From positions 1 to 59,798 of the forward strand of contig JBBQHN010000001.1 in assembly GCA_038324015.1 (NCBI GenBank): a DNA stretch of 59,798 nucleotides. The letters are read 5' to 3'. The translations under genes were made by a program, and so were the position numbers. This stretch comes from Candidatus Limnocylindria bacterium (GTDB lineage Bacteria; Chloroflexota; Limnocylindria; P2-11E). The notes beneath the pieces are model-generated. The model made no database searches. It was not told the origin of the DNA and saw nothing but the letters and a program-made list of their open reading frames with translations. Of the stretch, positions 1 through 59,798 are shown one piece after another (within the stretch, counting starts at the first letter, position 1; each line of letters starts with the position of its first letter).

Positions 1-81
1 GAGCTTGAGACCGAGCCAGGCGCCTAACGCGATAGGGACCGCGATGATGAGTCCGACCTGGCCCAGGATCGCCGCGTTCAA
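1..81 (-). CDS. possible 5' end of a membrane protein running off the window (partial)
   Basis: TTG at 81 followed by a hydrophobic run LNAAILGQVGLIIAVPIALGAWLGLKL to the window edge, with an in-frame stop just upstream at 121-123. Only 27 codons are visible, so no family can be assigned. Confidence 0.25.
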   Translation of the reverse strand, partial: MNAAILGQVGLIIAVPIALGAWLGLKL

Positions 82-173
82 CGCGCTCCACCCGGGGTGC
101 GGAGAGCGGCCAAGGCAACGTCAGTTTATGGGCAAACCGCACGCCGCGCACGTGGGGACCGCGCGGTGCAGCG

Positions 174-1130
174 CTAGAGCCAATGCTTGCGTCGGAAGTA
201 CACGGCGAGCGAGCCGGCCGCCAGGACCGTGAACACGATCGAGCCCCAGAACAGCTCCGGTGAGTCGTATGGGATGAATGCCACGAAGTTCTGGCCGAAG
301 AAGCTGGTAACGACCGTCATGACGAGGAGGATCGTCGCGACGGCCGTCAGGACCTTCATGACCTCGTTCAGCCGGTTCGAGACGGCGGCGAGGTTGGCGT
401 CCACCACGTTGCTCACCAGATCCCGCAACGTGTCGATCTCATCGGTCACCCGCACAACGTGGTCGTACAGGTCCTGGAAGTAACGGCGTTCCTCCGACCC
501 GAAGCAGCCGACGTCGCCGCGGCTCAGGACCTGGAGGACCTCGCGCTCAGGCGCGATGAGCTTCCGTAACCGGAGCAAGTCGCGCTTCAGCAGAAAGAGC
601 TCGGACAGTGACGTGCGCAGAGCGTTCCCGTCGGTGTCCTGGAGGATCAGCGCCTCGAGCACGTCGGCGCGCTCGCCGTAGTCGTCGACGATCGGGAAGT
701 ACCCGTCGACCGTCGCGTCGAGGAGCGCGTGCAGGAGCATTCCGATGTTCGGCAGCCGGCCCTCGCGCCAGCGGCGCTCGACGTCTTCGCGCGGGCGCCA
801 CTCGGAGTGGCGCACCGTCACGAGAACGTCGGCGAAGGCGAAGATCGAAAAGAGATCCGTCGTGATCGAGCCGGGGCTTGCCGACTGGATCGCCGTGAAT
901 GCGATGAAGTAGTAGCCGTCGTAGGAATCCGCCTTCGGGCGATCATGGCGCGCCCGGGCGTCCTCGACCGCAAGGGGATGCAGGCCGAGCTCCTCTGCGA
1001 TGAGCGACAGCTCGGCGTCGCTGGGATCCAGGATGTCGAGCCACGTCGGCGTGCCGCGCAGCTCGGAGAGATCCGCCGGCGGCGCCTCGCGCACGCCGTC
1101 GGGGTGCTTGACCAGAAGCCGGGCGGTCAC
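174..1130 (-). CDS. corA: CorA-family divalent cation transporter
   Basis: 318 aa with a soluble N-domain and two C-terminal TM helices. The signature loop reads FFGQNF (GQN instead of canonical GMN) at nt 288-296. Confidence 0.85.
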   Translation of the reverse strand: MTARLLVKHPDGVREAPPADLSELRGTPTWLDILDPSDAELSLIAEELGLHPLAVEDARARHDRPKADSYDGYYFIAFTAIQSASPGSITTDLFSIFAFADVLVTVRHSEWRPREDVERRWREGRLPNIGMLLHALLDATVDGYFPIVDDYGERADVLEALILQDTDGNALRTSLSELFLLKRDLLRLRKLIAPEREVLQVLSRGDVGCFGSEERRYFQDLYDHVVRVTDEIDTLRDLVSNVVDANLAAVSNRLNEVMKVLTAVATILLVMTVVTSFFGQNFVAFIPYDSPELFWGSIVFTVLAAGSLAVYFRRKHWL

Positions 1131-1143
1131 GCCCGGATGCTAG

Positions 1144-1515
1144 TCAGGACGAGAATCGGCGTACGAGACGGAGCAGGTCATCGGCGTGGAACGGCTTGCG
1201 CAGGAAGGCCTCGGCGTTGCAGCGGTCGGCCTCGCGCTTCGGATCGGCGACGCCGGTAACGATGACCAGGGGCACGTGCTTCAACCGCAGGCGAAGCTCG
1301 CGCGCGAAGGTCGGCCCGTCGATGCCGGGCATCTGGACGTCGAGGACGATCAGCGCGGGCGGATCCTCGTCCATCGCGATCAGCGCCTCGGCTCCGTTAT
1401 GCGCCTCGCGCACGGCGAAGCCGTGCTCCGCCAGCAACGCCCGTTCGACGGCGAGGATGTCCTGATCGTCGTCGACGATCAGGATCGGCCGCGCACGCCG
1501 TTCGGTCAGTGCCAT
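1144..1515 (-). CDS. receiver-only (CheY-like) response regulator
   Basis: PILIVDDDQD ... LIVLDVQMPGIDG ... VIVTG ... KPF receiver motifs with no output domain. The start is ambiguous (ATG at 1515, 1527 or 1560); 1515 avoids overlap with the divergent gene. Confidence 0.8.
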   Translation of the reverse strand: MALTERRARPILIVDDDQDILAVERALLAEHGFAVREAHNGAEALIAMDEDPPALIVLDVQMPGIDGPTFARELRLRLKHVPLVIVTGVADPKREADRCNAEAFLRKPFHADDLLRLVRRFSS

Positions 1516-1558
1516 GTGACCAGCCATGCAAGCCCCGTTCCCGCCGATACTTCCGGTC

Positions 1559-1996
1559 ATGACACGTCCGAAAGGTCTCCGGCCGGCCGCTGAGGTCGTC
1601 CCGAAGCTTGGCGTCCCAAGCGGTCAGCCAGCCGTTCGGATCGGCGAGGTGGCCGCCTACGACAAGCCCCTCGAGCACCTGGCAGGGCAGCTCGACCGCG
1701 CGGAGCTCGAGCTCCCGCTCCGCTACCGGGCGTCGCGCTGTGGCCTGTGCCTCTGCTTCGCGCTCGAGCCGGTCGGCGCGAACGCGCTGGCGGCCGAGCT
1801 CACCCGGATCATGAGCACCGAGGGAACGATCTGGGTCGTCGTCTGGAAGAAGCCATTCCTGCGGCCCGGTCTCCTCTCCTGGGACGACGTGCAGGCCGCG
1901 ATGCTGCCGACGGGCTGGGTCGACAACAAGATCTTGAGCTTCGGCGACGAGGTGTACGGCACCCGTTACGTGCTGCGGAAGGCACTGCGCAACTAA
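1559..1996 (+). CDS. DUF3052-like hypothetical protein
   Basis: The C-terminal block GTIWVVVWKK...LSWDDVQAAMLPTGWVDNKILSFGDEVYGTRYVLRK matches my recollection of DUF3052. Start taken at ATG 1559 (the track ORF starts at 1526). Confidence 0.55.
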   Translation: MTRPKGLRPAAEVVPKLGVPSGQPAVRIGEVAAYDKPLEHLAGQLDRAELELPLRYRASRCGLCLCFALEPVGANALAAELTRIMSTEGTIWVVVWKKPFLRPGLLSWDDVQAAMLPTGWVDNKILSFGDEVYGTRYVLRKALRN

Positions 1997-2022
1997 CCGA
2001 GGTGCCCGCGCGTCTATCGAGT

Positions 2023-2631
2023 GTGCGCAGCGGAGCGATCGCCCTGGGATTCGTGTTGGCGGCCTGCGGAACGACCGCGGGCCATCCCGTGACCGTTCAA
2101 GCGAGCGCTTCCGCGACCGCATCGTCCGGAGCGTCGTCGACCCCACGGGTCACCACCGCGACGACCGTCGATTGCACGGTCAGCTGGGTCGATCACTTCA
2201 CAGCACTCTCGGACATGGCCAGGAAGGCGGATGTGATCGTCCGCGCGGTCGCGATCGCACAGGACACGGTGCAGCTCACGCCGGGGTTCGGACCTCGACC
2301 CACACGTGATGCGCGCCGCACGACGTTCCGCGTCGTCGAAACGCTGAAGGGCGCGGCGACCCCCGAGATCCGCCTGCTCGAGGACGTCTGCCCGAACCTC
2401 GATGTGCGATCGGGCGATGAGTGGCTGCTATTCGCCACGCGGTGGGACAACTCCCATGGACCGGCCGGCGGCGGCCAACATTACTTTTCGGCTGGCGGGC
2501 CGCAGGGGCAGTTCCGATCTGCCGCGGGCAGGGTGAGTGGTCCGTTCTTCGCCTTCGCGGAACTCGTCCGCTCGTACGAAGGCGCGACGATCGACGAGGT
2601 CCTGCGCGACACGCGCGCGGCGCTTCGCTAG
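2023..2631 (+). CDS. secreted lipoprotein, unknown function
   Basis: GTG at 2023, signal peptide with lipobox VRSGAIALGFVLAAC-GT, and a Ser/Thr/Ala-rich linker. The 5' part of track ORF 1747..2631 is an Arg-rich shadow. Confidence 0.6.
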   Translation: MRSGAIALGFVLAACGTTAGHPVTVQASASATASSGASSTPRVTTATTVDCTVSWVDHFTALSDMARKADVIVRAVAIAQDTVQLTPGFGPRPTRDARRTTFRVVETLKGAATPEIRLLEDVCPNLDVRSGDEWLLFATRWDNSHGPAGGGQHYFSAGGPQGQFRSAAGRVSGPFFAFAELVRSYEGATIDEVLRDTRAALR

Positions 2632-4460
2632 GGAGCGAGTTGCTCCGCCAAGAAATCGACGATCCGCGCATGGGCCTTGTCGGAGTTGGCGCGCTTCGTG
2701 AATCCGTGGCCCTCGTCCTCGAAGACCATGTACTCGACCGGAATGCCACGCGCGCGGAGCCGCTCGACGACCTGGTCGGACTCTTCCTTCGGGACCCGCG
2801 GGTCGTTCGTACCCTGCACCACGAGCATCGGGCAGCGAACCTTGTCCAGGTGCGTGATCGGTGAACGCTCGACGAGCTTGGCGCGGTCCGTCTCGAGATC
2901 GCCGATCCAGAGCTTGAGGAAGCGCCGCCAGTTCGGCTGCGCGTGCTCGATCATCGTCACGAGGTTCGCGACACCGAACACGTCGACCGCGCACTTCCAG
3001 CGGTCGGGCATCGTCGTGACACAGACGAGCGTGGCGAAACCGCCGTAGGAGCCGCCGTACACCGCGAGCCGCTGCGCGTCGATGCGCGGGTCGTTCGCCA
3101 TCCAGTCGGCCACGGCGCGCAGGTCGCGGGCGTCGATGCCGCCCCAGTCGCGGTGGATCGCTTTCTGCCACGAGAGGCCGTAGCCGGTCGAGCCATGAAT
3201 GTTCGGCACGACGAGCGTCATGCCGCGATCGACGAGCGCCTGGAGATAGGCCATCCGGTCGGGGAAGCCCGGCCGCGACTGACCCTCGGGTCCGCCGTGG
3301 GGATAGAGGACCGCCGGCGTCCTGCCTTTCGCGTTCCTGGGCCGGAAGACGAACGCGGGGATGTCGCCGTCCTGGGCCGTAATGCGGATGAGCTCGGGCT
3401 CCACGAGATCGCGGGCGGTCACGATGCGTGCGGTCTCGAACACCATGCGAGCGTCACCGGTGGCGGTATCGAGGACCCAGAGCTGCGGCGCCTCGGTGGC
3501 CGAGGTCCGGTGGAACGCTGCGAGCGAGCCGTCGGCCGAGATGACGAGGTCCTCGCAGACCCCCTGCAGGTCACGCTCCCCCATCCGCGTGCGGTCACGC
3601 TGCCAGCGGAGCGTCGAGTAGCCGTCCGCGTTGACGGACCAGATCTGTGTCCGTCCGTCGGCCGATGACGCAGCGAGCTCGATGTCCCAGTCCGGTGCAT
3701 CGATCACCTCGCGCTCGCCGGTCTTCCGGTCATACGCGGCGAGGTAGAGGTGCTCCTGTCCGTGATCGGTCAGGCCGAGCGGGCGGCCGTCGGCCAGCCA
3801 CCCGGCCGGGACGTTGGAGACGTCACCGTCGTGCGCCGTGATGTGGGTCGCCGCTCCGGTCTCCGGATCGACGATGAACAGATCCTGATCGGTGTTCGCT
3901 GCCACGCGCATCACGAGCAGCGACCGTCCATCCGGCGACCACCCGCCGACGACGTGCCAGGCCGGCCCTGCCACGAGGACGCGCTCCGTCGCCTGCTCGA
4001 CGTCCTCGATGACGATGTCCATATCGGTAGCCTGGCGCGCGTTCGAGGAGAACGCGACGCGCGAGCCGTCCGGGGACACCGCATTCCAGGAGAGGAGCCG
4101 CTGGACGCGCTCGCCCTCGGACCACGAGAGCTTCTCGACCCGCTCGTCGCTTCGGGCAACGTAGAGCTGATGGAGCTCGGTGCCGCCGCGGTCGGCCGCG
4201 CCGATGAGATCGCCGCGCGTGGACCACGCGAGCGACCGCAGCGCTGCGCCCTCGACGCCGAGAGCGGGTGTTGGCTTGCCGGCTTTGTTGAGCGGGAGCG
4301 TCCAGGCCGAGTACGTGCCCGCGCCGAGATCGCCGAGGAACGCGAGCGCGCGGGCATCCGGTGAGATCGCGAGCGCCGATCGGCAGGAGAAGCGCCGCGT
4401 CGTGTGCGGGATCGGCACGATGCGCTCGCGTGGCTCGAAGTCGGCGATCGGACGCGACAT
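2628..4460 (-). CDS. S9 family serine peptidase (prolyl oligopeptidase / acylaminoacyl-peptidase type) with N-terminal beta-propeller
   Basis: GGSYGG nucleophile elbow, then ...QGTNDPRV... and ...DEGHGF (Asp/His), with WSPDG/SPDG propeller repeats. ATG 4460 (MSRPIADF) is preferred over track TTG 4478. Confidence 0.85.
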   Translation of the reverse strand: MSRPIADFEPRERIVPIPHTTRRFSCRSALAISPDARALAFLGDLGAGTYSAWTLPLNKAGKPTPALGVEGAALRSLAWSTRGDLIGAADRGGTELHQLYVARSDERVEKLSWSEGERVQRLLSWNAVSPDGSRVAFSSNARQATDMDIVIEDVEQATERVLVAGPAWHVVGGWSPDGRSLLVMRVAANTDQDLFIVDPETGAATHITAHDGDVSNVPAGWLADGRPLGLTDHGQEHLYLAAYDRKTGEREVIDAPDWDIELAASSADGRTQIWSVNADGYSTLRWQRDRTRMGERDLQGVCEDLVISADGSLAAFHRTSATEAPQLWVLDTATGDARMVFETARIVTARDLVEPELIRITAQDGDIPAFVFRPRNAKGRTPAVLYPHGGPEGQSRPGFPDRMAYLQALVDRGMTLVVPNIHGSTGYGLSWQKAIHRDWGGIDARDLRAVADWMANDPRIDAQRLAVYGGSYGGFATLVCVTTMPDRWKCAVDVFGVANLVTMIEHAQPNWRRFLKLWIGDLETDRAKLVERSPITHLDKVRCPMLVVQGTNDPRVPKEESDQVVERLRARGIPVEYMVFEDEGHGFTKRANSDKAHARIVDFLAEQLAP

Positions 4461-4492
4461 CGGCTGAATCCTAGCCAAGTACGCTGGCCGGT

Positions 4493-5647
4493 ATGACCCA
4501 CGCCAACGACACCGTCGGTCGCTACCTGCGTGACGAAGCCGCGTATGTCGAGAAACGCATCGCCCGGCTGCGTATCCAAATGATCCTCGTCGTCGGAGTG
4601 CCGCTCGCGATCTACGCGTACGCGACAGGACTGCAGGCCGCGATGGCCTCGTCCGTCATCGGGCTCGCCTGGCTCGCCGCGGCGGTCGGACTCGACCGCG
4701 GGTTAGCCGGGGGCCGATATTCCGCCTGGCTCGGTCTGGCCGCCACGCTGATCGACGCGCTGTTCCTGACCGCGGTCGTCGTGTCGATCGTGATCGTCCG
4801 GAACGACCCGAGCTTTGGGCCGAATGTGGTCCACATCTATCTCTACTTCCCGCTCGTCGCGCTCGCGGCCCTCCGCCAATCGAGACGGCTCGCCCTCACC
4901 GCCGGCGTCGTTAGCGCGATGTGCTACGTCGGGCTCTTCGCCATCGCCGCGATCGGCGCGCCAGCGAGCATCACCTTTGGCGAGCCCGGTCCGGGGCAGG
5001 TCGGGGTGAGCCGGACCGCGATCGTCGTTGCGGCGCTCCTGCTGACCGGGATCATCGGTGCGGTCATGAGCTCGCGGTCCCAGCGGCTCCTCGCGACCGC
5101 GCTCGACACACGGACGTTCCTGTTCTCGGATCTGCGCGACTTCACGAGCTTCGTTGAGCGCAACGGCGATGCTGCCGCGTCCGAGCTGATCCGGACATAT
5201 CGGTCGCTCGTGCGAAGCGAGATCGCCCGGTCCGGCGGCGGCGAAGTCAAAACGGAGGGCGACAGCTTCTACGTGGTGTTCGACAGCGCAAGGCAGGCCC
5301 TCGCGTGCGGCGTTGCGATCCAGCACGCCGCGCAGCGCGCACCGACCGCCGAGCGCCCCATTCGCGTCGGCATCGGTATCCACGCCGGCGAACCGGTCCC
5401 GCACGACGGGCAATTCGTCGGCAGCGCGGTCAACGTCGCCGCCCGGTTGGCCCAGAACGCGGCGGCGGACGAGCTGCTCGTCAGCGACATCGTGCGAGGC
5501 CTCGTCCGTACATCCAACGTGCCGCCCATGGAGGAACGGCCGGTCACGCTGAAGGGCATCACCGACCCTCCTCGGGCCTACCTGGTGCGCTGGCAAGCGA
5601 CGGACGAGCGCGAGGCGCGGGGGCCAGCGCGAGGGTTATCGTCCTGA
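4493..5647 (+). CDS. membrane-anchored class III adenylate cyclase
   Basis: About six N-terminal TM helices, then FLFSDLRDFTSF ... EVKTEGDSFYVVF ... GIGIHAGEPV ... GSAVNVAARL cyclase-homology motifs. The Lys preceding TEGD is typical of ATP-specific enzymes. Confidence 0.85.
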   Translation: MTHANDTVGRYLRDEAAYVEKRIARLRIQMILVVGVPLAIYAYATGLQAAMASSVIGLAWLAAAVGLDRGLAGGRYSAWLGLAATLIDALFLTAVVVSIVIVRNDPSFGPNVVHIYLYFPLVALAALRQSRRLALTAGVVSAMCYVGLFAIAAIGAPASITFGEPGPGQVGVSRTAIVVAALLLTGIIGAVMSSRSQRLLATALDTRTFLFSDLRDFTSFVERNGDAAASELIRTYRSLVRSEIARSGGGEVKTEGDSFYVVFDSARQALACGVAIQHAAQRAPTAERPIRVGIGIHAGEPVPHDGQFVGSAVNVAARLAQNAAADELLVSDIVRGLVRTSNVPPMEERPVTLKGITDPPRAYLVRWQATDEREARGPARGLSS

Positions 5648-5674
5648 ACGGGACGAGAACTGGCCTGAGGGAAC

Positions 5675-6109
5675 ATGAAGGCAACAGCTACCGCGGCCGC
5701 ATCCAAGAAGATCACGACACGGATCAAGGACTTGGGTGATTGGCGCGGCGAGGCCCTTGCCCGCGTCAGGACGCTCATTCACGACGCGGACCCCAAGATC
5801 CAGGAAGAGTGGAAATGGGAGAAGCCGAGCTCGCCGGGAATTCCGGTCTGGTCCCATGATGGGGGCGTGTGCACAGGCGAGTCATACCAGGAGGCGGTGA
5901 AGCTCACGTTCTTCCGGGGGGCGTCATTGAAGGACCCCAAGAAGCTCTTCACCTCCAGCCTCGAGGGCAAGGTCCGCCGGGCCGTCGACATCCGCGAAGG
6001 TGAAAAGATCAACGAGACCGCGTTCAAAGCTCTCATCCGCTCAGCCGTCGCCGCCAACACAGCGGCCATCGCGGAGCGCACGGCTCGGACGAGGTCGAAC
6101 GGCCGCTAG
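5675..6109 (+). CDS. DUF1801 (YdhG-like) domain protein
   Basis: 144 aa with the ...ARVRTLIHDADPKIQEEWKW ... VKLTFFRGASL... pattern typical of DUF1801. Confidence 0.6.
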   Translation: MKATATAAASKKITTRIKDLGDWRGEALARVRTLIHDADPKIQEEWKWEKPSSPGIPVWSHDGGVCTGESYQEAVKLTFFRGASLKDPKKLFTSSLEGKVRRAVDIREGEKINETAFKALIRSAVAANTAAIAERTARTRSNGR

Positions 6110-7002
6110 CTCAGCATCCTGGCGATCTCGGCGGCGTTGGTCACAGCCTTGTCGGCGTAGCAGTTGTTCATCAGCACGTGCACCTCGTCGGCGTCGTCGG
6201 CAAGGTGCTCGATCTTGCCAAGCCACTCCGCGAGCTCTTCCTTGGTGTACTGATAGTCGAAGCGCTCGGCGGCGCTGATCCCCTTCTTCTTCCAGTTCTC
6301 AGCGTTCCGTCCGTGGAAGCGGACGATCGCCAGGCGGCCAGACGTCACCGCGGCGACCGGCGGGACGCTTGAAGGGAAGCCCTGCGGCTCGTCGACCGCG
6401 ACGTACGTGAGGTCGTGGTCGGCGAGGAATTTCAGCGTCTCGGCGCGGTTGCGCTCGCTCATCCAGGTCTCGTTGCGGAACTCGACGGCGAGACGGTCAT
6501 CGGGCAGGCGTTCGCGCGCATGCAGGATCGCGTCCTTGTTCTCGTGCGAGATCACGAACCAATCCGGATATTGGAGGAGGATCGCCCCGAGCTTCCCCGC
6601 CTTACGCAGCGGATCGAGCGAGATCCAGAACCGCGCGTGGATCTCAGCACTGATCTCAGGCGGAAGGTCCTTTGGGTAGAGGCGCTGCTTCGCCTGCAGC
6701 TCGGCGGGCAGGGTCTCGCGGATCGTCCTTGGCAGCCGCTTCGGATCGATCGGATGCGTCGTGATCGTGCCGAACGCCTTGAAATCCATGGTGAATCCGT
6801 CCGGCGTCCGCTCGGTCCAGAGCTGGGCCTGCTTCGGATCCGGAAGCGCGTAGTACGCGGCGTCGTTCTCGACGACCGAGAACCGCGCGGCGTAGAAGCG
6901 CAGCCGCTCGTCTGCCTTCTTCGCGATCTTCTCGGGATACCAGCCCGATGCGATCAATGTGGGGTCGGTCCACGAGCAGGTGCCGACCTTGATCTTTCCC
7001 AT
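6106..7002 (-). CDS. DUF72 (YecE/UPF0759) family protein
   Basis: MGKIKVGTCSWTDP...FYPE...RLRFYAARFSVVENDAAYYALP is the classic DUF72 N-terminus. ATG at 7002; residues upstream in track ORF 6106..7254 are Ser/Arg-rich shadow. Confidence 0.8.
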   Translation of the reverse strand: MGKIKVGTCSWTDPTLIASGWYPEKIAKKADERLRFYAARFSVVENDAAYYALPDPKQAQLWTERTPDGFTMDFKAFGTITTHPIDPKRLPRTIRETLPAELQAKQRLYPKDLPPEISAEIHARFWISLDPLRKAGKLGAILLQYPDWFVISHENKDAILHARERLPDDRLAVEFRNETWMSERNRAETLKFLADHDLTYVAVDEPQGFPSSVPPVAAVTSGRLAIVRFHGRNAENWKKKGISAAERFDYQYTKEELAEWLGKIEHLADDADEVHVLMNNCYADKAVTNAAEIARMLS

Positions 7003-7015
7003 TTGACCGCCGGCG

Positions 7016-8134
7016 CTATTCCGCGCGGTCGGGATAGAGGTTCGGGTCGAGCTCCGAGGCCTTCGCGCTCCGCTGTGACAGCGCGAGCACCGCGATACCG
7101 AACACCGCGAGGAAGCCGACGAACGAGTAGGCCTGGGCCCGTCCGCTCGAGACGAACGCGAGCGCGCCGAGTCCGAGCGTGATGGCGTAGATGAGGAGCA
7201 CTGCCTGGCGGTGCGACAGCCCGACGTCAAGCAGCTTGTGATGGAAGTGGCCACGGTCGGGCGCGAACGGCGCCTGGCCGGTGACCATGCGGCGAATGAT
7301 CACGTAGAAGGTGTCGATGATCGGCACGCCAAGCACGAGCAGCGCGGCGGCGACCTTGGCCGTGGCAAAGATCGAGAGCACCGCCAGCATCGTGCCGATG
7401 AACGCCACGCCGGTCGTACCTAGGTACACCTTGGCCGGGTGGAAGTTGAAGACGAGGAACCCGAAGATCGCGCCCGCGAGCGTGAAATTCATCCACGCGA
7501 CGAACGGCTCATTGACCGCGGGGAGGAGGGCGGTCGCGCCGAGCGCGACGGCGGCGATACCGGCAACGCCCGCGGCAAGGCCATCGAGACCGTCGATGAA
7601 GTTGAGGGCATTGTTCATCCCGACGATCCAGAAGACCGTGAAGCCGACAGCGAGCGGCAGTGCGAGCGTGATGACGCCGTCGCCGCGCGGGTCGTTGACG
7701 AATTCGATGCGGATACCCGCAGCGACGATGACTCCCGCGATCAGCAGGTAGCCCAGCATCTGCCAGCGCGCGCGGAGGTCGAACGCATCATCGAGCAGCC
7801 CCACGGCGAGACCGAGGACCGCAGCAAGCGCGGTCAGGGTGAACCGCGGCGTGCGCACCTCTTCGGGAATGAGGAACGCGTGCCCGTTGAAGCGGTCGAT
7901 CAACCAGAAGGTGAGGATCGCGAGGCCGAACGCGCTCGCGACACCGAGTCCGCCGATGCGCGGTATCGGCTCGGGATGCTGCCGCCTCCCACCGGGCACG
8001 TCCATCAGACCGAGACGCCGCGCGAGCACGCCCGAAAGCGGCGTGAGGAGCAGCGCCAGAAGGAACGCGAGCAACGCGGAGCCGGCGAACAGCAGCACGA
8101 TCGACGTGCCCGCGGCGGAGAGGAACGACGACAT
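7016..8134 (-). CDS. wecA: MraY/WecA-family undecaprenyl-phosphate N-acetylhexosamine-1-phosphate transferase
   Basis: Multi-TM protein with NNALNFIDGLDGLAAG and the HHKLLD motif. It sits directly after upp, as in Firmicutes/Actinobacteria, with a TGATG 1-nt overlap with the upp stop. Confidence 0.8.
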   Translation of the reverse strand: MSSFLSAAGTSIVLLFAGSALLAFLLALLLTPLSGVLARRLGLMDVPGGRRQHPEPIPRIGGLGVASAFGLAILTFWLIDRFNGHAFLIPEEVRTPRFTLTALAAVLGLAVGLLDDAFDLRARWQMLGYLLIAGVIVAAGIRIEFVNDPRGDGVITLALPLAVGFTVFWIVGMNNALNFIDGLDGLAAGVAGIAAVALGATALLPAVNEPFVAWMNFTLAGAIFGFLVFNFHPAKVYLGTTGVAFIGTMLAVLSIFATAKVAAALLVLGVPIIDTFYVIIRRMVTGQAPFAPDRGHFHHKLLDVGLSHRQAVLLIYAITLGLGALAFVSSGRAQAYSFVGFLAVFGIAVLALSQRSAKASELDPNLYPDRAE

Positions 8135-8763
8135 CAGCTCGTACCGAACTGGCGGTCGCCCGCGTCGCCGAGACCGGGAACGATGTAGCCCTTCTCATTC
8201 AGGCGCTCGTCGAGCGCGGCGACGTGGATCGGCACGTCGGGGTGCGCTTCGTTGAGTGCCTTCACGCCCTCCGGTGCCGCGATGAGGCCGACGTACTTCA
8301 CACGCCGCGCTCCCCACTTCTTGAGGATGTCGATCGTCGCGACCGACGAGCCGCCCGTCGCGAGCATCGGATCGAGCACGAGGCAGACCTGCGCGGTCGC
8401 CGCCGACGGGAGCTTGTTGTAGTACTCGATGGGTCGCAAGGTGCGTTCGTCACGGAACAGACCGATGTGCCAGACCTGCGCCTCGGGGATCAGCTGGAGC
8501 GCGGCCTCGACCATCCCAATGCCGGCTCGCAAGACGGGAACCAACCCGATCTTTTCGGCAAGCCGCACGCCCGTATGGGGCGCGAGTGGAGTCCGGACAT
8601 CCGCCGGCGAGGTCTCGAGATCCTCGGTGGCTTCATAGAGGACGAGCATCGCGAGCTCATGGACCAGACGCCGGAATTCGGGCGGGGGCGTGCGCTCATC
8701 CCGAAGGCGTGTCACCTTCTCCCGCACGAGCGGGTGGGTCGAGACGTGGAGCTGGTCGGTCAG
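8134..8763 (-). CDS. upp: uracil phosphoribosyltransferase
   Basis: Upp motifs include [12 protein letters not shown] (PRPP loop) and [12 protein letters not shown]. The track ORF starts at GTG 8727, but the conserved N-terminal block LHVSTHPLV lies upstream in frame. The only plausible start is CTG 8763-8761, overlapping the glyA TGA (CTGA), which gives 209 aa. Confidence 0.8.
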
Positions 8764-10028
8764 GCTCGGGCCGTCTCCCGGGTGGTCCGGGTGATACCGG
8801 GTACCGGGAAGCGATGGGTCAGCTCCAAGACCTCGTCGGCGATCTGCTTGGCGATGGTCTCGTCCTTCGCTTCACGGAGCGCCCGGGCGATGAGCGCGCC
8901 GATGCGCTCCATCTCCGCTTCCTTCATGCCGCGCGTCGTGATCGCCGGCGTGCCGATGCGGATACCCGATGCGGTACCGGCCTTCTGGGGGTCGTACGGG
9001 ATGGTGTTCTTGTTGACGGTGATCCCGACCGCGTCGAGCAGCTTCTCGGCCGCCTTGCCGGTCAGCTCGACGGGGCGCACGTCGACGAGCATCAGGTGGT
9101 TGTCGGTGCCGCCTGAGACAACACGCAGGCCCGCCTTCGTCAGCGCGTTCGCGAGCGCGACCGCGTTCGTGCGGATCTGCTTCGCGTAGACCTTGAACTC
9201 CGGCGTCGCGGCCTCCTTGAAGGCGACGGCCTTGCCGGCGATCACGTGCATCAGCGGTCCGCCCTGGGCATACGGGAACACGGCCTTGTTCACGGCCTTC
9301 GCGTACTCCTCGGTGCAGAGGATCATGCCGCCGCGCGGTCCGCGCAGGGTCTTGTGGGTCGTGGTCGTCACGATCTGCGCGTGCTCGACCGGGTTCGGGT
9401 GCTCGCCAGCGGCGACGAGGCCGGCGAAGTGCGCCATGTCCACCATGAGGAGCGCGCCGACGCTGTCGGCGATCGCCCGCAGCCGCTTGAAGTCGAAGAA
9501 CCGCGGATACGCGGTCGCCCCCGCGACGATGAGCTTGGGGTGGTGCTCCTTCGAGAGCGCCTCGATCTGGTCATAGTCGATGAGCTCGTCGTCGCGCTTC
9601 ACGCCGTACGCGACGAAGTTGTAGAGCTGCGCCGAGAAGTTGACCGGCGAGCCGTGCGTGAGGTGACCGCCCTGGTCGAGCGCCATGCCGAGCACGGTGT
9701 CGCCCGGCTTGATGATCGCCGCGTAGGCGGCCATGTTCGCCTGCGCGCCCGCATGCGGCTGCACGTTCGCGTGCTGCGCCCCGAACAGCGCTTTCGCGCG
9801 CTCGATCGCGAGCGACTCGGCGACGTCCACCCATTCGCAGCCGCCGTAGTAACGGTGTCCCGGGTACCCCTCGGCGTACTTGTTGGTCAAGACGCTGCCG
9901 ACGGCGTCCATGACCGCCTGACTCGTGTAGTTCTCCGAAGCGATGAGCTCGATCTTGTCCACCTGACGGCGCCGCTCACCCTCGATCGCCGCATACACCT
10001 CGGGGTCGACGCGCTCGAGCTCGCTCAT
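8760..10028 (-). CDS. glyA: serine hydroxymethyltransferase
   Basis: [22 protein letters not shown]...LIASENY...[14 protein letters not shown] (PLP-Lys motif). ATG 10028 overlaps the rpiB stop (ATGA). The 58 upstream residues of track ORF 8760..10202 are Arg-rich shadow. Confidence 0.95.
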
Positions 10029-10468
10029 CTGCTCTTCTCCAGCTTCTCGATCTGCTTCCGTCTGCGCTCGTGACGTCCGCCCTGCACTTCGGCGGCGAGG
10101 TACGCGTCGACGATGGCCTTCGCGATCTCGATGCCGATGACCCGCTCCCCCAACGTGAGCAGGTTGAGGTCGATGTGCTCGACCGCGTCCCGCGCGGACC
10201 ACTCGTGATCGACGACCGCGGCGCGAACTCCGGGGATCTTGTTCGCCGCGACAGCGGGCCCGATGCCCGAGCCGCAGCAGAAGATGGCACGGGTGTAGCG
10301 ACCGGCCGCGACCGCGCGCGCCAGCGGCTCGACGATGAGCGGGTAGTCGTCCTCCGGGTCGTTCTCGGGCGACAGGTCGTCCACCTCATGACCTTTGAGC
10401 CGGAGGTGATGCGCGAGCTGATCCCGCAGGTCCACGCCGGCGTGATCGGCCGCGATGCCGATCCTCAC
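10025..10468 (-). CDS. rpiB: ribose-5-phosphate isomerase B
   Basis: [11 protein letters not shown]...[17 protein letters not shown]...RAAVV is the RpiB/LacAB signature. There is a GTGA overlap with the tsaC stop. Confidence 0.9.
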
Positions 10469-11067
10469 GAATACGTCTCGACGCCGAGCAGTGCCTCTTC
10501 GAGCTGCGCCCGCGTGATCGAGCCCTCGCGCAGGATGGTGATCTGATCCGTCGTGCAGTCGACGATCGTGGAGGGGATGGTCCCTGCGGTCGTTCCCCCA
10601 TCGAGGACGATCGCGACGCGACCGTCGAGCTGCTCGATCACGCGCTGCGCGGTCGTTGAGTCCGGCTGGCCCGAGCGGTTCGCGCTCGTCACCGGGAGGC
10701 CACCGCCGCTCGCAGCGATCAACCGGCGCGCGACGTCGTTCGCCGGGACGCGGAACGCGATCTTCCCACGGCGCGGCGCGACGAGCACGATCGTGAGCGG
10801 GCCCGGCCAGAACCGCGCGGCGAGCGCCCGTGCGGCGGGCGTGACCATCGCGCTCGCCTCGAGGTTGGTCGCGTCGGAGAGAAGGATCGGGATGCGCTTG
10901 TCCTTCGGCCGGTCCTTGGCCACATAGAGCTTGCGGAGATGGTCATGACCGGCGGCGAGGCCATACACGGTGTCCGTGGGGAATGCGACGAGCTCCCCGT
11001 TCTCGAGCGCGGTCGCGGCCTCTTCCACCGCCCCTGGCGCATCGGCCGGTAGGAGGCGGGTCTTCAT
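10465..11067 (-). CDS. tsaC: L-threonylcarbamoyladenylate synthase (TsaC/YwlC/Sua5 family)
   Basis: ...GELVAFPTDTVYGLAA...ILLSD...TSANRSG... motifs, in the conserved position after prmC. Confidence 0.85.
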   Translation of the reverse strand: MKTRLLPADAPGAVEEAATALENGELVAFPTDTVYGLAAGHDHLRKLYVAKDRPKDKRIPILLSDATNLEASAMVTPAARALAARFWPGPLTIVLVAPRRGKIAFRVPANDVARRLIAASGGGLPVTSANRSGQPDSTTAQRVIEQLDGRVAIVLDGGTTAGTIPSTIVDCTTDQITILREGSITRAQLEEALLGVETYS

Positions 11068-11404
11068 CCGTCGATGATAGGCGGGGCCAGGCGGACACCG
11101 TCACGGGCGGCTCGAACGGCTTCCAGAGCCTCGACGTCACGCTGAGATCCGCGGAGCGGCGGTTGCACGCGATCGGGGTGTCATGGAGCACCGCGAGGCG
11201 GAGCAGGGCCCGGGCGTCCGCTTCGTGCGCGTGCGAGACGAGCGGGTCCCAGAAGAAGACGACGAGATCGAGCTCCCGCTTCGCGAGCGACGCGGTGTCC
11301 CGTGTGCCACAGAGATCGGCGTCGCGGAGAAGCGCCTTGTTCCACGCCGCCCACTCGACCAGGTCCTGCTTCCGCCCGTCATGCGCGATCAGTGCAATGC
11401 GCAG
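10943..11404 (-). pseudogene. degenerate methylglyoxal synthase-like gene (in-frame loss of the catalytic loop)
   Basis: (L)RIALIAHDGRKQDLVEW...LCGT...LDLVVFFWDPLVSHAHEADARALLRLAVLHDTPIACN aligns with MgsA (MKIALIAHD ... FxxDPL ... ALxRL ... IPxAxN). About 27 residues including the GPxGGDxQ loop are missing. There is no ATG/GTG/TTG after the prmC stop (only CTG 11404). The frame runs 125 nt into tsaC before a stop. Confidence 0.5.
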
Positions 11405-11427
11405 TCGTGCGACCGCGACGAGTCCCG

Positions 11428-12261
11428 CTACCGTCGCAGCCGGACGACCCGCTCCAGCCCGGCGAGATCGCGCAGCACGTCCACCATACCGAGCGGTTCG
11501 AGGAGCGCCCGCATCGCGCCGACCTGAGGCGGATCGCACTCGAAGAACGCCGCACCGTCGGGCGACAGCACCCGCGCCAGATCCGCGATCGCGCGGCGCA
11601 CGAGTGCGAGGCCGTCGGGACCGGCCACCGTCGCGAGTCGGGGCTCGTGGGCAAGCGACGCGCGATCGCCGGTCAGGTCCTCGAGATCGTCGTCCCGCAG
11701 GTAGGGAAGGTTGGCCGCGACGACATCGACCGTCTCGGCGATCGGCGCGAGCAGGTCGCCGATGCGAAGCTCGACCAAAGCGCCGTTCGCGGTCGCATTC
11801 GTCTGCGCAACGGCGAGCGCGTCGCGCGATACATCGGTCGCGATGAGCCGCAGCTGCGGCTCGCGCACCGCGAGCGCGATCGCGATCGCGCCGCACCCGG
11901 TGCCGACGTCCACGACGGTCAGCGCGCGGCCGGCGACGTGCTCGCGGACGGCATCGACCAGGATCTCGGTCTCCGGTCGCGGCACCAGCACGCGCTCGTC
12001 GACGGCGAAGCGCAAGCCGTAGAACTCTTTGAAGCCGCGTAGATAGGCGACCGGGATGCCGGCCGAACGCCGCTCCACGAGCGCTTCGATCCGCTCCGAC
12101 TCCATGGCGGTGAGCTCGACCTCCGGATGCGCGACGAGCGTCTCCTTCGACACCTTGAGCACGTCCGCAAGCAGCACATCCGCATCGAGGGCGGGCGCGG
12201 AAGCGCCCGCGGAGCGCAGGCGCTCCGTCGCGCGCGATCGGGCCTCGCCGCGGCTTGTCAT
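11428..12261 (-). CDS. prmC: peptide chain release factor N5-glutamine methyltransferase
   Basis: VLVPRPETE...VVDVGTGCGAIAIALA...DVVAANLPYL (SAM motif I plus an NPPY-type motif). Confidence 0.9.
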   Translation of the reverse strand: MTSRGEARSRATERLRSAGASAPALDADVLLADVLKVSKETLVAHPEVELTAMESERIEALVERRSAGIPVAYLRGFKEFYGLRFAVDERVLVPRPETEILVDAVREHVAGRALTVVDVGTGCGAIAIALAVREPQLRLIATDVSRDALAVAQTNATANGALVELRIGDLLAPIAETVDVVAANLPYLRDDDLEDLTGDRASLAHEPRLATVAGPDGLALVRRAIADLARVLSPDGAAFFECDPPQVGAMRALLEPLGMVDVLRDLAGLERVVRLRR

Positions 12262-12282
12262 GTTGGAAGTATCGTCGCGGCG

Positions 12283-13257
12283 ATGGTCGACCTCGACGAT
12301 GTCATTGCCGCGCGCGCTGTCGTCGATCGTTACCTCCCCCGGGCGCCCATCGAGCGCTCCCCCTATCTATCGCAGCTGCTCGGCGCCGAGATCCTCCTCA
12401 AGATCGAGACCTTCAAGCCCACGCGCACGTTCAAGGTGCGCGGCGCGCTCAATAAGATCGCGTCGCTCGACGACGACGCCCGTGCCCGTGGGGTCGTCGC
12501 AGCATCGGCGGGAAGCCACGCGCGGGGCGTGTCGTACGCGGCGTGGCGGCTCGGCGCGCCGGCGACCGTCGTCATGCCCAACGGCGTGTCCGAGACGACC
12601 GTCGAGGTGTGCCGCGCGTACGGCGCTTTGGTGCTCCTGTCGGGTGAGCTTTACGACGACACGCTCGCGCTCGCGCACGAGATCGAGCGCATGCAGGGCA
12701 AGACGTTCGTACACCCGTACGCCGACCCGCTCATCGTGGCCGGTCAGGGCACGATCGGGCTCGAGATCTTCGACGAGGTGCCCGACGTCGACACGGTCCT
12801 GGTGGGCGTCGGCGGCGGCGGTCTCCTCGCGGGCGCCGCGCTCGCGTTGAAGGAGCGTCTGCCGTCGGTCCGGATGATCGGCGTCGAACCGGAAGGCGCC
12901 GATGCCGTCCGCCGTTCCCGCGAGGCGGGACGGCCCGTCGTGCTCGACCACCCGCACAGCGTCGCCGACAAGCTTGTCGCCAAGAGCACGAGCCAGCTCA
13001 ACGTCGATCTCATCAGGAAGTACGTGGACGACGTGGTCACCGTGACCGATGCAGCCATCGAGTCGGCCACGTACGACTACCTCGAGCACCTGTCGCTCCT
13101 CGTCGAGCCGTCAGGGGCGGCCACGCTCGCCGCCGTGTGCTCCGGCGTGGTGACGCCGCGCGGACGAACGGTGCTCGTTGTCAGTGGCGGCAACGCGTCG
13201 CCCGCGGTGCTCTCGCGGATCATCGCCGAGCACACCCAGAAGGCCAGGCTCGCGTAA
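12283..13257 (+). CDS. PLP-dependent threonine/serine ammonia-lyase (short form, no regulatory domain)
   Basis: ...LKIETFKPTRTFKVRGALNK (PLP-Lys motif), ...VGVGGGGLLAG... (Gly-rich phosphate loop). ATG 12283; the upstream part of track ORF 12127.. overlaps prmC antisense. Confidence 0.8.
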   Translation: MVDLDDVIAARAVVDRYLPRAPIERSPYLSQLLGAEILLKIETFKPTRTFKVRGALNKIASLDDDARARGVVAASAGSHARGVSYAAWRLGAPATVVMPNGVSETTVEVCRAYGALVLLSGELYDDTLALAHEIERMQGKTFVHPYADPLIVAGQGTIGLEIFDEVPDVDTVLVGVGGGGLLAGAALALKERLPSVRMIGVEPEGADAVRRSREAGRPVVLDHPHSVADKLVAKSTSQLNVDLIRKYVDDVVTVTDAAIESATYDYLEHLSLLVEPSGAATLAAVCSGVVTPRGRTVLVVSGGNASPAVLSRIIAEHTQKARLA

Positions 13258-13329
13258 GCGGCGCGGCGGACTAAACTCGGCGTCTTCTAGGGGAGGAGCG
13301 ACATCTCTATTCTCACGCTGCCTCGCACC

Positions 13330-14730
13330 ATGACCATCACCGAGAAGGCGGCCGACCGCGCACTTCGCACCGCGCTCTCGCGCGGCGGCGAGTGGGCCGA
13401 GCTCTTCTGGGAGCGCCACAACGTGGTGACGCTGACGCTCGACGACAACAAGCTCGAGGACGCCATCACCGGCGTCGATCAGGGCGCCGGGATCCGCGTG
13501 ACCGCAGGTGATCGGGGCGTCTACGCCAACGGGAACGTGAACGACGGCGACGACCTGCTCGCGATCGCCGGCCGCGCCGCCGCCGCCATCGCCGACGACG
13601 GCGGCACGCGCGAGGTCACTGCGATCTCCGCCGACACGCTACCGCGCCCTTCGATCGTCACGATCGATCCGCGGACCGTGGCGATCGAGCGCAAGGTCGA
13701 GCTCATGAAGCTCGCCAACCGGGAGGCACGGGCCTTCGACCCCCGCGTCCATCAGGTCACGGTGCTGTACCGGGAGAGCGCGCAGGACGTGGTCGTCGCG
13801 AACAGCGAGGGCCGCTTCCGGACGGACACGCGCACCCGTCTCGTGTTCGGTGTGCTCGTTACGGCCAAGCAGGGCGAGGTCCTCGAATCCGGGTACAAGG
13901 CCGAGGCCGGCACCGAGGGTTTCGAAATGCTCACCGAAGAGGCGGTCCTCGAGACCGCGCGCACCGCTGCGCGGCTCGCGGTCCAAAATGTCGCCGCCGA
14001 GCCCGCGCCGGCAGGCACGTACACGGTCGTGCTCTCGAGCGACGCCGGCGGGACGCTGATCCACGAGTCGGTCGGCCACGGGCTCGAAGCGGACCTGAAT
14101 CTCAAGGGGATGTCGGTGTACTCAGGACGCCTCGGGGAGAAGGTCGCGAGCGAGCTCATCACGGTGCTCGACGATGGGACCGACCCCGGCAAGCGGGGCA
14201 CCGCGGCGATGGATGACGAGGGCACCCAGACGCATCGCACGGTGCTCATCGACAAGGGGATCCTGAAGACGTACCTCAGCGACAAGAAGCACGCGAAGAA
14301 GCTCGGGATCGCGGAGAGCGGGAACGGGCGGCGCGAGTCGTTCCGCCACCTGCCGATCTGCCGGATGACGACCACGATGATCGCGCGCGGGACGTCCGAT
14401 CCGGCGGAGATCCTCGCGTCGGTCACGGATGGGATCTTCGTGAAGGGCATGGGCGGCGGCCAGGTGGACGTGGTGAGTGGCAACTTCGCCTTCGAGATCA
14501 CCGAGTGCTACCGGATCCGCGACGGCAGGCAGGCCGAGCCGCTCCGCGGCGCGACGCTCGTCGGGCAGGGGCCGAAGCTCATGAGCGAGATCGACATGGT
14601 CGGCTGGGACCTCGGCTACTCCGTCGGCACCTGCGGCAAGGACGGCCAAGGCGCGCCGGTCGCCGATGCGCAGCCCACACTCCGCATCCCGAGCGTCGTC
14701 GTGGGCGGCAAGGTCGCACAACCTTCATGA
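13330..14730 (+). CDS. tldD: TldD family metalloprotease
   Basis: 466 aa with HESVGHGLE (HExxxH) and ...GNGRRESFRHLPICRMTTT... An alternative in-frame ATC at 13303 sits 6 nt after GGGAGGAG (see findings). Confidence 0.9.
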   Translation: MTITEKAADRALRTALSRGGEWAELFWERHNVVTLTLDDNKLEDAITGVDQGAGIRVTAGDRGVYANGNVNDGDDLLAIAGRAAAAIADDGGTREVTAISADTLPRPSIVTIDPRTVAIERKVELMKLANREARAFDPRVHQVTVLYRESAQDVVVANSEGRFRTDTRTRLVFGVLVTAKQGEVLESGYKAEAGTEGFEMLTEEAVLETARTAARLAVQNVAAEPAPAGTYTVVLSSDAGGTLIHESVGHGLEADLNLKGMSVYSGRLGEKVASELITVLDDGTDPGKRGTAAMDDEGTQTHRTVLIDKGILKTYLSDKKHAKKLGIAESGNGRRESFRHLPICRMTTTMIARGTSDPAEILASVTDGIFVKGMGGGQVDVVSGNFAFEITECYRIRDGRQAEPLRGATLVGQGPKLMSEIDMVGWDLGYSVGTCGKDGQGAPVADAQPTLRIPSVVVGGKVAQPS

Positions 14731-16079
14731 GCGAAAAGCTCACGAACGACGCCATCGTCGATCGGGCGATCGCGTCGATCAAGGGCCTGCGCGTCGATGG
14801 TGGCGAGGTCTTCCTGCGGGACGGCCAGTCCACGTCGGTCGAGGTCCGCGACGGCGCCGTCGAGAACGCCATCACGCGAGGCGAGCGTGGCATCGGCGTC
14901 CGCGTCCTCCGCGGCGGACACGTCGGGTTCGCCTACACGAGCGACCTCTCCGCGGCCGGCATCGAAGAGTGCGTGACGTCGGCCCGGGACATCGCATCGG
15001 TCACCGAACCCGATCCTGACGTCTCTATCGCGACGAAGAAGATCGATAGCCCCGACCTCGAGCTCTACGAAGCAGGCATCGACGACCGATCCGTCGCGCA
15101 ACGGACCGTCGTCGCGCTCGCGGTCGAGCTCGCGGCGAAGGGCGTGGACAAGCGGATCAGCGGATTCCGGAAGACGACGTACAGCGACGGGTCGCTCACC
15201 ACGACCGTCGCGACGACAGCCGACGTGCGCGGCTCGTACCGCGAGACGTATTTCAGCGTCGGTACGTCGGCCGTCGCGACCGACGGCGACGAGCGCCAGA
15301 TCGGCTATCACGGCGAGGCGAAGCGGCAGTTCAGGCTCGTGGATCCGGACGCTGTCGGCCGCGTCGCCGCTCTGCGCGCGGTCGGAAAGCTCGGCGCGAA
15401 GCCGTTCAAGACCCAGAAGCTCCCGATCGTGCTCGATCCGTTCATGGGCATGTCGCTCCTGGGCGCGATCATCCCGCTCTTCTCCGCGGACGCGGTGATC
15501 AAGGGCAAGAGCCTGTTCGCCGGGAAGACCGGTACGGTCATCGCGAGCGATCAGGTGACGATCGTCGACGACGCGCGAACGCCTGGCGCGCTGCGTACCG
15601 CGCCGTTCGACGGCGAGGGTGTCACGACGACGACGCAGACGCTCGTCGACGGTGGTGTGCTGCGCGGCTACCTCTCGTCGCTCAAGACCTCGAAGAAGAT
15701 GGGGCAAGCGCCGACGGGCAACGCACGGCGCGGCTCGTATGCCGCTCCGAGCCGCATCGGCGCGGCGAACTTCCACCTGGCGGCCGGCGCGATGGGACCG
15801 GACGAGCTGGTGCACGGCCTCGACCGGTCGCTGCGGATCACCTCGCTGCTGAACCTCCACACCATCGACCCGATCTCGGGCGAGTTCTCGCTCGGCGCGA
15901 CGGGCGATTATCTCGAGCGGGGCGAGCGGCTCTATCCGGTCCAGGGCATCACGATCGCCGGGAACCTCACGACCCTCCTGTCATCGATCACCGGTGTCGC
16001 GAACGACCTGGTGTTCGGCTCATCGGGTATCGGCAGCCCGACGTTCGTCATCTCCGAGCTGTCCATCGGTGGGGCGTAG
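14727..16079 (+). CDS. pmbA: PmbA/TldE family metalloprotease partner
   Basis: MSEKLTNDAIVDRAI... with a PmbA_TldD fold throughout. ATGA overlap with the tldD stop. The upstream 74 aa of track ORF 14505.. are shadow. Confidence 0.85.
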   Translation: MSEKLTNDAIVDRAIASIKGLRVDGGEVFLRDGQSTSVEVRDGAVENAITRGERGIGVRVLRGGHVGFAYTSDLSAAGIEECVTSARDIASVTEPDPDVSIATKKIDSPDLELYEAGIDDRSVAQRTVVALAVELAAKGVDKRISGFRKTTYSDGSLTTTVATTADVRGSYRETYFSVGTSAVATDGDERQIGYHGEAKRQFRLVDPDAVGRVAALRAVGKLGAKPFKTQKLPIVLDPFMGMSLLGAIIPLFSADAVIKGKSLFAGKTGTVIASDQVTIVDDARTPGALRTAPFDGEGVTTTTQTLVDGGVLRGYLSSLKTSKKMGQAPTGNARRGSYAAPSRIGAANFHLAAGAMGPDELVHGLDRSLRITSLLNLHTIDPISGEFSLGATGDYLERGERLYPVQGITIAGNLTTLLSSITGVANDLVFGSSGIGSPTFVISELSIGGA

Positions 16080-16088
16080 GCCGGTGCC

Positions 16089-17054
16089 CTGACCAAGCTA
16101 CTGCGCGACATCGGACCGCTCCGCTTCGGCGAAGGCCACGAGTGCAGCTTTCCCGCGGCGCTCTCCGTCGCGACGAAGACGGAGTACGACTGGCTGATGG
16201 GCTGCTCGGGCGCCGCCTTCGATGTCACGATCGACCTCGCGGGCTTCGATCCGCTCGCGGCGACGCCGCGCGATCCCGGGACGCTCGCGATGGCGGCGCA
16301 TGCCGCAGGCGTGCGGCTCGACGATGTCCCGCCGCCATACGACGACGACATGCGCGAGCTTGTTGGCTCCAGGATCCGCGAGGCCATCGACGGCAAGCTG
16401 CCGCCGCTCATCCGCGGCGCGGTGGGACCACCCGAGTTCGGCCTCATCGTCGGCTATACCGATCCGGACCGGTTCCTCGTGCGGACATTCTTCGACAGGA
16501 GCGACAAGCCGAGCGAGATCGGCTGGCCGGACTTCGTCGACGCCGAACACGGCGGGCCGATCTTTCTGGATCTCGAACAGCTGGGGCAACGGGACCGTTC
16601 GGGCAGCGCTGAGCGGTCGACGGTGGCGAAGGCCGGGCTCGACGCCGGCCTCGGACGCGCAGCCGCGTCGGACGCCGCGCTGACCGGTTGGGCCGCAGCC
16701 ATCCGCGATGACGCACGCTGGGCGGATGCGAAGCACGCGGGGGCCGCAGCGTTCGCGGACCATGCGATGCGAATCGTGCTCACCGACAAGCGACGCGCCG
16801 CGGGCCGCTTCCTCCGTGGCCTCCGATCGCTCTTCTCGACGCCCGGCGGCGACCTGCTGCGCGCGGCCGAGTCGTATGGCTATGTGGTCGATGCCCTCGA
16901 CAAGCTCGGTACGAAGCCATTTGACCCGTCGGTCGCGATGCGCTTCATCGACCCGGGCCACCGGCGCGGCATCGCGAAGGCGCTCGACGCGGTGCTCGGT
17001 CACGAACGAGAGGCCCACGACGCGCTCCGTGCCGCCCGTGCGACCATCAGATAA
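16089..17054 (+). CDS. hypothetical protein; N-terminus weakly resembles papain-like BtrH_N/DUF4872 proteins
   Basis: The track ORF starts at ATG 16197. The 117 nt between the pmbA TAG (16077-16079) and that ATG are in frame, stop-free, GC3-rich and encode LTKLLRDIGPLRFGEGHECSFPAALSVATKTEYDWL. No ATG/GTG/TTG is available; CTG at 16089 or 16101 is the candidate start. TAATG overlap with uppP downstream. Confidence 0.5.
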   Translation: MTKLLRDIGPLRFGEGHECSFPAALSVATKTEYDWLMGCSGAAFDVTIDLAGFDPLAATPRDPGTLAMAAHAAGVRLDDVPPPYDDDMRELVGSRIREAIDGKLPPLIRGAVGPPEFGLIVGYTDPDRFLVRTFFDRSDKPSEIGWPDFVDAEHGGPIFLDLEQLGQRDRSGSAERSTVAKAGLDAGLGRAAASDAALTGWAAAIRDDARWADAKHAGAAAFADHAMRIVLTDKRRAAGRFLRGLRSLFSTPGGDLLRAAESYGYVVDALDKLGTKPFDPSVAMRFIDPGHRRGIAKALDAVLGHEREAHDALRAARATIR

Positions 17055-17854
17055 TGAGTGACCAGCTTGCGGCCCTGATCCTGGGTCTCGTCCAGGGGCT
17101 GACGGAGTTCCTACCGGTCAGCTCGACCGCGCACCTCATCCTCGTCTCCGACGTCCTCAAGCTCGACCCCGAGAAGTTCGGCCTGACGTTCGACGTCGCG
17201 CTCCACATCGGGACGGCGCTCGCCGTGCTCCTCTATTTCGCCGGAACGTGGATCGGCCTCCTCATGGATGTGCTCCGCGGACGCTGGCGACTGCCACTCG
17301 TCGTGATCGTCGGCACCATCCCCGCGGCCATCGCCGGCGTGCTCTTCGAGTCGGCAGTCTCCACGAGCCTTCGCGGCGCCACGATCATCGCGATCGGCCT
17401 CCTCGTCGGATCCGCGATCTTCGCGCTCGCCGATCGGGCCGCGAGGCAACGCCGGACGCTTGATCGGCTGACGCTCGTGGACGCTGCCATCATCGGCGTG
17501 GCCCAGGCGATCGCGCTCATCCCCGGCATCTCCCGCTCCGGCATCACGATCTCCGCCGGCTTGTTCCGCGGTGTCGAGCGCGCGGACGCGACCCGATATG
17601 CGTTCCTGCTCGCGACACCAGTGATCCTCGGCGCGGGAGCGAAGACGCTGCTCGACGCACGGAAGCTCTCGGGACTGACCGCGCAGCTCGACGTCGTCGC
17701 GATCGGCTTCATCGTGTCATTCCTCTCCGGCCTCGCGGCGGTCGCATTCATGGTCCGATACCTGCGCAGTCATTCGCTCAACATCTTCGTCGCGTACCGT
17801 GTTGTCCTCGCGCTCGCCATCCTGGTCGCGGTCGCGATGGGAGTGCTCCACTAG
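17054..17854 (+). CDS. uppP: undecaprenyl-diphosphate phosphatase
   Basis: LVQGLTEFLPVSSTAHL ... PGISRSGITI are the BacA/UppP signatures, in a protein with 7-8 TM helices. Confidence 0.9.
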   Translation: MSDQLAALILGLVQGLTEFLPVSSTAHLILVSDVLKLDPEKFGLTFDVALHIGTALAVLLYFAGTWIGLLMDVLRGRWRLPLVVIVGTIPAAIAGVLFESAVSTSLRGATIIAIGLLVGSAIFALADRAARQRRTLDRLTLVDAAIIGVAQAIALIPGISRSGITISAGLFRGVERADATRYAFLLATPVILGAGAKTLLDARKLSGLTAQLDVVAIGFIVSFLSGLAAVAFMVRYLRSHSLNIFVAYRVVLALAILVAVAMGVLH

Positions 17855-18643
17855 ATGGACCTCGGGCTTGCGGGCAAGCGCGTCCTCGTCGCGGCGGCGA
17901 GCAAGGGGCTCGGCCGGGCGATCGCAGCCGAATTCGTCACCGAGGGGGCCCGCGTCGCGATCTGCTCGCGCGAGCGCGAGCGCATCGAACAGGTCGCGAA
18001 ACAGATCGGCGCAGAGAAAGGCATCGCGGCGGACGTGAGCACCGAGGCCGGCTGCAGGGCGTTCGTCGAGGGTGCGGTCCAGACGCTCGGCGGCATCGAC
18101 ATCCTCATCGTGAACGCGGGCGGCCCGAAGCCCGGGAAGTTCGCGGACCTCGACGACGCGGCATGGCAGAAGGCCTTCGAGCTCACGCTCCTTTCCGCGG
18201 TGCGGCTCACCCGGCTCGCGCTGCCCGAACTCCGGAAGTCGAAGGGCTCGATCGTGTTCTCCACCTCGACCTCCGTGCGGCAGCCGGGCGCGCCGGCCTA
18301 TGGGACCCTCATGCTCTCGAACGGGCTGCGGGCCGCGGTCCACGGGCTGCTCAAGACGCTCTCCACGGAGCTCGCGGCGGACGGGATCCGCGTGAACGCG
18401 ATCCAGCCGGGACGGATCTCGACCGAGCGGATCACCGAGCTCGACACCGACACCGCCACGCGCGAGGGCATCTCTATCGACAAGGTGAGAGAGCGCTTCG
18501 AGAAGGGCGGCATCCCGCTCGGGCGTTACGGTCGCCCGGACGAGTTCGCCGCGGCGGCGGTCTTCCTCGCCTCGCCGCGTGCGTCGTACATCACCGGGGT
18601 CAGCCTGCAGGTCGACGGCGGCATGCTCACGAGCATGTGGTGA
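17855..18643 (+). CDS. SDR family oxidoreductase
   Basis: LVAAASKGLGRAIA (TGxxxGxG-type Rossmann motif), ...NAGG..., and a C-terminal ...ASYITGVSLQVDGG. Confidence 0.85.
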   Translation: MDLGLAGKRVLVAAASKGLGRAIAAEFVTEGARVAICSRERERIEQVAKQIGAEKGIAADVSTEAGCRAFVEGAVQTLGGIDILIVNAGGPKPGKFADLDDAAWQKAFELTLLSAVRLTRLALPELRKSKGSIVFSTSTSVRQPGAPAYGTLMLSNGLRAAVHGLLKTLSTELAADGIRVNAIQPGRISTERITELDTDTATREGISIDKVRERFEKGGIPLGRYGRPDEFAAAAVFLASPRASYITGVSLQVDGGMLTSMW

Positions 18644-19992
18644 TCGTGGCGGACCGGCTTCGACCGGAGACCTTCCGGCTGCCGGTCGAGAAGATCCGGG
18701 CCGGCTACAAGAGCGACATCTACTTCGCCCGCACGAAGCTCATCCTCGAGAAGGACGGCCGCCGCGATCGCGTCACGATGCAGATCTTCCAGAAGCACCC
18801 GGCGGCCGTCATCGTCGGTACCGACCACACGCTCGCGATCCTTCACACCGGCACGGGACGGTATCGCGACCGGCAGAAGAGCGACGCGCTGTTCGCGCGC
18901 TATCTCGACGCGGAGCGGCGCTCGTACGCGCACTGGTCCGCGCTGCCCGCGAGCGGCGGTTGGGATGCGTACGCGCCGCTCGCGCGCGAGGTCTTCGAGC
19001 TGTCGCTCGAGCTCGCGTCGCTGTGGGAGCCCGGATGGCGCGACCTGGAGGTGCGCTCGTTGCACGACGGTGAGATCGCGCGGCCAGACGAGCCGGTGAT
19101 GGTCATCGACGGCGAGTACGGCTCGTTCGCGCATCTCGAGACGCTGTACCTCGGCGCGCTCGCGGAGGGCACGCGCGTCGCGACGAATACGCGCGACGTC
19201 GTCACGGCCGCGAACGGGAAGCCCGTGATCATGTTCGGCGCACGCCATCAGGCACACGAGGCGCAGGCCGGAGCGGGCTACGCGGCCTATGTCGGCGGCG
19301 CGACCGGCGTGTCGACGGACGAGCAGGGTGAGTGGTGGGGCTCGACGGGCCTCGGCACCGTTCCGCACGCGCTCATCGCCGTGTACGGCGGCGATACGAC
19401 GGTCGCCACGCTGAAGTTCGACGAGTACATCAATCGAACGAGCGAGTCGATCGGTCACCTCACCGCACCGGGTACGCCCGAAGGCCATGTGAACGTGACG
19501 AGCCTCGTCGACTTCCAGAACGACGTGGTGAACACGTCGCTCGGCGTGGCGCACGCGCTCGGGCAGCGGCTGTGGGGCGTGCGTGTCGACACGAGCGAGT
19601 CGCTGATCGATATGTCGATCGTGCGCGAGATCGAGTCGCACGACGGCGTCGCGGGCAAGGACGAGATCCGCGGGGTCACTCCCCGCCTCATCCAGATCCT
19701 CCGCCAGGCACTCGACGCCGCCGGTTACCGACACGTGCGGATCGTCGCGTCGGGCGGCTTCGACCGGAACAAGATCGCGCGCTTCGAGCAGCTCGGCGTG
19801 CCGGTCGACGTGTACGGCGTCGGATCGGCGCTCGTCCACGGCGCCGGCTTCGATCACACCGCCGATATCGTGCGCGCCGAAGGACGCCCGGTCGCGAAGG
19901 TCGGCCGCGAGCTGCGCGACAGCTCGCGCCTGCACGATGTGGATTGGAGGGCGCTCGTCGGAGAGCGTCTATGGGCACAGGCGATCTCCTGA
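18640..19992 (+). CDS. pncB: nicotinate phosphoribosyltransferase-like (type II PRTase fold)
   Basis: ...KSDIYFARTKLILE...GTVPHALIA...GVRVDTSE...IVASGGF... The start is one of GTG 18637, 18640 or 18646; 18640 gives a GTGA overlap with the SDR stop. The upstream part of track ORF 18163.. is SDR antisense-frame shadow. Confidence 0.65.
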   Translation: MIVADRLRPETFRLPVEKIRAGYKSDIYFARTKLILEKDGRRDRVTMQIFQKHPAAVIVGTDHTLAILHTGTGRYRDRQKSDALFARYLDAERRSYAHWSALPASGGWDAYAPLAREVFELSLELASLWEPGWRDLEVRSLHDGEIARPDEPVMVIDGEYGSFAHLETLYLGALAEGTRVATNTRDVVTAANGKPVIMFGARHQAHEAQAGAGYAAYVGGATGVSTDEQGEWWGSTGLGTVPHALIAVYGGDTTVATLKFDEYINRTSESIGHLTAPGTPEGHVNVTSLVDFQNDVVNTSLGVAHALGQRLWGVRVDTSESLIDMSIVREIESHDGVAGKDEIRGVTPRLIQILRQALDAAGYRHVRIVASGGFDRNKIARFEQLGVPVDVYGVGSALVHGAGFDHTADIVRAEGRPVAKVGRELRDSSRLHDVDWRALVGERLWAQAIS

Positions 19993-20714
19993 TCCTCATC
20001 GTCGGCCTGGCCTTTGCGGGCTTCGCGAAGGGCATCACCGGCATGGGGCTGCCGCTCGTGGCGACACCGATCCTCGCCGGCGTGTTCGGTCCGAAGGCCG
20101 CGGTGGTGATCGTGACCATCCCGATCTTCGCCGCGAATTCGGTGCTCCTGCTGCAGGGGTGGAAGCGGCTCGACGTCCTGCGCGGCATCGCACCGATCAT
20201 CGTCGCGAGCGCGGTCGGGACGGTGATCGGGGTCAATCTCCTCGCGCTCCTCGATCAGAAGACCTTCGCGATCCTCATCTCGATCATGGTCGTGATCTTC
20301 CTCGCGCGGGGTGATCGCCTGATCGGCAACGATCCCGGCGCGACGCGGGCACGCGTGCTCGGGCCGGCGGTCGGCTTTGTCGGCGGTGTGCTCCAGGGAA
20401 CGACTTCGATCGCGAGCCCGCTCATCGGCTCGTTCTTCCATGCGCGGAAGATGGAGCGCCACGAGTACGTCGTCGTGCTGGCTGCGATCTTCGAGCTCAA
20501 TGCGCTGATCCAGCTCGCCGGCTACTCGCTGCTGGGCCTCTACACGCCGGACATCATCGCCATCGGTCTGCTCGGACTCGTACCGACGCTGCTCGCGCTG
20601 ATGGTGGGTATCTCTTTCCGCGGACGCCTCGACCAGCAGCGGTTCCGGCAGCTCATCGTCGTGCTGCTGGTGCTGAGCGTCGCGAACCTGCTCTGGCGGA
20701 GCTTCGGCCCTTAG
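19971..20714 (+). CDS. TauE/SafE (DUF81) family anion exporter
   Basis: MGTGDLLILIVGLAFAGFAKGITGMG... with 7-8 TM helices and two internal repeats. ATG 19971 overlaps the preceding gene by 22 nt. Confidence 0.8.
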   Translation: MGTGDLLILIVGLAFAGFAKGITGMGLPLVATPILAGVFGPKAAVVIVTIPIFAANSVLLLQGWKRLDVLRGIAPIIVASAVGTVIGVNLLALLDQKTFAILISIMVVIFLARGDRLIGNDPGATRARVLGPAVGFVGGVLQGTTSIASPLIGSFFHARKMERHEYVVVLAAIFELNALIQLAGYSLLGLYTPDIIAIGLLGLVPTLLALMVGISFRGRLDQQRFRQLIVVLLVLSVANLLWRSFGP

Positions 20715-21349
20715 GGACCGGTGCGGTCGCCACCCGGGCGGCCGGTCGCGGGGGTGGGCCGCGGCGTGAGGAGCGCGCGCCCGAGCCAGAGGCCCCAGAA
20801 CGGCTGCATGAGCAGCGCGGTCTCCAGCAGGAGGATCCCGCCATCGGTCGCGTCGTTGGTCGGCCCGGTGGCGGTGGCGGGCGACGGAAGCCCGCCGGCG
20901 CCGAAGAGCACATTCGCGAAGAACCACAGCGCGCCGCTGACCGCGCCGTACACGAGCGGGCCACGCGGCAGGTCGGTCTCGAGCAGCGCGATGACCTCGG
21001 CCATGACGAGCCAGACGCCGATCGCGCCGAGCGCCGGGTAGTACGCGACCGTGTATTGCTCGAAGGAGATGTTGCCGACCGCCTTCGCGATCTCGAGGAA
21101 CGCGGCAGCGCCGAATCCGGCGAGGCCGAAGATGAAGACGGCGGCGCTGACGATGTCCGCGTGCCCGCGGCACGCGCGGTAGAAGGCCCAGGCCAGCGGG
21201 ACGAAGCTCCCTGCCCACAGCACGCCGAACGCGTTGTTCAGGAGGCCGACGACGCCGTTCGCCGCAGGGTCGCCGCCCGAGGTCATGATCTGCGCGAGCG
21301 CGCACACCGCGTTCGCGTAGGCGGAGAACGCGATCCACCGACGGCTCAC
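20711..21349 (-). CDS. hypothetical integral membrane protein
   Basis: 212 aa with 5-6 hydrophobic helices and high GC3. GTGA overlap with the upstream asparaginase-family gene. No family recognised. Confidence 0.55.
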   Translation of the reverse strand: MSRRWIAFSAYANAVCALAQIMTSGGDPAANGVVGLLNNAFGVLWAGSFVPLAWAFYRACRGHADIVSAAVFIFGLAGFGAAAFLEIAKAVGNISFEQYTVAYYPALGAIGVWLVMAEVIALLETDLPRGPLVYGAVSGALWFFANVLFGAGGLPSPATATGPTNDATDGGILLLETALLMQPFWGLWLGRALLTPRPTPATGRPGGDRTGP

Positions 21350-22272
21350 GTCGATCGCCGGCGGATGATCGTCCGTGGCTTCACCGCCGGCCGCGTCATG
21401 CCGGTCGTCTGGTAGGCGTACTGCACGTTCCGCTTCGTCGTGGCCGCGGCGTGCTCGCCGTTCGCGGCGAGGACGACGATGTTCAGGCGCAGGCCCGGGC
21501 TATCGAGCGCGTTCGCGTCCGCGATCGCATCCGCGGCGACCAGGGCAGCGGTCGCGCCACGCGCGAGCCGGTCCACAGCGGTCTTCGTCGTGACGTTGCG
21601 GAGCGCGAGCTCACCGAATCCCGTGCAGGCCGCGCCGCCGTAGCGCGAATCGGAGTAGTGGCCGGCGCCGATGACCGGTGAGTCGCCGACCCGACCCGGG
21701 TACTTGAACCCCCACCCGCTGGTCGAGACCGCAGAGGCGACGTTGCCGTTCGTGTCGATGGCAATGAAGTTCACCGTGCCACGCTCGGCCACCGTCGTCC
21801 ATACGACCGGAGCGAGCGCCAGCGCCTTCGCGATGGAAGCCGGCGTGTGCTTCGCGTCCCTGAGCGCCGCGACCCACTCCGCGCGAGCCTCGGGCGTGAG
21901 GAGCTCCGCCTCCTCGGCCCCGATCTCGCGCGCGAAGCGCGCGGCGCCGGCACCGACGAGCATCACGTGCGGGAGCTGCTCCATCACCGCGCGCGCGACG
22001 GTGATCGGATGGAGGAACCCGCTGAGCGCGGCGACGGATCCGGCCTGGTGGGTGGTGCCGTCGACGATGGATGCATCGAGCTCAACATCGCCGAGCACGT
22101 TGGGCAGACCGCCAAGGCCGACGGTGTTGTCGGCCGGATCGGCCTCGACGATCCGCGCGCAGGCCTCGACCGCGTCGAGCGCGCTGCCGCCCCTCTTGAG
22201 GATCCCGATCCCGGTCGGGAGCGCGCCGCGCCCGTTTCCGCTCGAGATGATCGTCGGCGTCACCCGGGGCAT
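21346..22272 (-). CDS. Ntn-hydrolase, asparaginase-2 / glycosylasparaginase family
   Basis: ...GTVNFIAIDTNGNVASAVSTSGWGFKYPGRVGDSPVIGAGHY... (autoproteolytic Thr in GT|V context). ATG 22272 preferred; track ATG 22317 would overlap the divergent gene start. Confidence 0.8.
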   Translation of the reverse strand: MPRVTPTIISSGNGRGALPTGIGILKRGGSALDAVEACARIVEADPADNTVGLGGLPNVLGDVELDASIVDGTTHQAGSVAALSGFLHPITVARAVMEQLPHVMLVGAGAARFAREIGAEEAELLTPEARAEWVAALRDAKHTPASIAKALALAPVVWTTVAERGTVNFIAIDTNGNVASAVSTSGWGFKYPGRVGDSPVIGAGHYSDSRYGGAACTGFGELALRNVTTKTAVDRLARGATAALVAADAIADANALDSPGLRLNIVVLAANGEHAAATTKRNVQYAYQTTGMTRPAVKPRTIIRRRST

Positions 22273-22307
22273 GGCCGTACCGTAGGGCTTCGACCGATAA
22301 TCGTGCA

Positions 22308-23351
22308 GTGCCGCCAACTGAGGGTCTCCTCGTCATGGCCGATATCTCGGGGTACACCGCGTTCGTCTCCGGTACGGAGCACGAGCACTCCGGCGAGATC
22401 CTGGCCGAGCTCATCGAGAACATCGCGAAGAGCTTCGGCGGAAAGCTCAGCGTCGATCAGGTCGAGGGCGATGCGCTCTGTTGCACGACGGAGCGGACCG
22501 GTGTCGAGGTCACGGACTGGCTCCGCGAGACGTTCGCGACGTTCCACCGCAGGCTGCGCGACATGCGCGCCGCGACGTCGTGTCCCTGTCAGGCGTGTCA
22601 GATGATCGGCGGCCTCGGACTCAAGTTCATCGTCCATCGCGGGACGTATTCGCGGCAGACCGTAGCCGGTGTGGTCCAGCTGCACGGCACCGACGTGAAC
22701 CTCGTGCACCGGCTGCTGAAGAACTCGGTGCCGCTGCGCGAGTACGTGCTCGTGACGGACGCAGCATCGGCCTCGTGGCCAGCGAGCGCGCGCGACGGAT
22801 ACATCGCGGCGCCGCAGCAGTACGACCAGGGGTGCGTGCCCGCCGGCTATCTCGATCTGGCGCCGGTGCGCGAGGACGCGCTGCGCGAGGACCGCCTGCA
22901 CGTGACCGTCGCCGAGGCGAAGATGCGCCGGTCGCGCCGGTACGACGCGGCGCCAGAGGCGGTGTGGCAGCTGATGACCGATCCGGTCGCGCGGCGACGG
23001 ATCATGCAGGTCCCGAAGATCAGCTTCGAGGAGGGCGCGCGCGGCTCGCTCGTCGGTGCCCAGTACCACTGCGAGCACGGCGGTGACCGTTCGACCGTCT
23101 TCCGCGTCCTCACCGCCGAGAAGCCATCCGAGCTGACGCTCACCTTCGGTTTCCCGTTCGTCGGCCGGATGTACCGGACCGACCGCGTGGTGCACGAGGG
23201 CGCCGGCACACGAGTGGACAGCGCGATCTACTGGGACGAGCCGAAGGGCCTGGGCGGGAAGGTCCGCAGCATCGCCGCGTCGCAGATGGCGAAGAAGTTC
23301 TTCGGCGCGTACGACGACCGGATGGCCGCGATGCTGAGAGAGCCGACCTAG
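22308..23351 (+). CDS. DUF2652 (nucleotide-cyclase-like) domain fused to SRPBCC/START-like domain
   Basis: The N-terminal LLVMADISGYTAFV...VEGDALCC...SCPCQACQ...KFIVHRG matches DUF2652 as I recall it. The C-terminal 140 aa (...AAPEAVWQLMTDP...) looks like a polyketide-cyclase/SRPBCC ligand-binding fold. Confidence 0.6.
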   Translation: MPPTEGLLVMADISGYTAFVSGTEHEHSGEILAELIENIAKSFGGKLSVDQVEGDALCCTTERTGVEVTDWLRETFATFHRRLRDMRAATSCPCQACQMIGGLGLKFIVHRGTYSRQTVAGVVQLHGTDVNLVHRLLKNSVPLREYVLVTDAASASWPASARDGYIAAPQQYDQGCVPAGYLDLAPVREDALREDRLHVTVAEAKMRRSRRYDAAPEAVWQLMTDPVARRRIMQVPKISFEEGARGSLVGAQYHCEHGGDRSTVFRVLTAEKPSELTLTFGFPFVGRMYRTDRVVHEGAGTRVDSAIYWDEPKGLGGKVRSIAASQMAKKFFGAYDDRMAAMLREPT

Positions 23352-25243
23352 CCCGCGAGCATGCGCCGCGCATTCCGGCGCGCGAGGGCCATGACCGTGA
23401 GCATCGGATTCACCCCTGACGCGTTCGGGAACGCGCTCGCGTCCGCCACGTGCAGACCGCGCACCCCACGCACGGCGCCGTCGGGATCCGCGACGGACTC
23501 CCGCGTGCCCCCCATCCCCGCTGTACCCATCTGGTGCGCGCTGAACATCCCCACCGTGTTCGCGGCCACGCCACGTCGTTCCACCGCCGCCGCGAAGGCC
23601 GCGACGTCGCCCCCGGGCTCGAGCAGGAGCGGCCGGGTGTGGAGCGTCTGCACCTCGCGCGCACCGGCCGCAAGGTGCACCTTCGCCGTCTCGACGATCG
23701 CTCGCACGCACATCGCACGATCGACACCGCTGACCTGGTACGACACGAGCGCCGCGCCGTCCCGATCGACGTGCACGCGACCGGGCTCGCGATCGCGCAC
23801 GATCGGAATGAACGCAGCGAACCGGTCGATCGAGCGCATCGTTGCGCGATGCTGCTCGGCGGTACGCCAGACGACGCCGGCGGCCGCAACGCCGGGCAGG
23901 ACCGGTGGCACCTCGAGCCGGAAGCCGTAGGCGCCATCGAGACGCGCGAACGCGTCGGACACCACGCTTTGGGGCACGCCGGACCACATCCGGATCGGGT
24001 CCGCGTACAGCGCGAAGACCGCCGGCACCGGGTGCAGAAAGAGGCGCCGGCCGGCGAGCGGGCCGCCGAGCCCGGACCGGAGGAGCAGCGCCGGCGTGCC
24101 GATCGCCCCGCCGGCGAGCACGACGAGCGGTGCGCGCACCGTGATCGCGCGCCCGCCGGCGAGCGCCGTCACACCGCTGACCGTACCGTTCGCCGTCGTG
24201 ATCGTCCGCGCGTCGCAGTCGGTGACGACCCGCGCGCCCTGCGCGACCGCATCCGGGAGGACGGTCCGCGCGGTCGAGCGCTTCGCGCCGGCGCGGCAGC
24301 CGTAGCCGCAATGCCCGCAGTCGCCGCAGCCGCGAGCGTTGCGCGGAATGACCGACCAGGTCTTGCCGAGCGCATCGAGCCCACGCGCGAGCGCGCTGTT
24401 CTGCGCGTTGCGCAGGCTCTCAGCGGTGTTGACGTCGCTCCGCTGCGCGACGGCGTCGTAGTGCCCATCGAGCTCGCTTCCCATGCCGTCCGCTCCGAGG
24501 GCTTCCCACTCCTCACGAACGTCGTCGGGGATCCGCAGCGACGTCATCCAGTTGACGACGGTGCCACCCCCGAGGGCGCTTCCGGCGAAGAGGACGACCC
24601 CCAGGTCCTCGGTCGCAGCGAGGCCGCGATCCCAGAAGAGCCGTGCGGTGCCCTCGGCCTCGCGCGGGACGAGGTCGGCCTCGGTCCACGCCGGTCCGCG
24701 CTCGAGGACGATGACCGAGCGGCCGGCCGTCGCCGCCTCGAATGCGGCGACCGCGCCACCTGCGCCCGAGCCGACGACGCACACATCGCACTCCAGCGTG
24801 TCCTGGTCGCGCACCACGAGCGACCGGATCGCGAGCGGCACGACTGGCAGTGGGAGCGGATCGGGCGTGACGTACCCGGTCTCGGGAAGCAGCGCCGTCG
24901 CACCTGCGTCGGGGTGCGAGTACGCGATATAGAGCGCGAGACGCTTGACCGCCTGGAACCCGCTGCGAAGCAGCGGGATGCGCGAGTCGGCCCACCGGCG
25001 GAGGTACGTCTCACGCGCGGGCCGGTCGAGGTCGCTGAAGCGGACCGGCCGGCCGACGAGGGCGAGGTTCGCGAGGCGCGAGTCGATCAGCGTCAGGAAG
25101 AGCCGCAGGTCGGCGAGGAGCTTCGGCCGTCCGATGGCCGCGAGCTCGGCAAGGATCTCGTCGGCGATGACGCCCGGGCTGCCTTCGGGCACGAAGGTGC
25201 CGCAGACCGTCACGAGGGTCGCGCGCTCGCGGTAGGTGATCAC
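23348..25243 (-). CDS. GMC-family FAD oxidoreductase (long-chain alcohol oxidase-like)
   Basis: DVCVVGSGAGGAVAAFEAATAGRSVIVLERG (FAD GxGxxG) and a C-terminal ...HQMGTAGMG...V.DAS.FP... GMC motif. The roughly 150 aa N-terminal extension is as in fatty alcohol oxidases. GTGA overlap with the fadD stop. Confidence 0.8.
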   Translation of the reverse strand: MITYRERATLVTVCGTFVPEGSPGVIADEILAELAAIGRPKLLADLRLFLTLIDSRLANLALVGRPVRFSDLDRPARETYLRRWADSRIPLLRSGFQAVKRLALYIAYSHPDAGATALLPETGYVTPDPLPLPVVPLAIRSLVVRDQDTLECDVCVVGSGAGGAVAAFEAATAGRSVIVLERGPAWTEADLVPREAEGTARLFWDRGLAATEDLGVVLFAGSALGGGTVVNWMTSLRIPDDVREEWEALGADGMGSELDGHYDAVAQRSDVNTAESLRNAQNSALARGLDALGKTWSVIPRNARGCGDCGHCGYGCRAGAKRSTARTVLPDAVAQGARVVTDCDARTITTANGTVSGVTALAGGRAITVRAPLVVLAGGAIGTPALLLRSGLGGPLAGRRLFLHPVPAVFALYADPIRMWSGVPQSVVSDAFARLDGAYGFRLEVPPVLPGVAAAGVVWRTAEQHRATMRSIDRFAAFIPIVRDREPGRVHVDRDGAALVSYQVSGVDRAMCVRAIVETAKVHLAAGAREVQTLHTRPLLLEPGGDVAAFAAAVERRGVAANTVGMFSAHQMGTAGMGGTRESVADPDGAVRGVRGLHVADASAFPNASGVNPMLTVMALARRNARRMLAG

Positions 25244-26967
25244 GCCGGGGTCGAGCGCTTCTTTTTGTCCTCCTCGGCGAGCTGCCGCCTGAGGACCTTG
25301 CCGATGAGCGTCTTGGGCAGTGTGTCGCGGAACTCGACGGCCCGCGGGACCTTGAATGGCGCGAGCTGATCGCGGCAGAAGTTCATGAGCTCCTCGGCGG
25401 TCGCGGCCTGCCCCGGCTTGAGCACGACGAATGCCTTGACCTCTTCACCCTTGATCGCGTGCGGCACGCCGATGGCCGCCGCTTCGAGCACGGCGGGGTG
25501 CTTCGCGAGTGCCTCTTCGACCTCGCGCGGATACACGTTGAAGCCGGAGACGATGATCATCTCCTTCTTGCGGTCGACGATCGCGACATAGCCATCGTCG
25601 TCGATCGTCGCGATATCGCCGGTGTGGAGCCACCCGTCCTTGAGGGTGACCGCGGTCTCCTCCGGCCGGTCGTAGTAGCCGTCCATCAGCTGCGGGCCGC
25701 GGATGAGGAGCTCCCCTGCCTCGCCGGGCGCAACGTCCTTCTCGCCGGTCTCGATGTCGACGAGCCTGGTCTCGGTGTCCGGGAACGTGAGCCCGATGGT
25801 CCCGAAGCGGTTCTTCGTGGCATCGAACACCGGATTGCAGTGCGTGACCGGGGAGGCCTCGGTCAGGCCATAGCCTTCGACGAGGTTCGCGCCCGTCAGC
25901 TCGCGGAACTTCCGCGAAGTCTCCATGAGCAGCGGCGCCGAGCCCGAGATGCAGGCGATGATCGAGCGCAGGTCGTACTTGATCGCCAGCGGCGAGTTGT
26001 TGATCGCGTTGTAAATGCGGGGAGCGCCGTGAAAGAGCTTCGGCTTGTGACGCTGGATGTCCTTGAACACGTGCTCGAGATCGAGCTGCGGCTCCAAGAT
26101 GATCGCGCCCCCCGTCAGCACGGCGAAGTTCATGACCGTCGTGAGGCCATACACGTGGAAGAGCGGCATGACGCCCATGACGGAGTCCCTGCCGGGCCGC
26201 ATCGCCTGACCGAACCAGGCTGCGCACTGCAGCGCGTTCGCGACGAGGGCGCGGTGCGAAAGCATCGCGCCCTTGGACGTGCCGGTCGTGCCGCCGGTGT
26301 ACTGGAGGACGGCGACCGCATCGGCGCCGACGCTCGCCGCGGAATCATCGCCGCCCCGCGACAGCACCTTCTGGAACGCGATCGCGCCCGGGTCACCGTC
26401 GAACCGGACACGATGACCGTCCTTCTTCTCTTTGGCGAGCGTGAAGAGCGTCCGCAGGACCGGCGGCATCTCCTCCTTGATGCTCGTCACGATGACGTTG
26501 CGGATCTTCGTGCCCTCTCGGGCGGCCTTCACGACCGGGTAGCCCTTCGAGAGGACCACGATCGTCTCCGCGCCTGAATCAGCGAGCTGGTGCCGTAGCT
26601 CGGGGGGCGTATACAGCGGATTGCACGGCACGACGATCGCGCCGATGCGCAGCGCGCCAAAGAACGCGATGAGGAACTGCGGGGTGTTCGGCAGATCGAT
26701 CGCGACCCGGTCGCCCTGCTTCACGCCGAGGGAGCGCAATCCCGCCGAGAAGCGTTTCGCGTCCTTGAGCAGCGTCGAATACGACTTCTTCGCGTTGAAG
26801 AAGATCGTCGCCGTCGAGGCGGGGTACAGCTCGGCCGCCTGATCGAGGAACGCGTGGAGCGGCACCCGTGGATACTCGAGCGAGGCCGGCACGTCCTTGT
26901 CGTAGTTCCTCGCGTGCTTCGGCGACAGGGTCCCTGTGCGTGGCGTGACCGCGATCCGCTGCGCCAT
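25240..26967 (-). CDS. fadD: long-chain-fatty-acid--CoA ligase (AMP-binding family)
   Basis: LQYTGGTTGTSKGAMLSH (AMP-binding P-loop), ...GYGLTE..., ...TGDIA...DRKKEMII. Confidence 0.9.
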   Translation of the reverse strand: MAQRIAVTPRTGTLSPKHARNYDKDVPASLEYPRVPLHAFLDQAAELYPASTATIFFNAKKSYSTLLKDAKRFSAGLRSLGVKQGDRVAIDLPNTPQFLIAFFGALRIGAIVVPCNPLYTPPELRHQLADSGAETIVVLSKGYPVVKAAREGTKIRNVIVTSIKEEMPPVLRTLFTLAKEKKDGHRVRFDGDPGAIAFQKVLSRGGDDSAASVGADAVAVLQYTGGTTGTSKGAMLSHRALVANALQCAAWFGQAMRPGRDSVMGVMPLFHVYGLTTVMNFAVLTGGAIILEPQLDLEHVFKDIQRHKPKLFHGAPRIYNAINNSPLAIKYDLRSIIACISGSAPLLMETSRKFRELTGANLVEGYGLTEASPVTHCNPVFDATKNRFGTIGLTFPDTETRLVDIETGEKDVAPGEAGELLIRGPQLMDGYYDRPEETAVTLKDGWLHTGDIATIDDDGYVAIVDRKKEMIIVSGFNVYPREVEEALAKHPAVLEAAAIGVPHAIKGEEVKAFVVLKPGQAATAEELMNFCRDQLAPFKVPRAVEFRDTLPKTLIGKVLRRQLAEEDKKKRSTPA

Positions 26968-26986
26968 TCCCGACCTCCCCCGCTGG

Positions 26987-28135
26987 CTACGCTTTGAGCA
27001 ATTCCTCCGCGATGATCATCCGCTGGACCTCGCTCGTGCCTTCGTAGATGCGAAGGATCCGGGCGTCCCGGTACGCCCGTTCGACCGGGGAACCCTTCAT
27101 GTAGCCCATTCCGCCGAAGATCTGGAGCACGCGGTCGACGACCCGCCCCGCCAGCTCCGAGGCGTAGACCTTCACCATCGCGGCCTCCGTCGAGGCGCGC
27201 TTGCCGGCGTCGAGCTTCATCGCTGCGTCGTAGACCATGAGCCGCGCGGCGTGGATCTCCACCGCGGAGTCCGCGATCATCCACTGGATCGCCTGATTCA
27301 CCGCGATCGGCTTCCCGAACTGGACCCGGCGCTTGGCGTGCGCGATCGCGAGCTCAAGGAGGTATTGGCTCGAGCCGACGGCACCCGCCGAGAGCGAGAC
27401 CCGGCCGATATCCAGCGCGCCGAGCGCCGTCTTGAACCCGGTGCCCGGCAGGCCACCGAGCACATTCTCCTCGGGGACCAGGCAGTCCTCGAACACGAGC
27501 TCGCCGGTGTAGCTGCCGTGAAGGCCCATCTTCTCGTCGACGCGGCCCACGCGGAATCCGCTGAAGCCCTTCTCGACGATGAACGCGGTGATCCCCCCGC
27601 GCGCCCCGAGCGCCCGGTCGTTCGCCGCGTACACGACGACGACGTCCGCGATCGGTCCGTTGGTCACCCAGATCTTCGTGCCGTTCAAGATCCAGCGGTC
27701 GCCCTTCTTCACGGCGCTCGTTTGGATCGACGCCGCGTCCGAGCCGCTCGAGGGCTCGGTGAGCGAGAACGCCGCGATCTTGCGGCCGGCCGTGAGGTCC
27801 GGCAGGTAGCGCTGCTTCTGGTCCTCGGTGCCGCCCAAATAGATCGACATCGAGCCGATCGAGGTGTGCGCGCCGATGAGGTTCGAGAACGCAGCGCTCG
27901 TCCGGCCGAACTCCTCGAGAGCCAGGCAGTAGCCGAGGTCGCCGGCTCCGACGCCGCCGTACTGCTCGGGGAACGGCAGGCCGAAGAAGCCGAGTGCGCC
28001 CATCTCTTTCATGACGGCGTCCGGGATCTTGTCCTCGCGCTCGACCTGCTCCTCGATCGGCTGAAGCCGGCCTTCGACGAACTCGCGGACGGTGCGCTTG
28101 AGGAGGAGGAGCTCTTCCGGCACGTCGGCGTTCAC
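26987..28135 (-). CDS. acyl-CoA dehydrogenase
   Basis: 382 aa with ...AFSLTEPSSGSDA..., ...QIFGGMGY..., ...RILRIYEGTSEVQ... ACAD signatures. Confidence 0.9.
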   Translation of the reverse strand: MNADVPEELLLLKRTVREFVEGRLQPIEEQVEREDKIPDAVMKEMGALGFFGLPFPEQYGGVGAGDLGYCLALEEFGRTSAAFSNLIGAHTSIGSMSIYLGGTEDQKQRYLPDLTAGRKIAAFSLTEPSSGSDAASIQTSAVKKGDRWILNGTKIWVTNGPIADVVVVYAANDRALGARGGITAFIVEKGFSGFRVGRVDEKMGLHGSYTGELVFEDCLVPEENVLGGLPGTGFKTALGALDIGRVSLSAGAVGSSQYLLELAIAHAKRRVQFGKPIAVNQAIQWMIADSAVEIHAARLMVYDAAMKLDAGKRASTEAAMVKVYASELAGRVVDRVLQIFGGMGYMKGSPVERAYRDARILRIYEGTSEVQRMIIAEELLKA

Positions 28136-28144
28136 GCGGGCAGC

Positions 28145-28840
28145 CTAGACCTCGGCAACGTGGATGGCAGCGATCCCAAAGGTCAGACGTTCAAAGCGCA
28201 CGTCGCTGAACCCGGCCTCCCGCAACAGGTCGGCGAGACGCTCGGGCCTGGGGAACGGCCGGAGCGAGCGCGGCAGGTAGCGGTAGGCCTCGCGGTCGCC
28301 GCCGAACAGGGCCGCGATCGCGGGTGCGATCTGATCGAAATAGAAGGAGTAGAGGCCGGCGAATGCCGCGCTCCGTGGGTGCGACAGCTCGAGGATGACC
28401 GCCCGGCCACCGGGCCGGAGCACGCGCCTGAACTCGGCGAACGCCCGTGGCAGATCGTGGACGTTGCGGACGGTGAAGCCCGTGACGACGCGGTCGATGC
28501 TGCGATCGGGCAGCGGGAGCGCTTCGGCGTTGCCGACCAGCGCCCGGATCCGCGCGCGCTGCTCCGACGTGGCGCGGCGGGCGAGCACCGCGAGCATCCC
28601 GGCCGAGAGGTCGACGGCGAGCACACCGGCACCCTGGTCGGCGGCGGCGAACGAGAGGTCTCCGGTGCCGGCCCCGATATCGAGGACCGCATGGCCGCGC
28701 TGGATGCCGGCGCGCCGGATGGCCCGCTTGCGCCAGCCGATGTCGGTACCGAACGACAGGACCCGGTTGAGGAAGTCATAGCGGGCCGCGATGCGATCGA
28801 ACATCGCCGCTATCTCGCGGTCATGCACCTCGCTCGCCAT
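28145..28840 (-). CDS. ubiE: demethylmenaquinone/ubiquinone C-methyltransferase
   Basis: MASEVHDREIAAMFDRIAARYDFLNRVLSFGTDIGWRK...VLDIGAGTGDL... is the UbiE/MenG signature. ATG 28840; the rest of track ORF 28145..30061 is shadow. Confidence 0.85.
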   Translation of the reverse strand: MASEVHDREIAAMFDRIAARYDFLNRVLSFGTDIGWRKRAIRRAGIQRGHAVLDIGAGTGDLSFAAADQGAGVLAVDLSAGMLAVLARRATSEQRARIRALVGNAEALPLPDRSIDRVVTGFTVRNVHDLPRAFAEFRRVLRPGGRAVILELSHPRSAAFAGLYSFYFDQIAPAIAALFGGDREAYRYLPRSLRPFPRPERLADLLREAGFSDVRFERLTFGIAAIHVAEV

Positions 28841-29584
28841 GCCCAGAACGGTACGCTGTCCCACATCGGCACCGCACTCTTCATCTACGCGCACCCCGAC
28901 GACGAATCGTTCGTGTCCGGCACGCCCATGAAGCTCGCGGCAGCCGGCCACACGATCGCGCTGCTCACCCTCACCCGCGGCGACGCCGGGCTCTGGCTCG
29001 GAAAGGAGTTCGGCTCGTGGTCGAAGCTCGAGCTGGGCAACGAGCGCGCGAAGGAATGGGCGGCGGCCGTCGAGTGCGTCGGCTTCCAGTGGTCGCGGCT
29101 CCTGCGCTATCCCGACGGTGGGCTGAAGGACGCGCCCGCCGACGTCATCACGGCCGATATCGTCGGCGCGATCCGCGAGCTGCGGCCCGACATCGTGTGC
29201 ACGTTCGGCCCCGAGGGCGCCGGCAGCGAACACGACGATCATCGCTCGGCGTCGTACTTCGCCACACGTGGCTTCGCCCGGGCTGCGCTCGCCGACCAGT
29301 ACCCCGAGCGCGGGGATCCCCATATCGCAAGCCGGCTCTTCTTCAGCGCGACGCCCTACAGCGCCGATGCGCCAGCGGCGTTCGGAGCGGTCACGCCCAC
29401 GCACGTGATCGACGTCTCGGCGTCCGAGGCGCGCAAGGCCGCGGCGTTCGAGTGCCATAAGACGCAGCACAAGGACCGCGACTTCTTTTACGAGCTGCTC
29501 AAGCGGCGTCAGGGCAAGGAGTACTTCCATCTCGCGATCGACCGCACCCGGTCCGCGCCGCGATCCGGCGAGCTGTTCGGCTAG
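28823..29584 (+). CDS. PIG-L/LmbE family N-acetylglucosaminyl deacetylase
   Basis: ...ALFIYAHPDDESF...TRGDAG...HDDH... (Zn-binding HPDDE / H-x-x-H motifs). The only canonical in-frame start is ATG 28823, which overlaps the divergent ubiE 5' end by 18 nt. Confidence 0.75.
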   Translation: MHLARHAQNGTLSHIGTALFIYAHPDDESFVSGTPMKLAAAGHTIALLTLTRGDAGLWLGKEFGSWSKLELGNERAKEWAAAVECVGFQWSRLLRYPDGGLKDAPADVITADIVGAIRELRPDIVCTFGPEGAGSEHDDHRSASYFATRGFARAALADQYPERGDPHIASRLFFSATPYSADAPAAFGAVTPTHVIDVSASEARKAAAFECHKTQHKDRDFFYELLKRRQGKEYFHLAIDRTRSAPRSGELFG

Positions 29585-29587
29585 GAG

Positions 29588-30394
29588 ATGCCCAACACGC
29601 TCGCGACGCTCCCGCTGGTCCTTTGCGTGCTGATGATCGAGCTCGCGATCGGCGGCGCCTTCCTGATGTGGTTCCTCGATCGCACCGGCAGTGCCCCGAC
29701 CGGCTTCCTCAAGCTGACGGCATTCGTGAACGCGGGCGCGATCGCGTTCGCGGGCGTGCTCATCCCCACGATCCCGCGCGATCCACGGGTCGGTCTCGAT
29801 GTCGCGGCACTGAGCACCTTTACGCAGGTCCTCGTTGTCGTGATCGTGCTCGTCATCGCCCAGCTGGTCGTTTCGTTCCTCCCGTGGCGCGCCGTTCGCG
29901 AAGCGGTCGGGATCATCACGGTGCTCGTGGGCGTGTTCGATCTCGTGATCGCCGCGGTCGCGCGGCCGTCGGCATCGCCGTTCGACCTGTTCGCGCTGCT
30001 CGCGCTGCCGCTCGGCGCGCTCGCCCTCGGCGGGGCGGATGCGGCGATGCTGCTGGGCCACTGGTATCTCGTCACGCCGAAGCTATCGACTGAGCCGTTG
30101 CAGCGTGCATCGCTGGTGCTCGTAGCCGCGGTCCTGCTGCAGCTCGGCCTGGTGCTGGTGTCGATCGCGCGTGGCGAGCTGACACTCAACACGGAGATCG
30201 CATTCGTGGTCGCGGCTGGCCTGCGCATCGGCGTCGGCATCTTCATGACCCTCGCCGTCGCGCTGGCGGCATGGTGGACGGCGCGCATGAACACGCAGGC
30301 GTCGACCGGGCTCCTGTATGTGGGTCTCGGCTGCGTGCTCTCGGGTGAGGTCAGCGCGCGAGTGTTGTTCTTCCTGACCGGAGCGGCTGTTTAG
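29588..30394 (+). CDS. hypothetical polytopic membrane protein (about 8 TM)
   Basis: 268 aa, very hydrophobic, with a conserved-looking LLGHWYLVTPKL segment and high GC3. Family not recognised. Confidence 0.6.
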   Translation: MPNTLATLPLVLCVLMIELAIGGAFLMWFLDRTGSAPTGFLKLTAFVNAGAIAFAGVLIPTIPRDPRVGLDVAALSTFTQVLVVVIVLVIAQLVVSFLPWRAVREAVGIITVLVGVFDLVIAAVARPSASPFDLFALLALPLGALALGGADAAMLLGHWYLVTPKLSTEPLQRASLVLVAAVLLQLGLVLVSIARGELTLNTEIAFVVAAGLRIGVGIFMTLAVALAAWWTARMNTQASTGLLYVGLGCVLSGEVSARVLFFLTGAAV

Positions 30395-30891
30395 CTGACG
30401 CGGCGCCGCTTCTGGTGCCGGTGGGGCTCGTAGTCCACGTCATCCAGCACTTCCCACTCGCGGCTTGCGTACAGCGTCGAGGCGATGACGCCGTCGACCA
30501 GTAGGACGATGAGCCCGGCGAGCGCGGAGACGACCGCGGCCGGGCCGGCCGCCGGAGAGCTCTGATCGGCGATACGGAACATTGCGGAGACCGCGTACAG
30601 CAACACGGCGACGAACACCGCGAGCAGGTCGAGCCGCGCGAGCGTTCGGTCATCGTCCGCAGCGTCACGTGCTTCGACGAAGGCGGTGATGGTCGCGAGC
30701 AGCGCGACGATCGCCGTCGCGACGGCGACCCAATACGCGGCAACTACGTAGCCATTCGTGTCGCGCACGCCCCAGCCGAACCAGGCCATCAGGTCGAGCA
30801 GGGCGACGGCGATGCCGAGGCCGACGGCGACATGCCCGAGCTGCGGGCGCACGGCGAAGCCGAAACGGCGGCCTTCGAGGAACTCTTTCAC
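30391..30891 (-). CDS. hypothetical membrane protein (DUF2231-like topology)
   Basis: 166 aa with 4 TM helices and a basic C-tail. The N-terminal RPQLGHVAVGLGIAVALLDL resembles the DUF2231 HPxLVhfP motif only loosely. Confidence 0.5.
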   Translation of the reverse strand: MKEFLEGRRFGFAVRPQLGHVAVGLGIAVALLDLMAWFGWGVRDTNGYVVAAYWVAVATAIVALLATITAFVEARDAADDDRTLARLDLLAVFVAVLLYAVSAMFRIADQSSPAAGPAAVVSALAGLIVLLVDGVIASTLYASREWEVLDDVDYEPHRHQKRRRVS

Positions 30892-30950
30892 TGGGGTCGA
30901 TGGTAATGGGGACGCGCGTCAGGCGGACGACCGTCCGCCGGAGCAGGGCG

Positions 30951-31112
30951 TCAGCAGCCCGGCTCGCCCGGCCGGCCGCAGCAGTCGTGCGGCGGCGTGA
31001 CGATCCGGCGCCCCATGTTGCGGGCCACGGCAGCGAGCCGCCGGTGGAATGGAAGCTCGCTCGACCAGAACAGACGCCATGCGGTCACCGGATCTCCGTG
31101 TTCGTGCGCCAT
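30951..31112 (-). CDS. candidate small His/Cys-rich protein (53 aa)
   Basis: MAHEHGDPVTAWRLFWSSELPFHRRLAAVARNMGRRIVTPPHDCCGRPGEPGC. GC3 is strongly coding-like (about 46 of 53 codons end in G/C). It is divergent from the gene starting at 31129. No family recognised. Confidence 0.35.
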   Translation of the reverse strand: MAHEHGDPVTAWRLFWSSELPFHRRLAAVARNMGRRIVTPPHDCCGRPGEPGC

Positions 31113-31128
31113 CGGGTTCAATAGTGCC

Positions 31129-31530
31129 GTGCCCGACGAGCTTTCGCCCGAGCAGATCGCGACCGGCCTGCCGGGCACGTCGGATCTCATGGTGCTCGTC
31201 GGGAACTCGTGGTGGAAGTGCGCGTACGCGGCCCGGGGTGGCAACTGGCTGCTCGCGGCGTTCTACGCGCGGCGGGTGCGCTCGCTGCAACACCGTCTCG
31301 GCGTCATCCGCCCAAAATACAAAGAGCGGCTCGCGCGTTACGAGACCGAGATGCTGGTACCGATCTTCGCTGCGATCGAGACCAAGGATCGCTCCGGCTT
31401 CGAGCGCGCGTTCACGGCCGCGACCGCTGCCGCGAATGTGCAGCACGCCGAGACCGGCTACGGGTACATCAGATGGATCCTGCCGGACGAGGCGCCGAAG
31501 GACCTGGACCTGGGGCCGCAGCAGCCTTAG
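31129..31530 (+). CDS. hypothetical protein
   Basis: VPDELSPEQIATGLPG...NSWWKCAYAARGGNWLLAAFYARR...YGYIRWILPDE with coding-like GC3. GTG 31129 is chosen because the upstream part of track ORF 30997.. would overlap the small minus-strand ORF. Confidence 0.5.
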   Translation: MPDELSPEQIATGLPGTSDLMVLVGNSWWKCAYAARGGNWLLAAFYARRVRSLQHRLGVIRPKYKERLARYETEMLVPIFAAIETKDRSGFERAFTAATAAANVQHAETGYGYIRWILPDEAPKDLDLGPQQP

Positions 31531-32078
31531 TCCGCGGGGTCGGTCAGCAGGGCCACGGGATCCGTCCAGCCGAACGCGACCTCGTGCAACTCGTAGCCGT
31601 CGAACGACTCGCGCTTTGCGCCCACGACCACACCGCCGCGTGACGCGTAGAAGCCGCGTGAGCCGGGGTTGTCGAACAGCGTCCAGATGGCGATCGGGAC
31701 GAGGCCGCGTTCGACGAGCCCGGTGGCTGCCGCCTTCAACAGGATGCGACCGATCCCCCGCCTTTGGCAGGCCGGGTGCACATAGAGGGAGTAGACCTCG
31801 CCGACGTGACCGGGCGGCGCGCCGGCGCGTGACCGGCCCGCTCCGGCGAAGCCCACGATGCGCCCAGCGATCTCGGCGATGTGCACCGCACGCGTCGGAT
31901 CCATCGACTCGAAGCTGCGGCGCCAGGGGATCTCCCACCGTGTGGGAGCGAGGCCGTCGAGGAGCGCGTCGGGAACCAGCCCGCGATAGGAGGTGCGCCA
32001 CGTCGCGGCATGCAACCGGGACGCCTCGGGAGCATCGTCGATCACGCCGCGCCGGATCCGTAGGTCAGGGGTGGGCAT
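31527..32078 (-). CDS. GNAT family N-acetyltransferase
   Basis: ...LYVHPACQRRGIGRILL... (acetyl-CoA binding Q/RxxGxG/A motif). 183 aa; the start overlaps the upstream S9 gene stop by 14 nt. Confidence 0.8.
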   Translation of the reverse strand: MPTPDLRIRRGVIDDAPEASRLHAATWRTSYRGLVPDALLDGLAPTRWEIPWRRSFESMDPTRAVHIAEIAGRIVGFAGAGRSRAGAPPGHVGEVYSLYVHPACQRRGIGRILLKAAATGLVERGLVPIAIWTLFDNPGSRGFYASRGGVVVGAKRESFDGYELHEVAFGWTDPVALLTDPAD

Positions 32079-34077
32079 CGAACCAGTCGGCGATGCGCCT
32101 GGCGTGATCGATGCGGTTCTTCGGCTTGCCGCCGCGCGTCAGCTCGTGGGTGTCCTCCTGGAAGCGGACGAACACCGCTTCCTTGCCGAGCACCTTCAGG
32201 CCCACGAAGAGCTGCTCGGCCTGCTCGATCGGGCAGCGGTAGTCCTGCTCGGCGTGCAGGATCAGGAGAGGCGTGTCCACGTTGGTGATGTACGTCAGCG
32301 GCGACCGGTCGACGAGCTTGTGGCCATCGCGCCACGGCGTCGCCCCGCCCATCTCGTACTCCCAGAAGTGCCAGCCGATGTCGCTCGTCCCGAACGCGCT
32401 CACGTTGTTGCTGATGCTGCGCTGCGTGACGGCGGCCGCGAAACGGTCGGTGTGGCCGACGATCCAGTTGGTCATGAAGCCGCCGTAGCTCCCGCCGGTC
32501 ACGTAGAGCCGGTCCGGATCGACCCAGCCGAGGCCGAGCGCGTGGTCGACCCCGGCCATGAGGTCCTGGTAGTCCTTCCCGCCCCAGTCACCGACACACG
32601 CGCGCACGAACGCATCGCCGTACGCGTGACTGCCGCGCGGGTTCGTGTAGAGGACGGCATAGCCGCGGCCGGCGAGGAGCTGGAACTCATGGAAAAAGGA
32701 GTGGCCATAGGCGCCGTGCGGACCGCCATGGATCTCCAGGACCAGCGGCCATCGCATCTTTGGATCGAATCCCGCCGGCTTGAGGATCCAGCCTTCGATG
32801 GTCCAGCCATCCGCTCCGGTGTACTCGACCCGCTCGGGGGCCGCGAGGTAGCGCGAGCCCAGCAGCGTGGCGTTCAGGCTCGTGATGACCTTGACCGGCC
32901 CGCCGGGCGCGCCGGTCACGACCTCGCCCGGTGAGGTCGCGGTCGCGATGACGCCGGCGAAGCAGCGGCCGGTACGATCCAGCGAGGCCGAGACGAGCTG
33001 ATGCTCGCCGCCCGTCTCGGCGCGGACGTCGCCACCGATCGCCTTGACCGAGTAGAGGTTCGCGGTGCCCTGGTCAGAGCCGATGAAGAGGACGCGCGAC
33101 CCGTCCGGCGTCCAGACCGGCGCGAGCGCGGGTGGCTCGCCACGGACGTCGCTCATGACACGCGAGCCCGTCGTCCGATCCCACGAGCCGAGGAGGTCGT
33201 CCCCCGCACCGCCCGCCTCCGGCCGGAGCGGGAAGCGCCAGACGCGCGTGTTCCGCGCGCCCGCGCCGATCGCCTCGGCCGTCCCGAGGCAGGTCAGCGT
33301 CTTCCCGTCCGGGGACCACGATGCGTTCGTGTATTGCCCCCGCTCCGTGGTGACCCGCCAGGCGTCGCCGCCCGCGACGGGCACGACCCAGATGTCGCTA
33401 ACGGTGTTTCGGTCACGGTCCACGCTGCGATCCGAGGTGAAGGCGACCGCCGAGCCATCGGGTGCGATCGCGGGCTGCGTGTCGTCCCAGTCGCCGCTGG
33501 TCAGCTTGCGCGCCGCACCGGACCGCGCTGGCACGAGCCACAGGTGCTTGCGCCGCAGATCGAGCAAGCCTGCGTCGTCTGACTTGTAGCGAAGCCGGTC
33601 GTAGACCTTCGGCGCATCGTCGGGCTGCGCCTCGCCTGCGTCCTTCACCGATACCACGACACCGGAGCCATCGGGCAGCCACGCAAGGTCGGCGCAATCG
33701 TCGGCGAACGTCGAGAGAGCGCGCGGCGCCGCGATCGCGGACTCGGCGACGAAGACGTTCTTCGGCACGCGCTTCTTGCCCGGGGGCACCTCGCCGCGAT
33801 CGCTCAGGAATGCGACGCTCGTGCCATCCGGCGACCAGCGCGGCGACGCATCGTCGGCGGATCCGTCGGTCCACTGGGCGGCCGGTACGCCGCCGTCCGC
33901 GGCGCCGACGAAGATCGCGGCACGGTAGCGGTTCGCGTCGAGATCCATCCGCCGCACCGCGAACGCGACGAGCGTCCCGTCCGGCGAGATGGACGCCTCG
34001 CTCACGAACGCGAACGCGGCGAGGTCGTCGGCGGTCAGAGGACGAGGCGTTCGGGGCACGGCGGCGTATCGTGCCAT
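32065..34077 (-). CDS. S9 family serine peptidase with beta-propeller (second paralog)
   Basis: ...YVTGGSYGGFMTNW... nucleophile elbow, ...HAEQDYRCP... and ...EDTHELT... (Asp/His), with WSPDG/APDG propeller repeats. Confidence 0.85.
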   Translation of the reverse strand: MARYAAVPRTPRPLTADDLAAFAFVSEASISPDGTLVAFAVRRMDLDANRYRAAIFVGAADGGVPAAQWTDGSADDASPRWSPDGTSVAFLSDRGEVPPGKKRVPKNVFVAESAIAAPRALSTFADDCADLAWLPDGSGVVVSVKDAGEAQPDDAPKVYDRLRYKSDDAGLLDLRRKHLWLVPARSGAARKLTSGDWDDTQPAIAPDGSAVAFTSDRSVDRDRNTVSDIWVVPVAGGDAWRVTTERGQYTNASWSPDGKTLTCLGTAEAIGAGARNTRVWRFPLRPEAGGAGDDLLGSWDRTTGSRVMSDVRGEPPALAPVWTPDGSRVLFIGSDQGTANLYSVKAIGGDVRAETGGEHQLVSASLDRTGRCFAGVIATATSPGEVVTGAPGGPVKVITSLNATLLGSRYLAAPERVEYTGADGWTIEGWILKPAGFDPKMRWPLVLEIHGGPHGAYGHSFFHEFQLLAGRGYAVLYTNPRGSHAYGDAFVRACVGDWGGKDYQDLMAGVDHALGLGWVDPDRLYVTGGSYGGFMTNWIVGHTDRFAAAVTQRSISNNVSAFGTSDIGWHFWEYEMGGATPWRDGHKLVDRSPLTYITNVDTPLLILHAEQDYRCPIEQAEQLFVGLKVLGKEAVFVRFQEDTHELTRGGKPKNRIDHARRIADWFDAHP

Positions 34078-34090
34078 AGATGAGGATCCG

Positions 34091-35650
34091 ATGGTCGCCG
34101 TGAGACGGCTCGATCATCGCGCGCGGACCGGGCTCCTCGTTGGTTCGCTCGCGATGTTCTTCGCGCTCGATATCGCCTTCCTCGCGAGCGTCGCGGGCTT
34201 CGCATTCGCTCCCGACGCGCTCGGGCAGGCGTTCATCGAGGTCCTCCCCGGCGCGATCGTTGTCCCGCTCATCGGGCTGCTCCAGCACTGGGCCAAGCGG
34301 CTCCTCGTCGGGGGGGTCATCCTGCTTTTCCTCGCTTCCGGTGCCGCCACCGGCGCGATGGCCGTGGACCCGAAGCGGCGCGACCGGACCGTCCTGCTCT
34401 TCGGCGCGCTTCCCTGGGTCGCGACGATCGTGCTCGGGCGGCTCTTCGCGCCGACCTCGATAGATCTCAGCTCCGTCCTGCTGACGAGCGGTATCGGCGC
34501 GGCAACGTACTTCGTCGCGCTCCAGCTCCTGTCCGGCGTGGCGACCTACCAGCCGGCGCGATCGACAGAGGTGCGCTCGCCGTCGCGCCGTCGCGTCCTC
34601 TACAGCGCGGCGGCGGTGGCCGCCGTAGCCGCCCTCGGCTCGCTGGGTGGTGGTGCCGCGATCCGCGCGGTCGCGAAGCGCGCGGAGGGCATCCCGTTCA
34701 TCGCGCGGCGGCTGCGCTCGACGGTCAGCCCACCTTCGGCGCTCCCGACATTCGAGTCGATAGCCGCGCTCACGCCACGCGTGACCGCCAACGCCGATCA
34801 CTACACGGTGGATACGACCCTCATCAAACCGAGTGCCGACATCACCCGCTGGCAGCTCGACATCGGAGGGTCCGTCGGGACGCCGTTCTCGCTCACGTAC
34901 GACGAGCTGCTCGACCTCGAAGCCGTCGAGCAGCTGAAAACGCTCGAGTGCATCAGCAACGAGGTGGGCGGCGAGCTCATCTCGACGGCGCTGTGGACCG
35001 GGGTGCCGCTGCGTGACCTGCTCGCGCGCGCGCAACCGAAGCCCGAGACGTACGACGTGAAGCTCACCTCGATCGACGGGTATACCGACTCGATCCGCAT
35101 CGAGAAGGCCATGGACGCCGACACGATCGTCGCGTACCTCATGAACGGCGTGACGATCCCGCTCGACCATGGCTATCCCGCTCGGCTGCTCGTGCCGAAC
35201 ATCTACGGCATGAAGAACGTGAAGTGGCTCCGCTCGATCGAGTGCGTCACGTTCGACTTCCTCGGTTATTGGATGGAGCGCGGCTGGTCGGACATCGCGG
35301 TCGTGAACACGAACACCCGCATCGACACGCCAGACCGCACCGCCAAGATGGGCAACGGGCCGATCGAGATCGCCGGCATCGCGTTCGCGGGCGCGCGCGG
35401 CGTCGCGAAGGTCGAGGTGTCGACGGACGGCGGGCAGACGTTCACGGCCGCGGAGCTCGAGCCGGCGCTCGGCCCGCTGAGCTGGGTCCGCTGGAAGCTG
35501 AACTGGGTGCCGCCGGGGCCGAACAAGTACCAGATCTTCGCGCGCACGACGGACAAGACCGGCGAGCTCGAGACCCAGATCCGGCGCCCGCCATTCCCGA
35601 GCGGCGCCACCGGATGGGACTCGGTCGAGGTCCTCGTCACCCGGGGTTAG
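34091..35650 (+). CDS. membrane-anchored molybdopterin-dependent oxidoreductase (sulfite-oxidase fold)
   Basis: N-terminal 5-6 TM helices, then ...LECISNEVGGELISTALWTGVPLRDLL...DGYTDS...GYPARLLVPNIYGMKNVKWL... (SUOX Moco-binding Cys and core) and an Ig-like C-terminal dimerisation-type domain. ATG 34091. Confidence 0.8.
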   Translation: MVAVRRLDHRARTGLLVGSLAMFFALDIAFLASVAGFAFAPDALGQAFIEVLPGAIVVPLIGLLQHWAKRLLVGGVILLFLASGAATGAMAVDPKRRDRTVLLFGALPWVATIVLGRLFAPTSIDLSSVLLTSGIGAATYFVALQLLSGVATYQPARSTEVRSPSRRRVLYSAAAVAAVAALGSLGGGAAIRAVAKRAEGIPFIARRLRSTVSPPSALPTFESIAALTPRVTANADHYTVDTTLIKPSADITRWQLDIGGSVGTPFSLTYDELLDLEAVEQLKTLECISNEVGGELISTALWTGVPLRDLLARAQPKPETYDVKLTSIDGYTDSIRIEKAMDADTIVAYLMNGVTIPLDHGYPARLLVPNIYGMKNVKWLRSIECVTFDFLGYWMERGWSDIAVVNTNTRIDTPDRTAKMGNGPIEIAGIAFAGARGVAKVEVSTDGGQTFTAAELEPALGPLSWVRWKLNWVPPGPNKYQIFARTTDKTGELETQIRRPPFPSGATGWDSVEVLVTRG

Positions 35651-35659
35651 GCTGCCCGC

Positions 35660-36052
35660 GTGGCCCGACGGTTCTCGATCACGGTCCCGCTCCCCGCCTA
35701 CGCGCGACCGCGCAATGAGTGGCGGCGGCGGGTGCATGGGGCGGTGCTGGACGTGCAGACCCGGCGGGGCGTTGGGTATCGGGACGGCGATCTCCTTGAG
35801 ATCAGGATCTCGCTCGCCCTCGGTGATCGGGCGCTCGACATCCACGAGATCGATGAGCGGGTGAAAGATGTGATCGATGCGCTCGAAGGGCGCATCGCCG
35901 GTCCGCGAAGCCGCCGGCGCATCGCGCCGATCGTGCCGTCGTCGGAGCAGATCCGGCGCATCGTCCTCGAGAAGGAGCCACGCCGTGCCCGGCGGCGCGC
36001 GCTCGGGGAGCTTGCGATCTCCCGCTTCCGCGCGCGCCGCCGGTCGGTCTAG
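35660..36052 (+). CDS. small basic hypothetical protein (faint RusA-like pattern)
   Basis: 130 aa, GTG start. FSITVPLPA...LLEIRISL...DIHEIDERVKDVIDALEG...EQIRRIVLEK loosely parallels RusA, but the acidic catalytic residues are not clearly kept. Confidence 0.4.
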   Translation: MARRFSITVPLPAYARPRNEWRRRVHGAVLDVQTRRGVGYRDGDLLEIRISLALGDRALDIHEIDERVKDVIDALEGRIAGPRSRRRIAPIVPSSEQIRRIVLEKEPRRARRRALGELAISRFRARRRSV

Positions 36053-36066
36053 CGCCCGTTGGGGGG

Positions 36067-36609
36067 TTAGGCGGCCGCGGCTGCGGGTACGGCCACCGGG
36101 GTGGCAGCGATGCTGGCCTCGAGCGTGATCTTCTCGCTGACGAGCAGGCCACCGGGGACCGGCATGTTCCAGACAAGGCCCCACTGCGTGCGGTCGAACG
36201 ACGCGGTCGCATCGAACGCGGCGCGCTGACCGGCGCGGGGATCCTCGGTGACGCCGGCGAGCTCGACGCTCACGGTCGCGGGCTTGGTGGTGCCTCGGAT
36301 GGTGAGATCACCCTCGACGGTGAACTGGTCCTTGCCCGAGAGCCTGACCTTCGTGCTCTTGAACACGATCTCAGGGAACTTCCCCGCGTCGAGGAAGTCG
36401 GCGGAGCGGAGGTGCCCGTCGCGCTTCTCGTCACCGGTGTCGATCGACGCCGTGGGGATCCGCAGCTCGACGCTGCCGGTCTGCGGCGACGCCGGGTCAT
36501 AATCGATGGTCCCCGTCGCTCCGGCGAAGCTGCCGCGGACGGTGGAAATCACCATGTGCTTGACCTTCGCACTGATGCTCGTGTGCGACGGGTCGATCTG
36601 CCACTTCAT
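36067..36609 (-). CDS. YceI family (polyisoprenoid-binding-like) protein
   Basis: MKWQIDPSHTSISAKVKHMVISTVRGSF...IDTGDEKRDGHLRSADFLD... are YceI signatures. GGGAGG lies 7 nt upstream of ATG 36609. Confidence 0.85.
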   Translation of the reverse strand: MKWQIDPSHTSISAKVKHMVISTVRGSFAGATGTIDYDPASPQTGSVELRIPTASIDTGDEKRDGHLRSADFLDAGKFPEIVFKSTKVRLSGKDQFTVEGDLTIRGTTKPATVSVELAGVTEDPRAGQRAAFDATASFDRTQWGLVWNMPVPGGLLVSEKITLEASIAATPVAVPAAAAA

Positions 36610-36659
36610 GAAGCGCCTCCCGCTTGCTCGGCCCCTTGGGACCGGCGTATGCTCTTGTT

Positions 36660-37169
36660 GTGCGGGAACATGTTGCTGATACAACTTATTCCTCCCTCTC
36701 GGAGAAGCAAGACCGGGGCCGTCGGGCCTCCGATCGGGAGCTCGGGGCCTGGCGCGCGTTCCTGCGCGCCGGCTCGGCGTCGGCGGCCGCAATGGAGGCA
36801 GCCCTGGCCGCGACGGGGGTCTCCCACTCCGAGTACGACGTCCTGGTGAACGTCGCCCGCGGGCCCCGCGACGGCATCCGGCCGACCGACCTTGCCGAAC
36901 GCGTCCTCCTCACGAAGAGCGGCCTCACCCGCCTGATCGACCGGCTCGTCGAGCGGGGCTACATCGAGCGGCACGCCTGCGAGACGGACCGGCGCGGCCA
37001 GCTGATCGTGCTGACCCCCGAGGGACGCCACGCGTTCAAGCGCGCGACGCCCAACGTCGTCCGCGCCATCGGCACCATCCTCGGTGAGAAGTTCAACGAC
37101 CAGGAGATCGACGCGCTCCGCATCGCGTGCGATCGCATCGCGACGGCGGCCGAGGCGATGACCACCTAG
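36660..37169 (+). CDS. MarR family transcriptional regulator
   Basis: ...GVSHSEYDVLVNVARG...IRPTDLAERVLLTKSGLTRLIDRLVERGYIER...DRRGQLIVLTPEG (winged HTH). The start is uncertain (GTG 36660 or TTG 36624). Divergent from yceI. Confidence 0.75.
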   Translation: MREHVADTTYSSLSEKQDRGRRASDRELGAWRAFLRAGSASAAAMEAALAATGVSHSEYDVLVNVARGPRDGIRPTDLAERVLLTKSGLTRLIDRLVERGYIERHACETDRRGQLIVLTPEGRHAFKRATPNVVRAIGTILGEKFNDQEIDALRIACDRIATAAEAMTT

Positions 37170-37178
37170 GCTCGACGG

Positions 37179-38657
37179 GTGGGAGCGAGGCTGTCCTCGG
37201 GCGCACTGGTCTGGGCAGGATTCGATGGTCCCGCGGTCCCCGGGGAGCTTCTCGACGCGATCGGGCGCGGCCAGATCGGTGGGCTCGTGCTCTTCGCCTA
37301 CCGCGGCAACGTCAGCTCACGCCAGCAGGTCCGCGCGATGCTCCGTGACTGCGCGGATGCGGCGCGGCGCGGCGGGCGTCCGCCGGTCCCGGTCGGCGTG
37401 GACCAGGAGGGCGGCAGCGTCGTCCGGATCGGCTACGGCGCGGTGTTCCCGAGCGCGATGGCCATCGGCGCGACCGGAGATCCGGCCAACGCCGAGCGCG
37501 CCGCGCGCGCGGTCGCGCATGGATTGCGCGCGGACGGCATCGGGGTGAATCACGCGCCGGTCTGCGACATCAACGTCGAGCCGCGCAATCCGGTCATCGG
37601 GACACGATCCTTCGGCGACGACCCGCAGCAGGTCGCGCTCTTCGTGGCCGCGTGGGTCCGCGGGTCGGAAGGTGCCGGCGTCGCGACTTCGGCGAAGCAC
37701 TTCCCTGGACACGGTGCCACGTCGTATGACACCCACCACACGACCGTGGACGTGGGCGCCGATCGCCGCGCACTGGACGCGCGCGAGCTTGTCCCGTTCC
37801 GTGCGGCAATTGGAGCCGGCGCGGCGAGCGTCATGTCAGCGCACATCCGCTACCCGGCTCTCGACCTGGACAGCATCGCGACGCTCTCGCCGCGGATCGT
37901 CCGCGACCTCCTGCGCGGCGAGCTCGGATTCAGCGGGCTCGCCATCACCGATGCGCTCGACATGTCCGGGCTCACGCAGGTCGAGACACCCGAGCGCGTC
38001 CTTGCGCGCGCGGTGAATGCCGGCATCGATGCGGTCATGCTGACGACGGGCCTGGAGCGACAGCTCGATGCGCAGGAGCAGCTCGCCCTCGGCGTCCCGC
38101 CGGCGCGCCTCTCCGAAGCGATCGGCCGCGCGGCCGCGTTCCGGGATCGCTACGGCGTCGCGGTCCCGGAGGATGAGTTCGACGACGGGCCGGGTCGCGC
38201 GCTGGCGCTCCAGATCGCGCGCGCCTCGATCACCGCCGCCGGACCGGCGCTGCCGCCACTGGGCGGACCGCTGCGGGTCGTGACCTTCGCGGCCCAACGG
38301 CTCTCGCCGGTGGAGGAGCTCGCGGACCCGGAGGCCCGCCTCGAACGCCTGCTCCGCGAGCGGCTCGGCCCGCGTGTCGCGTTCTCGGCCGACGGCTCCG
38401 CGCCGCAGGGCGACGGGCCGCTCGTCGTGTGCACCTCCAGCGCCTCCTTCGATGCGGCCCAGGCCGACCGCGCGCGATCCCTCCTGCGCGAGGGCGGCGT
38501 CCTATGTGCGCTGCGCAGCCCATACGACGCGATGCTCGTGCCCTCCGTGCCGGCGCTCCTCACGTACGGCGACGTCCCGGTATCGCTCGAGGCGCTCGCC
38601 GATGTCCTCTGTGGGCGCGCCGAGGCCCGGGGCAGGCTACCGGTCCGCCTCGCGTGA
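37179..38657 (+). CDS. glycoside hydrolase family 3 (NagZ-like beta-N-acetylhexosaminidase), cytoplasmic
   Basis: ...VDQEGGSVVR...KHFPGHGATSYDTHH...MSAHIRYPALD... GH3 catalytic-domain motifs with no signal peptide. Confidence 0.8.
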   Translation: MGARLSSGALVWAGFDGPAVPGELLDAIGRGQIGGLVLFAYRGNVSSRQQVRAMLRDCADAARRGGRPPVPVGVDQEGGSVVRIGYGAVFPSAMAIGATGDPANAERAARAVAHGLRADGIGVNHAPVCDINVEPRNPVIGTRSFGDDPQQVALFVAAWVRGSEGAGVATSAKHFPGHGATSYDTHHTTVDVGADRRALDARELVPFRAAIGAGAASVMSAHIRYPALDLDSIATLSPRIVRDLLRGELGFSGLAITDALDMSGLTQVETPERVLARAVNAGIDAVMLTTGLERQLDAQEQLALGVPPARLSEAIGRAAAFRDRYGVAVPEDEFDDGPGRALALQIARASITAAGPALPPLGGPLRVVTFAAQRLSPVEELADPEARLERLLRERLGPRVAFSADGSAPQGDGPLVVCTSSASFDAAQADRARSLLREGGVLCALRSPYDAMLVPSVPALLTYGDVPVSLEALADVLCGRAEARGRLPVRLA

Positions 38658-40348
38658 ACCGGCGCCGGCTTCTCCTGTCGGCAGCCGGGACCGCGCTTGC
38701 GGCGTGCGCACCGGACCGTACCGCGCCGCTCCGCACCCTCAACGCCTCGCGGGTCGACACCCTCGTCGCATCGATGTCGCCTGCCGCGCGGGCCGGCCAG
38801 ATGATGAGCGTCGCATTCCACGGAACCAAGATCACGCCTGCGCTCGAGGCGATGATCCGAGGCCGCGGTGTCGGCGGGGTCATTCTGTATTCGGAGAACT
38901 TCGACGGCGACGCCGCCAAGCTCAAGACGCTCGTCTCCGACCTCTCGCGTATCGCGGCCGCAGCGAAGTCCGTACCGCTCTTCTTCTCCATCGACCAGGA
39001 GGGCGGCGCAGTCGTGCGCATCAGCAGGGGCGCCACGATGCTGCCGGGCAACATGGCCCTCGCCGCTACGCCGGATCCGGCGGACAGTGTGCGGAAGGCC
39101 GCGGCGATCACAGCGCGGGATCTCCGCGCGCTCGGCGTGAACTTCGAGCTCGCACCTGACGCCGACGTGAACAACGAGCCGCGCAATCCGATCATCCTCA
39201 ACCGCTCGTTCGGGTCGGATCCACAACGCGTCGCCGCGCTCGTCGGCATCGCGACGCAGACGTTCACCGGCGCCAAGCTGCTCTCGTGCGTCAAGCACTT
39301 CCCCGGTCACGGTGCGACGACGACCGACTCGCACACCGGCTTGCCGCTTCTCGACGTGACGCGCGCGAGACTCGATGCCGTGGAGCTCGTTCCATTCAAA
39401 GCGGCGATCGCCGCGGGGACGCCCGCGATCATGAGCGCACACATCCGGATCGGGGCACTCGACCCGGCGCCGGACCTGCCGGTGACGCTGTCACGGCGCG
39501 TGATGACCGATCTCGTCCGTACCGAGCTCGGCTTCACCGGTCTGCTCGTGACCGACGACCTCGAGATGGGCGCGCTGACCCAGACGCGCAGCGAGGCCCA
39601 GGCTGGCTACGACGCGTTCGTCGCGGGCGCGGACTTCCTGCTGTTCCGCTTCGACGAGTCGGCGCAGACCGACGCGCACGATCGGCTGACCCGGGGCATA
39701 ACGGCCGACGCCGCGCTGCTCGCGCGGTCGGGCGAGTCGGTCGCGCGCATCGTCACGCTCAAGGAGCGGTTCGGCATCCTCGACACAGCCGGACCGTCGG
39801 GCACCGCGGGCAGCGACGCGGACCGCGCGACGGCCGACGAGCTCGCGCGCCTCTCGATCACGGTGCTCCGCGCCGGCGGCCTGCCCCTTCGCGGCCGCGT
39901 CTTCGTCGCGTCGCCGCAGAACCCCGACATCGCGCTGGTGACCGAGCAGCCGACGCTCGGTGCGGTGCTCGCGCAGCGCCTGCCGAACGTCACCACGCAG
40001 ACGATCACGCTCGCGCCGACGCAGGCGGACATCGACCGCGCCGTCGCGAGCGCGCGCGCCGCCGACGTCGTCGTGCTCGGGTCGGCGGACCTCTTCTCGT
40101 ACCCGCAGCAGGCCGCGCTCGCCAAGGCGCTCCAGGCCGTGAGACCGACAGTGCTCGTGTCGCTTCGCTCGCCGTACGACATCCTGAGCGCGCCGGGCGT
40201 CAGCGGCTACGTCTGCGCGTACACGGGCCGCGAGCCGACCCTTCGCGCGGTCGCTGATGTCCTCTCTGGAGCGCGGGCGCCGTCGGGCACGCTGCCGGTC
40301 GAGGTGCCGGGTGTCTACCGTATCGGCGACGGGATGAAGAACCTCTGA
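38654..40348 (+). CDS. glycoside hydrolase family 3, exported lipoprotein
   Basis: GTG 38654 (GTGA overlap). VNRRRLLLSAAGTALAAC is a twin-Arg-like signal plus lipobox. ...IDQEGGAVVR...KHFPGHGATTTDSHT...MSAHIRIGALD... Confidence 0.8.
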   Translation: MNRRRLLLSAAGTALAACAPDRTAPLRTLNASRVDTLVASMSPAARAGQMMSVAFHGTKITPALEAMIRGRGVGGVILYSENFDGDAAKLKTLVSDLSRIAAAAKSVPLFFSIDQEGGAVVRISRGATMLPGNMALAATPDPADSVRKAAAITARDLRALGVNFELAPDADVNNEPRNPIILNRSFGSDPQRVAALVGIATQTFTGAKLLSCVKHFPGHGATTTDSHTGLPLLDVTRARLDAVELVPFKAAIAAGTPAIMSAHIRIGALDPAPDLPVTLSRRVMTDLVRTELGFTGLLVTDDLEMGALTQTRSEAQAGYDAFVAGADFLLFRFDESAQTDAHDRLTRGITADAALLARSGESVARIVTLKERFGILDTAGPSGTAGSDADRATADELARLSITVLRAGGLPLRGRVFVASPQNPDIALVTEQPTLGAVLAQRLPNVTTQTITLAPTQADIDRAVASARAADVVVLGSADLFSYPQQAALAKALQAVRPTVLVSLRSPYDILSAPGVSGYVCAYTGREPTLRAVADVLSGARAPSGTLPVEVPGVYRIGDGMKNL

Positions 40349-41373
40349 GCCTCGACACGGTCAGGGCGGTCGTCGACGCGGCCGCGGGCACGCTCTTCAC
40401 CGCGTGCGTCGTACGCGTCGAGCGGAACGGCGCGGCGGATACGTACGCCGCCGGGACCCTCTGCCCGGATCAGACCGCTGGTCCCGACGCGCCGTGCACG
40501 CCGGCCGCGATCTTCGATCTCGCCTCGCTGACGAAGCTTTCGACGACGGCGCTGCTGCTATCGCTGGTTCGCGAGCGCGCGCTCAAGCTCGAAACACCGC
40601 TCCGCGAGCTCGTCCCCGATTTCCACGGCGGGCGCAAGGACGACGTCACGCTCTTCCACGTCCTGACCCACACCGCAGGTCTGAGCTGGTGGCTCCCCCT
40701 CTACGAAGAGGTCCGCTCGATCGAGGAGGCCGCGTGGCGCGCGGCACAGGAGCCGCTCGCCCAGGACCTCGGCACGTACACGTACAGCGACCTTGGCTTC
40801 ATCATGCTGACCGCCGGACTCGCCCTGGCCGGCGGCGCCTCGTTCGACGCGCTCGTGAAGGAGCGCGTGACCGGCCCGCTCGAGGCGGAAACGCTCACCT
40901 ACCTTCCGCGCGACCCGCTCGCCTGCGTCGCCACGGAGCTCGACGTGAAGCTCGGCCGCGGACGCATCCGCGGGAGCGTGCACGATGAGAATGCCCACGC
41001 GATGGGCGGGATCGCCGGCCACGCCGGTCTCTTCGGCACGGCGTCCGACGTCGCGGCGATCGCGCGCGTGTACCGCGACGGTGCGGGCATCGGGAACGAG
41101 CTCGCCGCGCTCGCGCGCGCGGAGCACGTGCGCGGCGACAACGTTCGGCGCGGACTCGGGCTGGCACTGCGCGCGCCGAACGGACCGATGACGAGCGACG
41201 TCTGGAGCCTCGATAGCTACGGTCACACCGGTTTCACGGGCACGTCGCTGTGGATCGATCCGACCAGGGACCTCACCGTCGCGCTCCTGACGAACCGGGT
41301 GTACTTCGGCCGCGCGAACGACGACGCGATGTACCGGTTCCGCATCGCGATCCACCAGGCGGCCGCTTCGTGA
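40345..41373 (+). CDS. beta-lactamase-fold serine hydrolase (class C / DD-peptidase-like)
   Basis: The frame is open from 40258. It encodes ...AAIFDLASLTKLSTTALLL (SxxK at 40525-40536), YSD (YxN-type), and ...GHTGFTGTSLWIDP (HxG/KTG-type). The track ORF begins only at ATG 40804, because no ATG/GTG/TTG occurs in frame before it. Candidate start is CTG 40345, overlapping the GH3 TGA (CTGA). Confidence 0.75.
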   Translation: MSLDTVRAVVDAAAGTLFTACVVRVERNGAADTYAAGTLCPDQTAGPDAPCTPAAIFDLASLTKLSTTALLLSLVRERALKLETPLRELVPDFHGGRKDDVTLFHVLTHTAGLSWWLPLYEEVRSIEEAAWRAAQEPLAQDLGTYTYSDLGFIMLTAGLALAGGASFDALVKERVTGPLEAETLTYLPRDPLACVATELDVKLGRGRIRGSVHDENAHAMGGIAGHAGLFGTASDVAAIARVYRDGAGIGNELAALARAEHVRGDNVRRGLGLALRAPNGPMTSDVWSLDSYGHTGFTGTSLWIDPTRDLTVALLTNRVYFGRANDDAMYRFRIAIHQAAAS

Positions 41374-42461
41374 TCGCGATCGGCATCATGTCCGGCACCT
41401 CCGCCGACGGCATGGACGCCGCGGCGATCGAGATCGGTGACCAGCGGCCCCGGCCGGCGATCCGGCTGCTCGCGCATGTCGCGCGCGATCATCCCGACGC
41501 GCTGCGCTACCGGATCATCGCCGCGGCCTCCGGCGCTCCGCTACCGGCGCATGACATCGCGACGCTCCACGCCGCGCTCGGCGAGGTATACGCCTCCATC
41601 GCGCGTGAGCTCATCGCCGTGATCGGGCGTGCGCCGGCTGCCATCGCGGTCCACGGCCAGACCATCGCGCACTTCCCTGCCGAGCATGCGACGCTGCAGA
41701 TCGGCGACGCCTCGCGCGTCGCCCTGGAGACAGGCGTGCCGGCGATCAATGATTTCCGCAGCGCCGACGTCGCGCTCGGCGGCCAGGGAGCGCCGCTCGT
41801 CCCGTTCGCCGACCACCTCCTCTTCGCCGACGGCACGCCGCGCGCGATCCTCAACATCGGCGGCATCGCGAATGTCACGCTGCTGCCGACGGCCGCAGCC
41901 TCGGACGTCGTCGCGTTCGACACGGGGCCCGGGAACATGGTCATCGACCAGCTCGCGCGCAAAGGCGGTAACGAGCTCGATCGCGACGGCGCGGCCGCGA
42001 GGCGCGGCACGCCGAACGCCGCGGTGCTCGCGAGCGCGCTGGGTCATCCGTACTTCGCGCGGACCGGTCCAAAGTCGACAGGGCGCGAGGAGTTCGGCGC
42101 GCCATTCGCGCAGCAGCTCCACGCCGACGTGAAGGCCGCGGGCGGATCGCTCGACGACGCGATCGCCACGGCGACCGCGCTCACGGTCGAATCCATCGCG
42201 CGCGCGCTCGACGGAGGGCCGTGGCGCGAACTCGTGATCGCCGGTGGCGGCGCACGCAATGTGACGCTCGTCGAGCGCCTCGCCGCCCGCACGAAGCTCC
42301 GCATCCGCTTGACCGACGAGCTCGGGATCCCGGCCGAGGCACGCGAGGCAGTCGCGTTCGCGATCCTCGGCGCCTACCGCCTCCGCGGCGAGCCGAACAC
42401 CCTGCCGCGGTGCACTGGTGCGTCGCGCGCGGTCTCCGCCGGAGCCGTCCACGCCCCCTAG
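41370..42461 (+). CDS. anmK: anhydro-N-acetylmuramic acid kinase
   Basis: VIAIGIMSGTSADGMDAAAIE...NIGGIANVT...DTGPGNMVID...GGGARN are AnmK signatures. GTGA overlap with the preceding stop. Confidence 0.9.
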   Translation: MIAIGIMSGTSADGMDAAAIEIGDQRPRPAIRLLAHVARDHPDALRYRIIAAASGAPLPAHDIATLHAALGEVYASIARELIAVIGRAPAAIAVHGQTIAHFPAEHATLQIGDASRVALETGVPAINDFRSADVALGGQGAPLVPFADHLLFADGTPRAILNIGGIANVTLLPTAAASDVVAFDTGPGNMVIDQLARKGGNELDRDGAAARRGTPNAAVLASALGHPYFARTGPKSTGREEFGAPFAQQLHADVKAAGGSLDDAIATATALTVESIARALDGGPWRELVIAGGGARNVTLVERLAARTKLRIRLTDELGIPAEAREAVAFAILGAYRLRGEPNTLPRCTGASRAVSAGAVHAP

Positions 42462-42479
42462 CCGTCCATACTTCGCGGC

Positions 42480-43388
42480 ATGAAGGATCTCGTCGTCGGC
42501 ATCGACGCAGGCGGCACGAAGACGCGCGCCTTCGCCGTGACGCGGACCGGCGAGATCGTCGGTCGCGGCGCGGGCGGCGGCGGCAACCTGTTGTCGAGCC
42601 CGGACCCGCAGGGTTCGATCGCCGCGGCGCTCCAGGAAGCGCTCGCGGGACGCGAGCCCGACGCGATCGTCCTGTCCTGCTCCGGTGGCGAACGAGAGGC
42701 GGACCGCGCGAAGGGCCGCTCGATCCTCGCCGGGCTCGTTGGGCCAGAGGTCGCGGTGGACGTCACCCACGACGCGCTCGCCGCGCTCTACGCAGGCAAC
42801 CCGGCCGGATGCGGCGTGGTGCTCATCTCCGGCACCGGGTCCATCGCCTACGGACGCAACGACCAGGGCCTGGAAGACCGCTGCGGTGGGTGGGGCTACC
42901 TCGTCGGTGACGAGGGCTCCGCGTTCTGGCTCGGTGCCGAGGGCCTTCGCGCCGCCTCGTACGACCACGACGGCCGGGGCTCGCCGACGCGCATCACCCG
43001 CCACCTGTTCCTGGATCTGGGCGCCGCGGACTTCAATGGCGTGCTGCCGCTGCTCTACGGAAAGCCGCACCCGCCACCTGCGATCCAGGCCGCCACGCGC
43101 GCGGTCGCCCGCGCCTACGCCGAGGACGACGCGATCGCGGTGAACATCGTCCAGCGCGGTGCGCGGCACCTCGCGGAGATGGCCGCCACCGTCGCCCACG
43201 CGCTGCTGCTCGAGAACGGGCCGGTGTACCTCGCCGGCGGCGCATTCGAGAACGTCCGTCCGCTCGAGAAGGCGGTGCGGCTCGAGCTCCTCGGCGTCCT
43301 CCCGCGCGCCGCGGTCGAGCCTGTCGGCGAGGAGCCGGCGATGGGTGCCGCGCGCCTCGCGATGAAGCTCGCCTGGGGAGACAAGTGA
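42480..43388 (+). CDS. BadF/BadG/BcrA/BcrD-type ATPase, N-acetylglucosamine/MurNAc kinase-like
   Basis: MKDLVVGIDAGGTKTRAF...ISGTGSIAYG...GGWGYLVGDEGSAFW... ASKHA-fold sugar kinase motifs. Confidence 0.75.
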   Translation: MKDLVVGIDAGGTKTRAFAVTRTGEIVGRGAGGGGNLLSSPDPQGSIAAALQEALAGREPDAIVLSCSGGEREADRAKGRSILAGLVGPEVAVDVTHDALAALYAGNPAGCGVVLISGTGSIAYGRNDQGLEDRCGGWGYLVGDEGSAFWLGAEGLRAASYDHDGRGSPTRITRHLFLDLGAADFNGVLPLLYGKPHPPPAIQAATRAVARAYAEDDAIAVNIVQRGARHLAEMAATVAHALLLENGPVYLAGGAFENVRPLEKAVRLELLGVLPRAAVEPVGEEPAMGAARLAMKLAWGDK

Positions 43389-44206
43389 CCGGCGTGCCGC
43401 GCACCGAGACGCGCAACCCGAAGGCCTCGACGCTCGCGACGATGTCGAGCCGCCAGATCCTTGAGCTCATGAACGACGAGGATGCGACGGTCGCGGCCGC
43501 GGTCCGGGCGGCGCTCCCCGCGATCGAGCGCGCGACCGACGCGATCGCCGCCGCATTCGCGCGTGGCGGCCGGCTGCGCTACGTCGGCGCCGGGACCAGC
43601 GGCCGGCTCGGCGTGCTCGACGCGAGCGAGGCCCCACCGACGTTCGGGGTCGAGCCCGAGCTCGTCCAAGGGATCATCGCGGGCGGCGACGGAGCGCTGC
43701 GCACCGCCGTCGAGGGCGCGGAGGACGATCCACTGTCCGGCGAGCGCGACACCGTCCGTGTGACCAGACCAGGTGACGTCGTCGTCGGCATCTCCGCCGG
43801 CGGATCGGCGCGCTACGTGGTCGCGGCGGTGCGCGCCGCGGCTGCCCTTGGCGCGACGACCGCGGGTATCACGTGCGTCGCCGGATCGCCGCTCGTGACC
43901 GTCGCCCTGATCCCGATCGTCGTCGATGTCGGTCCCGAGGTGCTCGCCGGATCGAGCCGGCTCAAGGCCGGCACCGCGACCAAGCTGGTGCTCAACATGC
44001 TGTCGACCGCGGCGATGATCCGGTCCGGCCGCACGAAGGGCGATCTGATGATCGACCTTCGGCCGACGAACGCGAAGCTCCGCGCACGCGCGGTCCGCAT
44101 GGTCCAGGACGAGCTCGGAGTCGACGAGCACGCCGCGACCGCGAAGCTCAAGGCGGCTCAGTGGAGCGTCAGGCGCGCGATCGAACGCCCGCGCTCGCGC
44201 GGATGA
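43385..44206 (+). CDS. murQ: N-acetylmuramic acid 6-phosphate etherase
   Basis: ...TETRNP.S..L...S...IL.LMN.ED...GGRLRYVGAGTSGRLGVLDASE.PPTFG... is the MurQ SIS-domain signature. GTGA overlap. Confidence 0.9.
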   Translation: MTGVPRTETRNPKASTLATMSSRQILELMNDEDATVAAAVRAALPAIERATDAIAAAFARGGRLRYVGAGTSGRLGVLDASEAPPTFGVEPELVQGIIAGGDGALRTAVEGAEDDPLSGERDTVRVTRPGDVVVGISAGGSARYVVAAVRAAAALGATTAGITCVAGSPLVTVALIPIVVDVGPEVLAGSSRLKAGTATKLVLNMLSTAAMIRSGRTKGDLMIDLRPTNAKLRARAVRMVQDELGVDEHAATAKLKAAQWSVRRAIERPRSRG

Positions 44207-44973
44207 AGCGGGCACTGCTCATCGTCAACGCCGATGACTTCGGTCGCGCACCGGGTATCAACGCCGGCATCCTGCGCGCCCACCGCGACGGCATCGTCAC
44301 CGCGACGACGCTCATGGTCGGCGCGCCCGCGGCCGAGGATGCTGCACGCATCGCGCGTGCGACCCCTTCGCTCGATGTCGGCGTCCACCTGACCCTGACC
44401 TACGCGCGACCGGTCACCGACCCGAAGCGCATCCCCTCCCTCGTTGAGCCCGATGGCTCGTTCCCACGACTGCCCGCCGCGTTCCTTGGGACGGGCCGCG
44501 CGAAGCGCGACGAGGCGCTCATCGAATACCGCGCCCAACACACCCGCGCAATCGAGTTGACCGGTCACGCGCCGACGCATCTCGACACGCATCACTGGCT
44601 CCACGACGAGCCTGACCTCGAGTGGGCGATCGCGGCGCTCGCGCGCGACACCGGCGCCGCTGTGCGGCCACACGACGATGCGCAGCGCGATCGGCTTCGC
44701 GCGGCGGGCGTGAAGACCGTCGACCAGTACCGCCGCGATTTCCAGCATGACGGGCACGTCGACGTCGCGACGCTCGAGCGCATCCTGGCCGACATCGGCG
44801 ACGGGGTGACCGAGCTCGGTTGTCACCCCGGCGAGCTGGACGCGGAGCTCGAGCGCACGTCCACATACGCGGCGTTGCGCGTGACGGAGCTCGCGACCCT
44901 CACCGATCCGACTGTCCGCGCGGCCGTCGAGCGGAACGGCATCCGGCTCGCGACGTATCGGGATCTCGCCTGA
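44203..44973 (+). CDS. YdjC/ChbG family carbohydrate deacetylase
   Basis: MKRALLIVNADDFGRAPGINAGILRAHRDGIVTATTLMV...GVHLTL...HLDTHHW... YdjC motifs. ATGA overlap. Confidence 0.8.
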   Translation: MKRALLIVNADDFGRAPGINAGILRAHRDGIVTATTLMVGAPAAEDAARIARATPSLDVGVHLTLTYARPVTDPKRIPSLVEPDGSFPRLPAAFLGTGRAKRDEALIEYRAQHTRAIELTGHAPTHLDTHHWLHDEPDLEWAIAALARDTGAAVRPHDDAQRDRLRAAGVKTVDQYRRDFQHDGHVDVATLERILADIGDGVTELGCHPGELDAELERTSTYAALRVTELATLTDPTVRAAVERNGIRLATYRDLA

Positions 44974-45911
44974 TGCTGACGAAGGCCCTCTGGGTGGTGC
45001 GCGACCGCATCACGACGCGCGAGGCGATCGAGGACCTGCTCGCGTACAGCGTCGGCTGGAACATCCGCGACCTCGTCGTGCAGGTGCGCGGCCGCGGCGA
45101 CTCCTATTACGCGAGCGAGCTCGAGCCACGCGCCGAGGGCCTCGCCGATCCAACGCTCGATCCGCTCGCGCACCTCGTGCGCGGCGGCGCGGTCGTGGGC
45201 GTGCGGATCCACGCCTGGGCGAACGGCACGTTCGTCTGGTCGAGTCCGGACAAGGCGCTGCCACGCTCTCGTCGCCACATCGTGAACGCGCATCCGGACT
45301 GGCTGCTCCGGCCGGACGGCGTGACGTACCTCGATCCCGCGGGCGGCTCGGACTGGGAGGGTATCTACATCGACCCAACGAACGCCGCGGCGCGGGACCA
45401 CACGACCCTGGTGTTCGAGGACATCGTGAAGCGCTATCCGGTCGAGGGCTTCCATCACGACTACATCCGCTACCCGCAGGTGACGTACGCGGCGTCGCCC
45501 GGCGATCACGCCGCGATCACAGAGCTCGTGCGCGAAACGACGCGTCGGGTGCGCGCCGCGCGGCCCGGCATCGTGATCTCAGCCGCGGTCTTCCCCGATC
45601 CGCTGGTGGCCCGGGACCGCGTGCTCCAGCGCTGGCCGGAATGGGCGGCGGAACGGCTGATCGACCTCGTCTGCCCGATGGCGTACCGGACCGATACCGC
45701 GGAGGTGCGCCGGCTCCTCGGCGCCGCACGCGCGGCCGCGCCGGCGACCCCGATGTGGGGTGGGTTGATGGCGTACGCCGGGAAACGCGAGCTGGTGCGC
45801 GAGCAGGTCCGCGTGGCGCGGGACGCCGGCTGTGCAGGGGTCATTCTGTTCGCCTACGACCCGGACAAGCGCGACGTGATCGACGCCTTTGCGGCGGAAG
45901 CGGATCGGTAA
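44973..45911 (+). CDS. glycoside-hydrolase-like family 10 (DUF187/YngK-like) protein, no signal peptide
   Basis: ...ALWVVRD...NIRDLVVQVRGRGDSYYAS...HAW.N...HPDW...YIDP...GFHHDYIRYP... as I recall for GHL10. TGATG overlap. Confidence 0.6.
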   Translation: MLTKALWVVRDRITTREAIEDLLAYSVGWNIRDLVVQVRGRGDSYYASELEPRAEGLADPTLDPLAHLVRGGAVVGVRIHAWANGTFVWSSPDKALPRSRRHIVNAHPDWLLRPDGVTYLDPAGGSDWEGIYIDPTNAAARDHTTLVFEDIVKRYPVEGFHHDYIRYPQVTYAASPGDHAAITELVRETTRRVRAARPGIVISAAVFPDPLVARDRVLQRWPEWAAERLIDLVCPMAYRTDTAEVRRLLGAARAAAPATPMWGGLMAYAGKRELVREQVRVARDAGCAGVILFAYDPDKRDVIDAFAAEADR

Positions 45912-45983
45912 CGACTGCGAAGGTCGTCCACAGTACGTTCGTCCTATGTACGCAGCGAATCCTCTGGCCGATACCATCTACGG

Positions 45984-46418
45984 GTGCGGGACACCCAGCG
46001 GGATGCAGGCCAGACGGCGGGACAGGTGCCGTCCGATCCCCTCGCGAGCGCCGTCGCGCGTTCGGTGAGCGAGCTGCGGCACTCGGCCGGGCTCTCGGAG
46101 CGCGCCGCCGCGCGCAAGCTTGGGACGTCACAGACCCAGCTGCGCCGCATGGAGGATCCCCGCTACCTGCCGTCACTCCGCTCCCTCGCGCGTCTCGCGA
46201 CGGTCTACGGCTACGAGCTCCGGGTGGATTTCCTCCAGAAGGGCGCCGCCGCCGCGAAGACGGCGGCGAAAGCGACGTCAGCCGCCAAGAAAGCCACGTC
46301 CAAGACGCGCGCTAGCGCGTCCGGGTCACCTTCGAAAGCCCGCGCGGGCGCTCCACGTCGCGCCCGCGCCGCCGCGCGAGCGACAGCGCGACGAGCTGCG
46401 CCACGACGGCGAAGCTGA
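45984..46418 (+). CDS. XRE-family HTH protein with Ala/Lys-rich basic tail
   Basis: ...ELRHSAGLSERAAARKLGTSQTQLRRMEDP... HTH, then AAAAKTAAKATSAAKKATSKT... The last 107 nt overlap the convergent SIS gene. Confidence 0.6.
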   Translation: MRDTQRDAGQTAGQVPSDPLASAVARSVSELRHSAGLSERAAARKLGTSQTQLRRMEDPRYLPSLRSLARLATVYGYELRVDFLQKGAAAAKTAAKATSAAKKATSKTRASASGSPSKARAGAPRRARAAARATARRAAPRRRS

Positions 46419-47343
46419 TCGGGGTCAGCGCCTCGGACAGCGGCGAGCGCAGCAGCACGGCATCGTCGGCCAGCTCCGCGGCCCCCGCATCGTTCGTCAC
46501 CGCGTAGACCTTCGCACCCCTGCCGCTCAGCGTCCGGGCCATCGCGCGTGCCTCGTGCTGCGCGGCGCCACGCACGGCGAACAGGATGACCGGGATCCCG
46601 GGCTCGAGCAGCGCGATCGGACCGTGCGCGAAGTCCGCGCTCGAGTACGGCTCGGCCCACACACCGGCGAGCTCCTTCAGCTTCAACGCCGCTTCGAGCG
46701 CGGTCGCGTACTCGTAGCCCCGGCCGAGCACGACGATCGTGCGGGCGCGTCCGATCTTGCGCGCGATGCGGTCGGCATCGCGCTCCAGCGCTTCGGCCTC
46801 GGTCACGCTGTCAACGAGTCCCGCGAGCGACAGCGCGCTGCGGCCGCGCGACTCCGCGGCATTCGCCGCGAGGAGCGCGAGCGCGACGCATGTCGCTGTG
46901 TACGTCTTCGTTGCGGCGATCGAACGCTCGACGCCCGCGCGCAGGAGGAACGTGTCCTGCGCGGTGCGCGCGAGGAGGCTTCGCGGGCTGTTGGTGATGG
47001 CGATCGTGGGCGCGCGCACCGCCCGCGCCTCTGCAAGGACCGCAGCCACGTCGGGGGCCGCGCCAGACTGCGAGATCCCGATCACGGCGCCCCGGGCGAA
47101 GCTCGGCGGCGTGCGGTAGCGGGTCACGAGCGACGGCGCGGCGAGCGCCGTGACGATGCCGGCAAGGCTCTCGAACAGGTACTTCCCGTACGTGGCCGCG
47201 TTGTCGGAGGAGCCGCGGGCGGCGATCGTCAGGTGCTCCGCCGCGGCGAGCGCCCGGGAGAGCGTCCGGGCCTCGGGCCAGCCGGCCTCGAGGAGCCGCC
47301 GGATGACGGCAGGCTGCTCGGCGATCTCGGAGCGGAGGGACAT
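46312..47343 (-). CDS. double-SIS protein, GlmS isomerase-domain-like without glutaminase domain (possible GlcN-6-P deaminase/isomerase)
   Basis: MSLRSEIAEQPAVIRRLL...GISQSGAAPD...IAITN...; second SIS ...VVLGRG...; the C-terminus ...RGRDVERPRGLSKVTRTR parallels the GlmS end (DxPRNLAKSVTVE). Confidence 0.75.
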   Translation of the reverse strand: MSLRSEIAEQPAVIRRLLEAGWPEARTLSRALAAAEHLTIAARGSSDNAATYGKYLFESLAGIVTALAAPSLVTRYRTPPSFARGAVIGISQSGAAPDVAAVLAEARAVRAPTIAITNSPRSLLARTAQDTFLLRAGVERSIAATKTYTATCVALALLAANAAESRGRSALSLAGLVDSVTEAEALERDADRIARKIGRARTIVVLGRGYEYATALEAALKLKELAGVWAEPYSSADFAHGPIALLEPGIPVILFAVRGAAQHEARAMARTLSGRGAKVYAVTNDAGAAELADDAVLLRSPLSEALTPISFAVVAQLVALSLARRRGRDVERPRGLSKVTRTR

Positions 47344-47368
47344 GCCGCTGAGGCTAGCGGGGCGGCGG

Positions 47369-47386
47369 GTAGGACCTCTGTCCTAC
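47369..47386. promoter_or_regulatory. perfect palindrome GTAGGAC-CTCT-GTCCTAC in a divergent intergenic region
   Basis: Read directly: 7-bp arms and a 4-nt spacer, between the SIS gene start (47343) and the NERD gene start (47463). Confidence 0.4.
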
Positions 47387-47389
47387 TTG

Positions 47390-47414
47390 TGGTCGTTGCC
47401 GGAACGGACGACCA
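47390..47414. promoter_or_regulatory. inverted repeat TGGTCGT-N11-ACGACCA
   Basis: Read directly, in the same intergenic region, 4 nt after the first palindrome. Confidence 0.35.
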
Positions 47415-47462
47415 TCGGCCCGCACTCGCCGGGCGGCGAAATGCAGGAGGGCTCCCAGGGGA

Positions 47463-48161
47463 GTGGCGATCCTTGCTTCCAGGGCGACACGACCCGTGCG
47501 CTGGCGACGCGAGCTGCGCGCCGCGTGCTTCTGGCTGGCGCTCTCGCTCGGCACCGCTGCCGTGGCGAACGAGCTGGCCGGACCGTTCGCCGCTGTCCTC
47601 ATGATCCCGCCGCTGGTCCTCGCCATCCGCGAATCTGCGCGAGCGTTCGGGGCGCGGATCGGCGGGCAGCTCGCTGAGCGGGTCGCGGACGGACTGATGC
47701 ACGAGCTCGGGCCCGAGTACGTCGTACTGACCGAGTACACCTCGCACGACGGGTCCGATGTCGTTCCGCTCGTCGTCGTCGGACCGTCCGGCATCTTCGT
47801 GATCGAGCCGCTCGGCGAGGAATCGCGCTTCGGTTGCTACCGCGACGGCTGGCATCGCATCGAGCCGCAGGGGATCCACCACCTCACGGTCTCGCCATCG
47901 CGCCGCGCACGTGATCACGCTGCGCGCGTGCGCAGCGATATCTCAGGCGGCGGGCACATCCGGACGACCGTCGCTGCGTACGTGCTGCTCGAGCGCGGGA
48001 CGGGCGACGACTGCGCGAGCTCGACCGTACCGGTCGTGTGCGGCACCGGCGCGCTGGCACACGAGATCAAGGATCGCTCGCCACGCTGGGTCGCTTCGGC
48101 GAATCAGGTCAACGCGGTCGCCGACGCGCTCATGCACCCGCTGGCGGTCGCTACGGCGTGA
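47463..48161 (+). CDS. membrane-anchored NERD-domain protein (catalytic motif apparently degenerate)
   Basis: Two N-terminal TM helices, then GGQLAERVADGLMHELGPEYVVL...VVPLVVVGPSGIFVIEPLGE. This parallels the NERD core (G.xGE...L...IDHvvvgp.GvfviEtK), but DH and the ExK lysine are replaced. Confidence 0.6.
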   Translation: MAILASRATRPVRWRRELRAACFWLALSLGTAAVANELAGPFAAVLMIPPLVLAIRESARAFGARIGGQLAERVADGLMHELGPEYVVLTEYTSHDGSDVVPLVVVGPSGIFVIEPLGEESRFGCYRDGWHRIEPQGIHHLTVSPSRRARDHAARVRSDISGGGHIRTTVAAYVLLERGTGDDCASSTVPVVCGTGALAHEIKDRSPRWVASANQVNAVADALMHPLAVATA

Positions 48162-48972
48162 CCGGCCCTCGAAGCGCGGCGAAGAGGTCGGTCTCGAGCG
48201 GCGGACCGCCGGGATCCGGGAACGCGCGGATGAACGTCTCCTCGCTTCCGATGAAATCGATCTGATCGCGTAGGCCCGCGAAACGGTCGAGGTCCGGCTG
48301 CTGTGTCGCGTGCGCGAGCATCGCGTGCCATTTCCGATCGGCGACGGTACGGATGTCGATGGCCGCGCCAAGACTCGCTCGCTCCCAGCGCATCGGCTTG
48401 ACCGGCAGCGTGTCCATGTACGAAGCGAAGTCGGGGGTGAACTCGCGCAGACGGTCGAAGAGCTCGGCGGCCGCGACCATCCGGTAGCAGCGCCGCACGT
48501 GCACGTGCTCCCCCACCTCAGGCTCGTGGCGTGCGACGCCGGCGAGCTCGATCGCGCGGAGGGCCAGCTCGCCGGCCGCGATGTGATCCGGGTGCCCGTA
48601 GCCGCCGTCCGGCCCCCAGGTGATGACGACGTCGGGACGCGTTGATCGCAGCCAGCGCACGATGTCGCGGATCACGGCATCGGCCGGCGCGTCCGCGAGC
48701 CTGCCATCGGGATACGTGAATGCGGTCGTCGATGCGATACCCATGCGCCGGCCGGACTCCGCGAGCTCGGACGCGCGGATCTCGCCGAGGCGCTCCGGCA
48801 CGATCGGTGGGGCGCCGGCGACCCCGCTCTGGCCGGCCTCGCCACGGGTCAGGGAGAGGCTGTGACACAGGACGCCGGCGTCGGTGTATCTGATGAGAGT
48901 GCCGCCGACACCGAACGTCTCGTCATCCGGATGCGCGAGGATCGTCGCGAGGACGAGCGGGCGTTCAGACAA
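48151..48972 (-). CDS. PIG-L/LmbE family deacetylase (second paralog)
   Basis: (M)SERPLVLATILAHPDDETF...TRGEAG...GHPDHIA... TTG 48972 is the first in-frame start before the HPDDE motif. The rest of track ORF 48151..49584 is shadow of the response regulator. Confidence 0.75.
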   Translation of the reverse strand: MSERPLVLATILAHPDDETFGVGGTLIRYTDAGVLCHSLSLTRGEAGQSGVAGAPPIVPERLGEIRASELAESGRRMGIASTTAFTYPDGRLADAPADAVIRDIVRWLRSTRPDVVITWGPDGGYGHPDHIAAGELALRAIELAGVARHEPEVGEHVHVRRCYRMVAAAELFDRLREFTPDFASYMDTLPVKPMRWERASLGAAIDIRTVADRKWHAMLAHATQQPDLDRFAGLRDQIDFIGSEETFIRAFPDPGGPPLETDLFAALRGPVTP

Positions 48973-48996
48973 CGCGCGGACACTAGCATTCGACGG

Positions 48997-49683
48997 ATGA
49001 GCGGGACGCGCGTCGTTGTCGTCGAGGATGATGGCTCGGTCGCCGAGCTCGTCAGCCTGTACCTGAAGAATGCCGGCTTCGTCGTGGAGCTGTGCCCCAC
49101 CGCTGCTGCGGCGCGCGTCGCGTTCGCGCAGGGTGCACCGGCGTGTGTGATCCTCGATCTCGGCCTCCCCGACACCGACGGTCTCGCCCTCTTCGCGGAG
49201 CTGCGGCGCCTCCACGACTCGCCGGTCATCGCGCTGACCGCGCGTGCCGAGGACGTCCAGAAGATCGCGGGCCTCGACGCGGGGCTCGACGACTACCTCA
49301 CCAAGCCGTTCAACCCGCGCGAGCTCGTTGCCCGCGTCCATGCGGTCATCCGGCGCGCGACGGGCAGTAGCGGCACACGGCCGCTCGAGATCGGCAACCT
49401 CACGCTCGATCCCGCGCGCCACGAGGTCGTGGTCGCCGGGCAGCCGGTCTCGCTCCGGGCCAAGGAGTTCGAGCTGCTTCAGGCGTTCTGTCGCCAGCCC
49501 GGCATCGTGCTGACGCGCGACAAGCTCCTCGAGAACGTGTGGGGCTTCGCCTACCCCGGCGAGACTCGCACCGTCGATGTCCACGTGAAGCAGCTCCGCG
49601 ACAAGCTCAGCGGGATGAACGCGAAGATCGAGACCGTCTGGGGTGTGGGGTACAAGCTGGTGGGGCCGGCGGAGGGAGCGTGA
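48997..49683 (+). CDS. OmpR/PhoB-family response regulator
   Basis: MSGTRVVVVEDD...ILDLGLPDTDG...LTKPF... receiver plus ...LRAKEFELL...TVDVHVKQLR.K...VWGVGYKL winged helix. Confidence 0.9.
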   Translation: MSGTRVVVVEDDGSVAELVSLYLKNAGFVVELCPTAAAARVAFAQGAPACVILDLGLPDTDGLALFAELRRLHDSPVIALTARAEDVQKIAGLDAGLDDYLTKPFNPRELVARVHAVIRRATGSSGTRPLEIGNLTLDPARHEVVVAGQPVSLRAKEFELLQAFCRQPGIVLTRDKLLENVWGFAYPGETRTVDVHVKQLRDKLSGMNAKIETVWGVGYKLVGPAEGA

Positions 49684-51089
49684 GACCGTTCCGCAGCGTC
49701 GGCGGCCGCCTGTTCCTCTCCTATCTCGCGGTCGTCTCGGTCGGCCTGATCGTGGCCGGACTCGCGATCGGCGGCCTCCTCTTCAAGTACGAGAACGACG
49801 TGACCCACATCCGCCTTCAGGAGATGGCGGCACCGCTGCAGACCGCGATCCAGACGGCGGTGCGGAACGGGCAAGCACCGCGCGAAGCGCTCCAGTCGAT
49901 CGAGGATCAGGTCCTGGCCGCGAACGCGCGTCTCCTCATCGTGAGCCCGGGCAGCAATCCGCAGACGAACAACGCGCAACGACGGGTGCTCATTGACACC
50001 GAGGGCACGCTCCTGAACACCCGGCTCACGCTGCCCGATGCGACGGGGATCGGGCAGTTCACCGACACGAACGGAGTCGTCTGGGTCTTCGCGCAGCAGC
50101 AGCTGCGGACACCATCGCTGGGTGCCGGCGGTCTCGGCTTCATCGTCGTAGCCCGGCCACGCGCCGTATACGCGGACGTCATCCGTGTCCTGCTGCCGTC
50201 GCTCCTGATCGCCGGCGCGATCTCCGCCGGGTTCGCGCTGGTCGTCGCCGGTCTCCTGTCGCAAACCATCACGCGCCCGCTGCGGCGGCTGGTTGGCGGC
50301 GTGCGCACATTCGCGACCGACCACCGCGCGCGCGTCGCGGTCGCCGGGCCGTTCGAGGTGCGCGAGCTTGGTGCGGCGTTCAACGAGATGGCCGTGGAGA
50401 TCGAACGGGCACGCGCGAGCGAGCAAGCTTTCCTCGCCGACATCTCGCACGAGCTGCGGACGCCGCTGACCTCGATCCACGGGTTCGCGCAGGCGATCGT
50501 CGACGGCGAAGCGCGCGGCGAGGGCATCCCGCGCGCCGCGGAGATCATCCAGCGCGAGTCGCGGCGCCTCGTGCGGATGGTCGAGGGACTTCTGCAGGTC
50601 GCGAAGCTCGAGGCAGGCGTGCAGCTCCTCGCGCGCGAGTCCGTCGGCGCATCCGAGCTGCTCCGTGGCGCCGTCGCCGCGCTGGACGTCCAGGCGAAAG
50701 AGGCGGGCGTCGCGTTCGACGTCCACGCTGACGCGCTGCCGGTCATCGGCGATCCCGACCGTCTTTCACAGCTCTTCATCAATGTCCTGGACAACGCGGT
50801 GAAGCACTCGCCGCGCGGCGCGACGGTCAGCGTCGATGGCGAGCAGCGGCAGGGCGAGGTCGTCGTACGGGTCCGCGACCAGGGGACCGGCCTGCTGCCG
50901 GGCACCGAGCGGCGGCTGTTCTCGCGCTTCTGGCGAGGCGACAACGCGCAGGCCCGTAGCGGCGCGGGTCTCGGGCTCGCGATCGCGCAGGCGATCGCGC
51001 AGGCCCATGGTGGCTCGATCCACGCGCGCAACGCGCCGGGCGGGGGCGCCGAGTTCGCGATCCATCTTCCCGCTGCCGCGACTTCGTAG
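49680..51089 (+). CDS. sensor histidine kinase (two TM helices, HAMP, HisKA, HATPase_c)
   Basis: GTG 49680 (GTGA overlap). ...FLADISHELRTPLTSI (H-box), ...NVLDNAVKHSP (N-box), ...GAGLGLAIAQAIAQAHGG (G-box). Confidence 0.9.
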   Translation: MRPFRSVGGRLFLSYLAVVSVGLIVAGLAIGGLLFKYENDVTHIRLQEMAAPLQTAIQTAVRNGQAPREALQSIEDQVLAANARLLIVSPGSNPQTNNAQRRVLIDTEGTLLNTRLTLPDATGIGQFTDTNGVVWVFAQQQLRTPSLGAGGLGFIVVARPRAVYADVIRVLLPSLLIAGAISAGFALVVAGLLSQTITRPLRRLVGGVRTFATDHRARVAVAGPFEVRELGAAFNEMAVEIERARASEQAFLADISHELRTPLTSIHGFAQAIVDGEARGEGIPRAAEIIQRESRRLVRMVEGLLQVAKLEAGVQLLARESVGASELLRGAVAALDVQAKEAGVAFDVHADALPVIGDPDRLSQLFINVLDNAVKHSPRGATVSVDGEQRQGEVVVRVRDQGTGLLPGTERRLFSRFWRGDNAQARSGAGLGLAIAQAIAQAHGGSIHARNAPGGGAEFAIHLPAAATS

Positions 51090-51099
51090 ACTTCGCCGC

Positions 51100-51714
51100 A
51101 TGTTCGGTGGGGTGGTGCGCGGCACGAAGACGACGCTGCGCCCGCCAAACGACACGGACCTCGATGCGCACAAGCGCTGGGCCGCCGACATGCGCGTCCG
51201 TCGCGCCGGACCGATCGGACGGTGGCACGAGCCGGCCGCGACGGAGACCTGGAAAGAGCGCTGGGCCGAGCAGGCGAAGGACAAGACGTCGGTGCTGTGG
51301 TCCATCGATGCTGGCGGCGCAGGCACCGCCAATGCCGCGCTGGCAGGCTATGTCCGTCTCAGCTTCGAGGGTGCACCGCATTCGGACAAGGTGATCCTTC
51401 ACCAGTTCGTCATCGATCCCGATCAGCAACGCCGGGGCTACGGCTGGGACGCCGCGCTCGCGCTGCACCGCTGGATCTTCGACTTCATGAACCTGCGCAT
51501 GGCCGTCGTCGACGGCATCGCCGCGGACGACACCGGTCGACAGCGCATCCTCGAGAAGCTCGGCTACGAGCGCTTCGGCCACGGGCACGCCGTCTACTAC
51601 CGCGATGGTGCGTACGTCGACCAGTACCTCCACCAGATGGAGCTCGCGGCATGGCACGAGCGGTGGCCGAACGAGCGCGAGTATCCGCCGCTCGGCGACG
51701 AGAAGGCCCTCTAA
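51100..51714 (+). CDS. GNAT (RimJ/RimL-like) N-acetyltransferase
   Basis: ...TLRPPNDTDLDA...FVIDPDQQRRGYGWDAA...LGYERFG... Confidence 0.7.
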   Translation: MFGGVVRGTKTTLRPPNDTDLDAHKRWAADMRVRRAGPIGRWHEPAATETWKERWAEQAKDKTSVLWSIDAGGAGTANAALAGYVRLSFEGAPHSDKVILHQFVIDPDQQRRGYGWDAALALHRWIFDFMNLRMAVVDGIAADDTGRQRILEKLGYERFGHGHAVYYRDGAYVDQYLHQMELAAWHERWPNEREYPPLGDEKAL

Positions 51715-51717
51715 GAG

Positions 51718-52284
51718 GTGTTCGGACCCAGGCTCGTCGGCGCGAACGGCATCTCGCTGCGAACGCCAACGCTCGAGGATCACAAGAGGTTCGTGCGCTG
51801 GATGCTCGAGCCGGAGACGTCGCGCTTCTGGGGCGGCCGCATCGCCGACGTCCGGGATGAGGCGTTCGAGGAACGTCACAAGAAGGACGCCGACTCGACC
51901 ACGAGCTTCATGTGGTCGATCGCGTATGGCGACGAGACCGTCGGCTTCACCGGGATCTTCGGCATCGACTGGGTCGCCCGTGATGGCGAGAGCGGCATCT
52001 TCATCGGCCGCCACGACCTCTACGGCAAGGGCATCGCGAGCGAGGCGATCCGCCTGCGGACGGAGTTCGCGTGGCGGGAACTCGGCCTGCGGCGTCTCCA
52101 CAACTGGATCTCGTTACGCAACCGGGGAAGTCGGCGCGGGAACGAGAAGGCCGGTTACAGGCAGATGGGGCTGATGAAGCGCTACACGTTCCGCAGCGGC
52201 CAGTGGTACGACGATTGGCTCGGTGAGGTCTTTTCGCCCGACAGCCCCTCTGCTACTTTCTCCCCGCCCTCCAAAGGGGGGTAG
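51718..52284 (+). CDS. GNAT (RimJ/RimL-like) N-acetyltransferase, tandem paralog
   Basis: ...SLRTPTLEDHKRF...IFIGRHDLYGKGIASEA...NRGSRRGNEKAGYRQMG... Confidence 0.75.
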   Translation: MFGPRLVGANGISLRTPTLEDHKRFVRWMLEPETSRFWGGRIADVRDEAFEERHKKDADSTTSFMWSIAYGDETVGFTGIFGIDWVARDGESGIFIGRHDLYGKGIASEAIRLRTEFAWRELGLRRLHNWISLRNRGSRRGNEKAGYRQMGLMKRYTFRSGQWYDDWLGEVFSPDSPSATFSPPSKGG

Positions 52285-52382
52285 CGGCTGCAAGAGTCCC
52301 CAACGCGAGCGTCGAGTGAGGCAGTCCTCCCGAGACCGAGCGAGGCTCCGAGGGCCAGCACAGAAAGGGAGGAAGCTTCACT

Positions 52383-52727
52383 GTGAGCTTCTCTGACAAG
52401 ACCCTGACCTGCAAGGACTGCGGTCAGGAATTCATCTGGACCGGCGGGGAGCAGGAGTTCTACCAGTCCCGCGGTCTCGTGAACGAGCCGGGCCGCTGCC
52501 CGTCGTGCCGCGCGGCGCGTCGGTCGTCCGGTGGCGGCGCGGGTGGTGGCTTTGGGGCCGGTGGGGGCCGTGGCATGGGTGGCCCGCGCGAGTTCTTCGC
52601 CGCGACCTGCAGCAACTGCGGCGGTGAGGCACGCGTTCCGTTCCAGCCTCGCGGAGACAAGCCGGTCTACTGCAGCTCGTGCTTCGAGCAGGTCCGGCCA
52701 TCAGCTTCGCGCGGAGCCCGCTACTAG
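52383..52727 (+). CDS. double zinc-ribbon protein with Gly/Arg-rich linker
   Basis: GTG 52383, 9 nt after GGGAGGA. TCKDCGQEF...(17)...CPSCR, a GGGAGGGFGAGGGRGMGG linker, then CSNCGGEARVPFQPRGDKPVYCSSCF (CxxC-x17-CxxC type). Confidence 0.7.
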   Translation: MSFSDKTLTCKDCGQEFIWTGGEQEFYQSRGLVNEPGRCPSCRAARRSSGGGAGGGFGAGGGRGMGGPREFFAATCSNCGGEARVPFQPRGDKPVYCSSCFEQVRPSASRGARY

Positions 52728-52751
52728 CCCGCCGTTCGGCGTGTCCCATGA

Positions 52752-52780
52752 AGACCCCGGCCCACAGGCCGGGGTCTTTC
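52752..52780. terminator. bidirectional intrinsic-terminator-like hairpin
   Basis: AGACCCCGGCC-CACA-GGCCGGGGTCT is a perfect 11-bp GC-rich stem followed by TTC(ACTT). It lies between the convergent zinc-ribbon gene and cofE. Confidence 0.7.
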
Positions 52781-52782
52781 AC

Positions 52783-53538
52783 TTACCGGAACATGTCCTT
52801 GTCGTGTGGGCGCACGTACGTGTGCGCCGTCTCGCTCGGATCGGCAGGCAACGGCAGGCCTCTGACGATCGCAGCCGGCCGGCGGTCGAGCTTCCCCATC
52901 ACGAGCTCGGTCGCGGCCGCGATCTCGTCCGCAATGGCGATCTCGGTCACGCGCATCTCGTAGCCGTCGGGATCGAACTCGCCGATGTAGCGGCGCAGGG
53001 CGGGCAGGCCGCTGATGCCGATCGCGACGTTCACGTGACCTTCGCGCCAGGCCCGCCCGAACGTGTCGGTGATGACAACGGGCACGTCGACGCCCGCATC
53101 ATTCTTGATCCGCTCCCGGATGCGCCTCGCCGATCCATCGGGGTCCACCGGTAGGAGGATCAACGTATCCGGCGCGCCTGCGTTGGAGTGGTCCACACCT
53201 GCGTTCGCACACACGAATCCGTGCTTCGTCTCGACGATGAGCACCCCGCGCTGCCAGCGAACGATGCGAGCAGTCTCATCGAGCACCGCCTGCAGCGCGC
53301 GCGCGTCCTTGCCGGACTCCGCGGCCATGCGCTCGGCCTCCGCGCCGGCCACAACGTCCGCGAGCTTCCGGATCCGGCCCTCGGCCTTCGACACGATCTT
53401 CTGCGCGAGCGCGAGGACGTCGCCCGGCTGGAGGCGATCGCCGGACGCCTTCAGCGCCGCGAGCAGCATCCCCACGAGGTCGTCGCCGGGCTTGATCTCA
53501 GGAAGGCCATCGATGGGGATGAGGGTGACGTTTGGCAC
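52783..53538 (-). CDS. cofE: coenzyme F420-0:L-glutamate ligase (stand-alone CofE)
   Basis: (M)PNVTLIPIDGLPEIKPGDDL...ALAQKIVSKAEGR...GFVCANAGVDHSN...ITDTFGRAWREG... GTG 53538. The rest of track ORF 52783..54825 is shadow. Confidence 0.85.
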   Translation of the reverse strand: MPNVTLIPIDGLPEIKPGDDLVGMLLAALKASGDRLQPGDVLALAQKIVSKAEGRIRKLADVVAGAEAERMAAESGKDARALQAVLDETARIVRWQRGVLIVETKHGFVCANAGVDHSNAGAPDTLILLPVDPDGSARRIRERIKNDAGVDVPVVITDTFGRAWREGHVNVAIGISGLPALRRYIGEFDPDGYEMRVTEIAIADEIAAATELVMGKLDRRPAAIVRGLPLPADPSETAHTYVRPHDKDMFR

Positions 53539-53598
53539 AGCAAAAGTCTCGCTGATAGCGTGGCTTAATGCTCGACGGCCACCTCCGGTGACACGCGC

Positions 53599-54030
53599 GT
53601 GAGCGACCAGGACCTCCTGGCGACGGCGCGCGTCGGGCACCTGGCGACCACGAGCAGCGATGGCCGGCCGCATGTCGTCCCGGTGTGCTTCGCGTGGGTG
53701 CCGCCAGTGCTCTATTCGGCGATCGACGCGAAGCCCAAGCGCACGATGCTGTTGCGCCGGGTGCGCAACATCGTCGACACCGGGCGCGCGGCGTTCGTCG
53801 TGGACCGGTGGAGCGAAGACTGGCGGCAACTCGCGTACCTGCTGGTCGAGGGGCCCGCCGAGCTCCTCGCGGACGGCCAGGAGCGCGATGAGGCGCTCAT
53901 CCTGCTGACGGCCAAGTACCCGCAATACGACGACCTCCCGCTGTTCGATAACCTCGTCGTCAAGCTCACGGCGGAGCGAACGGTGGCGTGGAGCGCCGCT
54001 GAGCCTCCCGCCGGCGACAAGGCTCCCTAA
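53599..54030 (+). CDS. PPOX-class probable F420-dependent enzyme (Rv0121-like)
   Basis: ...ARVGHLATTSSDGRPHVVPVCFA...YSAIDAKPKR...LRRVRNI...VVDRWSEDW...KYPQY, as I recall for the family usually found next to cofE/fbiB. Confidence 0.75.
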   Translation: MSDQDLLATARVGHLATTSSDGRPHVVPVCFAWVPPVLYSAIDAKPKRTMLLRRVRNIVDTGRAAFVVDRWSEDWRQLAYLLVEGPAELLADGQERDEALILLTAKYPQYDDLPLFDNLVVKLTAERTVAWSAAEPPAGDKAP

Positions 54031-54042
54031 ACTCAGCGCCTC

Positions 54043-55053
54043 ATGGACTTCGGGTTCACGCTCAAGCCGGACCATTCGCTCGAGCGCGTCGTCTCGTTGA
54101 CGAAGCTCGCCGAGCGCGCGGGCTTCACGCACGGCTGGGTCTTCGACAGTCACGTCCTCTGGAAGGAGCCCTATGTGCTCCTGACCCTGATGGCACAGAA
54201 CAGCACGAAGCTCCGGCTCGGCACCTGCGTCACGAACCCCGCGACCCGCGAGCCCTCGGTGACCGCGAGCGCGCTCGCGGTGCTCCAGATCCTCTCGAAG
54301 GGCCGCATGGACCTCGGCATCGGCCGAGGCGATTCGGCGCGCCGCGTCCTTGGGAAGAAGCCGACGACGCTCGACGATCTCGAGGCGGCGACCGTCGCGA
54401 TCCGTGATCTTTGCGAGGGCCGCACAGTGACATACGACGGCACCGATCTTGTCCTCGACTGGGCCGAGGCGTATGACCTGCCGGTGTGGATCGCCGGGTA
54501 CGGCCCGAAGGCGCTCGCAATCACCGGCCGCATCGCCGACGGCGCCGTCATCCAGCTCGCCGACCCGAGCCTGGTCGGGTGGTGCGTGGGACTGCTCCGC
54601 GACGGGGCGCGCGCGGCCACGCGCGATCCGAAGGACGTGCAGGTGATGGTCGCGGCGCCCGCGCACGTCGGCACCAAGGCCGACGTCCGCGAACGGGTGC
54701 GCTGGTTCCCCGCCCTCGTGAGCAACCACGTGGTGGACCTCGTGCGCCGGTACGGCGAGCAGGGGCTGCCCGCGGACCTCACGCGTTACGTTCGCGACCG
54801 TCCGGGCTACGACTACAAGCACCATGCCGAGTCCGGATCAGCGAACGCCGGCTTCGTCGACGACGAATCGGTAGATCGGTTCTGCGTGACCGGCGACGTG
54901 AGCGAGCAGATCGAAAAGCTCCGCGCACTCGCCGAGGCCGGCATGACGCAGTTCAACATGTACCTGATGAGCGGCGATGAGGAGGAACAGCTCGAGGCCT
55001 ACGGGAGGGACATCATCCCCAAGCTCAAGGCGCTGAAGGGAGCGACGAAGTGA
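54043..55053 (+). CDS. LLM-class (luciferase-like) F420-dependent oxidoreductase
   Basis: MDFGFTLKP...LAERAGFTHGWVFDSH...LGTCVTNP.TR.P...GRMDLGIGRGD... is a typical LLM/Mer-like pattern. Confidence 0.8.
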   Translation: MDFGFTLKPDHSLERVVSLTKLAERAGFTHGWVFDSHVLWKEPYVLLTLMAQNSTKLRLGTCVTNPATREPSVTASALAVLQILSKGRMDLGIGRGDSARRVLGKKPTTLDDLEAATVAIRDLCEGRTVTYDGTDLVLDWAEAYDLPVWIAGYGPKALAITGRIADGAVIQLADPSLVGWCVGLLRDGARAATRDPKDVQVMVAAPAHVGTKADVRERVRWFPALVSNHVVDLVRRYGEQGLPADLTRYVRDRPGYDYKHHAESGSANAGFVDDESVDRFCVTGDVSEQIEKLRALAEAGMTQFNMYLMSGDEEEQLEAYGRDIIPKLKALKGATK

Positions 55054-55556
55054 ACACCCCGGAGCTGCTGGTCGAGTTCTTCAAGCACAACACGATGATG
55101 AATCGGCGGCTGCTCGAGGCCTGCTGGAGGCTCACGCCCGATCAGCTCGGCGCGACGGCCACGGGTACCTACGGCAGCATCGGCCGCACTCTCGTCCATC
55201 TCGCGAACGGCCAGGTGAGCTACACGGCGCGGCTCCTGGACACAGAACGGCCCGAGCGCCTTCTGGAGGATCCGTTCCCCGGCTTCGAGGCCCTCGCAGC
55301 GCGACTCGACCGCGGCAACGCGGAGCTCGAGCGATCTGCGACGCGCGGCGACCAGGATCGGAGCGTCCAGGTGACGGGCAACGACCCGCCAGGGACGTGG
55401 TCGATCCCCGTGCCGCTCTTCATGCTGCAGGCGATCAACCACGGCACCGAGCATCGCGCGCAGATCGCCGCGATCCTGACCCAGCTCGGGATCGAGCCGC
55501 CCGAAATGGACGGCTGGGCCTACTTCAAGGAGAGCGGGCACCTGACCCCCGTCTAG
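55050..55556 (+). CDS. DinB-family (four-helix-bundle metalloprotein) protein
   Basis: ...FKHNTMMNRRLLEA...TLVHLANGQ...INHGTEHRAQI... shows the His triad spacing of DinB/YfiT. GTGA overlap. Confidence 0.75.
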   Translation: MNTPELLVEFFKHNTMMNRRLLEACWRLTPDQLGATATGTYGSIGRTLVHLANGQVSYTARLLDTERPERLLEDPFPGFEALAARLDRGNAELERSATRGDQDRSVQVTGNDPPGTWSIPVPLFMLQAINHGTEHRAQIAAILTQLGIEPPEMDGWAYFKESGHLTPV

Positions 55557-56575
55557 CGGAGGACGAAGCCCTCGCGGAGCGGATCGTCCGGCGCGATCCA
55601 GAGCTCAGAGCGCCCGACGATCCACGCCGAGCCCGCGACCTCCGGCACGACCGCGGCGTGTGGGCCGACCTTGGCCTCCCGAAGGACGCGACCTCGGAAG
55701 CGGGTCCCGATGATGCTCTCGACGGTGAACGTCTCGCCGTCGCGCAGCCGTCCGCGCGCGTGCTCGATCGCGACCCGGGCGCTCACGCCGGTGCCCGTCG
55801 GCGAGCGGTCCACCTCACCCTCGGCGAAGACGCAGACATTCCGCGAGTCGGCGCCCGGCTCGTGCGCCCGACCCGTGAGGATCGTGCCGTACAGAAAGGA
55901 AAGATCGGCGGAATCAGGCGAATCCGGGTGCCGCACCTCGCGGCTCGCCATCACGGCGCGCTTGATCCGCATCCCCACGTCGATGCATTGGCGGAAGCCG
56001 CTCGGGTCGAGCGGCACGCCCAGCGCGTCCGCGTCGACAAAGGCGTAGAAGGCGCCCCCGAACGCGAGGTCGTAGCGGACCTCCCCGATGCCCTCGACCC
56101 GCACCGTCTCATCCAGCGCAGCGGCGAAGGACGGCACGTTCTCGAAAGCGACCTCTCGGACCCGGGCACCGTCACGCACCGCCGTCGCGGTCACGCGACC
56201 CGGCGGCGCGTCGTAGCGGATGACATCGCCCGTGTGCGCACCCGTCTCGAGGAGCGCCGTCGTGAGCGCGATGATCCCGTGGCCGCACATCGTGCTCCAG
56301 CCCTCGTTGTGCATGAACAGGACACCAAGATCGCCGTCAGGCGTGACGGGCTCGGTGAGGATCGCACCGTACATGTCCGCGTGGCCGCGAGGCTCGAACA
56401 CGATCGACCGGCGCAGGCCATCGAGATGCTCCCGCGCATAACGGCGCTTCTCGAGGATCGTCTTGCCCGGGATCGGATCGACGCCGCCGGTGATGATGCG
56501 GAGCGGCTCGCCCGCGGCATGCGTCTCCAAGGTGCCGATACGGCGCCATCCGGAGGGCGGCTCCCATCGCTTCAT
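55553..56575 (-). CDS. proline racemase-family enzyme, Cys/Thr type (predicted trans-3-hydroxy-L-proline dehydratase)
   Basis: ...THAAGEPLRII.GG...GHADMYGAIL...EGWSTMCGHG (first catalytic Cys) and ...GEVDRSPTGTG (Thr where racemases/epimerases have the second Cys). ATGA overlap with the amidohydrolase stop. Confidence 0.8.
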   Translation of the reverse strand: MKRWEPPSGWRRIGTLETHAAGEPLRIITGGVDPIPGKTILEKRRYAREHLDGLRRSIVFEPRGHADMYGAILTEPVTPDGDLGVLFMHNEGWSTMCGHGIIALTTALLETGAHTGDVIRYDAPPGRVTATAVRDGARVREVAFENVPSFAAALDETVRVEGIGEVRYDLAFGGAFYAFVDADALGVPLDPSGFRQCIDVGMRIKRAVMASREVRHPDSPDSADLSFLYGTILTGRAHEPGADSRNVCVFAEGEVDRSPTGTGVSARVAIEHARGRLRDGETFTVESIIGTRFRGRVLREAKVGPHAAVVPEVAGSAWIVGRSELWIAPDDPLREGFVLR

Positions 56576-57789
56576 GCGCGCTTCTGTACGACGCCGTCCT
56601 TCATGACGAATGCGATGGAGGCCGGGTCCTTGAACAGCCCGATGTTCGCGAGCGGATCGCCCCGCACGCCGATGATGTCGGCCCGCTTGCCCGTGACGAT
56701 GGTGCCGACGAGCGCGCCGACGCGTGCGCACTCCGCGGCGGTCTTCGTCGTCGCCACGATCGCCTGCATCGGGGTCATCCCGTTCTCGACCATGACCGCG
56801 ATCTCCTCGGCGTTCGTGCCGTGCGGCCCCACCCCGCTGTCGGTGCCCATCGCGATCTTGACCCCGGACTCGACGGCCATCCGGAACGACTGCCGGTGGG
56901 CCTCGATGACCTCCTTCGACTTGCGGACCGCGTACGGCGGCATCGCTGAAGGATCCTTCTCGGCGCGGCGCAGCACCCACATCGGCGCGATGAGCGTCGC
57001 GACGAGATACGTGCCACGCCTCTTCATCTCCGCGCAGGCCTCCTCATCGAGGTAAATGCCGTGCTCGATCGACTCGACACCGGCCAGGACGGCGTTCTTG
57101 ATCCCCTGGTTCGCCTGCGCATGGGACATGACGGTCTTGCCGGAGGCGTGAGCTTCGTAGACGACCGCCGCGATCTCCTCGGGCGAAAACCCGGTCGCGC
57201 CGGGCTCGTCGTTCGGCGAGAGCACTCCGCCGGAGGTCATGATCTTGATCTGGTCGGCGCCGGCGCGAAGGACCAGGCGGGCCGCACGCCGGACGCCGTC
57301 GATGCCATCGACCACGCCGTTCGGCCGCTCCGGATCGCCGGGCCAGATGACCACGCCGGACGGAGTCATCGAATCGCCGTGACCGCCGGTCTGCGACAGC
57401 GGCGTCACGGCGATGCGCATGCGAGGACCGGGGAACAGTCCGCGCTCCACCGCCAGCTTCACCCCGCGCGTCGTGAATCCGGCGTCGCGAACGGTGGTGA
57501 AACCCGCCTCGAGCGTCGTACGAGCGGCGGCCAGAGCCATCGCGGTGTTGAAGCTGAGCGGTGTGAGCAGCCGCTCCTGGATGTTCTGCTGCGGGACCGC
57601 AAGGTGGACGTGGCAGTCAATGAGCCCGGGCAAGATCGTCAGGTCACCCGTGTCGATGATCTCGGCGCCCTTCGGCGCGTCCGACGCGACCTTGGTGATC
57701 GCGCCGTCCTCGATGACGATGAACTGTCCACGCGTCGGATCCGCGCCGGTCCCGTCGATGAGCGTGGCCGCGCGAATGGCTGTCGTCAT
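56572..57789 (-). CDS. amidohydrolase-superfamily enzyme (COG1228-type, prolidase/imidazolonepropionase-like)
   Basis: ...LIDGTG...ILPGLIDCHVHL (HxH metal site), ...IKIM.SGG..., ...SHA..., ...IEHG..., ...GTDSG... Confidence 0.8.
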   Translation of the reverse strand: MTTAIRAATLIDGTGADPTRGQFIVIEDGAITKVASDAPKGAEIIDTGDLTILPGLIDCHVHLAVPQQNIQERLLTPLSFNTAMALAAARTTLEAGFTTVRDAGFTTRGVKLAVERGLFPGPRMRIAVTPLSQTGGHGDSMTPSGVVIWPGDPERPNGVVDGIDGVRRAARLVLRAGADQIKIMTSGGVLSPNDEPGATGFSPEEIAAVVYEAHASGKTVMSHAQANQGIKNAVLAGVESIEHGIYLDEEACAEMKRRGTYLVATLIAPMWVLRRAEKDPSAMPPYAVRKSKEVIEAHRQSFRMAVESGVKIAMGTDSGVGPHGTNAEEIAVMVENGMTPMQAIVATTKTAAECARVGALVGTIVTGKRADIIGVRGDPLANIGLFKDPASIAFVMKDGVVQKRA

Positions 57790-58742
57790 GCGATCGCCGC
57801 CTCCAGTTGCGGCCGCACCTCGGTCGCAATGCGCTCGATCGTCTCGTGATCGAACGGTGCCTTGACGTACAGGATGAAGCCGCGTGCTCCCGCCGCCCAG
57901 AGCGCGGCGCAGCGTTCCACGAGCGCGTCGACCGTGTGGATCGCATTCATCGCGAGCGGCGCTGTGGCGCGGGAGCGGCTGCGCACACGCTCGAGGTGCG
58001 CCTCGACGTCGGGCGTCCGCTCGCGAAGGATCACGTCCGGCCGGACCGTCGTGAGCGGCGTGATCTCCGCGACGTCGCGACCGATCTCGGCGCAGTGCGC
58101 CGCGAGCACGTCGAGCTTATGCCGGATGACCGCGGGGTCACCGTGGCCGTGCCAGTAGTCGGCATAGCGAGCGACCGTGCGTAGTGTCTTCTGCTCCCCG
58201 CCACCGCCGATGAGGATCGGCAGACGCCTCTGCACCGGCTTCGGCTCGGCGACCGCGTCCTTCAACCGGTAGTGCTTTCCCTCGAAGGACGAAGAGCTCT
58301 GGTCGAGCAGCAGCCGGAGCACGCGGGCCGCCTCGTCCATGCGCGCGAGGCGGCCACCTGTGCTCGGGAACGGAATGCCATACATCGCGTGCTCGGCCTC
58401 GTGCCACGCGGCGCCAAGGCCGAGGATCGCGCGGCCCGCTGACACGTGGTCCAACGTGACGGCCATCTTCGCCAGTACCGGTGGATGCCGGTACGTGTTC
58501 CCGGTGACGAGGGTCCCGAGGCGCACCGTCTTCGTGATAGCCGCCCACGCCGCCAGGAGCTCCCAGGCCTCGAACATCGGTCCTTTCGGATCTCCATCGA
58601 GCGGCACGAAGTGATCCCAGGTGAAGAGCGAGTCGAACCCGAGGCGATCCACGAGGAGCGCGGTGTCACGGAGCTCGGGCCAGGTGGTGTGCTGTGCCGG
58701 CAGGTTGATGCCCCAGTGGACCCGCGAAGCGCTGGCGGCTAT
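57786..58742 (-). CDS. LLM-class F420-dependent oxidoreductase
   Basis: ...VDRLGFDSLFTWDHF...LGTLVTGNTYRHP...GRAILGLGAAW... The track ORF starts at GTG 58652, but the conserved VHWGINLPAQHTTWPELRDTALL lies upstream in frame with no ATG/GTG/TTG back to the stop at 58788-58790. Candidate start is ATA 58742, overlapping the aminotransferase TAG (ATAG). Confidence 0.7.
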   Translation of the reverse strand: MAASASRVHWGINLPAQHTTWPELRDTALLVDRLGFDSLFTWDHFVPLDGDPKGPMFEAWELLAAWAAITKTVRLGTLVTGNTYRHPPVLAKMAVTLDHVSAGRAILGLGAAWHEAEHAMYGIPFPSTGGRLARMDEAARVLRLLLDQSSSSFEGKHYRLKDAVAEPKPVQRRLPILIGGGGEQKTLRTVARYADYWHGHGDPAVIRHKLDVLAAHCAEIGRDVAEITPLTTVRPDVILRERTPDVEAHLERVRSRSRATAPLAMNAIHTVDALVERCAALWAAGARGFILYVKAPFDHETIERIATEVRPQLEAAIA

Positions 58743-59798
58743 TCGAGCTTCCCCGTGCTGGCATAGCGGTCGGCGATCTCGAGCACCTCATCGATAGCGC
58801 GAATGCCGATGCGAAGCTCCTCCTCGGTCACGATGAGCGGAGGCGCTACGAACAGCATGTTCCAGCGGCAGAAGACATACACGTCGCGCTTGAACAGCGC
58901 GGACTTGAGCGCGTTCGCGAGCGCGCTCGACGGACCGTTCCACTGCTCGAGCATCTCCTTCGTGCCGCGGTCCTTCACGAGCTCGATGCCCCAGAAGAGT
59001 CCGCGCCCACGCACGTCGCCGATCGACGGATGCTTCCTGGCGAGCGCTTTGAGCTCACGGCCGAGGAGGTCGCCCATCGTGGCCGAGTTCCCGATCAATC
59101 CCTCGCTCTTATACGTCTCGAGCGTCGCGATACCGGCGGCGCACGCGAGGGCGTGACCGCTGTAGGTCAGGCCGCCCCAGTAGACGTTCTGGTCGAAGTG
59201 CTTCGCGACGCGCTCGTTCACGATCGCGCCACCGAGCGGCACGTAGCCCGAGGTGATGCCCTTCGCGAAGGTCATGATGTCCGGCGCCACGTTCCAGTGC
59301 TCCGCGGCGAACCACTTCCCGGTCCGTCCGAATCCGGTCATGACCTCGTCGAACACGAGCAGGATGCCGTGCTTGTCGCAGAGGGTCCGGAGGCCCTGGA
59401 GGAATCCGTCCGGCGGCACGAGCAGGCCGGATGTGCCGACGATCGGCTCGAGCAGGATGGCGGCGATGTACTGCGGACCTTCGTACCAGATGACCTCCTC
59501 GACGTGCGCGAGCGCCTTCTGCGCGTCGTCGCCGAAGAGCGAGCGGTAGGGATCCGGATTCAAGAAATGGACCACGCCGGTGATGCCGGGCTCATTGGCC
59601 CAACGACGGTTGTCGCCCCCGAGCGTCATCGCGCCCTGGGTCTGGCCATGGAAGCTCCGCCACTGGGTGAGGATCTTGTGCCGGCCGGTCGCGAGGCGAG
59701 CGAGCTTGATGGCGTTCTCGTTGGCCTCGGTGCCGCCCGTCGTGAAGATCGTCCGGGTCAGGTCGCCGGGCGTCACGTCCGCGAGCATGCGCGCGAGG
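58739..59798 (-). CDS. class III (omega-type) PLP aminotransferase, 5' end beyond window
   Basis: ...TTGGTEANE...LLEPIVGTSG...VFDEVMTGFGRTG...TFAKGITSGY (PLP Lys). The frame is open to the window edge. Confidence 0.85.
   Translation of the reverse strand, partial: LARMLADVTPGDLTRTIFTTGGTEANENAIKLARLATGRHKILTQWRSFHGQTQGAMTLGGDNRRWANEPGITGVVHFLNPDPYRSLFGDDAQKALAHVEEVIWYEGPQYIAAILLEPIVGTSGLLVPPDGFLQGLRTLCDKHGILLVFDEVMTGFGRTGKWFAAEHWNVAPDIMTFAKGITSGYVPLGGAIVNERVAKHFDQNVYWGGLTYSGHALACAAGIATLETYKSEGLIGNSATMGDLLGRELKALARKHPSIGDVRGRGLFWGIELVKDRGTKEMLEQWNGPSSALANALKSALFKRDVYVFCRWNMLFVAPPLIVTEEELRIGIRAIDEVLEIADRYASTGKLE

Follow-up and report, generated by a model that had tools for sequence, protein, structure and literature searches.

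Translation of a gene can be coupled to termination on the gene that precedes it, and such termination–reinitiation coupling is known from bacteria and archaea at overlaps of four nucleotides (ATGA or GTGA) and of one nucleotide (TGATG or TAATG) (Huber et al. 2019, PMC6728339; PMC12548453). CUG, CTG, AUA, or near-cognate codons are not mentioned in either PMC6728339 or PMC12548453, and the types of short overlaps given in a 2026 preprint are limited to ATGA, GTGA, and TTGA. The known non-canonical starts belong to isolated genes, which are often autoregulatory, such as infC (PMC3592434). The restart at stop–start overlaps of caliciviruses, which is mediated by TURBS, tolerates near-cognate codons that are still decoded by the initiator tRNA (PMC5972666).

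The window analyzed here is a stretch of 59,798 nucleotides from the genome of a Candidatus Limnocylindria soil bacterium, and it contains a serine hydrolase gene that most likely starts at a CTG overlapping the stop codon of a glycoside hydrolase family 3 (GH3) gene (Table 1). The arrangement is the same as that of canonical overlap coupling, in that the genes are co-directional members of an operon, the stop codon occupies positions 2–4 of the four shared bases, and the overlap is conserved across species. By contrast, the restart codons are CUG and AUA instead of AUG, GUG, or UUG, and they have been kept over long evolutionary distances. Rare start codons of bacteria include the AUU of Escherichia coli infC and pcnB, and CTG, ATT, ATC, and ATA are listed in NCBI translation table 11. 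The starts of the infC and pcnB type share with those described here a near-cognate codon, presumably read by the initiator tRNA, and weak intrinsic initiation; however, the window contains about four such genes, all of which are linked to a stop codon and each of which is conserved across many species. The full-text literature that was searched, which does not include most subscription journals, so that absence from it is not proof, describes neither CUGA nor AUAG starts that are conserved, and it does not treat the start codons of Limnocylindria. It is probable that an intact, expressed hydrolase starts at CTG 40345 by translational coupling with GH3, and that the lineage reuses this device at other genes.

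Table 1. Positions of the genes, junctions, and motifs discussed in the text, numbered from the first nucleotide of the window.
Feature	Position	Strand	Remarks
upp, uracil phosphoribosyltransferase	8134..8763	-	CTG 8763-8761 in CTGA overlap with SHMT stop 8762-8760
mgsA-like ORF, decayed pseudogene	10946..11431	-	26-aa internal deletion; ATG and stop both lost
Gene after pmbA, no Pfam family	16080..17054	+	ORF opens directly past PmbA TAG 16077-16079
Upstream two-domain GH3, beta-N-acetylhexosaminidase-like, NagZ/YbbD-like	38654..40348	+	GTG 38654, stop TGA 40346-40348
Stretch of ~65 nt nearly without synonymous variation	40310..40375	+	Last ~12 GH3 and first ~10 hydrolase codons
CTGA stop–start overlap	40345..40348	+	CTG 40345-40347, proposed initiator; TGA 40346-40348, GH3 stop
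GH3-downstream serine hydrolase CDS, PF00144 beta-lactamase fold	40345..41373	+	342 aa; CTG start (proposed), TGA 41371-41373
SxxK nucleophile motif SLTK, residue 61	40525..40536	+	Encoded by TCGCTGACGAAG
Second catalytic motif YSD, residue 147	40783..40791	+	Equivalent to class C Tyr150 motif; 5' of ATG 40804
First canonical in-frame start of hydrolase, ATG	40804..40806	+	Codon ~153-154
Third motif HTG, residue 294	41224-41232	+	
Downstream AnmK (anhydro-MurNAc kinase)	41370..42461	+	Pfam AnmK 308 bits; GTG in GTGA overlap with hydrolase stop
F420-dependent LLM-class oxidoreductase	57786..58742	-	ATA 58742-58740 in ATAG overlap with aminotransferase TAG 58741-58739

The open reading frame of the hydrolase extends from position 40258 to 41373 in frame 1 and is preceded by an in-frame TGA at 40255–40257. 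These coordinates confirm the claim of an earlier note on this DNA that the gene has no canonical start before ATG 40804: the segment 40258–40803 contains no in-frame ATG, GTG, or TTG, and its first 29 codons, 5′ of CTG 40345, are open as well. Canonical start codons represent 4.7% of the sense codons of the window genes, and the probability of a run of 152 codons without any of them is ~7e-4. Initiation at ATG 40804 would produce a 189-residue-long fragment without SxxK and YSD, that is, without two of the three catalytic motifs. The only in-frame CTG or ATH codons located 5′ of the catalytic serine are CTG 40345 and ATC 40510. The CTG overlaps the GH3 stop as CTGA, as the note had described, and the distance to the serine, which it had put at about 60 codons, is exactly 60 codons.

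The protein started at CTG 40345 matches the Pfam Beta-lactamase family (PF00144) with 146.5 bits, the cut-off being 27, and its residues 45–333 cover positions 38–326 of the 329-position profile. Its active-site set of SxxK, Yx[NSD], and [KH][TS]G is complete, with YSD being a variant of YxN, and residues 49–181 align with residues 49–181 of mature AmpC. The segment 40345–40803 contains both SLTK and YSD, in agreement with its description as the catalytic half of a serine hydrolase. The best sequence match in the PDB has an E-value of ~1e-10 and lies among family VIII esterases or class C-like proteins. The scores of the hydrolase are below the equivalog cut-offs of PBP4B (NF002968, 78.3 versus 385), AmpH (NF007943, 48.9 versus 266), and class C beta-lactamases (34.3 versus 415). 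The N-terminus predicted from the CTG is Met/Leu-Ser-Leu-Asp-Thr-Val-Arg.

The hydrolase is intact, is under purifying selection, and lacks a canonical start; the overlap geometry is conserved and CTG occupies the position of the ATG, GTG, or TTG of relatives. The overlap has the form NTGA in all 26 Limnocylindria species genomes compared: 12 of them have CTGA, 10 GTGA, 3 TTGA, and 1 ATGA. The comparison of orthologs, which the earlier note had suggested as a check, therefore places the aligned start at an ATG, GTG, TTG, or CTG within the same four nucleotides in every genome. Orthologs with canonical codons (14 of the 26) begin exactly at the overlap and have the N-terminus M/V/L-S-L-D/E. The CTG has been passed down through a clade of 11 genomes with a synonymous divergence of ~0.58, in which one GTG is nested (L005), and it has originated a second time, independently, in L025. 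The first canonical codon is located at position ~153 in the window, 74 in L006, 105 in L008, and 73 in L025, in each case beyond the catalytic serine at residue 61. The dN/dS of codons 23–153 is 0.195 and that of the rest of the hydrolase is 0.216; since the start-less segment is constrained to the same extent as the remainder, the hydrolase is not a pseudogene. The note's reading of an intact hydrolase that starts at the CTG of CTGA is supported by this purifying selection and by the conserved geometry of the overlap.

The upstream GH3 protein contains the Pfam domains Glyco_hydro_3 and Glyco_hydro_3_C, and it matches the NCBIfam beta-N-acetylhexosaminidase model with 165 bits, under its cut-off of 207 bits. 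Its own start codon, GTG 38654, is part of a GTGA overlap with the first GH3 gene of the operon, the order of which is GH3–GH3–hydrolase–AnmK–GlcNAc kinase–MurQ–YdjC. Judged from gene content, the operon is predicted to function in the recycling of peptidoglycan (MurNAc and anhydro-MurNAc), with the hydrolase as a predicted cell-wall-recycling enzyme. We take the GH3–hydrolase pair to be comparable to the NagZ(YbbD)–AmiE(YbbE) muropeptide rescue system of Bacillus subtilis and to PBP4B/YfeW of E. coli, the latter being the best NCBIfam match. As in the NagZ–AmiE pair, the gene directly behind that of the GH3 N-acetylglucosaminidase encodes a hydrolase with a beta-lactamase fold, and the cluster also includes AnmK, a sugar kinase, a MurQ-like SIS protein, and YdjC. 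The PBP4B model, however, gives the hydrolase 78 bits, where its cut-off is 385.

The C of CTGA is the synonymous third base of CTC, the last Leu codon of GH3. The stretch around the junction has synonymous pair differences of 0.04 and 0.10, compared with 0.27–0.60 elsewhere and with 0.375 and 0.25 at the control junction from the hydrolase to AnmK. No internal promoter or terminator that could cause this conservation was found, and neither an RNA structure nor a recoding element is indicated at the junction, where the minimum free energy z-score is 0.05 and the alignment fold lacks covariation. An Rfam search of the whole window returned no matches. By analogy with TURBS, the ~36 nt upstream of the junction that are frozen at synonymous sites are what would be expected of a tethering element; however, TURBS are eukaryotic and viral and require pairing with 18S rRNA as well as eIF3. 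The synonymous freeze is specific to this locus and not general to CTGA starts, because the upp junction has no comparable upstream constraint.

The earlier note had claimed that near-cognate starts recur in the window and had suggested that the organism uses them systematically. The recurrence holds for three of the four further genes that it named, and systematic use here amounts to ~7% of the genes in the sampled DNA. In upp, no canonical codon follows the CTG until a GTG 12 codons further on, and the Pfam UPRTase profile begins six residues before this GTG. The junction reads CTGA in 13, ATAG in 3, GTGA in 3, TTGA in 2, and TAGTG in 4 of 28 relatives; thus the 4-nt overlap is present in about 21 of the 28 loci, and a further four have the 1-nt form. 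In five upp loci, more than 50 codons separate the junction from the first canonical codon. The start and the stop co-vary so that the overlap is kept: CTGA in L083 and L085 corresponds to ATAG in L082 and L086, in an otherwise nearly identical context.

The gene for the LLM oxidoreductase also has no canonical start at its beginning, which is an ATA inside ATAG. The nearest canonical codon in frame is a GTG 30 codons further on, and position 11 of the Pfam Bac_luciferase profile aligns with residue 33 of the ORF. In-frame ATAG is present in all eight distinct loci read, out of ten retrieved, and the linker that follows varies in length from 7 to 14 codons and remains in frame throughout. The A preceding TAG persists even though the upstream codon may be GCA, GAA, or GGA and even though ATA represents only 0.02% of sense codons. 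The peptides predicted from the N-terminal extension are -AASASR.../HWGINLPAQHTTWPELR.

The third case is the gene after pmbA, the likely start of which is CTG 16089, nine nucleotides past the stop of PmbA. Its first ATG is codon 40, homologs align from query residue 3–7, and the conserved PLRFGEGHxCxFP precedes the ATG; no canonical start is found before this conserved N-terminus. By contrast, the mgsA-like ORF, for which GTA or CTG starts were considered, is a pseudogene, as shown by its internal deletion and the loss of its ATG and stop, and this part of the claim has to be withdrawn. The CTGA at 19989 was not counted as a start, because an in-frame ATG lies six codons upstream, and two CTGATG sequences, one at 44970 and one on the minus strand at 8137, are ordinary 1-nt ATG overlaps. 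One CTGA, in L157, is a frameshift within a broken SET-domain gene. The mgsA-like pseudogene and the L157 frameshift therefore demonstrate that some junctions of this kind are not starts.

In the proposed mechanism, translation of the hydrolase would begin at CTG 40345, within the 4-nt overlap (CTGA) with the end of GH3. The ribosome would terminate GH3 at UGA, remain on the mRNA, slip back by one base, and re-initiate at CUG with initiator tRNA. A near-cognate codon may be sufficient because the ribosome already sits on the start site, and the weak codon would set a low output of the hydrolase relative to that of the upstream gene. The same device may operate at upp (CTGA or ATAG), at the F420-dependent LLM gene (ATAG), and probably at the gene after pmbA (CTG). 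Since the real cases are located at, or at most 9 nt from, an upstream stop, re-initiation by the terminating ribosome appears to be the best mechanism. That initiator tRNA decodes CUG and AUA, and that the terminating and the re-initiating ribosome are the same, would be consistent with the geometry and the co-variation of starts and stops, as read from the metagenome-assembled sequence of an uncultured organism. Assuming a generic anti-Shine–Dalgarno (SD) tail, SD pairing at the three non-canonical sites is -6 to -7.4 kcal/mol, within the range of ordinary starts. The weakness of the codon is therefore not offset by a strong SD sequence. Neither the window nor 60 related loci contain tRNA genes, including that of the initiator tRNA.

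It is also possible, if unlikely, that CTG and ATA are ordinary weak starts used de novo by free 30S subunits through an SD-like purine-rich stretch, independently of upstream termination, and that the overlap reflects the usual compact layout of operons. NCBI table 11 permits both codons as starts, SD-like pairing of moderate strength precedes all three sites, and about 15 canonical ATGA and GTGA overlaps in the window indicate that the overlap is the default geometry. Furthermore, the CTG of two upp loci (L080 and L081) has no adjoining long upstream gene, with a possible in-frame ATT and a GGAG 7 nt upstream, which counts against coupling. However, all real non-canonical starts in the window are 0–9 nt from an upstream stop, whereas each screened gene that does not adjoin an upstream stop has a plausible canonical start. 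The exchange between CTGA and ATAG preserves the overlap, SD strength is not raised at the weak codons, and de novo initiation at CUG and AUA in E. coli reaches only a very small fraction of the AUG level.

Initiation of the hydrolase at another codon, such as ACG 40357, ATC 40510, or the GTG at codon 21–22 of relatives, would make the CTG irrelevant. Selection on codons 2–22 is weaker, with a dN/dS of 0.50, which counts against the CTG as the start; seven genomes of the CTG clade carry a GTG at codon 21–22 as a possible alternative, and ATC 40510 is in frame. Nevertheless, this explanation is very improbable, because codons 21–22 of the hydrolase read GTC GTA in the window, with no GTG there, and the ACG at codon 4 is replaced by CGG, GAC, or CAG in relatives. 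A start at ATC 40510, five codons before the serine, would remove ~55 residues for which mature AmpC has aligned counterparts. In addition, clades in which the junction codon is GTG, TTG, or ATG have similar residues 2–22, and the codon at the junction stays in frame throughout although its distance from the GTLFTA motif varies between 11 and 16 codons.

A programmed frameshift near the end of GH3 would produce a GH3–hydrolase fusion that needs no start of its own, and the open hydrolase frame upstream of the CTG and the unusual synonymous conservation of the last 12 GH3 codons agree with it. The probability of such a fusion is slight, however: the canonical start is exactly at the overlap in 14 of 26 genomes, and none of the junctions AAC CTC TGA (GH3 to hydrolase), CGA GCC TGA (SHMT to upp), and CTC GAA TAG (aminotransferase to LLM), which end in different codons before the stop, contains a slippery heptamer. 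A stimulatory structure or an Rfam element is likewise absent from the junction, and the 120 closest homologs, with lengths of 289–364 aa, include no GH3–hydrolase fusion. Although the source is a contig of a metagenome-assembled genome and its window includes a start-less pseudogene, the notion that the hydrolase is a pseudogene or start-loss allele expressed as the fragment from ATG 40804, or that a GTG was turned into CTG by an error of sequencing or assembly, is highly improbable, because dN/dS is equal in the two halves, frameshifts and internal stops are absent, the fragment would be catalytically incomplete, and 11 other species-level genomes carry the same CTG, as do independent assemblies from NCBI and Logan.

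Re-initiation at near-cognate codons, the preferred explanation, would apply to about four of the roughly 50–55 genes in the window. At other coupled junctions of the same loci, starts are always canonical: CTG was found in none of 22 AnmK, 16 second GH3, and 11 YdjC junctions, with AnmK, which has 14 GTG and 8 ATG starts among relatives, serving as an internal canonical control. Therefore, CTG is not treated as equivalent to GTG everywhere in the lineage. Because CTG and ATA starts recur at several genes, standard gene finders shorten the encoded proteins, as the earlier note had predicted. About 100 of the 120 closest clusters of the LLM protein are shortened by 25–55 residues in databases, and roughly half of those of the hydrolase are shortened by 22 residues, with the GTG of codon 22 being chosen in many relatives. 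The NCBI call for the LLM gene of this contig is itself truncated. A gene caller restricted to ATG, GTG, and TTG would at best report a catalytically dead fragment of 189 residues from the source contig.

A conserved CTG or ATA restart at stop–start overlaps would constitute a new form of translational coupling, for which the literature searched gave no published description. We tentatively consider a broader possibility, that the choice of start codon is relaxed in post-termination ribosomes of Limnocylindria, so that any near-cognate codon (CUG or AUA) in a -4 overlap could work, similarly to the restart in caliciviruses. Such a property might be lineage-wide, perhaps through a change in IF3 or the initiator tRNA, and might affect several percent of genes and cause class-wide mis-annotation, with the frozen ~65 nt acting as a ribosome-tethering element. 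The starts described here bear on the question of whether the choice of the restart codon is laxer in a ribosome that has just terminated than in a free 30S subunit, for which they provide natural, evolutionarily replicated evidence. They also reveal a systematic annotation error in a lineage that is abundant in soil and freshwater, and the shortened proteins are carried over into protein families, predicted structures, and the metabolic reconstructions that are based on metagenome-assembled genomes.

The hydrolase gene is preceded by a gene for a GH3 glycosidase with two domains, and the stop codon of the GH3 gene overlaps the likely first codon of the hydrolase in a CTGA. There are zero in-frame ATG, GTG or TTG codons between the stop codon at 40255–40257 and ATG 40804. 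The G+C content of the window is 69%. Canonical start codons (ATG, GTG and TTG) make up 4.7% of the sense codons in its genes, and from this frequency the chance of 152 codons without one is about 7 × 10−4. The CTG-started product matches Pfam PF00144 (Beta-lactamase) with 146.5 bits over residues 45–333 (profile positions 38–326 of 329), and its residues 49–181 align with residues 49–181 of mature AmpC. The second catalytic motif, YSD (residue 147), is encoded 5′ of ATG 40804, and HTG (residue 294) is the sole catalytic motif encoded 3′ of it. The open frame, the overlap and the SxxK motif 60 codons further on, as reported in an earlier note, are all borne out. Very probably, translation of the hydrolase begins with a non-canonical codon at the junction. 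Valine codons differ between the two halves of the gene: GTG accounts for 0 of 11 in the first 152 codons (40348–40803; nine GTC, one GTA, one GTT) and for 7 of 12 in the second half (40804–41370). The absence of GTG from the first half may be due to chance; relatives carry GTG at codon 21–22.

Coordinates of the features discussed in the text
Feature	Position	Strand	Remark
upp start CTG	8763-8761	-	CTGA overlap with SHMT stop
mgsA-like (methylglyoxal synthase-like) ORF	10946-11431	-	decaying pseudogene
Anhydro-MurNAc/MurNAc recycling cluster, complete-looking	37179-45911		
Hydrolase ORF, frame 1	open from 40258 to TGA 41371-41373	+	
Near-invariant synonymous stretch, ~65 nt	40310-40375	+	spans GH3-hydrolase junction
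CTGA	CTG 40345-40347, GH3 stop TGA 40346-40348	+	
SLTK nucleophile motif	40525-40536	+	residue 61, exactly 60 codons past CTG 40345
LLM start ATA	58742-58740	-	ATAG overlap with aminotransferase TAG

The gene belongs to a cluster for peptidoglycan/MurNAc recycling with the order MarR, GH3, GH3, hydrolase, AnmK, BadF-type sugar kinase, MurQ-like SIS, YdjC and GHL10, in which 4-nt or 1-nt stop-start overlaps join most genes. The order is the same in a 91%-identical MAG contig (JBBRQB010000002.1, locus L001), and the nearest proteins and loci belong to Candidatus Limnocylindria MAGs (Chloroflexota). The arrangement resembles that of Bacillus NagZ-AmiE. None of the equivalog models reaches its cut-off for the hydrolase (PBP4B, 78 bits against 385).

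The junction was compared in 26 genomes, the window and 25 GTDB species representatives of the same lineage. The alignment supports the CTG start put forward earlier: relatives carry A, G, T or C followed by TG at the junction, and the same 4-nt overlap of the GH3 stop with the first hydrolase codon (NTGA) is present in 26 of 26 genomes, with C in 12, G in 10, T in three and A in one. The variable base is the third base of the last GH3 leucine codon (CTN) and is therefore silent for GH3. For orthologues with A, G or T, the called start is exactly the junction codon, and the protein begins M/V/L-S-L-D/E; the GTLFTA motif follows the junction after 11 to 16 codons, with the junction codon in frame throughout. 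In a neighbour-joining tree, the window and ten other CTG genomes group into one clade, within which only L005 has GTG, and a second, independent CTG occurs in L025, beside the TTG genome L021. The first canonical codon is number 153 in the window, 74 in L006, 105 in L008 and 73 in L025; it is number 21 or 22 in seven of the other CTG genomes and 8 in L014. Since it lies beyond residue 61 in four genomes, these have no canonical start that yields a nucleophile-bearing protein.

The start-less segment is a real coding part of the gene, as had been proposed. In the CTG clade, with about 0.58 synonymous divergence, codons 23–153 have a dN/dS of 0.195, indicative of purifying selection and level with the 0.216 from codon 154 to the end; of the 131 third positions in codons 23–153, 104 vary, against 34 of the first and 32 of the second positions. 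The low dN/dS together with the third-position variation rules out both a pseudogene and the 189-aa product from ATG 40804. Codons 2–22 have a dN/dS of 0.50 with dS lowered to 0.23, and their protein sequence is common to clades with a canonical start at the junction. Synonymous differences among the CTG-clade genomes fall to 0.04 in the last ten GH3 codons and 0.10 in the first ten hydrolase codons, compared with 0.27–0.60 elsewhere. There is no such dip at the canonical hydrolase-AnmK junction of the same genomes (0.375, 0.25) or at the SHMT-upp CTGA junction. The near-invariant stretch, which contains a rare CGT arginine codon, is seen in loci L004–L014 and L028, and a near-identical string occurs in the sister GTG clade (L019, L020, L027). 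A search of the stretch for structure, promoter and terminator found none; a ribosome-retention element is one possibility.

Other genes named in the earlier note as lacking a canonical start include upp. The Pfam UPRTase profile begins six residues ahead of the first upp GTG, and in 28 related metagenome loci the junction reads CTGA in 13, ATAG in three, GTGA in three, TTGA in two and TAGTG in four. For the 209-aa enzyme of five loci (L082, L086, L088, L094, L098), the first canonical codon comes 51–56 codons downstream. In more distantly related upp genes, taken from other phyla, the start is an ATG that has a Shine-Dalgarno sequence, and there is no overlap. Two ATAG loci (L082, L086) and two CTGA loci (L083, L085) differ in three adjacent bases within an otherwise near-identical context; the stop and start have changed jointly, with the overlap retained. 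In L080 (2420–2515) and L081 (2320–2445), an 80–115-nt spacer separates SHMT from upp, which still has no canonical start. A mini-ORF there, TTG AGC AGG CTC TGA, ends in a CTGA overlapping the upp CTG and in L080 can also be read from an ATG 13 codons ahead of its stop; an ATT in frame, with GGAG 7 nt before it, is an alternative upp start.

The gene for the LLM oxidoreductase likewise has no canonical start at its conserved N-terminus. Its first canonical GTG is 30 codons downstream, within the conserved barrel, and the ATAG is in frame in all eight distinct loci read (ten fetched), as is the linker of 7–14 codons to the HWGINLP motif. The last upstream codon before the TAG is GCA, GAA or GGA, its A being constant; this A is kept despite third positions of about 87% G+C in the window and a share of 0.02% for ATA among sense codons. 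Among database proteins P0121–P0240, about 100 of the 120 closest clusters are called at 263–290 aa versus about 311–318 aa, and the contig's own NCBI product, P0121 (gene 57786–58742, − strand), is 288 aa from an internal GTG, in keeping with the expectation that gene callers truncate such genes.

The ORF of the gene after pmbA opens immediately past the PmbA TAG. Its homologues align from residue 3–7, and a conserved PLRFGEGHxCxFP precedes the first ATG (codon 40), so this gene too lacks a canonical start ahead of its conserved N-terminus; its likeliest start codon is CTG 16089, 9 nt past the PmbA stop. At 16077–16092 the TAG and the next ORF share one frame with nothing between (TAG GCC GGT GCC CTG). 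Readthrough into a PmbA fusion is formally possible, but relatives encode a separate protein. The mgsA-like example does not stand as a near-cognate start, the ORF being a decaying pseudogene. Relative to its orthologues, 26 internal residues are deleted, the SGPRGGDAQ segment among them, and the ATG of MNARLRIALIAHDG is missing. The stop is also gone, and the frame continues for about 120 nt into the Sua5/YrdC gene; P0271, an 87%-identical protein of a related contig, carries the same deletion. In L157, a related locus, the junction at 14465–14537 (− strand) links an LLM gene by CTGA to a downstream PNPOx-like gene whose conserved N-terminus (ARLGHLATASGDGRPHVVPV) is upstream of the called start; this is one more family of junctions with a CTG start. 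In the same locus (16313–16800), a 1-nt frameshift at about 16591 splits a SET-domain gene that follows the F420 ligase gene; the CTGA there marks the frameshift and is no start. A canonical start is also absent from the vicinity of its conserved N-terminus, with GTA in a GTAG overlap, and the gene is probably a pseudogene or an assembly error. The CTGA at 19989 of the window lies between two long coding-like ORFs, the downstream one membrane-protein-like (LILIVGLAFAG...); because of an in-frame ATG six codons upstream, it was counted as a canonical case with a 22-nt overlap.

Recurrence in the window was screened using all long coding-like ORFs, the gap from the upstream stop to the first canonical codon, and then domain coverage. 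About 15 of the 4-nt overlaps are canonical (nine GTGA, six ATGA) and three near-cognate, and a fourth near-cognate start, in another gene, lies 9 nt past a stop. Near-cognate starts thus concern about four of roughly 50–55 genes. Every one is stop-adjacent, and for the screened genes without a stop immediately upstream a canonical start is plausible. In the same relatives, AnmK starts with GTG in 14 and ATG in eight, GH3#2 (the GH3 gene next to the hydrolase) with GTG in 11, ATG in three and TTG in two, and YdjC with ATG in seven and GTG in three, one CTGATG locus starting at its ATG; CTG starts none of the three genes among these relatives. Of the four further genes named earlier, upp, the LLM gene and the gene after pmbA share the pattern and the mgsA-like ORF does not. 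The pattern is junction-specific, CTG being tolerated or preferred at particular genes and not interchangeable with GTG everywhere.

Termination-coupled re-initiation on the near-cognate codon is the best-supported reading and a probable one; the strict tie to an upstream stop, the conserved −4 geometry and the joint change between CTGA and ATAG point to it. De novo initiation at a weak codon, the main rival, is rather improbable. Predicted Shine-Dalgarno pairing at the near-cognate sites is only average (−6 to −7.4 kcal/mol, with a generic anti-Shine-Dalgarno assumed). A GH3-hydrolase fusion produced by frameshifting is unlikely: the GH3-hydrolase junction carries a canonical start in 14 of 26 genomes, the hydrolase, upp and LLM junctions share no common slippery sequence, there is no structure (z-score 0.05), covariation or Rfam match, and 0 of the 120 best matches is a fusion-length homologue. 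As alternative starts, ACG 40357 is not conserved and ATC 40510 lies too deep within the fold; a sequencing error at CTG 40345 is excluded by the same base in independent assemblies of several sources.

Translational coupling of genes that overlap in ATGA or TGATG is well documented (PMC6728339, PMC12548453), isolated near-cognate starts are known, an example being the AUU of infC (PMC3592434), and termination-reinitiation in caliciviruses accepts near-cognate restart codons (PMC5972666). Within the limited range of literature searchable, no account of conserved CUGA or AUAG junctions in bacteria was found, and nothing on Limnocylindria start codons. Overall, the observation of the earlier note is confirmed, and its interpretation is supported except for the mgsA-like example, with coupling as the mechanism that we infer. 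A plausible consequence of re-initiation at such junctions would be that the downstream enzyme is made at a low, fixed level compared with its upstream partner.

Follow-up and report, generated by a model that had tools for sequence, protein, structure and literature searches.

The window, which is the whole stretch of DNA that was analysed (59,798 nt; 59.8 kb), belongs to a soil Chloroflexota bacterium (Candidatus Limnocylindria). Four minus-strand genes form an operon at its far end, in the order aminotransferase, LLM oxidoreductase (LLM_A), amidohydrolase and proline-racemase-family enzyme. The four genes are linked in turn by ATAG, ATGA and ATGA overlaps, all read on the minus strand. At the aminotransferase/LLM_A junction (58739–58742; ...GAATAGCC) ATA overlaps TAG, at the LLM_A/amidohydrolase junction (57786–57789; GCATGACG) the amidohydrolase starts on the stop of LLM_A, and at the third junction (56572–56575; GCATGAAG) the last gene starts on the stop of the amidohydrolase. 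No promoter-like or terminator-like site was found within the four-gene unit. The overlap-chained operon of the original prediction is borne out by these junctions.

ATA is the only plausible initiator of the LLM_A gene, and the TAG that it overlaps is the stop of the aminotransferase. In LLM_A the first ATG, GTG or TTG is an internal GTG at 58652, and its homology to other LLM proteins extends as far as the ATA. The ATA frame stays open across a linker that varies by indels among 12 relatives, and the base preceding TAG is A in all 12 (GAA, GCA or GGA codons). At this junction, GTGA, CTGA, GTAA or CTAG is found in other lineages.

The last gene of the operon (55553–56575, minus strand) encodes a proline-racemase-family enzyme with a full-length match to PF05544 (354 bits; residues 16–338 against profile positions 2–325). 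Its catalytic pair consists of Cys97 in STMCGHG (codon 56285–56287) and Thr260 in DRSPTGTG (codon 55796–55798), which match the aligned residues in 6R76 and 7QPO and follow the published classification rule of a Cys as the first catalytic residue and a Thr in place of the second (PMC4141209). The enzyme is identical at 193 of 335 positions (58%; 1e-124) to the trans-3-hydroxy-L-proline (T3LHyp) dehydratase TlLhpH of Thermococcus litoralis (6R76/6R77) and matches human L3HYPDH (7QPO) at 6.5e-85. It shares fold and Cys/Thr pair with the enzymes of the LhpH/LhpI pathway (Azospirillum brasilense; TlLhpH-TlLhpI of T. litoralis; human L3HYPDH), and the earlier assignment as a predicted T3LHyp dehydratase is sound. 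The scores lie below the NCBIfam equivalog cutoffs of NF045511 (356 versus 540) and NF047722 (241 versus 550), and also below those of the proline racemase and 4-Hyp epimerase models.

The preceding gene (56572–57789, minus strand) encodes a COG1228-type metal amidohydrolase of 405 residues (PF01979, 175 bits), which combines the Amidohydro_1 fold with an HxH metal motif at His60/His62. It has no equivalog-level match (NF051886, 347 bits versus a cutoff of 500). Among enzymes of solved structure it matches the L-arginine carboxypeptidase Cc2672 best (3MTW, 2e-69), and others related to it are of the ADH3/ochratoxinase type or are prolidases (3FEQ, 3MKV and 2QS8); PDB relatives of differing specificity score alike. 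With E-values of 1e-54 to 2e-69, Cc2672/Sgx9359b (L-Arg/Lys carboxypeptidases), Sgx9260b/c (Xaa-Pro or N-acyl-Pro hydrolases) and ochratoxinase/ADH3 fall in the same family, of which the amidohydrolase keeps the HxH motif, and it is not clearly nearer to the prolidases than to the other two groups. The "prolidase-like" label given to it earlier is half right: the Sargasso prolidases are relatives, but Cc2672 is the best match and the ochratoxinase-type enzymes score equally well. For this enzyme, as for the aminotransferase and LLM_A, we infer the substrates discussed below.

The first gene (58739 to beyond 59798, minus strand) is cut by the end of the window, which contains the C-terminal 352 residues of a class III (omega) aminotransferase (PF00202, 264 bits); ~100 residues at the N-terminus fall outside it. 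The fragment scores 473 bits against the NCBIfam subfamily PRK06062, and a full-length copy at another locus (L014), which is 97% identical, scores 579 bits. The closest solved relative is taurine:2-oxoglutarate aminotransferase (Toa; 6JIX, 1e-107), and taurine is a sulfonate isostere of beta-alanine. In nitrogen-release modules, Toa partners non-homologous aldehyde reductases (PMC6616044).

LLM_A (57786–58742, minus strand; 318 residues from ATA) is a luciferase-like oxidoreductase (PF00296, 161 bits) of the TIGR03560 (Rv1855c-type) F420-dependent class, with 258 bits versus a cutoff of 231; a paralogue upstream in L014 reaches 232 bits. F420 LLM families make up all of its top four NCBIfam matches, and no Apd6-named model is among the NCBIfam matches. 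LLM_A can therefore be placed in the F420 class by family, and its use of F420 is predicted. Its best PDB sequence matches are SsuD-type sulfonate enzymes, at a weak 1e-21.

Profile matches also confirm the adjacent cofE/PPOX/LLM F420 module that had been noted before. It comprises cofE (52783–53553, minus strand; TIGR01916, 277 bits versus a cutoff of 181), a PPOX gene (TIGR03668; 53599–54030, plus strand) and LLM_B (TIGR03842; 54043–55053, plus strand). cofE thus lies 4 kb from LLM_A, with two more F420-class enzymes adjoining. A DinB gene (55050–55556, plus strand) is convergent with the dehydratase gene, and their ends overlap by 4 nt. Wherever a lineage has enough flanking sequence, the LLM_B-PPOX-CofE block is syntenic beside the aminotransferase-LLM_A pair.

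LLM_A directly follows an aminotransferase in every lineage examined and at all the loci that carry an LLM_A orthologue (13 genome loci from the window's clade together with L082, L083, L086–L089, L092, L167–L169 and L171–L173), and the pair occurs without the dehydratase in ten lineages. A dihydropyrimidinase lies beside the pair in six of these ten lineages outside the dehydratase clade (L082, L167, L168, L169, L171 and L173). It is the TIGR02033 equivalog at the four loci scanned with NCBIfam (L082 and L167–L169; 606–625 bits versus a cutoff of 393), and the calls in L171 and L173 rest on tblastn identity or on Pfam family plus length. Three lineages (L082, L168 and L171) also contain an N-carbamoyl-amidase-type CN_hydrolase, which in L168 matches N-carbamoylputrescine amidase (5e-65) and beta-ureidopropionases (2e-56) in the PDB. 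In L168 these genes form a tight CN_hydrolase-dihydropyrimidinase-aminotransferase-LLM operon, the same layout as PydC-PydB-PydD-PydE (PMC7332683). In L169 and L173 the pair also has an NMT1-type ABC transporter as a neighbour, which is in line with a Pyd-like setting too. No dihydropyrimidinase or carbamoyl-amidase was seen within the available flanks of the window's own clade, so the link to the Pyd system is drawn from the sister lineages.

The linkage between dehydratase and LLM is confined to one shallow Limnocylindria clade (about 14 species), in which the dehydratases are at least 84% identical; in the LLM tree, this clade (14 rows, 100/99) branches from within lineages that lack the dehydratase. 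About 25–26 of 66 more distant dehydratase loci have an OCD/mu-crystallin gene (PF02423; best NCBIfam match, Pyr2C/Pip2C reductase) beside the orthologue, and the others stand alone. M24 Xaa-Pro peptidases lie beside dehydratase orthologues at 8 loci. The known LhpH/LhpI clusters likewise contain OCD/mu-crystallin and Xaa-Pro peptidase genes. In contrast to those clusters, the dehydratase here is coupled to a COG1228 amidohydrolase, behind the aminotransferase-LLM pair, and the operon lacks an OCD/LhpI gene. A tblastn search found no OCD/mu-crystallin homologue in the 59.8-kb window, which agrees, as far as the OCD type goes, with the earlier claim that an NAD(P)H-dependent Pyr2C reductase is missing here, and no OCD gene occurs within about 8 kb of the dehydratase in 13 genomes of the window's clade. 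In sister Limnocylindria, OCD lies ~1 kb upstream of the dehydratase, and a whole clade of Limnocylindria dehydratases is without any adjacent reductase. Because many dehydratase orthologues have no reductase beside them, the lack of a nearby OCD is a weak argument for its replacement. Conservation among relatives, on which the original prediction made itself depend, is essentially lacking for the dehydratase–LLM association outside one clade.

The reading that we favour, at about even confidence, is a mosaic operon built from two modules of two genes each, which would be co-transcribed and translationally coupled: in one, a beta-amino-acid aminotransferase would work with an F420-dependent semialdehyde reductase, and the other would be an inserted pair for 3-hydroxyproline-peptide salvage. 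The first module, the aminotransferase and LLM_A, would be a pair long conserved in this group of Chloroflexota that most likely acts like PydD-PydE in an extended reductive pyrimidine pathway. The Toa-like omega-aminotransferase would strip the amino group from beta-alanine or a close beta/omega-amino acid, and LLM_A would then reduce the semialdehyde (malonic or methylmalonic) with F420H2. The PydD-PydE module likewise consists of a class III aminotransferase followed by a reductase. PydB (dihydropyrimidinase) and a PydC-like N-carbamoyl-amidase share an operon with the pair in sister lineages only; in the window's clade neither is seen near the pair, which counts against this reading, and no PydA was identified. 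A further difference, which also counts against it, is the LLM fold and F420 class of the reductase: to our knowledge, PydE enzymes are metal-dependent alcohol dehydrogenases (M-ADH) or short-chain dehydrogenases/reductases (SDR) and include no LLM, so LLM_A would be at most a functional analogue of PydE and not a family member. We know of no described F420-dependent aldehyde reductase of the PydE kind. If the pair is PydE-type, LLM_A would be the first F420-dependent semialdehyde reductase of that type and would tie pyrimidine catabolism to F420 in Chloroflexota.

The second module of the proposed mosaic, the amidohydrolase and the Cys/Thr dehydratase, would have entered one Limnocylindria clade at a slot of variable content, which lies between LLM_A and the LLM_B-PPOX-cofE block. 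Elsewhere this slot contains an S51 peptidase (L172), M13, GNAT and S51 genes (L083) or nothing (L168, L169, L171 and L173). The amidohydrolase probably frees a C-terminal imino or amino acid (from Xaa-3Hyp or N-acyl-3Hyp), and the dehydratase would convert trans-3-hydroxy-L-proline to delta1-pyrroline-2-carboxylate (Pyr2C), the imine of which is probably reduced by an enzyme encoded elsewhere. Two observations weigh against a mosaic: overlap coupling of four genes is a classic hint of a shared pathway, and the canonical Pyr2C reductase is absent from the 59.8 kb.

The pair might instead handle another small omega-amine (taurine, hypotaurine, a 2-aminoethylphosphonate derivative or a hydantoin-released amino acid), with the LLM reducing its aldehyde, for example sulfoacetaldehyde to isethionate, and the amidohydrolase-dehydratase genes as an unrelated insertion. 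The taurine module of Toa with IsfD, TauF or SarD follows the same logic of an aminotransferase with a non-homologous aldehyde reductase, there from another family than LLM_A, and both Toa and the SsuD-type matches of LLM_A are in line with a sulfonate substrate. NMT1-type ABC transporters, with NMT1/TauA-type binding proteins, adjoin the pair in L169 and L173, and TIGR02033 enzymes act as hydantoinases too. We nevertheless regard this as unlikely: the dihydropyrimidinase and carbamoyl-amidase point to beta-alanine or beta-aminoisobutyrate and not to sulfonates, and none of the sulfonate-specific genes xsc, isfE and tauD was seen in the annotated flanks.

The original prediction centred on LLM_A as an F420H2-dependent Pyr2C reductase in place of the NAD(P)H-dependent OCD type, so that the operon would lead from Xaa-3Hyp through 3Hyp and Pyr2C to L-proline. 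In such a scheme, the aminotransferase might feed the same imine from another amino acid. The precedent that it invoked agrees with the literature, in which the LLM-fold enzymes Apd6/LmbY reduce the endocyclic imine of 4-substituted pyrroline-2-carboxylates with F420H2 (PMC8498797, PMC8518648). The OCD gene of sister Limnocylindria that is lacking from the window and from about 8 kb around the dehydratase in its clade, the overlap coupling and the adjacent F420 module also speak for it. However, comparative genomics does not support this role. The conserved partner of LLM_A is the aminotransferase and not the dehydratase, its ancestral context is probably pyrimidine-type catabolism, and an imine-making dehydratase joins it only in one nested clade, as a single derived event, which is not the conserved co-occurrence of an Apd6-type enzyme; the clade of dehydratases with no adjacent reductase shows that an OCD missing from the vicinity does not imply replacement. 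The likeness to the Apd6 reductases of 4-alkyl-proline precursors (LmbY, HrmD, TomJ-type) is one of LLM/TIM-barrel fold and F420 class, and these belong to actinobacterial antibiotic gene clusters, in contrast to the catabolic context of LLM_A. We therefore consider such replacement quite unlikely. It is similarly doubtful that a pre-existing F420-dependent LLM was co-opted, or is promiscuous enough, for Pyr2C reduction in one Limnocylindria clade, with 3-hydroxyproline salvage running on F420H2 instead of NAD(P)H; if true, hydroxyproline catabolism would gain its first F420-dependent step.

A linear four-step route would place all four enzymes in one path, in which the amidohydrolase frees 3-Hyp, the dehydratase forms Pyr2C that opens to 5-amino-2-oxopentanoate, the omega-aminotransferase takes the delta-amino group to give 2,5-dioxopentanoate, and the LLM oxidises or reduces the semialdehyde. 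Omega-amino groups are substrates of class III aminotransferases, and L082 and L167 carry an alpha-ketoglutarate-semialdehyde-dehydrogenase-like gene close to the pair, but the route is very improbable: the aminotransferase-LLM pair is older than the dehydratase link and exists without it, open-chain Pyr2C is a minor species, and we know of no precedent. It is equally improbable that LLM_A is an FMN-dependent monooxygenase, which would make any hydride-transfer model wrong; the F420 label of its family comes from phylogenetic profiling and not from assays, and the SsuD-type proteins are FMNH2-dependent, but no flavin reductase partner is present, the NCBIfam matches favour F420, cofE and two other F420-class enzymes adjoin LLM_A in all lineages with enough flank, and in metagenome loci cofE is close to many TIGR03560-like genes.

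Four co-directional genes occupy the minus strand at the end of the window: a class III aminotransferase that runs past the end of the window (58739 to >59798), an oxidoreductase of the luciferase-like (LLM) type in family TIGR03560, termed LLM_A (57786–58742), an Amidohydro_1 protein of the COG1228 amidohydrolase type (56572–57789), and a proline-racemase-family protein, the dehydratase (55553–56575). The coding-strand junction sequences (GAATAGCC, GCATGACG and GCATGAAG) contain the ATAG, ATGA and ATGA overlaps by which the original prediction had chained these genes, and the flanking F420 module, with cofE, PPOX (TIGR03668), a second LLM (TIGR03842; LLM_B) and DinB, is also found as described. 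The overlaps, together with the lack of promoter-like or terminator-like motifs within the four-gene unit, suggest that the four genes are co-transcribed. The source of the DNA is a sediment/soil metagenome; one 8.5-kb Logan contig matches the dehydratase protein exactly and adds no upstream sequence. The dehydratase stop overlaps that of the convergent DinB gene by 4 nt (55553–55556), and DinB follows the dehydratase only in the window and in the related loci L006 and L014.

The dehydratase (340 residues) matches PF05544 across its whole length. Its closest solved relative is 6R76, the trans-3-hydroxy-L-proline (T3LHyp) dehydratase of T. litoralis (1e-124; 193 of 335 residues identical), followed by 7QPO, the human L3HYPDH (6.5e-85). 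Cys97 and Thr260 occupy the catalytic positions and form the Cys/Thr pair that defines the T3LHyp dehydratases, whose activity was demonstrated biochemically for a characterised relative (PMC4141209). The protein scores below the NCBIfam equivalog cutoffs (356 bits versus 540). Taken together, the family match, the similarity to both structures and the Cys/Thr pair make its prediction as a T3LHyp dehydratase a solid one, as originally proposed, and experimentally anchored enzymes of this type would thereby extend into abundant soil Chloroflexota. Horizontal transfer of the gene from archaea (58% identity to Thermococcus) was rejected, as the closest relatives (70–72%) are other Limnocylindria and the GC content is uniform.

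To place the dehydratase in context, its neighbours were scanned at 80 loci of species-representative genomes. The full arrangement of aminotransferase, LLM, amidohydrolase and dehydratase with the LLM_B/PPOX/cofE block occurs only where the dehydratase is at least 84% identical, in 14 of 15 such loci from about 14 species. Among the other 66 loci, where the dehydratase is more distant and which include Limnocylindria at 66–72% identity, none has an aminotransferase, an LLM or an amidohydrolase adjoining the dehydratase. A same-strand OCD/mu-crystallin gene is present in 26 of these 66 loci, within 3 kb in 25 of them, and the top NCBIfam match of these genes is the reductase model for Δ1-pyrroline-2-carboxylate (Pyr2C)/Pip2C. 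This recurrence identifies OCD as the canonical partner of the dehydratase, and dehydratases without any adjoining reductase are also common. The Limnocylindria sequences group together in the dehydratase tree as a single clade with three branches: one linked to aminotransferase and LLM (14 rows; support 100/100), one linked to OCD (11 rows), and one of 10 orphan genes neighboured by ABC-2 transporters, SDR, DinB and ferritin. Five loci labelled Saccharimonadales, Bathyarchaeia, Acidiferrales or Dormiibacterota (L012, L022, L030, L035 and L037) carry dehydratases that nest inside Limnocylindria clades, with the complete Limnocylindria operon in L012; the probable cause is mis-binning of contigs in the MAGs.

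LLM_A has a different and more constant neighbour. Orthologues with 56–80% identity were traced by protein searches, contig look-ups and a metagenome scan, and an aminotransferase (61–89% identical) lies immediately upstream in every case. In 10 lineages (L082, L083, L086, L089, L167, L168, L169, L171, L172 and L173), the pair occurs with neither the dehydratase nor the COG1228 amidohydrolase. A dihydropyrimidinase is located upstream of the pair in six of the 10; it scores as a TIGR02033 equivalog in an NCBIfam scan of L082 and L167–L169 (606–625 bits versus a cutoff of 393), and was recognised in L171 and L173 from tblastn identity or from its length together with its Pfam family. Three of the 10 (L082, L168 and L171) additionally carry a CN_hydrolase of the N-carbamoyl-amidase branch. 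In L168, whose CN_hydrolase has N-carbamoylputrescine amidase and animal beta-ureidopropionases as solved relatives, CN_hydrolase, dihydropyrimidinase, aminotransferase and LLM form a tight four-gene operon. An NMT1-type ABC transporter accompanies the pair in L169 and L173. These Pyd-type genes are seen in sister lineages only, and none was found within the available flanks in the window's own clade.

The sister-lineage layout matches the extended reductive pyrimidine pathway, in which PydC (ureidopropionase), PydB (dihydropyrimidinase), PydD (beta-alanine aminotransferase) and PydE (malonic semialdehyde reductase) act (PMC7332683). The LLM occupies the position of PydE; it is not a member of the PydE family, and the aminotransferase–LLM_A pair would be a functional analogue of PydD–PydE. 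NCBIfam places the aminotransferase in subfamily PRK06062 (a full-length copy scores 579 bits), and its closest characterised relative is taurine:2-oxoglutarate aminotransferase (Toa; 1e-107). Taurine is the sulfonate isostere of beta-alanine. Toa partners with non-homologous aldehyde reductases (PMC6616044), and the aminotransferase is likewise paired with an LLM here.

Further genes were observed around these loci. In L173, an F420H2-dependent FDOR (PF04075) and a FAD amine-oxidase-like protein come after the dihydropyrimidinase (1–2124), an arrangement that may replace dihydropyrimidine dehydrogenase with an F420-linked system; a xanthine/uracil permease (16818–18257) lies 7 kb beyond the aminotransferase–LLM pair. 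In L082 (829–3125) and L167 (2–823), the genes upstream of the dihydropyrimidinase are an N-carbamoyl-amidase-type CN_hydrolase and an aldehyde dehydrogenase, coupled by an overlap; the top match of the aldehyde dehydrogenase, alpha-ketoglutaric semialdehyde/2,5-dioxovalerate dehydrogenase, is under cutoff.

The LLM tree gives the direction of change. The sequences linked to amidohydrolase and dehydratase form a clade of 14 rows (100/99) nested within the aminotransferase-linked, dehydratase-less branches L086, L082 and L083/L089. The conserved backbone reads [Pyd-type genes], aminotransferase, LLM_A, [slot], LLM_B, PPOX, (LLM), cofE, and the slot holds amidohydrolase–dehydratase(–DinB) in the window, an S51 peptidase in L172 and M13, GNAT and S51 genes in L083, and is empty in L168, L169, L171 and L173. 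The nested clade and the variable slot indicate, from sequence comparison, that the amidohydrolase–dehydratase pair entered an already existing operon as an insertion specific to this lineage.

We weighed the central idea of the original prediction, that LLM_A is an F420H2-dependent Pyr2C reductase replacing OCD. The idea has a real chemical precedent in the LLM-fold enzymes Apd6 and LmbY, which use F420H2 to reduce the endocyclic imine of 4-substituted pyrroline-2-carboxylates (PMC8498797, PMC8518648); the four genes are translationally coupled, and, as claimed, no OCD is present in the 59.8-kb window. However, that absence is weak evidence for replacement, given the many reductase-less dehydratases, and a search for homologues of one Limnocylindria OCD, in which every match was at least 82% identical to the query, is uninformative on the window's clade. 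The dehydratase–LLM association is a single recent event confined to one clade, whereas the LLM has a better-supported partner in the aminotransferase and a better-supported context in the Pyd-type genes of sister lineages, so that we consider this role for LLM_A improbable. Operon adjacency can mislead, and the dehydratase–LLM pairing dissolves on comparison with relatives.

The best-supported reading, held with middling confidence, is a mosaic operon of two modules. In the first, the aminotransferase would act on a beta/omega-amino acid and the F420-class LLM would reduce its semialdehyde product. In the second, the amidohydrolase would act, probably on Xaa-3Hyp or N-acyl-3Hyp, to free 3-hydroxyproline, which the dehydratase would convert to Pyr2C. 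The proposed substrates of the aminotransferase, LLM_A and the amidohydrolase are taken from context. The peptidase–dehydratase logic is supported by M24 Xaa-Pro peptidases near dehydratase orthologues (8 of the 66 more distant loci). The label 'prolidase-like' holds for the amidohydrolase in part: Xaa-Pro/N-acyl-Pro hydrolases are among its solved relatives, but the top match is an L-arginine carboxypeptidase (3MTW), and these and ochratoxinase-type enzymes score similarly. An aminotransferase and an F420-class LLM behind dihydropyrimidinase/carbamoyl-amidase genes predict that the final step of reductive pyrimidine or beta-alanine catabolism has a new isozyme that depends on F420. This gives the TIGR03560 family, which is large and uncharacterised and has a mycobacterial namesake in Rv1855c, its first function open to testing.

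The F420 label of TIGR03560 gains contextual support from distant metagenome LLMs of this type (38–47% identity), which often lie within 2–3 kb of cofE (L096, L105, L112, L127, L134, L136, L139, L144 and L153); Mascotti et al. 2018 yielded no usable F420-versus-FMN sequence motif. Many lineages have a divergently transcribed LLM_A paralogue, LLM_A', upstream of the aminotransferase; it is conserved in L086, L088, L092, L167 and L171. In the closest relative, L014, it spans 3523–4461, is 50% identical to LLM_A (TIGR03560, 232 bits), and starts ~20–30 nt from the aminotransferase start; the corresponding place in this genome would fall beyond the window end.

The LLM_A frame has no ATG, GTG or TTG ahead of an internal GTG at 58652, and LLM homology (HWGINLPAQHTTW...) extends to an ATA overlapping the aminotransferase stop. 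In 12 related genomes, the codon preceding TAG is GAA, GCA or GGA, always with a final A, and the ATA frame stays open across a linker that varies by whole codons. These features make ATA the probable initiator. The 4-nt stop/start overlap is kept across lineages with differing start codons: ATA (ATAG) in the window clade (58739–58742), L083, L087, L089 and L092; GTG (GTGA) in L082, L168, L169 and L173; CTG (CTGA) in L167, L171 and L086, the last also with an in-frame ATG downstream; GTA (GTAA) in L088; and CTA (CTAG) in L172. The junction looks like a termination–reinitiation site that tolerates near-cognate initiators. Gene callers shorten LLM_A to 263–293 residues.
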